The position numbers and the translations under genes were made by a program. This document shows positions 1 through 28,653 of a stretch of 28,653 nucleotides of DNA, piece by piece. The notes under the pieces are model-generated. The model was not told the origin of the DNA. It saw only the letters and a program-made list of their open reading frames with translations, and did no database searches. The stretch covers positions 1 to 28,653 of the forward strand of contig CAYWTX010000329.1 in the NCBI GenBank assembly GCA_964461295.1. The letters run 5' to 3'. The DNA comes from an uncultured Planctomycetaceae bacterium. GTDB taxonomy: Bacteria > Planctomycetota > Phycisphaerae > SM23-33. Each line of letters begins with the position of its first letter. Positions within the stretch are counted from its first letter, which is position 1.

Positions 1-104
1 AGACTGGCGACCGATACCATGTAAGCGTCTCCTGGGTGGGGTGTTTGGGCTTCTACCAATCCCCATCCTACCCCATTCCAGGAGACCCCGAAACCGCCCG
101 CCGC

Positions 105-1406
105 TCACGGGGTTCCAGGATTATCTTGGACAAGAGTGGGGCCGAACGAAGGGGATCCCCGGTACTTCACCTCAACGGGGATCACGTACTTGGGGCTGCG
201 AACGATGATGTCAACTTCCCGGTCGCTTGCGGCGTCGCGCCAGTAGAGGATCTCGGGCACATCCCTGTAGTAATACGCGTACAGATGACGAAGAACGGTT
301 GTCTCCACCACCTTTCCCATCTCTTCGGGTTTCTGGAGGATTTCCTCGCCCCGCAACAGAACCGCGTTCCTCAGCGCCGCGTCGACTAGATACACTTTGT
401 GCCGAGCCTTCAAGGCCTTCTTGCCCCCACTTTCCCAAGGCTTCAGCCGGTAGATCAGGTATGCTTGCTCAAGCAACTCCAAATGGTTGGTCACCGTGAT
501 GGGCGAGACTTCCAGGGCATCCGCGCATGTCTTGGCGGCGATGACGCCGCCGCTGTGGATGCACAGGTACGTGAAGAGGTTCTCCAAGTGCGACACTGTC
601 CTGACGCCGAACAGTGCCGTCATGTCTCGCTTCAGGACCCGCTCCACCACATCCTCGCGCAGGAGCTTCTGGCAAAACTGGATGTCCCGGTGTTTGGCGG
701 TTTCCGGGAACCCGCCCACGAGAAGATACCGCTGGAAGAGGGGCATCAGGCTGCCCATCCGCGTCGCAAGGTCGGCCCTGCCGCCATGGTCCATCTCGAA
801 CAGGTCCATCGGTCGTAGGTTCCGGGGAACGGAGGAGGTGTCCTCGCCTCGGATCTGGAGAAACTCGTAGAAGGACAACGTGGGGATGGGCACTGAAATC
901 CACCGGCCGACGCCGCTGTCGCTCAATCGGTGTCGGTGAACAACGCTGGCTGATCCCGTGGCCAGGATTCGATACCACGGCGCATGGTCGATCAACTGCT
1001 TCAGCTCCAGGTCCCAGTCTCTCTGGTACTGCACCTCATCCAGCAACAGATAGACCTTCTGTTTCTCCGGGTATATGTTGCTGTGATAGACCCTCAGGAC
1101 TTCCGGGAGTTGGAGAAGCTTGAGTATCGGGTGATCCAAACTCAAGTAAAGGACTTGTTTGGGGTCGCACCCGTCGGCAAGCAATCCCTGCACCGTCTGC
1201 TCCAGGATGGTGGTCTTACCGACCCTGCGAGGTCCCGAAAGGATAACGGCCCGACGGAGGGCTTCATCCTTCAGGTGCTTCATGCAGATGCGATACGCCA
1301 ACCTTCGGAAGTCAGGCACGGCCATAGACTTGCCCGTCCACCACGGGTTGAACCCGTGCAGGATGGACAGGACCTCGCCGGTGTCGATGAAGTCGCGTGT
1401 AGGCAT
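105..1406 (-). CDS. AAA+ ATPase, DUF4143-type (COG1373-like) ATP-binding protein
   Basis: 433-aa ORF. Walker A is GPRRVGKTT and Walker B-like is LLLDEVQ. The length and order (AAA domain then C-terminal DUF4143-like region) match the common stand-alone 'ATPase, AAA family/DUF4143' proteins. Confidence 0.85.
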   Translation of the reverse strand: MPTRDFIDTGEVLSILHGFNPWWTGKSMAVPDFRRLAYRICMKHLKDEALRRAVILSGPRRVGKTTILEQTVQGLLADGCDPKQVLYLSLDHPILKLLQLPEVLRVYHSNIYPEKQKVYLLLDEVQYQRDWDLELKQLIDHAPWYRILATGSASVVHRHRLSDSGVGRWISVPIPTLSFYEFLQIRGEDTSSVPRNLRPMDLFEMDHGGRADLATRMGSLMPLFQRYLLVGGFPETAKHRDIQFCQKLLREDVVERVLKRDMTALFGVRTVSHLENLFTYLCIHSGGVIAAKTCADALEVSPITVTNHLELLEQAYLIYRLKPWESGGKKALKARHKVYLVDAALRNAVLLRGEEILQKPEEMGKVVETTVLRHLYAYYYRDVPEILYWRDAASDREVDIIVRSPKYVIPVEVKYRGSPSFGPTLVQDNPGTP

Positions 1407-1513
1407 AAAGACTTCAGTCTCTCCGTTCTATTATCGACTATCGCGTGCGAAGTCTATGGTATACTATAGACATTCGCCAGGCAAGATGATAGTAGCTCTG
1501 GAAAGAGTGAAAC

Positions 1514-2836
1514 TCACGCCTCGCAGCAGCAACAGCAGCAATCGGTGTCCCAGACGGCGCGAGCGGCCTTGGCGAAGCGGGCGAGGATGTCGGGAATGCT
1601 CATCCATTCCACGCCCTTGAGGTAGGTCCGCATCTTGTTGCGGAAGGGCTTGTACCAGTGCTCCGGGACGCCGTCGATCCCCACGCACGCGCCGACGATG
1701 CTCCCGGCCGTTGCGGCCGTGCAGTCGTTGTCGTAGCCCATGGCGACGGTGTTGCCCAACACCGCGGTCACGTCGCGGCCGCCGAGGGCCAGGCCGAAGA
1801 TCGTCAGGCAGGCGTTGTTGTTGGTGTGGACGCTGTGCATGCCGGGGAATCGCTCGTCGACGAGCTTTCGCCCGTGCTGCCAGTCCTTGAGCTTGCCGGC
1901 CTGCTTGAGGGCCCACGTCACGTCGGCAGTCAGCCGGCAGGAGCGCGGGATCTCGCTCAGGGCGATGCGGCAGGCGTCCAGCGGGTCGTCGCAGGCGAAC
2001 GCGGCCGCGATGGCGGCGGCGAAGTACATCTCGCCGTAGATGCCGTTGTAGCGGTGCGAGAGCCAGGCGTCGCGGTAGGCGAGTTCGGCGGCCTTTTCCG
2101 GCCAGCCGGGGGCGGCGTAGCCCCACGGGTCGGAGCGGATGTCGGCGCCGATCCACTCCATGTAGGGGTTGCCCTTTTCGCCCGCCTTGGAGGCGGGCAC
2201 GCCGGCCTTGAGGTTCTCCAGTGCGACGTGCTCGGCCGTGCAGGCCATCGGCAGGTACTTCAGCCAAGCCTCGCCGACGTCGGCGGTGGTGAAATCGGGG
2301 CCGTGCTCCTCAAGGATGAGCAGGCCCAGCACGGTGTAGACGACGTCGTCGTCGACGGGGACGTGGGTCATCTTCTGGCGGAGGTAGTCCTCGCAGCGAG
2401 ACACGTCGTAGCGCTTGTCCCATGGGCTGCCGATGAACGTCCAGTAGTCGGTTGGCGGGTAGGCCATCTTGCAGTGCCCGGCCAGGGCCTGCATGCGATG
2501 GGGCTGCCAGCCCTCGACGATGGCGCCGAGGGTGCATCCGGCCGCGCGGGCAAGGAAGGCGCCCTTGACGCGGCGGCGGTACTCGCGGGCGTCGAAGGAG
2601 CACCAGAGCTGCCGCGGCCCGTTGGGCCTCTCGGCAAGGATCTCCGGCAGCGGGTTGGGTTCGTTGTCGGCGATGGCGCGGGAGGGCCCGGCCCTCCGCA
2701 TCTCGGCCGTGAGGGCGGCGATTCGCCGGCGGAGGGCGTTGATCGCGGGCCGGACCTTCGCGCCCTGCTCGTGGCGGACGTCGGCCCATTCCAGGAGGCG
2801 GCTGAGGTCTTTCTTGAGGTCGTCGAAGTAGGGCAT
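1514..2836 (-). CDS. ADP-ribosylglycohydrolase family protein (DraG/ARH-like) with an unusual poly-Cys C-terminus
   Basis: 440 aa. The N-terminal GCTLGAIVEG block and C-terminal GYDNDCTAATAGSIVGA block correspond to the two metal-binding signature regions of ADP-ribosylglycohydrolases (GxxxGDALG ... GGDTDT-type). The C-terminus is ...DTDCCCCCCEA. Confidence 0.8.
   Translation of the reverse strand: MPYFDDLKKDLSRLLEWADVRHEQGAKVRPAINALRRRIAALTAEMRRAGPSRAIADNEPNPLPEILAERPNGPRQLWCSFDAREYRRRVKGAFLARAAGCTLGAIVEGWQPHRMQALAGHCKMAYPPTDYWTFIGSPWDKRYDVSRCEDYLRQKMTHVPVDDDVVYTVLGLLILEEHGPDFTTADVGEAWLKYLPMACTAEHVALENLKAGVPASKAGEKGNPYMEWIGADIRSDPWGYAAPGWPEKAAELAYRDAWLSHRYNGIYGEMYFAAAIAAAFACDDPLDACRIALSEIPRSCRLTADVTWALKQAGKLKDWQHGRKLVDERFPGMHSVHTNNNACLTIFGLALGGRDVTAVLGNTVAMGYDNDCTAATAGSIVGACVGIDGVPEHWYKPFRNKMRTYLKGVEWMSIPDILARFAKAARAVWDTDCCCCCCEA
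1523..1540 (-). repeat. (TGC/TGT)6 trinucleotide microsatellite encoding the C-terminal hexa-cysteine run of the ADP-ribosylglycohydrolase
   Basis: The plus strand is gcagcagcaacagcagca; the minus strand is tgc tgc tgt tgc tgc tgc (CCCCCC), followed by GAG GCG TGA. Confidence 0.85.
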
Positions 2837-2998
2837 GGCTTTACCTTTCTTGGGTAGCGGGGATCATACCCGCGCGGACACGGAACGCCAAGCGGCGGCT
2901 TGGTCGATGCAAGCCGCGGACAAAGCAGGTTCTGTATGGCGGGCCGAGGCCGGCCGAAAACGACGGCACGTTCGCGCACCGCGTCGGTTAGAGGTGGT

Positions 2999-5900
2999 AT
3001 GTCAGCCAGAAGCAATGCGCATTGGATGGCGGCGTCCCTGGTGGGTTCCCTGCTGTGCTTGTCTTGCCTCGCCGCCCAGAGAGGGCCGAGCCCGGCCACG
3101 AACCCGGGGGTCGCCGCGCCCGCCTCGGCGCCGGCGAGTTCGGGGGTGAACGGACCTGACGACACGGTTGCCAAGGCCGCTCGGCTTCGCCTGGCCATTG
3201 AGGACCTCATCGCGACCTTCGGCGACCGCTACGCGCGGGGGCGCGAGTACCTCCGACGGCTCAACGCCCTGGTGGAGGGCCGCGGCCAGGAATCGCTCGA
3301 CGAACTGCGCGACCAAGCCCTGCTGGACAACCCGCTGCTCGATGACATCCAGGGACTGTTGGTCCTGGTGGGAGCGGGAGGTTCCGACGGCGGCACGATG
3401 AGTGTCAGTGCCCACATCGGTAAGGCCATCGGCCTTGTCTCGCCGGTCCGTCCCGGAAAATCAGAGACCGCGCCAGGAATGAAGATCCTGTATGAATCGA
3501 AGTTGGGGCCGGAGGAGGTCGCCAAGTACAAGTGCAAGTGGGACGCCTCCAAAGGTTCCGTCGGGTTCATCAATCTGCACTACGACGCCAGGAAATTCCT
3601 CTTCAGCGCGGCGGCAAGAAACGGATACCAGATCTTCGAGATGAACGTGGACGGCAGCGGTTTGCGGCAGGTGTCCTCGGACGAGCATCCGTACGTGGAC
3701 AACTTCGATCCTGTTTACATGCCGGACGGGCGGATTGTCTTCCTCTCCACCCGCATGTTCCAAGGGGTGCCGTGCCTGGGCGGAGAACCGCATGTCGCCA
3801 ACCTGTTCTCGATGAAGGCCGACGGCAGCGACGTGCGCCAACTCACGTTCGAACAGGACGAAGACTGGGACCCCGCCGTCATGAACGACGGCCGGGTGAT
3901 GTATGTTCGCTGGGAGTACGCCGACACGCCGCACCATCATACCCGGCTGATCTTCACCATGAACCCGGACGGAACAAACCAAAGAGCTCTGATGAAGAGC
4001 AACTCCTATTGGCCCAACGCGATCTTCTACCCAAGGCCGATCCCCAATCATGCCACCCGGTTCGTCGGCGTCATCTCGGGCCATCACGGCGGCGGCCGTT
4101 CCGGTCCCATGTACGTCTTCGATCCGGGCATGGCGAACGAGGCGTCGAGCGCGGTGGTCCAGCGTATTCCGCCCGATCCGAACGAACTGCACAAGTCGCC
4201 GCGGTGGCTGGAGGAATCATCCTATGATGGTCCTCCCCGCATGTCCTGCCCAAAGTATAGCCATCCCCACCCGCTCGCCGATGCCGAGGGGCGCGGGGCC
4301 GGCAAGTACTTCCTGGCGGGAGGGGCCGTGGTGGACGTGTTCGGCAACAGCGTCGGCCTGGCGGGCGGAGGCGCCGAGGTGGTCCCGATCCAGGTCCGAC
4401 CGCGCCCGCCGATCATCCCCGACCGGACGGATCGCACACGCAAGGACGCCCTGGTCTACCTGGCGGATATCCATCGGGGCGGCGGGCTCGAGGGCGTGCC
4501 GCGCGGCACGGTCAAGAAGTTGCGCGTGTTCGAGTATAGCTTCGGGTACCGCGATACCAAGTCCGCCGGCGAAGCGGGCAAGGGCTGGTCTGGTCCGTGG
4601 GAGCCGCATCGAATCTGGGGCACCGTACCGGTGGAAGCAGATGGTTCGGCCCATTTCCTCGTTCCGGCGATGACGCCGCTGGCCCTTCAGCCGCTGGATG
4701 CCGAAGGCAAAGCCCTGCAGGTCATGCGGAGCTGGTTTGTGGCCCAGCCGGGCGAGAGTATTTCCTGTGTTGGCTGTCACGAGCGACCCAAAGACGTTTC
4801 GTCGGGCACAATGGTAGGCGCGGCATTCCGCCGTCCTCCGAACCCGATCGAGCCCTGGTACGGCCCCCCGCGCGGCTTCGGCTTCCACCGCGAGGTCCAA
4901 CCGGTGCTCAACAAGCACTGCGCCGGCTGTCACACGGGCGCGAATGTCCCCAAGGGTGTCAGAAAGCCCAACCTGGTATCCGAGTCACTGAGGGTTTCGA
5001 CGGCCAAGAATGGCCGCACCGCCATAAACCCCAGTGACTCCTTCACGAACCTGCTTCCGTACATCCATCGTCCGTCGTCGGAGAGCGACTACGTCATGCA
5101 TCCGGCCGCCGAATTCGACGCGGACGCCAGCCCGCTGATCCAGATGCTGCGCAGCGGCCACGGCGGCGTGAAACTCGACGCCGAGAGCTGGGACCGCCTG
5201 GTCACGTGGATCGACCTGAACGCGCCGGCATTCGGCACTTGGCGGGAGGGCTGGAGCATCCCCGCGCCCCAAGGCGGCGAGGAAGACTTCAGTGAGCTGC
5301 GGAGGAAGATGCGCAGGCTCTATGCCGGCATCGATGACGATCCTGAGTCCGTGCCGTCGTCCCCGGTGGACCTGGGGCCGCCCGTTAAGCACCAGTCGCC
5401 GCCGGCGGCGCCGGTCCCCGACTGCCCGGGCTGGCCGTTCGACCCCAACGCCGCCGCGAAGATGCAGCAGACGGCCGGCGCAAGGACTTCCAGGCGCGTC
5501 GTGCTCGTGGCCGGCGAAACCGCCCGCGATGTGGTCCTCGACATGGCCCTGATCCCGGCGGGCGAGTTTATGATGGGCGCCAATGAAGGCAGGCCCGACG
5601 AGCGGCCCATGGCCCGGGTGAAGATCGACCGGCCGTTCTGGATGGGCACCTTTGAGATCACCAACCAACAATACAACCTCTTCGATCGACAACACGACAG
5701 CCGCTACCACAATCAACCTAGTTGCCACCTGGGCGGACGGGGCTGGCCCATGAATCATCCGTTGCAGCCGGTCGTGCGGGTCTCCTGGCAACAGGCGGCC
5801 GCGTTCTGCCGCTGGCTGTCGGAGAAGACAGGAGAGAAGTTCCGTCTTCCCACCGAGGCGCAGTGGGAATGGGCCTGCCGGGCCGGGTCCGACAAGCCTC

Positions 5901-6460
5901 TCTCGTTTCGTGACGGCAAGGGCGATTACGGGGCGTGGGCCAACATGGCGAACATTGGGAGTTTCAAGACCAAAACGGGGGCCACGGTCACAATACCCGC
6001 CGGTGCGAGTGAGCCGGTGACGCTGCCGCCCGGGTTCTTCAGTTGGGCCGACCAATCGGCCGCCAGGCCGTTCTCCCTGGTCGCAGAACCGGGGTCCGGG
6101 CTCATGCAGACCGTAGGGGGAATGAACAGCAAAGGTTTTGCCATGTTTGTGAGCGCCACATGGAAGTCCATGCCGCGGTACACTCCCAATCCCTGGGGGT
6201 TGCACAACATGCACGGGAACGCGGCCGAATGGACGGCCACCGCCTATCGCCCCTATCCCTATGATGGGAAAGACGGACGCAATGAGGATGGCGGGGGCCT
6301 GCGCAGAGTGGTGCGTGGCGGTTCCTGCTTTGACCTGCCCACGCATTGCACAGCCAGTGTGCGTACATCGTTCCGCAGTTGGCAGGGCGTCCACAACGTG
6401 GGATTCCGCGTCATATGTGAAGTGGTCGACCCTGGCGAGAAAGCACGGGACCAGGAGTGA
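2999..6460 (+). CDS. large secreted multidomain protein: TolB-like beta-propeller + 2x CxxCH Planctomycete cytochrome c (PSCyt1-like) + C-terminal FGE-sulfatase (SUMF1/formylglycine-generating-enzyme family) domain
   Basis: The ORF frame opens at 2900. The ATG at 2999 (M34) precedes a signal-peptide-like segment (MAASLVGSLLCLSCLAAQ) and has GAGGTGG just upstream. PD40/TolB-like repeats are present (YMPDGRIVFLS, MKADGSDVRQLT, MNDGRVMYV, MNPDGTNQRAL). There are two heme-c motifs, ISCVGCHERP and NKHCAGCHTG; the second is followed by the PSCyt1-like tail ...LVTWIDLNAPAFG. The C-terminal region (LIPAGEFMMG, RVKIDRPFWMGTFEIT, RLPTEAQWEWACRAG, GNAAEWTA, RVVRGGS) matches the FGE-sulfatase/SUMF1 domain signature. 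Confidence 0.75.
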   Translation: MSARSNAHWMAASLVGSLLCLSCLAAQRGPSPATNPGVAAPASAPASSGVNGPDDTVAKAARLRLAIEDLIATFGDRYARGREYLRRLNALVEGRGQESLDELRDQALLDNPLLDDIQGLLVLVGAGGSDGGTMSVSAHIGKAIGLVSPVRPGKSETAPGMKILYESKLGPEEVAKYKCKWDASKGSVGFINLHYDARKFLFSAAARNGYQIFEMNVDGSGLRQVSSDEHPYVDNFDPVYMPDGRIVFLSTRMFQGVPCLGGEPHVANLFSMKADGSDVRQLTFEQDEDWDPAVMNDGRVMYVRWEYADTPHHHTRLIFTMNPDGTNQRALMKSNSYWPNAIFYPRPIPNHATRFVGVISGHHGGGRSGPMYVFDPGMANEASSAVVQRIPPDPNELHKSPRWLEESSYDGPPRMSCPKYSHPHPLADAEGRGAGKYFLAGGAVVDVFGNSVGLAGGGAEVVPIQVRPRPPIIPDRTDRTRKDALVYLADIHRGGGLEGVPRGTVKKLRVFEYSFGYRDTKSAGEAGKGWSGPWEPHRIWGTVPVEADGSAHFLVPAMTPLALQPLDAEGKALQVMRSWFVAQPGESISCVGCHERPKDVSSGTMVGAAFRRPPNPIEPWYGPPRGFGFHREVQPVLNKHCAGCHTGANVPKGVRKPNLVSESLRVSTAKNGRTAINPSDSFTNLLPYIHRPSSESDYVMHPAAEFDADASPLIQMLRSGHGGVKLDAESWDRLVTWIDLNAPAFGTWREGWSIPAPQGGEEDFSELRRKMRRLYAGIDDDPESVPSSPVDLGPPVKHQSPPAAPVPDCPGWPFDPNAAAKMQQTAGARTSRRVVLVAGETARDVVLDMALIPAGEFMMGANEGRPDERPMARVKIDRPFWMGTFEITNQQYNLFDRQHDSRYHNQPSCHLGGRGWPMNHPLQPVVRVSWQQAAAFCRWLSEKTGEKFRLPTEAQWEWACRAGSDKPLSFRDGKGDYGAWANMANIGSFKTKTGATVTIPAGASEPVTLPPGFFSWADQSAARPFSLVAEPGSGLMQTVGGMNSKGFAMFVSATWKSMPRYTPNPWGLHNMHGNAAEWTATAYRPYPYDGKDGRNEDGGGLRRVVRGGSCFDLPTHCTASVRTSFRSWQGVHNVGFRVICEVVDPGEKARDQE

Positions 6461-6677
6461 CTCCTACCTGACCTGCATCGCTCCGGGCGGAGGCAAGCCA
6501 TGGGGGTCCACCCGATCCGCATGAGTTCGGACGCTTCAACTTCAGCAAGATGCCGGCCGGTCCAGTGTCGCGCGGCCGCGGTTGAACCTTACTTGTGCGG
6601 CGAGTCGGCGTGATGCGATGCTGGGGCTGACCACCGAGAACCGGCTCGCCGACGGCGCAGGCAACGAGGTGGCAGTG

Positions 6678-6683
6678 AAGGAA
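6678..6683 (+). promoter_or_regulatory. Shine-Dalgarno-like AAGGAA for PQQ-propeller paralog 1
   Basis: gtgAAGGAAtcgagcATG, with a 6-nt spacer to the ATG at 6690. Confidence 0.5.
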
Positions 6684-6689
6684 TCGAGC

Positions 6690-8210
6690 ATGCCGCAAAT
6701 GGGCACGACGTTGATGGCCGTCAGTATGATCTGGGCAGCCATGGTCGGCGGTTCGCCAGTGGCCGGCGCTGAGCCTGTCGCCAGCGATATTCCACTGGGT
6801 CACAAGAACTTCGTGCCCACCCCGGAGCGTCCCGTGGGCTGGCGAGGCGACTCCACGGGCCATTTTCCCGGGGCCGATCCCGTCACGGCGTGGGACATCG
6901 AGAAGGGCATCAACATCCTCTGGCGGGTGCCCACGAAGCGGTTCTCCAATGGCATGCCGGTGGTCGTGGGCCAGAAGCTCTTCGTGAACATGGAGCCGCG
7001 CGTCCTGCTCTGCATGGACAAGATGACCGGCAAGCTGCTCTGGGCGCAGGATGGGGGGAAGGAAGAACCCCTGCGCGACGCCGACGCCCTGAAGACGCTG
7101 GTGGTGAATGTTCCCGCGGAAGGCCAGCAGCCGGAACCCCCCTGGTCGCAGCGGAAGCTCAGCTACGGCCAGAACGCCGGCAATTCCATCCCCACGCCGG
7201 TGACGGACGGCAAGCACATCTGGGTCAAGAACGGCGGCGGCGCCGCGTGCTACGACCTCGATGGCGGACGCACCTGGATGGCGGACACCCACCTGGCGAA
7301 CACCGACCATCCAGTAAATGTGCCCTCGCCAATACTCATCGGCGGCGTGCTGGTGTGCGAGGGGGGAATCACCGACCACTGGAAGCAGAACAGCCAGAAC
7401 AAGATCGCCGATGGCGTCATTCCCCCGAACCCGATCAAGAACTTCAAACACTGGCTCGTCGGACTGGATGCCGCCACCGGCAAGGTGCTCTGGGATCTGG
7501 GGCCGCTCAACGCCGGCGGCTACGGCGGACCGCCCACACCCATGGCGCTGAAGCTCACCGACAAGAAGGAGACCGCGACCTTCGTTCTCACCGCGGAGGG
7601 CCACCTTGTGCGGCCGACGGACGGCAAACTAATCAAGCCCTACGTGGGTGGTCGGGCCGCATTTGCCTCGCCCTATCAGTTCGGGCAGTGTGCCATCTTC
7701 ACGCACGGTTACATCTCGTCGGTGCAGTTCACCCTCGGCGGCCCCGGGGAGGCGGACACCGAGCCCGTCTTCAACACGAAATGCCGGTCCGGCATGGGTG
7801 GATCGGTCGTGCACGATGGACTGGTCTACGCGATCAGTTGCGCGAAGGAGGGGCTGTATATCAGCGTCGTGGACGCGACCACGGGGAAGCTGCTTCCCGG
7901 CCTGATGCTGCCGGCTGAGCTTTCCGATAAGGGTGCGGACTGGCCGTCCTGTGCCGCCGCCGGGAAGTACCTCTTCATGCTCACGGATCACCGCGTCTTC
8001 GTGCTGGAACCGGGCGCCACGCCGAAACTCGTGGCAGTGAACGCGGTCGAACGCACGTATTCCGGCCCCGTGTTCGACGGCGAGCGAATGTACCTGCGCA
8101 CACACGATTCCGTCCTGTGCATCGCCCGCAAAGGCGCCGAAGGCACGCGGTATGAACAGGACGCACGCGAGCGAGCACGCGTAGCCGCAACGACACAGAA
8201 GTCCCAGTGA
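6690..8210 (+). CDS. secreted PQQ-like beta-propeller repeat protein (paralog 1)
   Basis: The ORF opens with TTG at 6582. The ATG at 6690 is preceded by AAGGAA (6678-6683, 6-nt spacer) and followed by a signal peptide (MGTTLMAVSMIWAAMVGGSPVAGA). PQQ/BamB-type repeats are present (LLCMDKMTGKLLW, AACYDLDGGRTWM, LVGLDAATGKVLW, SVVDATTGKLL). Confidence 0.75.
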   Translation: MPQMGTTLMAVSMIWAAMVGGSPVAGAEPVASDIPLGHKNFVPTPERPVGWRGDSTGHFPGADPVTAWDIEKGINILWRVPTKRFSNGMPVVVGQKLFVNMEPRVLLCMDKMTGKLLWAQDGGKEEPLRDADALKTLVVNVPAEGQQPEPPWSQRKLSYGQNAGNSIPTPVTDGKHIWVKNGGGAACYDLDGGRTWMADTHLANTDHPVNVPSPILIGGVLVCEGGITDHWKQNSQNKIADGVIPPNPIKNFKHWLVGLDAATGKVLWDLGPLNAGGYGGPPTPMALKLTDKKETATFVLTAEGHLVRPTDGKLIKPYVGGRAAFASPYQFGQCAIFTHGYISSVQFTLGGPGEADTEPVFNTKCRSGMGGSVVHDGLVYAISCAKEGLYISVVDATTGKLLPGLMLPAELSDKGADWPSCAAAGKYLFMLTDHRVFVLEPGATPKLVAVNAVERTYSGPVFDGERMYLRTHDSVLCIARKGAEGTRYEQDARERARVAATTQKSQ

Positions 8211-8248
8211 TGAAACCGCAGCGCCCGACAGCCGGGAGAACGCACAGA

Positions 8249-9922
8249 ATGACCGGACACCGTACCGCCTTCCTCGGAGTAACTCTCCTGCTGCTGTCAA
8301 CGGCAGTTGCCTGCGCGGACGGGCCGTCCCTGCCCGGGGACGGACTCGCCGGTCGGATCGCCTATCGCCGCGACGGATCGGGTGTGTTCGCCGACGCCAG
8401 GCCCGTTGCGAACTGGGATACTGCCGCCGGGAGGAACGTCCTCTGGAAGATCGACTTCCCCGACTGGGGCCACAGCCTGCCCATCGTCGTGGGCGACAAG
8501 CTCTTCATCACCACCGAGCCGCAGTGGCTCTACTGCGTCGACGCCGCAACGGGGCGCGTCCTCTGGAAACAGGAGAGCAACGTCTTCGATCTCGTGCCCG
8601 GCGAGGAGGGACAAAAGCTCAAGGAGGCCTGGCGGATCAACTGGGACACTCGCCTGAAGATGGCACCGCTTAATGACAAGGTCAAGGCCATCGGGAAGCA
8701 ACTGGCCGCCGCCGACGGCGACGCGAAGCTCAAGGCTGAACTGGACAAACTGAACGCCGAACTGAAACCCATCCAGGACGAGCACGGCCGCACGTGGCTG
8801 ATCCTGAACCACGGGTACTCGAAGTTCCGCGGGGCGATGTGGGGCGAACTGCTGGGCTTCACCACGGCCGCCCCCGTCAGCGACGGGAAGTTCGTCTACG
8901 TCAAGCACGGCACGGGGGTGGTCGCGTGCTACGACCTGGCCGGCAAGCGCCAGTGGATGACCAAGTTCGAGTTCGACCCGCAAGCGACGAACTGCTGCTC
9001 GCCGCTGTTGGCCGGCGGCCGGGTGGTGATCCATCGCAAGAAGTCCACCGCCAAGTCGGGAGTGCGAGGCGGGACGTACACGCTCTGCGGCCTGGACCCA
9101 CGCAGCGGCGACGTGGCCTGGGAGACAGCCCCGCTGGCTGTCCCGGATTGGGGTTCGGGCACGTCGCTGGCGCTTCGCATTGGCGGGGCGGACGTGATCG
9201 TGACGGCCGGCGGCGATGCCGTCGGCGCCTCCGACGGGAAGGTGCTGGCCCGTCGCATGTTCGGCCCAACCGTTGCCAGCGCCAGCGGCCCCATCGCCGC
9301 CGGCGACGTGGTCATCATGACCGACGACAGCGATGGCGGGAAGACCGACCGCGCTCTGCGGGCGGTGCGTCTGGCGGCCGGCGAGAGCGGCGCGATCAAG
9401 GTCGAGCCGTTGTGGACGCGAGCGGTCTCGAACTTGCCTGCGGAAGCCGCCCAAGTCGATGAAACAGGCAGCGCCCCCTCTGCCGGTGCTCCGACAACAG
9501 CCGCCGCGGAACCGCCCACCGCAAGCAGGCCGGCGGCCACAAGCCAACCGGCGACCATTGCCGATACTCGCGCGGCCATCTTCTCCACTCCGGTCTGTCA
9601 CAAGGGCCGCGTCTATGCCGTTGAAGAGCGGGGCTTGCTCCTGGTGGTTGACGCGGGCACCGGCAACATCATCGAGGCGACCAACTTCTTCCCGCCCGAA
9701 CTGCGCAAGTCCAAAGTGGTGGTCTGGGCTCCGCTGACAATCGCGGGCAACTACTTGTTCATCGTCGAACTCGACGGCCGGGTCCTGGTGCTCGAATTGG
9801 AGCCGAAGTTGCGCCTCCAGGCCGTGACCAGCGTGCCGCGCCGCGCCGAAAGCGCCCCGTTCTTCGTCGGCGGGCGGATGTACCTGCGAACGCAGTGGTC
9901 GCTGTTCTGCATCGGATCGTGA
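8249..9922 (+). CDS. secreted (possibly lipoprotein) PQQ-like beta-propeller repeat protein (paralog 2)
   Basis: The frame opens at GTG 8207/ATG 8210, which overlaps the upstream stop (GTGATGA). The ATG at 8249 has GGGAGA about 9 nt upstream and begins a signal peptide MTGHRTAFLGVTLLLLSTAVAC (lipobox-like AVAC). PQQ repeats are present (LYCVDAATGRVLWK, VACYDLAGKRQWM, LCGLDPRSGDVAW, LLVVDAGTGNIIE). The sequence is clearly paralogous to 6690-8210 (WKIDFPDWGHSLPIVVGDKLFITTEP vs WRVPTKRFSNGMPVVVGQKLFVNMEP). Confidence 0.75.
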   Translation: MTGHRTAFLGVTLLLLSTAVACADGPSLPGDGLAGRIAYRRDGSGVFADARPVANWDTAAGRNVLWKIDFPDWGHSLPIVVGDKLFITTEPQWLYCVDAATGRVLWKQESNVFDLVPGEEGQKLKEAWRINWDTRLKMAPLNDKVKAIGKQLAAADGDAKLKAELDKLNAELKPIQDEHGRTWLILNHGYSKFRGAMWGELLGFTTAAPVSDGKFVYVKHGTGVVACYDLAGKRQWMTKFEFDPQATNCCSPLLAGGRVVIHRKKSTAKSGVRGGTYTLCGLDPRSGDVAWETAPLAVPDWGSGTSLALRIGGADVIVTAGGDAVGASDGKVLARRMFGPTVASASGPIAAGDVVIMTDDSDGGKTDRALRAVRLAAGESGAIKVEPLWTRAVSNLPAEAAQVDETGSAPSAGAPTTAAAEPPTASRPAATSQPATIADTRAAIFSTPVCHKGRVYAVEERGLLLVVDAGTGNIIEATNFFPPELRKSKVVVWAPLTIAGNYLFIVELDGRVLVLELEPKLRLQAVTSVPRRAESAPFFVGGRMYLRTQWSLFCIGS

Positions 9923-9965
9923 GTAGGGGTTCACGGACGCGCATCGTTGCCGAACCGGAGGTCAA

Positions 9966-12026
9966 TTGGTGAACAAGACAAGCGAATGGTTCTACGGTCA
10001 CATGCGGCAGGTCCACATGGACTTCCACATGCCGGAGTTCCCGGCAAGGGCGGTCAGTAGCTTCGATGCCAAGCGATTTGTCGAGCACCTGCTTCACGGG
10101 AAGGTGAACCTGGTCGCGCTGTTCGCCAAGTGCCACTTTGGGAACTCGTTCTACAACACCCGGGTGGGGCACAAGCACGCCGGGTTGCCGAACGACTTTC
10201 TCATGGAGGCGGCCGAGGAGTGCCGTCGCCACGGGATCGCGACGTTGGCATATTACTCTCTTTGCGCCGACCGGCGGGCCTACGACCGGTGCCCGCACTG
10301 GCGGAAGATCCGCCCGGACGGCACGTGCGAGCCCTTGCACGGGCCCTGGGGAAGCGTGTGCACCAATACCTCCTACCGCGAGGAGTTGGCGTTGCCGCAG
10401 TTGGAGGAGATTGCCCGCGGCTACCCGGTGGACGGCTTCTGGATTGACATCCCGATCCCAGGGCGGTGTTTCTGTCCGCGCTGCAAGGAGAAGTTCCGCG
10501 TCTTCCGCGGCAAGGATCTGGATGAGACCGTGCCCCATGACGAGCAACTGGCGTTTCAGTACGCCTGTGCGGCCGGGTTCCTCAAGGAACTGCGGGGGAT
10601 CGTCAACCGCACGAATCCCGAGTTGAGGATCGGCGCCAACAGCGCCGGCTCGCTGCCGGAACCGCGGTCGTTCGCCGACGTCTGCGACTTCGGCTGTTGG
10701 GAAAGCCAGCCGGGGTCCAACTACCTTTCGCACAGTTACGCGGCCCGGTACGTGCGAACGCTGTCCATGCCGATGCAGGTGATGTCCGTCCGCTTCTACC
10801 AGGGCTGGGGCGACTTGACGCTCAAGCCCGAGGCGCAGATGACCACGGAGTTCGCCGCGATGATCGGCAACGGGTGCGTCGCGACCGCCGGCGATCAGGT
10901 CAACGTGGACGGCACGCTTCAGCCGGCCGTCTACACCATGTTCCGCCGCGCGTTTGGCTTCGTCGAGGAACGCGAGAGCATCCTGCGTGGGGCGAAGTCG
11001 GTGAAGCACGCGGCCCTGGTGGCCCCGGCCTACGATCGCGATGCCTCCGTGTGGCGGGCGACGTGGCACCCCGCCATGCGGGGCGCGCACAAGGCGTTGC
11101 TGGAAAGGCACGTGCAGTTCGACATCCTCAGTTCGGTCGACGAAGACCAGTTCGCCCAGTACCGCTTGGCGGTTCTGCCCGAGCCGTGCGACTACCACCC
11201 GGCGTTCTTCGACCGGCTGCGGGAGTGGGTGCGGGCGGGCGGCGCTCTGGTCGCGGTCGGCGCATCCACGCTCCGCGACGGCAAGTTCCACCTGGAGGAC
11301 GTCCTGGGCGTCGAGTATCTGGAGCCGCTGGTCTTCCCGCTCTGCCACTTCCGGCCCGAGCCCGTGCTCGCGCCACTCATGGACGACCTGCCGCTCCAGT
11401 GTCGCGGCCGCGCACAGAAGGTTCTAGCCGCGTCGGCCACGCCGATCGCGAGCCTGTACTACCCCGAGAGCGAGCCGGCGGCCGACCGGTCGTTCCGCCA
11501 CGAGGAGTGCCCGCCGCCGTCGGACGTGCCCTCGGCCCATCCGTTTGCCACTATCAACCAGTTCGGCAAAGGCAAGGCCGTCTACATCAGCGGCCCGGTA
11601 TTCGCCGTCTACTGGCAGCGCAACCACCATTGGTTGGCGCAGTTCGTGGAGGCCGTCTTCGGACTGCTCGACCCGCTGCCGCCCTATCGGGTGGACGCCT
11701 CGGGTCTGGTCGAGGCCAACCTCATGCGTTCGGCGCAGGGCGACCTCCTGCTCAACCTGATCCACTACCAGCCCGGCCACCAGGCCGACGCGGCCGCGAT
11801 TCCCGCAATCGAGCGCGTCCATCCGCTTTCGAGCATCCGTTGCGAGGTGAAGGCCCCCGGCGCCGCCCGGGTGATGCTGGAGCCCGAAGGCCGCCAACTG
11901 GAGTTCGAGGCAAGAGAAGGCTATGTACGGTTCATCGTGCCCGAGTTGGAGCATCTGGCCGTCGTGAGGATCGCGTTGCCGGGGTCGTCCAGGATTGTCC
12001 GAAAGGGTCAAAGGAGCCGGAAATGA
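9966..12026 (+). CDS. putative glycoside hydrolase-like protein (GHL6/GH42-like TIM-barrel with beta-galactosidase-type trimerisation/A4 middle domain)
   Basis: 686 aa. The N-terminal HMDFHMPEF...LVALFAKCHFGNSFYNT...GFWIDIP resembles the hypothetical glycosyl hydrolase 6 (GHL6) TIM-barrel families. The middle region FDILSSVDEDQFAQYRLAVLPEPCDYHPAFFDRLREWVRAGGALVAV resembles the GH42 trimerisation (class I glutamine amidotransferase-like) domain. The start is uncertain: TTG 9966, GTG 9969 and ATG 10002 are all possible, and GGAGG lies at about 9957-9961. Confidence 0.55.
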   Translation: MVNKTSEWFYGHMRQVHMDFHMPEFPARAVSSFDAKRFVEHLLHGKVNLVALFAKCHFGNSFYNTRVGHKHAGLPNDFLMEAAEECRRHGIATLAYYSLCADRRAYDRCPHWRKIRPDGTCEPLHGPWGSVCTNTSYREELALPQLEEIARGYPVDGFWIDIPIPGRCFCPRCKEKFRVFRGKDLDETVPHDEQLAFQYACAAGFLKELRGIVNRTNPELRIGANSAGSLPEPRSFADVCDFGCWESQPGSNYLSHSYAARYVRTLSMPMQVMSVRFYQGWGDLTLKPEAQMTTEFAAMIGNGCVATAGDQVNVDGTLQPAVYTMFRRAFGFVEERESILRGAKSVKHAALVAPAYDRDASVWRATWHPAMRGAHKALLERHVQFDILSSVDEDQFAQYRLAVLPEPCDYHPAFFDRLREWVRAGGALVAVGASTLRDGKFHLEDVLGVEYLEPLVFPLCHFRPEPVLAPLMDDLPLQCRGRAQKVLAASATPIASLYYPESEPAADRSFRHEECPPPSDVPSAHPFATINQFGKGKAVYISGPVFAVYWQRNHHWLAQFVEAVFGLLDPLPPYRVDASGLVEANLMRSAQGDLLLNLIHYQPGHQADAAAIPAIERVHPLSSIRCEVKAPGAARVMLEPEGRQLEFEAREGYVRFIVPELEHLAVVRIALPGSSRIVRKGQRSRK
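12011..12016 (+). promoter_or_regulatory. Shine-Dalgarno AAGGAG for the AlgX/AlgJ-like gene (inside the 3' end of the upstream gene; ATGA start/stop overlap)
   Basis: AAGGAG is followed by a 6-nt spacer and then ATG at 12023. The upstream stop TGA is at 12024-12026. Confidence 0.6.
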
Positions 12027-13090
12027 AGCGATTGTGGATCGTCGGGTCGGTTGTGAGCATGTTGGCGGCCGTCGTTCCTGCCGACCTGGGGGGGCAGACC
12101 CCTGCCCCCGCGACCTCCAAGCCCGGTGCGGCCCCGGCCGCTCCGGCGGCAGCCGCGAACGCGGCGCCGACGCGGGAGGAATCGATCCGCCTGACCCTTG
12201 CCGCCATCGACCAGGAACTCAAGGACCACGGCGGGACCTTCGAGAAGTGGGGCGCGTCGATCAAGCCGTACCGCGACCAGCTATCCAAGCTCAAGAACCC
12301 GGCGATCAAGTGGCCCTGGCCGGCGAAGCATGACTTCGCCTTCCAGGGCAGAGAGATCGACCTGGTGATGCTCGACACGTTCGACAACGAGCCGGAAGGC
12401 AAACGCCCGTTCGAGGCCATCCTGGAGGTCCACAAGAGACTCAAGGAGCAGGGGGTCGACCTGATCTACGCGCCCCTGCCCGACAAGCTGGCGATCTACC
12501 CGGATTACCTGTCGGACACTGCGCCGGCCGACAAGATGGTCACCCCGGCGGTCAAGCAGTTGATGAAGAAGCTGTTGGGCAGCGGCGTTGAGTGCGTGGA
12601 CCTGTATCCGGCCTTCTACGCCCACCGCAAGGGGCATGGGGACGACAAGCCTCTTTATTACGACAAGAACAGCCACTGGCGGAACCTCGGCGCGCAACTG
12701 GCCGCCGCCGAGATCGCCCGCCCGCTCATGCGCTACGACTTCGTGCGGAAGGCCTTGGCTGAAGGGAACCGCTACTCGGTGAAACCCGACCGGCGGCAGT
12801 CGAGTTCGCCCGAAGACATCCTGGTGGTGCTGGACGCCAAGACCGGCGGACGCTATGCCGATGCCCCGGACTCGCCCATCCTCATCACCGGCGACAGCAA
12901 CCTGATGATGAACATGGGCACGGTCGGCGGGCATATGCCGGCCCATGTCGGCCGGCACATCGGCCTGCCGCTGGCGTTTGGCTCCAACACCATCCCATCG
13001 CAGCACTACGGCAAGCTGGGCGGAAAGAAAGTGGTGATCTGGTCCAACATAGCCCGCATGTTGGTGGGAATGGGTTACCCGACGAAGTAG
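12023..13090 (+). CDS. secreted AlgX/AlgJ (DHHW)-family SGNH-hydrolase-like protein, putative polysaccharide O-acetyltransferase/esterase
   Basis: 355 aa. The start ATG overlaps the upstream stop (ATGA at 12023-12026), and a perfect AAGGAG lies at 12011-12016 with a 6-nt spacer. A signal peptide is present (MKRLWIVGSVVSMLAAVVPA). The family motifs are LIYAPLPDKLAIYPDYL and DKNSHWRNLGAQLAAAEIA (D-x-HW); GDSNL occurs near the C-terminus. The upstream part of the track ORF 10697-13090 is an out-of-frame overlap with the preceding gene and is not part of this gene. Confidence 0.6.
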   Translation: MKRLWIVGSVVSMLAAVVPADLGGQTPAPATSKPGAAPAAPAAAANAAPTREESIRLTLAAIDQELKDHGGTFEKWGASIKPYRDQLSKLKNPAIKWPWPAKHDFAFQGREIDLVMLDTFDNEPEGKRPFEAILEVHKRLKEQGVDLIYAPLPDKLAIYPDYLSDTAPADKMVTPAVKQLMKKLLGSGVECVDLYPAFYAHRKGHGDDKPLYYDKNSHWRNLGAQLAAAEIARPLMRYDFVRKALAEGNRYSVKPDRRQSSSPEDILVVLDAKTGGRYADAPDSPILITGDSNLMMNMGTVGGHMPAHVGRHIGLPLAFGSNTIPSQHYGKLGGKKVVIWSNIARMLVGMGYPTK

Positions 13091-13111
13091 CGCGACCCGG
13101 AATGTGGCGGG

Positions 13112-14203
13112 CTAGAACCGTCCGAGGTCGCGTTCGGGCAGGAGCTTGCGGACGAGCACGTACCGCTGCTGGCGGTAGACGTTGAGTTCGCCGGTGATGC
13201 GGTAGAGAGGGGCCCGCAGGTAGCCCTTTGCGACGTGGGCGTCCTGCACCGCTTGCAGGAACTGCGAGGGCAGGATGCGAACGGGCGGCTCGCCGAGGGT
13301 GTTGTCCGACTCGAACCTCGCGGCCCACCAGCCGCCGCTGCCCGGGTCGGGCAGGACCCGCACGAGGCGGTCGACGATCATGGCGCCGCGGTCGGGCGCC
13401 AGCTCCTTGGTTGCCCCGGGCGCCACCGACGGCACGGGCGCCACCTTCGGCGGCGCCGTTTCCAGCAGGACCGGCTTGCCGACCTTCTCGCTCATGAGTT
13501 GGCCGAACACCGCATCGGCCGAGGGTCCGGGCTTGGCCGGGCGCGAGGCCGGGCCGGAGGCGGGCGCGGTGGCCGGGGCCGAAGCGGGCACGGGCGGCGG
13601 CGGGGGCGCGGGCGAGGCAACCTTTGGCGCGGGCGAGGGTCCCTCGTCCACCACGGTTGCCTTGCGGGGCATGAGGTAGGCGTGGTCGCGGAAGACGAAC
13701 GTCTCGCCGGAGACGCGGAACCGCACGTGGATGGACTGGACGGCGTGCTGTTGCATCACCTCCAGCAACCGGCAGGGCATGACGCGGCGCGCCGGCTCGG
13801 GCGCCTTGGCGGGCTCGTTCTCGAAGGTGAGCAGGTACCACTGGGCAGCATCGTCCAGCGAGAGCCGGCAGAGACGGTCGATGACCATGCTGCCGTCGGT
13901 GGGCAGGTCGGGGCGCTGCCTGGGCGCCTCGACGCCGACGGGCGTGGAAACGGGCACGGGCGGCCGATCGAGCAGCATGCGGGCGATGGCGCCGCTTTCG
14001 TCCGAGGCGGACATGTCGAAGGCGGGACGCGACGGGCGGTTGGGATCGGGCGCTGGCTGGGCCCGCGCCGACACACAGGGGGCGCCGACCAACAGGGCCG
14101 CCCAAAGGCATGCCGCGACGGATGTCGTGCCGCTGTTCAAGATACCAGGATTGTAGCGAGCAGGGGCTGGCAGGGGAAGCCTTCGCGCGATCAGGTGTCC
14201 CAT
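13112..14203 (-). CDS. hypothetical secreted protein with an internal tandem duplication of a ~85-aa domain separated by a Pro/Ala-rich linker
   Basis: 363 aa. A signal-like segment is present (TTSVAACLWAALLVGAPCVSARA). Two homologous segments are GSMVIDRLCRLSLDDAAQWYLLTFENEP...RVMPCRLLEVMQQHAVQSIHVRFRVSGETFVFRDHAYLM and GAMIVDRLVRVLPDPGSGGWWAARFESDN...RILPSQFLQAVQDAHVAKGYLRAPLYRITGELNVYRQQRYVLV. The linker is PAPKVASPAPPPPPVPASAPATAPASGPASRPAKPGP. The overlapping ORF 12885-14111 is R/A/G-rich and is judged a shadow frame. Confidence 0.45.
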   Translation of the reverse strand: MGHLIARRLPLPAPARYNPGILNSGTTSVAACLWAALLVGAPCVSARAQPAPDPNRPSRPAFDMSASDESGAIARMLLDRPPVPVSTPVGVEAPRQRPDLPTDGSMVIDRLCRLSLDDAAQWYLLTFENEPAKAPEPARRVMPCRLLEVMQQHAVQSIHVRFRVSGETFVFRDHAYLMPRKATVVDEGPSPAPKVASPAPPPPPVPASAPATAPASGPASRPAKPGPSADAVFGQLMSEKVGKPVLLETAPPKVAPVPSVAPGATKELAPDRGAMIVDRLVRVLPDPGSGGWWAARFESDNTLGEPPVRILPSQFLQAVQDAHVAKGYLRAPLYRITGELNVYRQQRYVLVRKLLPERDLGRF

Positions 14204-14303
14204 CTCAATGGAAGTGTCACTGTCACTGGTTTGTGCTGCAACTAAAGTGTCACCCCGTGCCCCCCGTCAAGGCGGCGGAGCGGAGGGAGGCGTCATCATT
14301 CGC

Positions 14304-14792
14304 TCACATGCCCTTCGTGAAGATCACCTTGTCGTCGCCGACGCTGTAGAAGTCCTTCACGCGCGCGGCGATGCCGTAGCCGCAGCGCAGGTAGAACTGC
14401 CGCGTCGGCTCGTACTGCTCGCGGCCGTTGGTTTCCACCACGGCCAGGCGGCCCCCGAACTGGCCGATGGACCGTTCGGAGTGGGCCATCAACGCCTTGC
14501 CGATGCCCTTGCCCTGTACCGTGCGGCACACGGCGATCCAGTAGATGTCGTAGGTGCCGACCGTGCATGGAGTGGGGCCAAAGCACACCCAGCCGACGGC
14601 GCGGCCGGAGAGTTCGGCGGTGCAGGACTGGTAGTGCCCCGAAGGTCCCTTGGCAAGGGCGTCGTCGAGGACCTCGGCGGCGATGTCGATCTCGTCGGGG
14701 CGGAACATGCCGGTGGCGAGCATGAAGTCGAGGATGGCCTGGCGGTCGGAAGCCCGACTCGGACGAATTGTCAAATGCGGAGTATTGTGCAC
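14304..14792 (-). CDS. GNAT family N-acetyltransferase
   Basis: 162 aa. The acetyl-CoA binding motif is V-QGKGIGKALM (Q/RxxGxG/A), with a GNAT fold-like layout ending ...YLRCGYGIAARVKDFY. It is the last gene of the KamA/ATP-grasp operon. Confidence 0.85.
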   Translation of the reverse strand: MHNTPHLTIRPSRASDRQAILDFMLATGMFRPDEIDIAAEVLDDALAKGPSGHYQSCTAELSGRAVGWVCFGPTPCTVGTYDIYWIAVCRTVQGKGIGKALMAHSERSIGQFGGRLAVVETNGREQYEPTRQFYLRCGYGIAARVKDFYSVGDDKVIFTKGM

Positions 14793-14841
14793 TATTGGTC
14801 TTTCTGTCGCCCCCGCGGGGCTCCGGTGCCTGCTATGTGGT

Positions 14842-14865
14842 GGCCGGGGGCTTTCGCCCCCGGCC
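14842..14865. other. 10-bp GC hairpin ggccgggggc-tttc-gcccccggcc between ATP-grasp A stop and GNAT start
   Basis: The stem is perfect with a tetraloop. A second small palindrome, gcccccgcggggc, lies at 14809-14821. There is no U-tract, so this may be an intra-operon processing or attenuation structure. Confidence 0.4.
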
Positions 14866-14930
14866 AGACCCTGACCGCCCCTCCGGGGCGAAGAGCCAAG
14901 ATGGTTCTGCCGGCTGTCCTCTTGTCCGGA

Positions 14931-16049
14931 TCATGCCCTCATCGCGTTCTCGACGCAGTTGCGGACAAAGTCCTCGCAGGCCCAGCCGGCGAAGTCGACG
15001 GCCGAGGCGAACCCGCCTTCGGGCGAGATATCGGGGTTGGGGTTCACTTCGAGCACCATCGGGCGTCCGGCCTCGTCGAGGCGGAAGTCCACGCGGGCGT
15101 AGTCGCGGCAGCCGAGAGCCTGCCAGGCCCGCAGGCTGATCTGCCGCGTCAGCCGTTCGACGCGGCGAGGCAAGGGGGCGGGGAGGATCCGGGGAGTATT
15201 GTTGTATCCGAACGTGTTCGGCAGCCACTTGGCCGCGTAGTCCACGATCCGGTGCATGCCGGGCTGGAACGTGGAGAAGTCGATCTCGGCGACGGCTAGC
15301 ACCTCGGCCTGGCCGGCCCGCTCAACGACCGAGACGTTCAGTTCGCGGCCGTCGATGTACTGCTCGACGATGGCCGGCTGGGCGAATTTCTCGTGGATCT
15401 CGCGGAGGGCGCGGGCCAGGCGGGGGCCGGCGCCCGGCACGATGGACCGCTCGGCGTGGATGCCTTCGGATGCGTCGGTGAAGACGGGCTTGACGATCAG
15501 CGGCCCAGGCGGCAGGTCGGCCCGCGAGACGCGCTGGCCGGGATCGACGAGCACGGCCCGGGGCACGGGCACGCCTGCGGCCGACAGGACGGCCTTGCTC
15601 CGCCACTTGTCCAGCGACAGGGCCAGGCATTCGGTGGTGTTGCCGGTGAAACTCCGTCCCATCGCGATGCAGACGGCGGGCGCCAGGTTTGCCTCCTGCG
15701 GGCGCTGCTGGAAGCCTTCGACGAGGTTGAACACGACGGGCTCATCGCCGGCGGCGAGGGCGGCGGGCACATCCCGTAGCGTGGCGGCCGAGGCCTTCCG
15801 GCAGGTCGCGCCGAGGCGGTCGAGGGCGGCGGCGACGGCGTTGACTTCCTCCAGGACGCCGGCTTCGCTCTCGATGTAGCCGCCGGCGGCGCCGGCAGCG
15901 GCGGGCTCGTTGTAGAGGATGACGACGGAGGGGAGCCTTTCGCGCCGGGATTCCTCGCGCCGCGAGCGATCGGACCCAAAACGGGCGAGCCGCTCTCTTC
16001 CCGAGAATCGGCAATCGGCAATCGGCAATTCGCACTCTCCCTTACGCAC
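14931..16049 (-). CDS. D-alanine--D-alanine ligase family ATP-grasp enzyme (amide/peptide ligase), paralog A
   Basis: 372 aa. ATP-grasp features are LIVKPVFTDASEGI, EQYIDGRELNVSVV, DYARVDFRLDEAGRPMVLEVNPNPDISP (compare Ddl E(V/I)NT(I/L)PG), and the N-terminal Ddl-like VVILYNEP...EVNAVAAAL. The start, GTG at 16049, overlaps the upstream stop by 8 nt. The N-terminal ~40 aa are low-complexity and contain a heptamer repeat, so the start is uncertain. Confidence 0.75.
   Translation of the reverse strand: MRKGECELPIADCRFSGRERLARFGSDRSRREESRRERLPSVVILYNEPAAAGAAGGYIESEAGVLEEVNAVAAALDRLGATCRKASAATLRDVPAALAAGDEPVVFNLVEGFQQRPQEANLAPAVCIAMGRSFTGNTTECLALSLDKWRSKAVLSAAGVPVPRAVLVDPGQRVSRADLPPGPLIVKPVFTDASEGIHAERSIVPGAGPRLARALREIHEKFAQPAIVEQYIDGRELNVSVVERAGQAEVLAVAEIDFSTFQPGMHRIVDYAAKWLPNTFGYNNTPRILPAPLPRRVERLTRQISLRAWQALGCRDYARVDFRLDEAGRPMVLEVNPNPDISPEGGFASAVDFAGWACEDFVRNCVENAMRA
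16008..16028. repeat. tandem heptamer (TTGCCGA)x3 on minus strand (tcggcaa x3 on plus) at the ATP-grasp B/ATP-grasp A gene junction
   Basis: Minus-strand reading is gaa ttgccga ttgccga ttgccga ttctcg. It sits 14-34 nt downstream of the ATP-grasp B stop (16042-44) and inside the annotated N-terminal extension of ATP-grasp A (encoding ELPIADCRF). Confidence 0.8.
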
Positions 16050-17019
16050 GTTTCATCGCGCTCAGAAGGATCTCCGAGATCAGATGTCTGTAGCTCATTC
16101 CTTCCTGCGTGGCGATCATCGGCAGGTCGCTGTGCGTGGGGTGCATGCCCGGCAGCGGGTTGACCTCGATGAAGCTCGGGCGGCCGTCGGCGTCGAGGCG
16201 GATGTCGACGCGGCTGACGTCGCGGCATTCGAGGGCGATGTGTGCCCGCAGGGCGAGGTCCTCGACGGCGCTGCGGACAGGCCCGCGCCGCGGGGCCGAG
16301 TAGCGCACCAGTTTCTCGCACTTCTCCTTCATCTCGAAGGAGTAGATCGCCTTGCCGTCGTCGGGCAGGATCTCCACCTCCATCGTGCCGATCACGCGGG
16401 CGTCGGCCCCCGTGCCGAGGACGGCGGTGGTGAACTCGCGCCCGGGGAGGTACTCCTCCACCAGCACGCTCTGGCGGTACTTCGCCAGCAGCGCTCGGCA
16501 TGCGGCGGGGAGCTGGTCGGGCGTGTCGATGCGGGAGGCGGCGTCGATGCCCTTGCCCGTGCCCTCGGCGATGGGCTTGACGAACAGCGGGTAGCGCAGT
16601 GCATGGCCGTCCAGTTGGGCTTCGCTGCCGACCACGAGGAACTCCGGCGTTCGCAGGCCGGAGGCCCGCACGAGCCGTTTGGCGACGGCCTTGTCCAGCG
16701 TGGCCGCGCTCACCAGCGGGTCGGAGAACGTGTACGGCACGCCGTACAGTTCGAGAATGGCGGGCACCTGGGCCTCGCGGCTGCGGCCGGCCAGGCCCTC
16801 AGCGATGTTGAACACGAGGTCCCATCGGTCGCCGGCGACGAGACGCTTGCACAACGCGCGGGCATGGCCGATGCGGTCGGTCGTGTGGCCGAGCGAGCCA
16901 ATGGTCGACTCGATCGCCTCGATGGTCGATTCGCTGTCGAACTCCGCGACGTCCTCGATGCCGTAGCCTTCGGCGAGGTAGTCGGTCCGCAGATCGTATG
17001 TCAGGCCGATGGCGGCCAT
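16042..17019 (-). CDS. D-alanine--D-alanine ligase family ATP-grasp enzyme (amide/peptide ligase), paralog B
   Basis: The frame opens with TTG at 17046 and an ATG at 17019 (MAAIGLTYDL...). ATP-grasp motifs are PLFVKPIAEGTGKGI, EEYLPGREFTTAVLG, SRVDIRLDADGRPSFIEVNPLPGMHP, and the N-terminal Ddl-like DLVFNIAEGLAG. The sequence is clearly paralogous to 14931-16049. Confidence 0.75.
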   Translation of the reverse strand: MAAIGLTYDLRTDYLAEGYGIEDVAEFDSESTIEAIESTIGSLGHTTDRIGHARALCKRLVAGDRWDLVFNIAEGLAGRSREAQVPAILELYGVPYTFSDPLVSAATLDKAVAKRLVRASGLRTPEFLVVGSEAQLDGHALRYPLFVKPIAEGTGKGIDAASRIDTPDQLPAACRALLAKYRQSVLVEEYLPGREFTTAVLGTGADARVIGTMEVEILPDDGKAIYSFEMKEKCEKLVRYSAPRRGPVRSAVEDLALRAHIALECRDVSRVDIRLDADGRPSFIEVNPLPGMHPTHSDLPMIATQEGMSYRHLISEILLSAMKRA

Positions 17020-17071
17020 GGGTGCTCCACATCGATCAAGCCGCAAGGGACGCGGGCAAAGAAGAGACGTT

Positions 17072-17098
17072 CACAGATCACACAGATATCACAGATCA
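17072..17098. repeat. tandem 9-nt repeat cacagatNN x3 in the kamA/ATP-grasp intergenic spacer
   Basis: cacagatca cacagatat cacagatca occurs at 17072, 17081 and 17090 (exact period 9). The 326-bp spacer (17020-17345) has lower GC than its surroundings. Confidence 0.7.
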
Positions 17099-17187
17099 AG
17101 AGGACAAGGTTCTCCTCTTGTCTTTCCTCTGCGCAATCTGCACTACTATCCGCAACTTTCTTCGTCTCCCGCGCTGATTCTTCAATC

Positions 17188-17214
17188 GCAGAGGGCGCAG
17201 AGGACGCAGAGAAG
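17188..17214. repeat. tandem 9-nt repeat gcagagNNN x3 plus flanking inverted copies (atcgcagag 17185-17193 / ctctgcgat 17249-17257; ctctgcgcaat 17127-17137)
   Basis: gcagagggc gcagaggac gcagagaag lie at 17188, 17197 and 17206. The same CGCAGAG/CTCTGCG core occurs in inverted orientation 55 nt downstream and 50 nt upstream. This looks like an array of protein-binding sites. Confidence 0.6.
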
Positions 17215-17345
17215 GGCTCTGGAAGAAGGTCTCCGCGATCTCGGCGTTCTCTGCGATCAGCCCTTCGGTCGCGGGCAAGGCCCGCGCTGGGCAATCCACG
17301 GACCGTCTCTTCCCTGCCCCTCCGCGTCTCCGCGGCCAGCGACGT

Positions 17346-18746
17346 TCACTGAAACAACGGGGTCTGGATGGTCTGCACGTGCTCGTGGCTCGCGCGGGGT
17401 TGGGGGGTGCGGCCCTGCACGCTGGGGCGCACCTTCGCCTCGCGCCGGTCCTGGCGGGCCGTGTGCGCCGGCTGAATCTTCGACGCCCGCCCGCACGTCA
17501 GGTCGTGGACGGTGGGGGAGTCGATCTCGGCCGTCGCGGGCGCCACGTTGGCGTTGGGCTCCGGGTAGGACACGAGCACGCCTTCGAAGTTCCGAAGCAC
17601 CGTGTGCGACGGGCTGCTGGAAACGATGTACGTGGGCAGCACGGGGATCTTGCCGCCGCCGTGGGGGGCGTCCACGACGAACGTCGGGATCGCCAGCCCG
17701 CTCAGCCGCCCGCGCAGAAACTCCATGATCTCCACGCCCCGGCTGATCGGCGTGCGGAAATGCTCCACGCCGCGGACCAGGTCGCATTGGTACAGGTAGT
17801 ACGGGCGCACGCGCATCCGCACCAGCCGCCGGCAGAGGTCCATCATCAGGGCGGGGTCATCGTTGATCCCGCGCAGCAGCACGGACTGGTTGCCCATGGG
17901 CACGCCCGCGTCGACGAGCTTGCGGCAGGCTTCCCGCGCTTCGGGCGTGATCTCCGAGGGGTGGTTGAAGTGCGTGTTCAGCCACAGCGGGTGGTGCTTG
18001 CGCAGCATGGCCACCAGCGAATCGGTGATCCGCATGGGCATCGTCACGGGCACGCGCGTCCCGATACGAATGATCTCGACGCTGGGCACGGCCCGCAGGG
18101 CCGCCAGGACCCGGTCCAGCGCCTCGTCGCCCATCGTGAGCGGGTCGCCGCCGGATACGATGACGTCATGCACTTCGCCGTGGGCCGTCAGGTACGCCAC
18201 GACCTGGCTCAGGCGCGAGGCGGAGATGCACGATTCCCGGTGCCCGGCGGCGCGCTTCCGCGTGCAGTGCCGGCAGTACATCGCGCACGTCGTCGTCGCG
18301 ATCAGCAGGGCGCGGTCGCCGTAGCGGTGCACCAGGCCCGGCACGGGCATGTCGTGGTCTTCCTCGAGCGGGTCGTCGGCCAGGAACGGCGGATCGAACA
18401 GCTCGTGAAGCTGCGGCACGGCCATGCTGAAGACCGGGTCGGTGGGCCCCAATTCGCGAATGAGCGAAGCATAGTACGGGGTGATCGCAAGCGGAAACTT
18501 CTCGGCGGCCTGTGCCAACCCCGCTTCAGGCCGCAGGGAAGGGTAGAATTCCTGAAGCTGCTCCACGCTTCGGATTCTGTGGCGCATCTGCCACTGCCAA
18601 TCGCTCCAGCGAGCGTCGTTTCTCAGCGAGGCAAGCTTGGCCGATGGCGTTACGCCGTCTGCCCGTCCGCCTCCGTCCGTGCCGGCGGACTTAGATGGAG
18701 GTTCATCACTTGAAACTGCGTCCGAGGCTTCGACCATTTCTAGCAT
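17346..18746 (-). CDS. kamA: lysine 2,3-aminomutase (KamA family radical SAM / PLP enzyme)
   Basis: Radical-SAM cluster motif CAMYCRHCTRKR (CxxxCxxC) is present. The KamA N-terminal hallmark is ARWSDWQWQMRHRIRSVEQL (compare KAM DWNDWRWQxRNRI). YYLYQCDLVRGVEHFRTP and PTFVVDAPHGGGKIPV retain the two Asp positions that, from memory, bind the lysine epsilon-amine in Clostridium KAM and are Lys/Asn in glutamate 2,3-aminomutase. M12 (18746) is chosen so the gene does not overlap tetR (stop at 18760); the frame opens at 18779. Confidence 0.85.
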   Translation of the reverse strand: MLEMVEASDAVSSDEPPSKSAGTDGGGRADGVTPSAKLASLRNDARWSDWQWQMRHRIRSVEQLQEFYPSLRPEAGLAQAAEKFPLAITPYYASLIRELGPTDPVFSMAVPQLHELFDPPFLADDPLEEDHDMPVPGLVHRYGDRALLIATTTCAMYCRHCTRKRAAGHRESCISASRLSQVVAYLTAHGEVHDVIVSGGDPLTMGDEALDRVLAALRAVPSVEIIRIGTRVPVTMPMRITDSLVAMLRKHHPLWLNTHFNHPSEITPEAREACRKLVDAGVPMGNQSVLLRGINDDPALMMDLCRRLVRMRVRPYYLYQCDLVRGVEHFRTPISRGVEIMEFLRGRLSGLAIPTFVVDAPHGGGKIPVLPTYIVSSSPSHTVLRNFEGVLVSYPEPNANVAPATAEIDSPTVHDLTCGRASKIQPAHTARQDRREAKVRPSVQGRTPQPRASHEHVQTIQTPLFQ

Positions 18747-18759
18747 AAACACGATTCTC

Positions 18760-19470
18760 CTACTTCTTGGGTTCGGCACCGGCAGGCCCCGTCGTCGTAC
18801 CCGGTTGGATCGACGGGGGCGTCCCCTGGTTGGCCAGGAACGCTTCAGACGCCGCTACAAACGCCTGCCGCATCGGACCCAGACTTTTCTTGATTTCCTC
18901 GGCCGCAAGATCGATCATCGCAAACGAAAGGAAGCCGGAAACAAACCCGGCTATCGCGTACGTCAGCCTCTGCACCTTCTTGCGGTCAAGTTGCAGCACA
19001 AAGGGCGTAAGGAAGTTCTCGATCTCGGTGAGATACCGCCGGTACGGCTGTTCCAGGTCCTCGATGGCTTCGCGCTGCAACTTCAGCAGCAACCTGCCCT
19101 GGAACAACAGGACGAACGCGTCGCGGCTGGTCTGCGAGAAGTCCCAATGCACCAGCAGCAGGCGGTCGAGGGCTTCAGGCAAGTTGCGCGGGGCAGGCTT
19201 GTGGTCGGAAAGTGCCGTAAGCAGAAGAGTTACCACGTCATCCACCAAAGCCACCATCAACTCCTCCCTGCAAGAGAAGTGCCGGTAGAAAGTCCCCTTG
19301 CCCAGGTCGGCCGCTTCGGTGATCTCTTCGATCGTGGTCGCGTCGGAGCCCTTGTCGGCGAACTTGCGGAGCGCTGCGTCCAGCAACCGCTTGCGGGTGC
19401 GTGAGGTACGTCGCGCGGAGCGTGTCTTGCGTGCTTCAGATTGTTCCACTGCAATCGCCATTTCGACCAA
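18760..19470 (-). CDS. TetR/AcrR family transcriptional regulator
   Basis: 236 aa. The N-terminal HTH is RKRLLDAALRKFADKGSDATTIEEITEAADLGKGTFYRHFSCREEL (the classic TetR_N signature ...T(V/I)xxIAxxAGVSxGTxYxHF), followed by a ~180-aa helical ligand-binding domain. The start is TTG 19470 or ATG 19461. It lies immediately upstream of kamA on the same strand. Confidence 0.85.
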   Translation of the reverse strand: MVEMAIAVEQSEARKTRSARRTSRTRKRLLDAALRKFADKGSDATTIEEITEAADLGKGTFYRHFSCREELMVALVDDVVTLLLTALSDHKPAPRNLPEALDRLLLVHWDFSQTSRDAFVLLFQGRLLLKLQREAIEDLEQPYRRYLTEIENFLTPFVLQLDRKKVQRLTYAIAGFVSGFLSFAMIDLAAEEIKKSLGPMRQAFVAASEAFLANQGTPPSIQPGTTTGPAGAEPKK

Positions 19471-19950
19471 TCGTTAGGAGATTATCGTCATGTCTGACCG
19501 AGTAGTCAAGAGTGACTTTGCGGTCGCAAGAGATTTTTCTTGTCTTCTCCCCCCAAGCCGCTGAAGTGGGAGGCGATGGTACCCCCAAAGCGTAGGGGGG
19601 GAAGCGGGGGACGCCAAGATGTGGCGACGCGGAGAAGCGAGCGACGCCGAGACACAGGGACGGGCAGACTCGGGATCCCTGGCCGCTCTGGCCATCCCAT
19701 CCACGGCTGGCAAGACCAGTGGGAGTCCGTAAGAGGTAACACTTCACCCCTCTGCAACGAATTGTGCGGGTGGCGGCGGGAGTTGGCCAGTCGTCAGGTA
19801 GGTCCGCAAGGCCGAATCCATCGTGGCCAACGGGTCCTGCCCACGCAACTTCAACGTTCGGTACACGCCCATCAGGACGGCTCTGAAAGGGCAGCAGAAC
19901 GTTGGCCCTTATATCGCCCTTACAGGGCTGACCACCACACACCACCATTT

Positions 19951-19995
19951 CCCAGGGCGTTGCCCTGGGCTGTCATATCCCAGCCCTTCAGGCTG
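19951..19995 (-). terminator. two GC-rich hairpins immediately downstream of the SPFH gene stop (possible factor-independent terminator of the ESCRT-like operon)
   Basis: cccagggc-gtt-gccctggg (8-bp stem, 19951-19969) and cagcc-cttca-ggctg (5-bp stem, 19981-19995) lie 50-95 nt below the stop at 20045 on the transcribed strand. The trailing sequence (gggaaauggugguguguggugg) is only weakly U-rich. Confidence 0.3.
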
Positions 19996-20044
19996 AAGAA
20001 TCCGACGCCTTCTTGCCTGCTGCCTATCCGGCGGCCCGCAACCG

Positions 20045-21955
20045 CTACTGCCTCTTGCCGCAAGCGGGGCAGAAGCCTCCGCCGGATTCCAGGGCGGCGC
20101 CGCAGTGGCGGCACCTGGCGCCCGCGCCGATGACCACCGGCGTGCCGGCCAGGCCGGCGACCACCATCGGTTGCGGCGCGGCGCGGCGCCCGGCCGCGGC
20201 CGCCGTCACCGCCGCCACCACCTGCTCCAGCGATGTCTTCATCAGCCGCTCCATGCGGTCGGCGTGCGAATCGGCCATCTGCTTCTGGTCGGCAAGCTGT
20301 TTCTCCAACGCGGCGGCCCGCTCCCCCGAGATCGCGCCCTCGTCGCGGTACTTCTGGGTCAGCGCCCTGGCCGCCTCCGGCGAGGCCGCCGCCGCCAACG
20401 CCAGAATCTGATCCGGCGTCATGTTCTGCTGCGCACGCACCCGCTCCAGCTCGACGATCCTCTCGGCGGCCGGGCCGTCCACAATCGCCATGATCGCCCG
20501 CGACGTGCTCTTGCTCAGCGCCTCCAGCCGCGCCGCCTCACGCTTCTGCTCGCGGTCCAGCGCGTCCTGTTCAACGGCCACCGTCTCCCGCAGCAGCCGC
20601 TGGCCCAGCTCCGCCTCCGCCTTGTCCCGCGCGAACTCGTCCCACTCGACCTTCTTCTTCAGGGCGTGCTCGGCCTCCTCCTGCCGCAGCTTCTCGCCGT
20701 GCTCCAATCGGCCCATCTCCAGCCGCACCTTGCCCTGTTCGGCCTCGCCCTTTGCCGCATCCAGGCGCCGCTGAAGACCGCGCATCTGCCGTTCGTCCTG
20801 CCGCCTTTCGTCGTGCAGCAGCGCTTCCCACTGCTTGGCCCGCTCGGCGCCGTCCTGAAGCGTCTCGATCTCGATCCGCCGCAGGATGCCCTCGCGGCCG
20901 CGCTCGAACTCCAGCCTTGCCGCCAGCCGCGCCATCTCGTCGCCCCGGATGACTTCCCGGAGCCCCAGTTCGTGCTCGGTCTGGCGGATGAACTGCTCGA
21001 GGTCCTTGCCCGTCTTGAACTCGTGCATCTTGTCCGTCGAGAACGTCTCCCGCAGGCGCTGGGCCAGCCTCGTCCGCTGCTCGGTGACGTCGGCCTCGCG
21101 ATCGGCAAAGCCCGCGCTCCGCTGCTTGTCGGCCAGGTCCGCCTCCCGCCGGCGAATCCTCTCGTAGGCCTCGCCGGCGAAGCTGACGAAGCGGATCTGC
21201 ACCAGCTCCAGCCCCATGCGCCGCAGCGTGGGCGCCACCGCCTGGCGAAGGTCTTCCTCGATCCGCGCGCGGATGGCGGGGTCGGTGAACAGCCGCTCGG
21301 CAGGATGCCGGCCGGCAATGCCCGCCAGGAGCATCTGGACCTCGTCGGCAAGTTGCTGCTCCATCTCGGCGACCGTCAGGACGTTGCGGCCCTTGAACAG
21401 GTTGACGTACAGCGCGTCCATGTCGGCGATGCGAAAGACGAGCCGCTCCACGCTGCCGACCTCGATCTTGTCGGCCGTCCACAGGCCGCCGTTCTCCAGG
21501 TCGATCGTCACGTCGCCGGCGTCGATGAGGACCACGGATGCGTCCTGATCGATCATGAAATGGTTGAGCCGGTTGAGGAACCCGCCCATGTCATGCCGGC
21601 CGGCCGGCAGTTCGGCGCGGAACCTGCCGGCCTGGAAGAGCAGCGCTCGCGTACCGTGGTCGATCACCAGCGGCTTGGCCAGCCAACCCTTGACATCCTG
21701 GTTGTCCACCCGGACGGCGAAGTCGCCGTCGCGGCGCGACCAGCGGTCGTTGAGCAGCGTCGGCTTGGCCACCTGCGACAGGTCGGCGCCGCAACGCCAG
21801 CAGAACTTGCTCGTCCGGGCCACCTCCGCGGCGCAGGACCCGCACTGCGTGAGTCCCTTGGGCCCCACGGCCCCGCACTTGGGGCAGAACTGCGAGCCCT
21901 TGCGCACGCGATAGTCGCATTCCCGATTCACGCACCGGTTCGTGAACAATCCCAT
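20045..21955 (-). CDS. double zinc-ribbon + SPFH/Band-7 (flotillin/YdjI-like) domain protein with long E/R-rich coiled coil and C-terminal zinc ribbon
   Basis: 636 aa. The N-terminus has CPKCGA...CGSCAA...CWRCGA (two C-x2-C pairs). A Band_7_1/SPFH-like core follows (RHDMGGFLNRLNHFMIDQDASVVLIDAGDVTIDLENGGLWTADKIEVGSVERLVFRIADMDALYVNLFKG ... LVQIRFVSFA). It then has ~250 aa of charged coiled coil, and the C-terminal zinc ribbon is CRHCGAALESGGGFCPACGKR. AAGGAG lies at 21962-21967 (minus sense), 6 nt before the ATG. Confidence 0.7.
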   Translation of the reverse strand: MGLFTNRCVNRECDYRVRKGSQFCPKCGAVGPKGLTQCGSCAAEVARTSKFCWRCGADLSQVAKPTLLNDRWSRRDGDFAVRVDNQDVKGWLAKPLVIDHGTRALLFQAGRFRAELPAGRHDMGGFLNRLNHFMIDQDASVVLIDAGDVTIDLENGGLWTADKIEVGSVERLVFRIADMDALYVNLFKGRNVLTVAEMEQQLADEVQMLLAGIAGRHPAERLFTDPAIRARIEEDLRQAVAPTLRRMGLELVQIRFVSFAGEAYERIRRREADLADKQRSAGFADREADVTEQRTRLAQRLRETFSTDKMHEFKTGKDLEQFIRQTEHELGLREVIRGDEMARLAARLEFERGREGILRRIEIETLQDGAERAKQWEALLHDERRQDERQMRGLQRRLDAAKGEAEQGKVRLEMGRLEHGEKLRQEEAEHALKKKVEWDEFARDKAEAELGQRLLRETVAVEQDALDREQKREAARLEALSKSTSRAIMAIVDGPAAERIVELERVRAQQNMTPDQILALAAAASPEAARALTQKYRDEGAISGERAAALEKQLADQKQMADSHADRMERLMKTSLEQVVAAVTAAAAGRRAAPQPMVVAGLAGTPVVIGAGARCRHCGAALESGGGFCPACGKRQ

Positions 21956-21961
21956 GGCATT

Positions 21962-21967
21962 CTCCTT
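21962..21967 (-). promoter_or_regulatory. Shine-Dalgarno AAGGAG for the SPFH/zinc-ribbon gene
   Basis: The minus-strand sequence is gcAAAGGAGaatgccATG. The SD is the reverse complement of ctcctt at 21962-21967, with a 6-nt spacer to the start at 21955. Confidence 0.55.
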
Positions 21968-22083
21968 TGCGGCCGCGGCTTTCCGTCGGCCAGCCGTCGG
22001 CCTGACTCACAGCCGCGACACAAGGCCGCGGACGCCTTCCGTAGATCGTCGCCCCAAGCCCGCCACGCCTCGATTGCGAAGCA

Positions 22084-22743
22084 TCACAGCGGACGCATGG
22101 CGTGTTTGATGATCCGCACGATACCGCGCAGGATCGCCATGGCGATCAGGAACGCCACCAGGGCCGCGACGATCACCAGGGGGTACCGCCAGAACTGGCT
22201 CACGGCTTCCGACCAGTGCATGTACGCGTCGCCCTCGACCGGCCCGCTGCTCCAGACGATCTGCCCGGTTTCCACGGCCGCCAGATGCACGGAGACCTTG
22301 ACGCGCCCGCGGATGCTCCACATGTTGACGGACTCATCCCAGATTCGCCCGTACAGGATCGCGCTGACGCCCTGAATCCTGCCGAACTTCTGGATCGTCG
22401 CGGCGTCCATGATGTCCTTCTGGCGAACGCCGCGCTCGATCTCCGCCACCAGCTTCTTCCACGTCTCGTCGTTCCTGGTGAACAGGCTCAGGTCGGTGCG
22501 GGTCACGGCCGTCTTCAGCAGGTTCGTGACGTACTCCTCCTTGTCGCCCTCGACAGGCAGGACGGCGACGCTGCCGGTCTTGGGGGCAAGCCGGGCCGCC
22601 CGCAGCGACTGCTCGATCTGCGCGACGGCCTTCTCCGAAGCTCGCTGGAGGGTCTCGCGCTCATTGCCCGCGGCGGGAGCGGCCAAGGCCGCCAGGACGA
22701 CCGTCGCCGCCACGCCCGCGATCGTTGCACGCGTCATCATCAT
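22084..22743 (-). CDS. periplasmic CsgG/LpoB/TolB-N-like domain protein with signal peptide and C-terminal transmembrane anchor
   Basis: 219 aa; starts at an ATGATGATG triplet. The signal peptide is MMMTRATIAGVAATVVLAALAAPAAG. The core GSVAVLPVEGDKEEYVTNLLKTAVTRTDLSLFTRNDETWKKLVAEIERG...IQKFGRIQGVSAILYGRIWDES follows the VAVLPF...L...L...F.VVER..L..I..E......A..iGk.lGAD.vl.G.I pattern of the CsgG/LpoB-like fold. The C-terminal hydrophobic helix is YPLVIVAALVAFLIAMAILRGIV. The rest of track ORF 22084-24033 upstream of Met431 is discarded. Confidence 0.5.
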   Translation of the reverse strand: MMMTRATIAGVAATVVLAALAAPAAGNERETLQRASEKAVAQIEQSLRAARLAPKTGSVAVLPVEGDKEEYVTNLLKTAVTRTDLSLFTRNDETWKKLVAEIERGVRQKDIMDAATIQKFGRIQGVSAILYGRIWDESVNMWSIRGRVKVSVHLAAVETGQIVWSSGPVEGDAYMHWSEAVSQFWRYPLVIVAALVAFLIAMAILRGIVRIIKHAMRPL

Positions 22744-22808
22744 CGCTTCGTCTCCTTGGGTTTCCCGTTCATCGCGGCGCCTCTTGCCGCCGCCGGACCG
22801 ATGGACAC

Positions 22809-24704
22809 TCACTTCGCTCCCCCGGGCGCCGCAGCGGCCTGCCTGGCCGCCAGGCCCCGGACCTTGCCGGCCCCGATACCCGCGGCCGCCTTGCGAAGGG
22901 CATCGACGGCTTCCTTGTCGCCGCGATCGTGCAGCAACTCGTATTTCGCCGCATACGTCCTGGCATCCCAGCCTTCCAGCGAGGCATAGTGAACGCCCCT
23001 CAGTCTGGCCAGAGCAGCGCGGAATTGCTCCGCCGCCGCCAGCGAGCCCAACTCGCCCACTTCGCAATCCAGCACGACCGGCCGTGCCGCGGCGACGGCC
23101 TTGTCGGCGGCCGAGAGCAGCTTCTCGGCCAGTTCGCCCGCGGCCGCCTTGACGGCGCTGTTGGCGGCGTCCTCCTCGCGGAGGAGACGTTCGCCCCGCT
23201 TGGCGGCCGTCGTGACGGCGGCCAGTTCCAGCCGCGCCGGATCGAGGATCCGGCCCGCCAGCGAGGCGTCGAACGAGTAGAAGTTCCCGAACTTCTCGTT
23301 GAGCTTGGCCGCGCCGCTGGTGTGCACGAAGAAGCTCGCCTCGCCCGCGACCACCCGGTAACCGGCCTTCTGCAACGCCTCGGCCAGCACCCGGCTTGCG
23401 GCGGCGGTCTTCGCCGACCCGCCCGACAACTCCAGCGTTTCCTCGCAGAGGATCCGCACGAGACGCAGCTTGTCGGCCGCTTCCTTCGCGACCGCGGCCT
23501 TCTGGACGGCTCCCAGCGTCGGCACGGGCACGACCGGGTTCATCCGCGCGGCTACCTTGACCAGCCCGCCGGCCTCGACGCAATCCGTCACGGTCACGCC
23601 CGCTCTGCCGAACTTGCCGGCCGCGGCCTCGAAAACCTTCCGGACATCCGGCGTGCCATGGGGCACGAAGGCCGTGAAGATGGCTACCCCCACCTTGCAC
23701 GACACCAGTGTGGCCGCCAGGACCGATTCCTGCCCCTTCATGTGGTCGCGAAGGGCGGCCGCATCCGCTTCGCTGGGGACGTCCGACACCGTCAACTCGA
23801 CGCGGATGGGCGCCGGCGGATTCACCCGGCCCTCCACGCGGATGGGCTTCGCGGTCGCCGTATAGGACGTCACCTCTATGCCCCGCGGGGAATGCTTCTC
23901 CAGCCCCGCCGTCAGCGAGGGGCGGAAATCCCGGGAACCGGGGGCATACGCGATCGTGAAGCTGCCCTTCCCGCCGCTGAAGGCGCCAAGCTTGACCGAC
24001 TGCACGCCGGGCAGTTTGCCGAGGTAGTCGCACAGGGCGTCGGCGGCCCTCACGTCGGCAAGATCGACCACCGTCAACGCCACGAGGATGGGTTGCGGCC
24101 GAGGCGGCGCCACAACCGGGGGCGGGGGCGGAACCGCTTCGGGCGGCTTGACCACGGGCGGCGGCGGCGGGGGCGGAACCGCTTCAGGCGGTTTGACCAC
24201 GGGCGGCGGCGGCGGGGGCGGAACCGCTTCAGGCGGTTTGACCACGGGCGGCGGCGGCGGGGGCGGAACCGCTTCGGGCGGCTTGACCACGGGCGGCGGC
24301 GGCGGGGGCGGAACCGCTTCAGGCGGCTTGACCACGGGCGGCGGCGGCGGGGGCAAGGCGGGCGCGCTCACGCCCGCCAGGACTCGGGCCGTTCGCCCGT
24401 CCACGAAGTACTTCTTGACGCTCGCGCCGCACTTGCCCAGGTTCCGGGCGAAGTACTCGTGCTGGGGGACATCGCCCCCCCTGGCGGCGATCAGGTACTC
24501 AGCCCGCCCGGTTGCCTCGTCCCAGCCTTGCAGTGCAACGCTGTCCGGCTGGAACTGTCGCGACAGGTCGGCGTGCAGCGAACTCGCCTGCTGCCGGGCG
24601 GCCACGCCGTCCACGGCGACCTCGGCCTTCCAGCCGCAACCGGCCAGGGCGCCCGCCGCCGCTACCATGAATGCCGCCTTCCACAGCGACCCTATCGGCT
24701 TCAT
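22809..24704 (-). CDS. lipoprotein with five tandem PPPPPPPVVKPPEAV repeats and a large C-terminal domain of unknown function
   Basis: The frame opens at 24788. The ATG at 24704 begins MKPIGSLWKAAFMVAAAGALAGCGW, a lipoprotein signal with lipobox LAGC. The 14-aa Pro-rich repeats are encoded by 42-bp tandem DNA repeats (24102-24353). The C-terminal ~420 aa have balanced composition and no recognisable family. Confidence 0.6.
   Translation of the reverse strand: MKPIGSLWKAAFMVAAAGALAGCGWKAEVAVDGVAARQQASSLHADLSRQFQPDSVALQGWDEATGRAEYLIAARGGDVPQHEYFARNLGKCGASVKKYFVDGRTARVLAGVSAPALPPPPPPVVKPPEAVPPPPPPPVVKPPEAVPPPPPPPVVKPPEAVPPPPPPPVVKPPEAVPPPPPPPVVKPPEAVPPPPPVVAPPRPQPILVALTVVDLADVRAADALCDYLGKLPGVQSVKLGAFSGGKGSFTIAYAPGSRDFRPSLTAGLEKHSPRGIEVTSYTATAKPIRVEGRVNPPAPIRVELTVSDVPSEADAAALRDHMKGQESVLAATLVSCKVGVAIFTAFVPHGTPDVRKVFEAAAGKFGRAGVTVTDCVEAGGLVKVAARMNPVVPVPTLGAVQKAAVAKEAADKLRLVRILCEETLELSGGSAKTAAASRVLAEALQKAGYRVVAGEASFFVHTSGAAKLNEKFGNFYSFDASLAGRILDPARLELAAVTTAAKRGERLLREEDAANSAVKAAAGELAEKLLSAADKAVAAARPVVLDCEVGELGSLAAAEQFRAALARLRGVHYASLEGWDARTYAAKYELLHDRGDKEAVDALRKAAAGIGAGKVRGLAARQAAAAPGGAK
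24102..24353 (-). repeat. tandem 42-bp coding repeat (~5.5 copies) encoding PPPPPPPVVKPPEAV
   Basis: The plus-strand unit ggcggcggcggcgggggcggaaccgcttc(a/g)ggcgg(t/c)ttgaccacg is repeated head-to-tail with only 1-2 wobble differences per copy. The coordinates were derived from the protein positions aa146-229 of the 24788 frame. Confidence 0.85.
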
Positions 24705-24798
24705 CGCCTGGTCTCCTTCTCCAGATTTCCAGAGCGTTCGTTCTTCTGCCTGCCGGTGCATCTCGCGCGTCACGGCGCCCTGCCGCACGCACGCGGAA

Positions 24799-25971
24799 TC
24801 ATGCGTTCGCCTGCTGCCATTGGCGATACCGCGCCGCCTGTTCGTCGTTGGCCTGGGGCACTGTGGCGGCCAACTCGAAATCGCCGATCGTCAGCGGGCG
24901 CACGCGAAGCCGGTAGCCCTCCACCGCACGTCGCCCCGCGTCCACATGCCGCAGCAGGTCGGGGTTCTGCTCCATCACCATCCGCTGCACGGCCGCTTCG
25001 CAGAGCTGCGCAATCCGCCGCCCCGAATGACCGTCCGTGCGCTTGACCAGTTCCTCCGCGCCGCCGCTCAGGGAGTAGCCCTTCCGGCCGATGGCGATCT
25101 CCAGTATGCCGCGCCGCACTTCGGCATCGGGCAGCGGCACGTACACGCGGCGGTCGAACCGCGAAAGAATGGCCGCGTCCAGCAGCCAGGGCAGGTTCGT
25201 CGCCGCCAGCGTGAGGATGAACGTGTCGCGCCCCTTCTCCGCCAGGCCGTCCAACTCCGCCAGCAGTGTGGCCAGCAGCCGACGTTCCGGCCCGCCGCTG
25301 TCGGCTGAGTCGCGACTGGCCGACAGGGCGTCGAACTCGTCGAAGAATACCACCGCCGGCGCGTGGCGCCGGGCTGCCGAATACAAGGCCTCCACCAGCT
25401 TCGTCGATTCGCCGAAGTACTTGCTCAGCATGTTGGACGTCTTGACGTTGAAGAACGTCGCCTCCAACTCATTGCTGGCCGCCGCGGCCAGGAGCGTCTT
25501 GCCCGTGCCCGGCTGGCCGAACAGCAGGATGTTCCTGCCGCCGGCCAGGCGGACTCCCTCGGGCCGCTCGGCCAGGGCGAAACCGTAGGACAGGCGAATC
25601 TGGTCCTTGACCTCGCCCAGTCCGGCCACGTCCACCCACGTGATGGACGTCTTCTCAATCAGGGCTTCGGCGGCGGAGGCGTATTCGTCGCCGGCGTCAT
25701 CGCCTTCCACGGCCGGGGCAGGCTTCGCCGGCTCGACGGCGGGGGCCAGGCGCAGCGACTCGGCTTCGCGGCGGTACTGTGCGGCCAGCTTCATGCGGCG
25801 CTGCTTCTCCGCCGGCGTGACCGCATAGGAGGCGTATCGCTCGGCCAGGGCGGCGCAGCCCTCGTAGGCCTCGGCGGCCGCGGCCGGCCTGCTTTCCTGG
25901 CGGAGCCCCTTCGCACGCTCCAGCCCGCGCTGTAGCGAGTCGTGCACGCTCTTGCTGAGGTCGATCCCCAT
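24799..25971 (-). CDS. Vps4/katanin/spastin-clade AAA+ ATPase with N-terminal MIT domain (Vps4/CdvC-like)
   Basis: 390 aa. The N-terminal ~75 aa form an MIT-like three-helix bundle (AEAYEGCAALAERYASYAVTPAEKQRRMKLAAQYRREAESLR; compare Vps4 ...YEEALQLYQHAVQYF...[21 protein letters not shown]). The single AAA cassette has Walker A ILLFGQPGTGKTLLAAA, Walker B VVFFDEFDAL and an SRH region. The Vps4-like C-terminal helix is LTIGDFELAATVPQANDEQAARYRQWQQ. Confidence 0.8.
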   Translation of the reverse strand: MGIDLSKSVHDSLQRGLERAKGLRQESRPAAAAEAYEGCAALAERYASYAVTPAEKQRRMKLAAQYRREAESLRLAPAVEPAKPAPAVEGDDAGDEYASAAEALIEKTSITWVDVAGLGEVKDQIRLSYGFALAERPEGVRLAGGRNILLFGQPGTGKTLLAAAASNELEATFFNVKTSNMLSKYFGESTKLVEALYSAARRHAPAVVFFDEFDALSASRDSADSGGPERRLLATLLAELDGLAEKGRDTFILTLAATNLPWLLDAAILSRFDRRVYVPLPDAEVRRGILEIAIGRKGYSLSGGAEELVKRTDGHSGRRIAQLCEAAVQRMVMEQNPDLLRHVDAGRRAVEGYRLRVRPLTIGDFELAATVPQANDEQAARYRQWQQANA

Positions 25972-26020
25972 GCGTCCTTCCTTCCGAGGCGAGCGAACCG
26001 TCCGCGCCGGCAGGCAAACA

Positions 26021-26662
26021 TCACACCGGCTCGGGCGCCTCGCCTTCCTTGTCGCTCTTGGCCAGGATCTGGTCGACCTTCTTCATTCCCGTTTCGGCGG
26101 CGGCGGGGTTCTCGACTTCCGCGCTGCGCGCTTCCTGCATCGCCGCCACGATGGCCATGGTGTCCTCGTCCTCCACGCCGGCCAGGTCCACCCCATCCGG
26201 CGACTCCATGGTCTTGAGGATCTGGGCGAACCGCTCCATCTGGAACTGCCCCTCGACCGTCGCCTGCTCGACGTACTTCTGGAGCTCGTCCAGATCCATC
26301 CTGCTGACGACGCTGCTGACGCCCAGCTCCTTGACCAGCGACTCGTTCTCCTTGATGGCCGACAGGCCCGACAGGATGCGCACTTGCCGCGAGATCATCG
26401 CGAGCTGGCGGTCCTTGCCCTTGCCCCCGGCGTCCAACTCCTTGATCTTGCGGGCGATGGCGATCTGCTGCCGTTGCGAAGTCTCGTCCTTGCCCTTGAC
26501 GAAAAGCTGCTGCTTCCGCTTCTCCAGGTCGTCCACTTCCCGTCCCACCCGCTGCTCGACCTGCTCCAGGCGCAGCCGCTCCTTGCGGAGCTCGTCGATC
26601 GTGATCTTCTGGAGGCTCTTCTTGCCCGACAGCATGCCCATCAGCTTGCCCAGCAATTCCAT
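26021..26662 (-). CDS. Snf7/CHMP4-like ESCRT-III family protein
   Basis: 213 aa. The N-terminus MELLGKLMGMLSGKK parallels CHMP4/Snf7 MSxFGKLFGxxxGK. The basic helical hairpin is ELRKERLRLEQVEQRVGREVDDLEKRKQQLFVKGKDETSQRQQIAIARKIKEL. The acidic C-terminal half is SRMDLDELQKYVEQATVEGQFQMERFAQILKTMESPDGVDLAGVEDEDTMAIVAAMQE (compare CHMP4B NMDIDKVDELMQDIADQQELAEEISTAISKPVGFGEEFDEDELMAELEELEQE). The composition and pattern are Snf7-like rather than PspA/Vipp1-like. Confidence 0.75.
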   Translation of the reverse strand: MELLGKLMGMLSGKKSLQKITIDELRKERLRLEQVEQRVGREVDDLEKRKQQLFVKGKDETSQRQQIAIARKIKELDAGGKGKDRQLAMISRQVRILSGLSAIKENESLVKELGVSSVVSRMDLDELQKYVEQATVEGQFQMERFAQILKTMESPDGVDLAGVEDEDTMAIVAAMQEARSAEVENPAAAETGMKKVDQILAKSDKEGEAPEPV

Positions 26663-26701
26663 GAGGCGCTCCTTCTTTCGCTGTCCGCCACTGTCGGCGG
26701 A

Positions 26702-28015
26702 CTACCGCTTCGATGCCACCAGCCCGATCTCCGGCAGGTCATCCACGATGAACTCGCCGGTCCTGGCCATCTCCCCGAACGCCGCGCGCATCCAGGCCTC
26801 GTGCGCCGCCGCCTTCCGCCCCGCCGCCGCCAGCGAGATGCTGTCCTTGCTCACCAACTCCTCCCGCACCGACGAAATGCACTGGCGCACCTTCTCGGCG
26901 AAGGCCGCGGGATCCAGGATCGGCAGGAATGCCGCCAGACGCTCGTCGCTCTCGTCCCGCCAACTGCGCCCGGTGTGCAAATCCACCAACGCCGCCGCCA
27001 GACGCCGGTCCCGAAAATGCCTCACGCAGGCCGCGTCGGCCACTACCGCGCCGGCGCCGGCCGTCCATCCGGTGGGCGAACCCACCAGCGACACGCGGAA
27101 GCAGTTGGCGTGCTTCGCCTCGTCCGCCATTGCGTTCAGCAGCGACAACAGCTCACACTCCGTCACCGGTTCGGCGTCGAAGCCCGCCGCCGCGATCGCG
27201 TCCACGCGACAGACGAACCGGCCCTCGATCACCAGGCACGCCTTTGGACGCCCCCATCCACCCGCCCGCAGCGTGAACCGGCTGACGGCGCCGCACGGCA
27301 GGGGGCCGCCAGCCCGCGAAGCCGCCTCGACTTCGTGCTTCACCCGCGCCTTGCGCAGCACCAACTCAAGGTTCGACAGCGGCTCGGGCAGACGTTCCAC
27401 CTGCTCCAGCCGCTGCGCGAAGCTCCTGAGGAACGTGTCCTCCGCCACCTTGACGTCTTGGCGGCATACCACCGCCCGCCCCTCCGCGCGAAGGCGGGCC
27501 ACTACCTGCTCGACCGGCTCCAGCCCCGGCGGCGCCGCCGCCGAAGCCCTTGCCGCCTCGCCGGCCGCCTGCTTCTCCCCTGCCCCCGCCGGGCCGCAAA
27601 CCGATGCCGCCGCCGGTTCGAGGGGCTTCCCCTCAGACCCTTTGCCCGACTCCTCGGCTTCCTCGTCGGGCGCCGGCGGCGCGGTCACGCACTCGTGGAT
27701 CTTCTTGATCGTCCAGCACGCCTGGCAGATGGGCTTGCCCGTCGCCTGGCAGAGACCCCCGATCGACAGCTCGCTGAGGATTCGCGCTCCGCACGCTCCG
27801 CACCGCAGCCCGCCGATGGCCGCCTCGCCTTGGACCTGCGAAACCATCAGCCGCTTCTGCCCCTCGAAGTACCCTTCCAGGTCTTCCTCGCGGATGCGAT
27901 AGACCCGGCCTATCCGCCCAGCCGGCAACTCCCCGCTCCGCACGAGGCGGTAGAGCGTCTTGTATTCCACGCCCAATTTCCTCGCCGCGTCCTCGAGTGT
28001 CAGATAGGCGCCCAT
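26702..28015 (-). CDS. helix-turn-helix (excisionase/MerR-like HTH_17) + zinc-ribbon protein with large C-terminal domain of unknown function
   Basis: 437 aa. The N-terminus is LTLEDAARKLGVEYKTLYRLVRSGELPAGRIGRVYRIREEDLEGYF (Xis/HTH_17-type DNA-binding helix-turn-helix). It is followed by CGACGARI...CQATGKPICQAC (C-x2-C ... C-x2-C), an acidic/Pro-rich linker, and a ~280-aa domain without a recognisable family. It is the first gene of the ESCRT-like cluster. Confidence 0.65.
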   Translation of the reverse strand: MGAYLTLEDAARKLGVEYKTLYRLVRSGELPAGRIGRVYRIREEDLEGYFEGQKRLMVSQVQGEAAIGGLRCGACGARILSELSIGGLCQATGKPICQACWTIKKIHECVTAPPAPDEEAEESGKGSEGKPLEPAAASVCGPAGAGEKQAAGEAARASAAAPPGLEPVEQVVARLRAEGRAVVCRQDVKVAEDTFLRSFAQRLEQVERLPEPLSNLELVLRKARVKHEVEAASRAGGPLPCGAVSRFTLRAGGWGRPKACLVIEGRFVCRVDAIAAAGFDAEPVTECELLSLLNAMADEAKHANCFRVSLVGSPTGWTAGAGAVVADAACVRHFRDRRLAAALVDLHTGRSWRDESDERLAAFLPILDPAAFAEKVRQCISSVREELVSKDSISLAAAGRKAAAHEAWMRAAFGEMARTGEFIVDDLPEIGLVASKR

Positions 28016-28282
28016 CTCCCGTCCCTTCGATTTGCCGTGCGTCCCACTTTGCGTCTAGCGGGTACATTCTCTTGCCGAAGCTTACCCCCGTCAACACTTT
28101 TGTTTACTTTTCTTACCTCTCAGTTCCTTCATTGACGACTCCGGCCACCTTCGCCCCGTTCGCGTGGCCGCCCCCATAGGGGCTCGGCCGCTTCGCGCTC
28201 GCGGTCCCCTCCCGGTCGTCCTCGTCGTCGTCGGCTGTTTCCCCTCCCTCCCGCCCACCCCGCCATCGCCCTCCCGGCGCGA

Positions 28283-28310
28283 GAAAGATGCGCCTAAAGG
28301 CGCATCTTTC
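28283..28310. promoter_or_regulatory. perfect 28-bp palindrome GAAAGATGCGCC-TAAA-GGCGCATCTTTC (candidate operator or hairpin) ~270 bp upstream of the ESCRT-like cluster start
   Basis: There are 12-bp perfect inverted arms around a 4-nt AT spacer, verified nucleotide-by-nucleotide against the 28164 frame. No U-tract follows on either strand, so an operator or structural role is as likely as a terminator. Confidence 0.5.
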
Positions 28311-28439
28311 CCGGCAAACGCGCCCCAACCCGTACCCCTCCGGCCGGAGTTCCCCTCGAAAAGTGGGCGTGTACGCACCTGTCGGCCGCGCCGCCGATGC
28401 GATACCGGCGCCAGGCGCAGGCGGCTACCCCGGGCGGCC

Positions 28440-28653
28440 AACGTAAACTGGTATAGATTGGGTTCAGTATCCGTCCTTGGATTCCTGGGAAGTGGTAGGC
28501 CCGGCGGGCCGGCATCGGGTAGCCCCGTCCGTAAGGGCGGGGATTGCGAGCAAAGCGAACCGAAGAGGCCCGGCGGGCCGACAGAGCACGCCCGTCGACG
28601 GTGGACAAGCCGGCACCTGTGCCGGCCCTCCGGGCCTTGACCGTTTCCTGGCT
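28440..28653. other. GC-rich structured non-coding region (GNRA-capped hairpin, direct repeats), truncated by window edge; possible ncRNA or REP-like element
   Basis: Hairpin ccccgucc-GUAA-gggcgggg (28523-28542) has an 8-bp stem with one G-U wobble and a GNRA tetraloop. A 15-nt direct repeat aggcccggcgggccg lies at 28497-28511 and 28566-28580. Hairpin gccggca-ccug-ugccggc lies at 28609-28626. The only ORF here (28164-28640) is R/P/G-rich low-complexity and is judged non-coding. Confidence 0.3.

Follow-up and report, generated by a model that had tools for sequence, protein, structure and literature searches.

Two described systems, PylB/PylC of the pyrrolysine pathway and EpmB/EpmA of EF-P β-lysylation, pair a radical SAM lysine mutase with an ATP-dependent ligase that joins the carboxylate of the mutase product to an amine, and PylC is an ATP-grasp enzyme. 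Ngg reportedly couples a GNAT to an ATP-grasp ligase in the production of N-acetylglutaminylglutamine amide (NAGGN), an N-acetylated dipeptide-type solute. The established two-gene route to N-ε-acetyl-β-lysine is AblA/AblB (KamA/YodP; PMC3543383). Here we describe a locus sharing features with each of these systems in a 28,653-nucleotide stretch of DNA (hereafter the window) from an uncultured Planctomycetaceae bacterium. On balance, we consider it probable that the locus is one copy, under TetR control, of a widespread cassette encoding a pathway to an N-acetylated, β-lysine-containing amide. Full-text searches of the literature turned up no paper on this cassette, and no curated family was found for it.

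The five co-directional minus-strand genes listed in an earlier note on this DNA, encoding a TetR-family regulator, KamA, two ATP-grasp ligases (B and A) and a small GNAT, were all found at the positions given there, and their domain assignments are backed by Pfam and NCBIfam (Table 1). The tetR stop lies 13 nt from the ATG of kamA. An 8-nt overlap between the two ligase genes, also claimed earlier, holds if ligase A starts at GTG 16049 but not with the public gene calls, which place its start at TTG 16028 (365 aa), 13 nt past the stop of B, with a Shine-Dalgarno-like AGGGAG 8 nt upstream. Ligase A and the GNAT are separated by 138 nt (14793-14930) containing a GC-rich, perfect hairpin with 100% complementary stems that is not followed by a T-run. 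With this gap and its strong hairpin, and with the spacer between kamA and ligase B, the genes could fall into more than one transcription unit here. About 270 nt of the spacer are an insertion specific to this lineage, given that a relative with an 85% identical ligase B has a 54-nt gap at this place, and the spacer contains no deacetylase remnant, Rfam match or coding-strand terminator. An origin as the leftover of a deacetylase gene was rejected, as no remnant was present and the spacer sequence is unique. No riboswitch or other known RNA was found in the whole window, nor 5' of kamA in the 19 related loci that were searched.

Table 1 Features of the cassette locus and its surroundings (window coordinates).
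Feature	Position	Strand	Remarks
Sigma-70-like promoter	19481..19509	-	TTGACT-17 nt-GATAAT, directly 5' of tetR
Palindrome, predicted TetR operator	19495..19508		TGAC-N6-GTCA, overlaps the -35 hexamer
TetR-family regulator	18760..19470	-	Likely ATG 19461; Pfam TetR_N, E 6e-14
kamA, KamA/AblA-type lysine 2,3-aminomutase (radical SAM + PLP)	17346..18746	-	E 3e-137 vs 2A5H
kamA-to-ligase-B spacer	17020..17345	-	326 nt
ATP-grasp ligase B	16042..17019	-	Ddl fold; Pfam Dala_Dala_lig_C
ATP-grasp ligase A	14931..16049	-	Paralogue of B; start probably TTG 16028
Hairpin in the A-to-GNAT gap	14841..14866	-	GGCCGGGGGC-GAAA-GCCCCCGGCC, inverted repeat I1
GNAT acyl-CoA N-acyltransferase	14304..14792	-	Pfam Acetyltransf_1
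Internally duplicated protein, 363 aa	13112..14203	-	Neighbour outside the conserved cassette

Based on its sequence, KamA very probably converts L-lysine to β-lysine. In lysine 2,3-aminomutases, Asp293 and Asp330 bind the ε-amino group of the substrate, and Lys/Asn occupy these positions in glutamate 2,3-aminomutase. Alignment to the Clostridium subterminale enzyme (2A5H) shows that the window KamA keeps D293, D330 and K337, and the motifs YQCDL and VVDAPHGGGK are conserved. Among 73 KamA sequences (72 orthologues and the window's own), the radical SAM cluster motif CxxxCxxC, R134, D293 and D330 are invariant, and the PLP-binding K337 is shared by 72, the remaining one having a gap at this position. 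Since Asp stands at both specificity positions, as the proposal of a β-lysine pathway had called for, we assign this KamA to the lysine type rather than the glutamate type. In profile searches, KamA falls just under the equivalog cut-off of the NCBIfam AblA model (TIGR03820; 507.8 vs 525.4 bits), which counts against our reading of the locus; it passes the KamA subfamily model (TIGR00238; 317.7 vs 199.2) and lies far under the cut-offs of the glutamate (427.5 bits), arginine and EpmB models. A glutamate, arginine or EpmB-type aminomutase is rejected on the specificity residues and model scores.

Both ligases are publicly annotated as D-alanine--D-alanine ligase, and structure models give them the Ddl fold. 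They are 31% identical to each other (E 9e-29), and B is 52-73% identical between phyla. Both have the full set of ATP, Mg and catalytic residues known from E. coli DdlB, with K97, K144, E180, E187, K215, R255, D257, E270 and N272 invariant or nearly so in the two families; B and A are therefore predicted, by homology, to be catalytically competent Ddl-fold ATP-grasp amide ligases. In contrast, the D-Ala site has been replaced in a manner that is family-specific and conserved within each family. At the DdlB positions, B carries E for H63, T for S150, E for Y216 and D for L282 while retaining S281, and A carries E for H63, A for S150, W for Y216 and G/G for S281/L282. By homology, the substrate pockets appear to have been rebuilt, and that of B would have turned acidic. 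Both proteins also miss the family cut-offs, with 167.8 (B) and 112.1 bits (A) against 243 for the best Ddl model, and 137 and 95 against 245.65 for TIGR01205. Compared with Ddl and VanA, they are only 18-29% identical, B has an insertion of about 20 residues after strand 1 with invariant E26 and D28, and the genomic context is kamA instead of mur/ftsQ; no mur or fts cell-wall gene occurs in the window or among the conserved neighbours of 86 cassette loci. The missed cut-offs, replaced D-Ala residues and absent mur genes lead us to reject a true Ddl identity, in agreement with the earlier reading of these genes. As to β-lysine being a substrate of B or A, it is the gene linkage alone that suggests it.

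This linkage is extensive. In 75 of the 86 loci kamA lies directly 5' of B on the same strand, and A and the GNAT come after this pair in most, an arrangement far beyond chance. The loci derive from Planctomycetota, Verrucomicrobiota, Lentisphaerae, Kiritimatiellia, Sumerlaeota, Eisenbacteria, Acidobacteriota, Myxococcota, Spirochaetota and Bacteroidales (more than 10 phyla overall), two further Desulfovibrionaceae-type loci carry the same cluster, and the cassette is present in hundreds of bacteria, mostly anaerobic. Brocadiia-type loci have a minimal module of kamA and B without A or GNAT, and B is the most conserved partner of KamA. The proposed functional linkage of the cassette genes is strongly supported because synteny is conserved and A is found fused to GNAT. 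All-against-all clustering of ORFs of at least 90 aa from the 86 loci found no other conserved neighbour family such as a transporter, carrier protein or peptidase; conserved extras are limited to TetR, a deacetylase fusion and, in one clade, a CxxCxxCC protein. A role in anti-phage defence was rejected, as PADLOC gave no hit. Downstream of the GNAT gene, the protein that the earlier note described as tandem-duplicated and possibly part of the same transcript is indeed duplicated (29% identity over 146 aa, E 7e-16 in self-comparison), and it is 56% identical to the product of a gene at the matching position in the closest relative. It is missing from the other 85 loci and matches no Pfam or NCBIfam family. 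Its membership in the unit is unsupported, as only the closest relative keeps the gene, and it is a lineage-specific neighbour only.

The 162-aa window GNAT is a split-off version of a domain that is mostly fused to ligase A: most database homologues of ligase A bear a C-terminal GNAT, and 32 of the 62 loci having both encode them as a fusion. By homology it has an acyl-CoA-binding motif, and it matches no AblB family model in NCBIfam, with weak hits to RimI and PRK03624 only. It is homologous to 2R7H (E 1.3e-34), a GNAT from structural genomics that was deposited under the name 'putative D-alanine N-acetyltransferase' and for which there is a structure only and no assigned substrate. This protein, presumably from Desulfovibrio alaskensis G20, has relatives in Oleidesulfovibrio and Desulfovibrio, and a metagenome contig carries the gene of a near-identical protein within a kamA-ligase-ligase-GNAT cluster. 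Unlike the window, that cluster has no tetR but a sigma-54 activator gene alongside; D. mangrovi alone showed a sigma-54 promoter, with upstream activator sites, at its cluster in place of tetR-type control. About a quarter of the loci, not including this window, additionally encode a GNAT-histone-deacetylase-like fusion.

An orthologous tetR precedes kamA in 28 of the 86 loci, and its product in the window falls below every NCBIfam equivalog cut-off. The protein has an N-terminal TetR helix-turn-helix, and a palindromic predicted operator lies over its own promoter. This promoter is the sole promoter-like site in 12800-20100, and its -35/-10 layout is repeated in orthologous loci. The palindrome has a single match in the whole window, with no second operator found within the cluster, and 19 of 25 loci have it within 250 nt 5' of tetR, where its density is about 220-fold higher than elsewhere (3.68 vs 0.017 per kb). 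We suggest that TetR would bind this site and let go when a ligand is bound.

In the pathway that we favour, B would activate or accept the β-lysine made by KamA and probably form the first amide bond, and A together with its usually fused GNAT would form the second amide bond and attach an N-acetyl group. The expected product would be a cytoplasmic N-acetylated di- or tri-amide containing β-lysine. In cassettes with the GNAT-deacetylase fusion, the acetyl group may be taken off again, so that acetylation may act as protection or as a charge switch. Thus the earlier reading of the locus stands with regard to its lysine-type KamA, its non-Ddl ligases and the linkage of its genes, but not to the downstream protein as a part of the unit. 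The cassette resembles PylB/PylC and EpmB/EpmA in its pairing of a radical SAM lysine mutase with an ATP-dependent ligase. It resembles Ngg by domain make-up, in that GNAT and ATP-grasp ligase are coupled, in cassette orthologues in one polypeptide. However, the ligase here has the Ddl fold (not RimK- or cyanophycin-like), the order is ligase then GNAT, an asparagine-synthetase-type amidase is lacking and the substrate would be supplied by a radical SAM aminomutase; no Ngg-type family was matched by the cassette proteins. A compatible-solute role for the product would have nothing beyond analogy in its favour and, since most host genomes were, by record titles, obtained from anoxic habitats that are not saline, a specialised osmolyte is not favoured.

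Among other explanations, a macromolecule rather than a free amino acid could be the substrate of the ligases, which would place β-lysine on a carboxylate or amine of a protein, peptide or cell-envelope polymer, with GNAT and deacetylase acting on the conjugate. EpmA modifies EF-P in such a manner, and RimK and LysX act on protein C-termini. However, among ORFs of at least 90 aa neither a conserved small ORF nor a gene for a carrier protein goes with the cluster, the ligases are in sequence and fold clearly nearest to Ddl, a small-molecule ligase, and fusion of the GNAT to a ligase is like metabolite pathways, so we regard macromolecule modification as unlikely. More doubtful is a pathway that ends at N-acetyl-β-lysine, a known compatible solute requiring KamA and a GNAT, with the ligases serving an unrelated function. 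The locus shares with AblA/AblB a lysine-type KamA with the Asp pair beside an acetyl-CoA-dependent GNAT, AblA is the model nearest to KamA, and a charge-masked β-lysine derivative is expected as the product of both. Nevertheless, the GNAT here belongs to another family and is mostly joined to ligase A, two ATP-dependent ligases are added, and the constant partner of KamA is ligase B rather than an acetyltransferase, as seen in kamA-B modules without any GNAT. Less probable again is that the ligases build a polymer from β-lysine, by itself or mixed with another amino acid, for storage or as a polycation like cyanophycin or ε-poly-lysine, although two paralogous ligases could lengthen a chain in alternation and the acidic pocket residues of B would fit a cationic chain. 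Finally, it is highly improbable that these are genes of lysine catabolism, even though clostridial lysine fermentation begins with KamA, or that the ligases are spare peptidoglycan Ddl as annotated, since genes for β-lysine 5,6-aminomutase, 3,5-diaminohexanoate dehydrogenase and the 3-keto-5-aminohexanoate cleavage enzyme are absent nearby and the ligases lack the Ddl hallmarks discussed above.

The pathway to an acetylated β-lysine amide that we propose ties a well-understood radical SAM enzyme to two unexplored amide ligases and points to a β-lysine metabolite that has apparently never been sought. The D-alanine--D-alanine ligase label carried by thousands of cassette proteins is almost certainly wrong. 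Many hosts belong to lineages that are hard to study, including anaerobic Planctomycetota, anammox bacteria, Kiritimatiellia and Sumerlaeota. The cultured hosts Desulfovibrio mangrovi, D. psychrotolerans and Oceanidesulfovibrio indonesiensis make the cassette directly testable, the crystal structure of a GNAT is already deposited (2R7H) and transposon mutants of D. alaskensis G20 are available as a library (PMC4045070). More tentatively, and at somewhat less than even confidence, we suggest that B and A may be the first Ddl-fold enzymes for a β-amino acid, and that the cassette product may be an undescribed β-lysine amide, a metabolite common among anaerobic bacteria of the Planctomycetota-Verrucomicrobiota group, Desulfovibrionaceae, Bacteroidales and Spirochaetota, with the GNAT and GNAT-deacetylase providing a protect-ligate-deprotect scheme or a charge switch.

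The five co-directional ORFs of the earlier reading were confirmed, on the minus strand, at the positions then proposed (see table).

Features of the cassette and its immediate surroundings in the window
Feature	Coordinates	Strand	Description
tetR	18760-19470	minus	likely ATG 19461; Pfam TetR_N
kamA	17346-18746	minus	ATG 13 nt past tetR stop; Pfam Radical_SAM + LAM_C
kamA-to-B spacer			326 nt, between kamA and ATP-grasp B
ATP-grasp ligase B	16042-17019	minus	Pfam Dala_Dala_lig_C
ATP-grasp ligase A	14931-16049	minus	Pfam Dala_Dala_lig_C
GNAT	14304-14792	minus	after 138-nt gap; Pfam Acetyltransf_1
363-aa protein	13112-14203		internally duplicated; N-terminal hydrophobic segment

The predicted aminomutase aligned with the C. 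subterminale lysine 2,3-aminomutase (PDB 2A5H) across 361 residues (E 3e-137), with YQCDL (Asp293), VVDAP (Asp330) and GGGK (PLP Lys337) all conserved. The lysine specificity assumed in the earlier note, against that of a glutamate enzyme, is upheld because glutamate 2,3-aminomutase reportedly (Ruzicka and Frey) has Lys and Asn where the lysine enzyme has the two Asp, both of which KamA keeps. AblA was the top NCBIfam model (507.8 bits, cut-off 525.4), and scores to the glutamate, arginine and EpmB models fell far under their cut-offs. Across 73 aligned KamA sequences (the window's own and 72 from related loci), the three cysteines, Arg134 and both Asp were invariant and Lys337 was present in 72, the other having a gap; one public KamA call (406 aa) is too short, dropping residues that align with 13-24 of the clostridial enzyme. 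Homology thereby identifies KamA as a predicted beta-lysine-forming enzyme.

Ligases B and A are paralogues (31% identity, E 9e-29) that matched only Ddl/Van models in NCBIfam, all under cut-off, with best Ddl-model scores of 167.8 and 112.1, respectively, against a cut-off of 243. When both proteins and ~85 orthologues apiece were aligned to E. coli DdlB (reference sequence identical to 1IOV), K97, K144, E180, E187, K215, R255, D257, E270 and N272 (DdlB numbering) showed little or no variation in either family, so B and A should be active ligases that form acyl phosphates. Residues of the D-Ala site are substituted in both, in a conserved manner: H63 is E in B and A, S150 is T in B and Ala in A, Y216 is E in B and W in A, and L282 is an invariant D in B and G in A, with S281 retained in B only. 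AlphaFold2 models (pLDDT 84.8 each) retrieved only Ddl/VanA among their top 50 Foldseek matches, at 16-27% identity, and no mur genes were found near the ligases in the window, where the cassette neighbours include a glycoside-hydrolase-like protein, an AlgX-type SGNH protein, an SPFH protein and AAA ATPases. Together, the sub-cut-off scores, replaced D-Ala site and missing mur linkage rule out true Ddl, a reading that would have refuted the earlier proposal, and by homology the pair are predicted to be two competent ATP-dependent amide ligases of Ddl fold. The best 120 database relatives of B (64-100% identical), from Planctomycetota, Eisenbacteria, Kiritimatiellia and Sumerlaeota, are annotated as Ddl.

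The GNAT matched a structural-genomics GNAT (PDB 2R7H, E 1.3e-34) and is, by homology, of the acyl-CoA type. A metagenome contig encoding a protein 99% identical to 2R7H has the order sigma-54 activator, kamA, ligase, ligase, GNAT, which recurs in D. mangrovi with the addition of a GNAT-deacetylase fusion. This ~590-aa protein, found in 22 loci (L001, L003, L088, L086 and 18 more) and absent from the window, joins a weak GNAT-like domain to a histone-deacetylase-type amidohydrolase domain; its gene is an optional cassette member with two alternative slots, kamA/B or A/GNAT.

Scanning a single genome from each species gave at least 547 candidate loci, of which 80 were kept, and synteny was assessed in 86 loci (the window and 85 others) searched with the window's proteins. 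In 75 of the 86, kamA and B share a strand and kamA lies immediately 5' of B; A and GNAT follow B in most, and TetR is upstream in 28; median identities are 62% (KamA), 61% (B) and 51% (GNAT). A and GNAT form a single ORF in 32 of 62 loci, and database homologues of ligase A are mostly ~520-aa fusions with GNAT. The predicted functional linkage of the cassette genes rests on this synteny and these fusions. In anammox-type and some other loci the cluster comprises no more than kamA, a CxxCxxCC protein and B, followed by unrelated genes, so KamA plus B is the minimal unit. Brocadiia/Planctomycetaceae loci L060, L066-L070, L074, L077, L078 and L081 carry a ~180-aa ORF with a CxxCxxCC zinc/iron-chelating domain (PF03692) between kamA and B. 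Clustering of all ORFs of at least 90 aa in the loci revealed no further conserved family around the cassette.

The 8-nt overlap previously described between B and A stands only if A starts at GTG 16049; it is lost with the TTG start of the public gene calls (16028, 365 aa), which follows the B stop by 13 nt and an AGGGAG site by 8 nt. Three tandem copies of the 7-mer TTGCCGA (16008-16028) start exactly at this TTG codon. Between A and GNAT, a hairpin (14841-14866) whose 10-bp GC stem is perfect and whose loop is GAAA, with no T-run after it, could act in transcript stabilisation or attenuation. In the window's closest relative (B 85% identical) just 54 nt separate kamA and B, relative to which the window carries a ~270-nt insertion (17047-17345) containing CACAGATCA three times, a 17-nt inverted repeat and an 11-nt hairpin. 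A deacetylase gene occupies the interval in a relative with a 77% identical B; the window's spacer holds no deacetylase remnant and no terminator or promoter match on the coding strand, and its sequence is unique within the window and among all loci compared. Rfam gave no match in the window or upstream of kamA in 19 relatives.

The sole sigma-70-like promoter in 12800-20100, TTGACT-17-GATAAT (19509-19481), lies just 5' of tetR, and its -35 hexamer is overlapped by the window's single TGAC-N6-GTCA palindrome (19495-19508). Of 25 loci from several phyla, 19 carry this palindrome in the 250 nt preceding tetR, where its density is 3.68 per kb versus 0.017 per kb elsewhere, the picture expected of an autoregulated operator to which TetR would bind. 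Just upstream of this promoter region, on the same strand as tetR, a gene (20045-21955) encodes a 636-aa protein that begins and ends in zinc ribbons and contains an SPFH/Band-7 domain plus a long, charged region resembling a coiled coil. D. mangrovi (L086, 5293-5569) instead has a canonical -24/-12 sigma-54 promoter (TGGCAT-N5-TTGCT) and two upstream GCGGAAC...GTTCCGC sites (paired CGGAAC-N6-GTTCCG), with the cluster behind a sigma-54 activator gene. Another locus (L087, 5310-5465) shares the activator gene and paired sites, with no -24/-12 promoter in the region examined. The TetR-type and sigma-54-type promoter regions argue for conditional expression under different regulators in different hosts.

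The downstream duplicated protein, earlier suggested to share the transcript, does not appear to belong to the cassette. It consists of two copies of a ~140-aa module, both with a conserved R-x-Y-(L/V)-x-(P/V)-RK motif at the end, and matches no family. A single orthologue (56% identity) was seen, in the closest relative, where it occupies the equivalent position; the other 85 loci lack the gene, which is thus a lineage-specific neighbour. Elsewhere in the window, a 1186-aa ORF (2900-6460) encodes both a hydrazine-synthase-alpha middle domain (PF18582) and an FGE-sulfatase domain.

We hypothesise that B acts directly on beta-lysine, since it is the constant partner of KamA and has acquired invariant acidic pocket residues that suit a diamino substrate. 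A together with GNAT would form a second amide bond and add an acetyl group, and the optional deacetylase may undo the acetylation. Precedents for this chemistry are PylB/PylC and EpmB/EpmA, in which the carboxylate of a lysine-mutase product is joined to an amine, and Ngg, in which a GNAT and an ATP-grasp ligase are coupled to yield an N-acetyl dipeptide solute. Record titles place the host genomes in habitats such as digesters, freshwater sediments, groundwater and peat, which do not particularly favour an osmolyte role. Full-text literature searching turned up no account of this cassette, and neither NCBIfam nor PADLOC has a family that covers the ligases, the GNAT or the deacetylase. The predicted product would fall among the beta-amino-acid-derived, N-acetylated amide metabolites of GNAT/ATP-grasp chemistry, a known kind, and the cassette is widespread, mis-annotated and open to direct testing.

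Follow-up and report, generated by a model that had tools for sequence, protein, structure and literature searches.

The 28,653-nt stretch of DNA analysed here (the window) carries an operon in which a gene for a helix-turn-helix (HTH) protein precedes genes for a predicted ESCRT-III-like protein and a Vps4-like AAA ATPase, which raises the question of whether the first protein is a dedicated regulator of the cluster or an adaptor of the kind represented by CdvA, the two roles offered by the sequence-only reading. The open reading frame at 26702–28015 is a real gene, with an ATG start and a clear codon bias (GC3 of 0.87 versus 0.52 at codon position 2), and the 39 nt between its stop codon and the ATG of the following 213-aa gene were reproduced from the ORF coordinates. 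We compared the window protein with 35 full-length homologues (31–58% identity) and modelled its structure with AF2, obtaining a mean pLDDT of 86.5 over its 437 residues. Below we use MOD for its C-terminal module, HTH-MOD for the whole protein and E3 for the ESCRT-III-like candidate; the order of the operon is HTH-MOD, E3, Vps4-like AAA, Pro-rich lipoprotein, LpoB-like and SPFH-zinc-ribbon (Table 1).

Table 1. Coordinates of the features discussed in the text (positions in the window)
Feature	Positions	Strand	Basis and remarks
Whole HTH-MOD gene	26702–28015	-	437 aa: HTH_17, zinc domain, linker, alpha/beta domain, winged helix; stop codon 26702–26704
HTH_17 (excisionase/MerR-superfamily) winged helix-turn-helix, aa 4–53	27857–28006	-	PF12728 and TIGR01764; helix aa 43–64 follows
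Cys-rich zinc-binding domain, aa 70–112	27680–27808	-	Invariant Cys columns; pLDDT above 90
Linker, Ala/Pro/Glu-rich, low-complexity, variable, aa 113–165	27521–27679	-	Gappy, unconserved alignment
MOD alpha/beta domain, aa 166–357 (~190 aa)	26945–27520	-	AF2 pLDDT mostly above 90
MOD C-terminal winged helix, aa 358–437	26705–26944	-	AF2 model
Sigma-70-like promoter: TTGACG, 17-nt spacer, GAGAAT	28066–28094	-	Ends 51 nt upstream of the ATG
A-rich polypurine tract directly next to the -35 box, containing the words GGTAA, AGTAA and AAAGT	28097–28136	-	Composition and conserved location
Palindrome, arms 28280–28295 and 28298–28313, 2-nt gap	28280–28313	.	265–298 nt upstream of the ATG
E3, 213 aa, all-helical, predicted ESCRT-III-like	26021–26662	-	AF2; Foldseek; adjacency statistics
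AAA ATPase, 390 aa, classic clade, Vps4/CdvC-like	24799–25971	-	Pfam AAA, E=4e-34
Pro-rich repeat protein	22809–24788	-	ORF; 45-nt tandem repeat, 5.3 copies; operon member
LpoB-like protein, 205 aa, N-terminal signal-like and C-terminal hydrophobic segments	22084–22701	-	Conserved in clusters
Double zinc ribbon/SPFH (Band_7)/zinc ribbon protein, 636 aa	20045–21955	-	Kept beside HTH genes

The N-terminal domain has the HTH_17/excisionase-family fold of the MerR superfamily of DNA-binding proteins, with matches above the curated cutoffs both to Pfam HTH_17 (E=2.6e-16, 60.1 bits against a cutoff of 27) and to TIGR01764 'excise' (E=7e-14, 51.9 bits against a cutoff of 28.8). The AF2 model confirmed the beta-alpha-alpha-beta-beta-alpha arrangement (E4-6, H7-14, H18-26, E33-35, E38-42, H43-64), and the nearest solved folds found by Foldseek were the DNA-binding domain of RacA (5i44), which was the best structural neighbour, BldC (6ama) and Pukovnik Xis (4j2n), with TM-scores to the target of 0.65–0.79. 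The N-terminal 60 residues have this winged HTH fold in common with all three, at 28–30% identity over 50–59 aligned columns. In classical MerR proteins a long coiled-coil dimerisation helix, followed by a C-terminal effector pocket, lies directly behind the winged HTH, and the operator sits within a promoter spacer of 19–20 bp. The window protein does not fit this pattern of a classical MerR-type regulator: the helix before the zinc domain spans just 22 residues (aa 43–64) and the spacer of the gene's own promoter is 17 nt. Excisionases, or recombination directionality factors, are small stand-alone proteins of mobile elements with an adjoining integrase gene; the window protein is instead a multidomain protein in synteny with an ESCRT-like cluster, which argues against excisionase function. 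Repeated DNA sites are the targets of BldC, RacA and phage Xis, and some of these proteins occupy them as multimers arranged head to tail; BldC does so on direct repeats (PMC5859096). These relatives are small, or carry a coiled coil and a DivIVA-binding tail, neither of which applies to the window protein, and they lack the zinc domain, the MOD module and the linkage to an ESCRT-III-like gene that distinguish it.

Behind the HTH, the two C-x2-C pairs that had been noticed in the sequence (C72-x2-C75 and C97-x2-C100) proved to be invariant in the alignment of the 35 homologues. A full set of eight ligands (C72, C75, C89, C92, C97, C100, C109 and H112) is present in 24 of the 35 sequences, and C92 and H112 have been lost together in the clade of the window protein, which is therefore probably left with a single zinc site; C89 and C109 are, judging from the alignment, relics of the second. 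The remainder of the protein, previously described as one ~280-aa domain of no recognisable family, is not a single domain: the AF2 model divides it into a linker that is predicted to be disordered (aa ~113–165, pLDDT 40–53), an alpha/beta domain and a winged helix. The lack of a family does hold for the alpha/beta domain, which matched no Pfam, NCBIfam or PADLOC family and no sequence or fold in the PDB. Profile searches of MOD against PDB sequences and Pfam returned nothing beyond weak matches of the winged helix to DNA-binding winged HTH domains of the MarR/ArsR type, and by eye none of the nuclease, RNase H-like, CARF or REC patterns fits the conserved residues and strand order. A clear match of the C-terminal part to a common enzyme or sensor family, which would have told against an adaptor, was thus not seen. 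Across 146 cluster representatives the conserved positions of MOD are E192, P212, P240, G278, D280, S313-P-T315-G316-W317, L343-x-D345 and D357-x-R359; the polar residues among them (E192, D280, S313, T315, D345 and D357) may belong to a catalytic or ligand-binding site.

MOD is a portable module. It was detected in 483 protein clusters (E≤1e-3), always at the C-terminus, and it occurs in four forms: behind an HTH and zinc head as in the window; behind a zf-HC2 anti-sigma zinc finger and a Ser/Thr kinase, in a gene directly downstream of an ECF sigma gene; behind an N-terminus of no known kind; and on its own (L040). Since the HTH, the anti-sigma finger and the kinase are all output domains, MOD is best read as the input part.

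We next consider the genes that follow. In the AF2 model of E3 an alpha0 helix and a long hairpin with pLDDT above 90 are followed by three or four further helices (H2-12, H22-59, H63-113, H115-121, H124-152, H164-182, H188-206), the topology that defines an ESCRT-III-like protein. The best Foldseek matches were CHMP2A/3, Loki CHMP4-7, Vipp1, CdvB2, PspA and Snf7, and seven of the top ten were ESCRT-III, PspA or Vipp1 proteins, although all E-values were non-significant (at least 0.4) and the RMSD was high. Sequence comparison gave no such match: neither Snf7 (PF03357) nor PspA_IM30 (PF04012) was found by Pfam in 50 members of the E3 family at E≤5, two profile searches against PDB sequences found no Snf7 or PspA, none of the 138 matches that a broadened profile search retrieved from 5.8 billion proteins was Snf7 or PspA, and hhalign against approximate sequences of Snf7, PspA and CHMP1B returned nothing. 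The E3 family does align collinearly over 158 columns with a sister '197-aa Snf7-like' family (hhalign E=0.037). Thus, the label 'Snf7-like' given to this neighbour in the sequence-only reading is only partly borne out, by predicted topology and not by sequence, with non-significant Foldseek E-values, and we refer to E3 as predicted ESCRT-III-like.

The best NCBIfam match of the AAA ATPase is CdvC (163.7 bits), far below the cutoff and tied with PAN and CDC48. The Vps4_C helix, which follows the single classic-clade AAA domain in Vps4 and CdvC, was not detected in the window protein and scores above its cutoff in three orthologues (L029, 21.4 bits; L031, 22.7; L035, 32.0); no Pfam match to an N-terminal MIT domain was found, with weak TPR-like matches in orthologues, and the first ~75 residues look by eye like three helices. 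The Pro-rich protein is probably a lipoprotein that starts at M29 (about 24704) with an LAGC lipobox, and its homologues come after HTH genes in type-B loci. Pfam LpoB matches the next protein just under the cutoff (E=1.6e-4), and the SPFH protein, encoded by the last conserved gene of the cluster, matches Zn_Ribbon_1, DZR, Band_7 and Zn_ribbon_3. No remnant of an FHA gene, as present in relatives L029 and L031, was found at the end of the contig.

Gene context also bears on the role of MOD. In all four forms the gene following MOD belongs to the E3 family (~210 aa), usually with the AAA ATPase gene next: of the HTH-type loci that could be assessed, 20 of 35 have E3 directly behind MOD, as do all four non-HTH architectures that we inspected (L033, L034, L035 and L040), while E3 adjoins an HTH-zinc protein that lacks MOD in 0 of 20 loci (Fisher p about 7e-6, ignoring kinship among loci). 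The adjacency strongly supports MOD as a dedicated third partner of the ESCRT-III-like/AAA pair. The HTH and zinc head by itself tracks the lipoprotein/LpoB-like/SPFH-zinc-ribbon gene set, which is also present in the window. The HTH-MOD gene is always first and co-directional in its cluster, as had been read from the window alone, and it does not regularly occur away from the cluster, which would have weakened the adaptor idea: cluster genes are present in 30 of the 35 loci. The synteny holds in both Planctomycetota and Chloroflexota, at identities as low as 27% (including a metagenome scan, by full-length alignment), and Ser/Thr kinases, FHA domains and PP2C phosphatase abound in the clusters. 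Eight full-length HTH-MOD loci have no adjacent E3/AAA pair, with the lipoprotein, LpoB and SPFH genes directly next.

To look for possible operators we examined the region around the gene. The promoter is the sole promoter-like site in 25900–28653, where shuffled sequences lead one to expect 0.1, and no terminator was found between the HTH-MOD gene and E3. Purines make up 80% of the coding strand in the tract that abuts the -35 box, which places it within the top 0.01% of the contig's 40-nt windows. Of 21 HTH(+Zn) loci, 19 have an equivalent tract against the -35 box (top 0.01–0.7% per locus), whereas none of the 4 non-HTH MOD loci has one. A strict search for GTAA-N5-7-GTAA repeats gave 11 matches versus 10.9 expected overall, and the argument for the tract therefore rests on its location and composition. 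We regard it as a candidate operator or UP-like element; with four loci as non-HTH controls, it could also be the plain UP element of a strong promoter. The palindrome that had been suggested as a binding site (28283–28310) does exist, with 16-nt arms that are 94% complementary, but a comparable palindrome was found upstream of none of 15 homologous genes. As a conserved operator it is therefore rejected, and a terminator-like hairpin or a local element is the more likely explanation.

Taken together, these results indicate that HTH-MOD probably serves a bacterial membrane-remodelling system as its dedicated regulator or partner. The specific reading that we prefer, to which we assign a probability of about 0.5, is that it is a dedicated, probably autoregulated transcription factor whose MOD module provides a Psp-like coupling to the ESCRT-III-like/AAA pair. 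This reading draws on the DNA-binding head with its RacA/BldC/Xis-like fold, the position of the gene at the head of an operon with its own sigma-70-like promoter, the restriction of the polypurine tract to HTH-type promoters, the specific linkage of MOD to the E3 and AAA genes, the signalling and transcription devices with which MOD is otherwise combined (anti-sigma finger, kinase, ECF sigma gene), the weak MarR/ArsR likeness of its winged helix and precedents in the literature. In the Psp systems, the known ESCRT-III systems of bacteria, the transcription factor of PspA is bound and controlled by PspA itself (PMC7619361, PMC11237479), and in B. subtilis the partners of PspA include an SPFH protein and zinc-ribbon proteins (PMC8581546).

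Starting from the computed domain architecture, operon position, MOD-E3-AAA linkage and conserved promoter element, we infer DNA binding to the tract, a contact between MOD and E3 (from gene context) and the direction of regulation as follows. HTH_17, possibly aided by the zinc domain, would bind the A-rich tract of GTAA/AAAG words at the -35 box of its own promoter, in the manner of its BldC and Xis relatives on repeated sites. MOD, with its alpha/beta domain and winged helix, would be the signal-receiving part and would sense what state the E3/AAA machine is in; the simplest means would be to bind free E3. Operon output would then track membrane demand by the logic of PspA-PspF or PspA-ClgR.

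The comparison with Psp systems extends beyond this logic, in which the state of the effector sets the activity of the regulator (PMC7619361, PMC11237479, PMC8581546). There too an effector of the ESCRT-III superfamily is encoded with a dedicated transcription regulator, namely PspF in Proteobacteria, ClgR in Actinobacteria and sigma-W for the B. subtilis pspA-ydjGHI operon; as with YdjI/YdjG, SPFH and zinc-ribbon proteins lie in one operon, and a sister MOD architecture uses an ECF sigma/anti-sigma pair. Unlike the Psp regulators, HTH-MOD has neither a sigma-54 AAA+ domain nor a Cro-type HTH and combines HTH_17 with a zinc domain and an unannotated module; E3, in turn, is not detectable as PspA or Snf7 from sequence, and the window operon includes a classic AAA ATPase of the Vps4-like kind. 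Two observations argue against parts of the preferred reading: the stand-alone MOD (L040) cannot be a classical HTH_17 regulator, and, given the eight HTH-MOD loci that lack an adjacent E3/AAA pair, MOD may sense something other than E3.

A structural role is the first alternative to be weighed. CdvA has an N-terminal PRC barrel and, at its C-terminus, an ESCRT-III-binding (E3B) peptide, for which the winged helix of CdvB is the docking site. Like HTH-MOD, it is encoded directly upstream of ESCRT-III-like and Vps4-like ATPase genes as a lineage-specific third partner of that pair. DNA binding and recruitment of the polymer are reported for CdvA, and HTH-MOD carries a DNA-binding HTH. On this reading HTH-MOD would be an adaptor or nucleator, functionally analogous to CdvA or ESCRT-II or acting as a tether of the RacA type, in which MOD recruits or nucleates the E3 polymer that the AAA ATPase then remodels, the HTH-zinc head anchors it to DNA and so couples nucleoid and membrane, and the other architectures have a swapped targeting domain. 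The MOD-E3-AAA triad does follow the order cdvA-cdvB-cdvC across four architectures, a stand-alone MOD precedes E3-AAA with no DNA-binding head, and the nearest HTH structure is that of a chromosome anchor, RacA (PMC4914108). Homology to CdvA is nevertheless ruled out, since every defining feature of CdvA is missing: the N-terminus is HTH_17, with no Pfam PRC match and an AF2 model that agrees; there is no long helical or helical hairpin region; the C-terminus is a folded winged helix in the AF2 model and no E3B peptide; and the bacterial protein bears no sequence or fold similarity to the archaeal one. Nor does the all-helical E3 have a winged helix to take such a peptide. ESCRT-II proteins (Vps22/Vps25/Vps36) have tandem winged-helix domains with which they bind ESCRT-III, and matches to them were indistinguishable from hundreds of generic winged-helix matches. 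The protein sequence shows no evident membrane-binding segment, a Ser/Thr kinase with an anti-sigma finger beside an ECF sigma gene is a signalling device and not a targeting domain, and the HTH-zinc head alone follows the SPFH gene set from the first position of its operon, as a regulator would. We therefore consider the adaptor role unlikely. Of the earlier proposals, the idea of a dedicated third partner survives, CdvA homology does not, and the regulator fits better given the anti-sigma, kinase and ECF partners, the A-rich element at -35 and the operon-heading position.

A one-component regulator with an independent sensor, in which MOD perceives a small molecule, phosphorylation or an envelope signal, or is an enzyme, and has no contact with E3 or the AAA ATPase, is similarly doubtful. 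It would explain the eight loci that lack an adjacent E3 gene, with adjacency elsewhere reflecting mere linkage of regulator and target; the polar cluster of E192, D280, S313/T315, D345, D357 and R359 resembles a ligand or metal site, and the kinases, FHA domains and PP2C phosphatase of the clusters would be in keeping with it. A tie closer than that of a generic sensor is indicated by the pairing of MOD with E3, which survives a complete change of the N-terminal output domain and is never seen with MOD-less heads, and no known ligand-binding or enzyme family was matched. Finally, a mobile-element or defence protein (excisionase/RDF, AbiEi-like antitoxin or MADS mad1-like) that lies in the cluster incidentally is very improbable, as the weak matches to AbiEi_4 (E=3e-6), MADS mad1 (E=7e-9, PADLOC) and the IS607 HTH are confined to the ~45-aa HTH of the excisionase family, the window's large ORFs include no integrase, toxin or methylase, PADLOC was negative for the E3, Pro-rich, LpoB-like and SPFH proteins and otherwise limited to generic HTH and AAA models (family-level matches of the AAA protein to the IetA and TRIP13 ATPases), and the cluster synteny is conserved in two phyla.

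The cluster is of interest beyond the window. Recent reviews describe the bacterial ESCRT-III relatives PspA and Vipp1 as operating without a Vps4-like ATPase and regard no ESCRT component other than ESCRT-III as identifiable in bacteria, and a 2025 review states that such an ATPase appears absent from bacterial systems; Makarova et al. 2024 state that ESCRT components cannot be identified in bacteria, and the full text contains no link of an HTH to bacterial ESCRT-like loci (PMC10936438). The archaeal ESCRT loci described there have FHA, Ser/Thr kinase, SPFH-with-zinc-ribbon and winged-helix proteins in common with the clusters studied here, but carry recognisable Snf7 and Vps4 genes. In the window and about 70 relatives, a conserved bacterial cluster unites the genes for the ESCRT-III-like, Vps4-like AAA and SPFH-zinc-ribbon proteins with that for a dedicated MOD protein, whose unannotated module accompanies the ESCRT-III-like gene through four different architectures. 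That MOD is the missing third component of a bacterial ESCRT-like machine composed of MOD, polymer and Vps4-like ATPase, a counterpart of CdvA or ESCRT-II, is a tentative idea with the odds against it. If it were true, MOD would either nucleate the polymer or sense its state, and would connect the polymer with DNA (in the HTH form), with an ECF sigma/kinase pathway or with further targets. Planctomycetota and Chloroflexota would then own a regulated, ATP-driven ESCRT-type membrane-remodelling system whose origin or retention lay outside archaea and eukaryotes. Should MOD bind or sense the polymer, one protein, one promoter and one partner would give an experimental handle on its control in bacteria and a new point of comparison for the origin of ESCRT adaptors; should HTH-MOD be just a transcription factor, it would still provide an entry point to the inducing signal of the system.

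In the window, which is one complete contig of 28,653 bp, the gene at 26702–28015 is genuine, with an ATG start, 437 codons and a GC content of 0.87 at the third codon position versus 0.52 at the second; JGI names its product 'excisionase family DNA binding protein'. Residues 4–53 match Pfam HTH_17 (E = 2.6e-16) as well as TIGR01764, and it is only these first 50 residues that place the protein in the HTH_17 family. Full-length homologues number 35 (31–58% identity), and the AlphaFold model built on 35 homologues is confident (mean pLDDT 86.5) and has five parts. The sequence-only reading had described an excisionase/MerR-type HTH, a zinc ribbon and a C-terminal domain of about 280 aa of no recognisable family. 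This description was accurate; its last element is now refined to a linker, an alpha/beta domain and a winged helix, of which the alpha/beta domain indeed has no match in Pfam, NCBIfam, PADLOC, PDB sequences or PDB folds. The C-terminal winged helix shows weak sequence matches to MarR-type wHTH (PDB 6pcp, E = 0.011), and Pfam MarR_2 matches it weakly in 2 of 27 members (E = 0.0028). Comparison with known systems rejected identification of the protein as CdvA, a classical MerR regulator, a functional excisionase or PspF.

Within the zinc domain, residues C72, C75, C89, C97 and C100 are invariant among homologues. All eight ligands (these five plus C92, C109 and H112) are found in 24 of 35 members, and C92 and H112 have been lost jointly in the window's clade. 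This pattern suggests that the ancestor was a two-zinc, cross-braced finger and that the window protein retains the C72/C75/C97/C100 site.

Features of the window and of related loci (L handles); domain limits are from the AlphaFold model
Feature	Position	Strand
HTH/zinc/linker/MOD gene	26702–28015	-
Winged HTH (beta-alpha-alpha-beta-beta-alpha)	aa 4–64	
Small zinc domain	aa 70–112	
Ala/Pro/Glu linker, variable, disordered	aa ~113–165	
Alpha/beta domain	aa ~166–357	
C-terminal winged helix	aa ~358–437	
E3, 39 nt downstream of HTH gene	26021–26662	-
AAA ATPase	24799–25971	-
Pro-rich repeat protein with lipobox	22809–24788	-
45-nt tandem repeat (5.3 copies, 96% matching)	24117–24354	
LpoB-like protein	22084–22701	-
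Zinc-ribbon/SPFH/zinc-ribbon protein	20045–21955	-
1186-aa protein with FGE-sulfatase and HZS_alpha domains	2900–6460	
Sigma-70-like site TTGACG-17-GAGAAT	28094–28066	
A-rich polypurine tract	28097–28136	
Palindrome	28280–28313	
Upstream region	28016–28653	
Acido-Lenti-1 (RF01687) match	28497–28542	-
18-nt GC-rich word AGGCCCGGCGGGCCGGCA (three copies)	28497–28514, 28566–28583, 28620–28637	
RF01687 matches, L029 (38 bits)	17999–18044, 18058–18101	
Second pair, L031	15460–17165	
Second pair, L004	5247–6980	
Second pair, L002	15955–17699	
Second pair, also L077, L092, L079, L081, L089		
bAvd genes adjoining FGE-sulfatase/kinase genes that flank the cluster, L001	5715–8062 and flanks	
Divergent PP2C phosphatase and kinase-PD40 gene upstream of HTH gene, L014 (Chloroflexota)	1344–4638	-
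M48 peptidase gene upstream of HTH gene, L016 (Chloroflexota)	3874–5047	

The gene leads a co-directional minus-strand cluster, a context that we call ESCRT-like. For E3, encoded by the next gene, sequence searches for Snf7 or PspA similarity gave no match; its model shows ESCRT-III topology, with alpha0, then a long hairpin and a further three or four shorter helices, and ESCRT-III, PspA or Vipp1 structures make up 7 of the 10 top Foldseek hits, but every E-value is at least 0.4. Its ESCRT-III identity is thus a prediction from fold and context. The AAA ATPase is a classic-clade member whose best NCBIfam hit is CdvC, tied with PAN and CDC48; the diagnostic Vps4_C domain exceeds the Pfam cutoff in orthologues (21.4, 22.7 and 32.0 bits) and not in the window's own protein. 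The 659-aa Pro-rich protein has an internal M29 with a signal peptide and the lipobox LAGC after it, which makes a lipoprotein with a Pro-rich spacer probable; its tandem repeat encodes PPPPPPPVVKPPEAV five times.

By scanning GTDB genomes and JGI metagenomes and by exact look-ups we collected approximately 70 non-redundant related loci, which were annotated using local profiles built from the window's proteins. Planctomycetota MAGs (Phycisphaerae, Tepidisphaerales and others) contain full-length relatives, as do, at 27–30% identity, Chloroflexota MAGs. For 35 loci the sequence extends at least 500 nt downstream: E3 is the next gene in 20, usually with the AAA ATPase after it; eight ('type B') lead straight into the Pro-rich/LpoB-like/SPFH set, two have cluster genes nearby and five lack all of them. 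Short head-only proteins (HTH plus zinc, 123–206 aa) could be assessed in 20 loci: in 15 they lie upstream of Pro-rich, LpoB-like or SPFH genes, and in none upstream of E3. Compared by presence or absence of the C-terminal module (MOD, alpha/beta domain plus winged helix), E3 adjacency (20 of 35 versus 0 of 20) gives a Fisher p of ~7e-6, a value that takes no account of phylogeny and is only indicative.

Several sister loci carry a second pair, absent from the window. One member is a 196–200-aa protein that begins MGLFKSK and whose Pfam Snf7 hit is weak (E = 0.0047) but near-full-length; the other is an AAA ATPase in which Vps4_C scores 24.8–25.3 bits (L031 and L004) or 14.8 bits, which is below cutoff (L002). 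In five cases the pair lies immediately upstream of short HTH-zinc genes. Ser/Thr kinase-FGE-sulfatase fusions are present in many sister loci. The bAvd genes seen in one locus are accessory genes of diversity-generating retroelements.

A profile of residues 165–437, searched against 1.84 billion cluster representatives, matched 483 clusters at E<=1e-3, of which 110 reach E<=1e-30; MOD is at the C-terminus in every case. Protein lengths fall into classes, and Pfam scans with look-ups revealed four architectures: MOD preceded by the HTH and zinc head; by an anti-sigma finger (zf-HC2) and a Ser/Thr kinase, directly after an ECF sigma gene (loci L033 and L034); by an unknown or coiled-coil N-terminus (L035); or MOD alone (L040). 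Each of the four is immediately followed by an E3-family gene (profile E 8e-15 to 2e-89) and then, wherever the contig extends far enough, by an AAA ATPase gene. Since head-only and MOD loci differ in their adjacent genes, the full-length protein combines two linkage units, the HTH-zinc head with the lipoprotein/LpoB/SPFH set and MOD with the E3–AAA ATPase pair; both sets are complete in the window. Residues conserved across 146 MOD representatives (E192, P212, P240, G278, D280, S313, T315, G316, W317, L343, D345, D357 and R359) include a polar cluster that could be a site for partner binding, ligand or catalysis.

The only sigma-70-like site in 25900–28653 lies 51 nt 5′ of the ATG (0.1 expected by shuffles). 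Directly upstream of it is the polypurine tract, which contains the words GGTAA, AGTAA and AAAGT and is unique in the contig by a composition measure. Of 21 HTH(+Zn) loci, 19 have an equivalent tract 80–155 nt before the start codon, which in every case is among the top 0.01–0.7% of 40-nt windows of that locus; none of four non-HTH MOD loci has one upstream. Since a strict repeat pattern showed no overall enrichment, we regard the tract as no more than a candidate operator. BldC-type proteins form head-to-tail multimers on repeated sites (PMC5859096). The M48 gene of L016 has a promoter in which GGTAA words at 11-nt spacing surround a TTGACA box, like the tract 5′ of HTH genes. The palindrome that the sequence-only reading had offered as a binding site is real and lacks a counterpart upstream of 15 homologues.

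No convincing ORF lies in the ~640 nt upstream of the gene. In the closest relatives, L029 and L031, the HTH gene is preceded by FHA-domain genes, to which the window's upstream region shows no similarity; intergenic gaps of 350–540 nt likewise lie 5′ of the HTH gene there. The RF01687 sRNA motif match in this region overlaps the GC-rich word and spans the full model length (34.8 bits versus a gathering threshold of 37; E = 2e-6 in 354 nt searched). Because the L029 copies sit elsewhere in their locus, the motif looks like a dispersed element without a tie to the HTH gene.

On the most economical reading, to which we give a probability of about 0.5, the protein is a transcription regulator dedicated to the cluster and probably autoregulated. 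The HTH_17 head would bind the polypurine tract at its own promoter, and MOD would be the input domain, since the domains it is variously combined with (HTH, anti-sigma finger, kinase) all serve output, and E3 with the AAA ATPase remains its neighbour throughout. DNA binding, contact between MOD and E3 and the sign of regulation are steps that we infer. This constant neighbour would also suit a structural adaptor or tether, a role the earlier reading had considered, analogous to CdvA, ESCRT-II or RacA; with output elements as MOD's partners, we regard it as unlikely. Similarly doubtful is a regulator whose MOD is an enzyme or senses something unrelated to E3, which the polar cluster would allow and the E3 adjacency in all four architectures speaks against. 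A mobile-element or defence HTH protein, as an excisionase-type head might suggest, is highly improbable given this conserved linkage.

The proposed coupling of the E3 pair to its own regulator resembles the established logic of Psp systems, in which an ESCRT-III-family effector is coupled to its own transcription factor, PspA with PspF or ClgR (PMC7619361, PMC11237479); in B. subtilis, PspA works together with an SPFH protein (PMC8581546). According to a 2025 review, bacteria appear to lack a Vps4-like ATPase (PMC7619361); a Psp survey notes sporadic bacterial PspA/Snf7-AAA links and Vps4-like ATPase transfers (PMC11237479). In the literature searched, including surveys of archaeal ESCRT (PMC10936438), Psp (PMC11237479) and conflict systems of multicellular prokaryotes (PMC7159879), we found no description of MOD or the cluster. 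We rate the protein as a probable regulator or partner in an ESCRT-III-type system, one that carries an undescribed domain family. With it, a bacterial ESCRT-III-like/Vps4-like pair would have a third partner that is conserved, the ESCRT-III identity of its neighbour being predicted.
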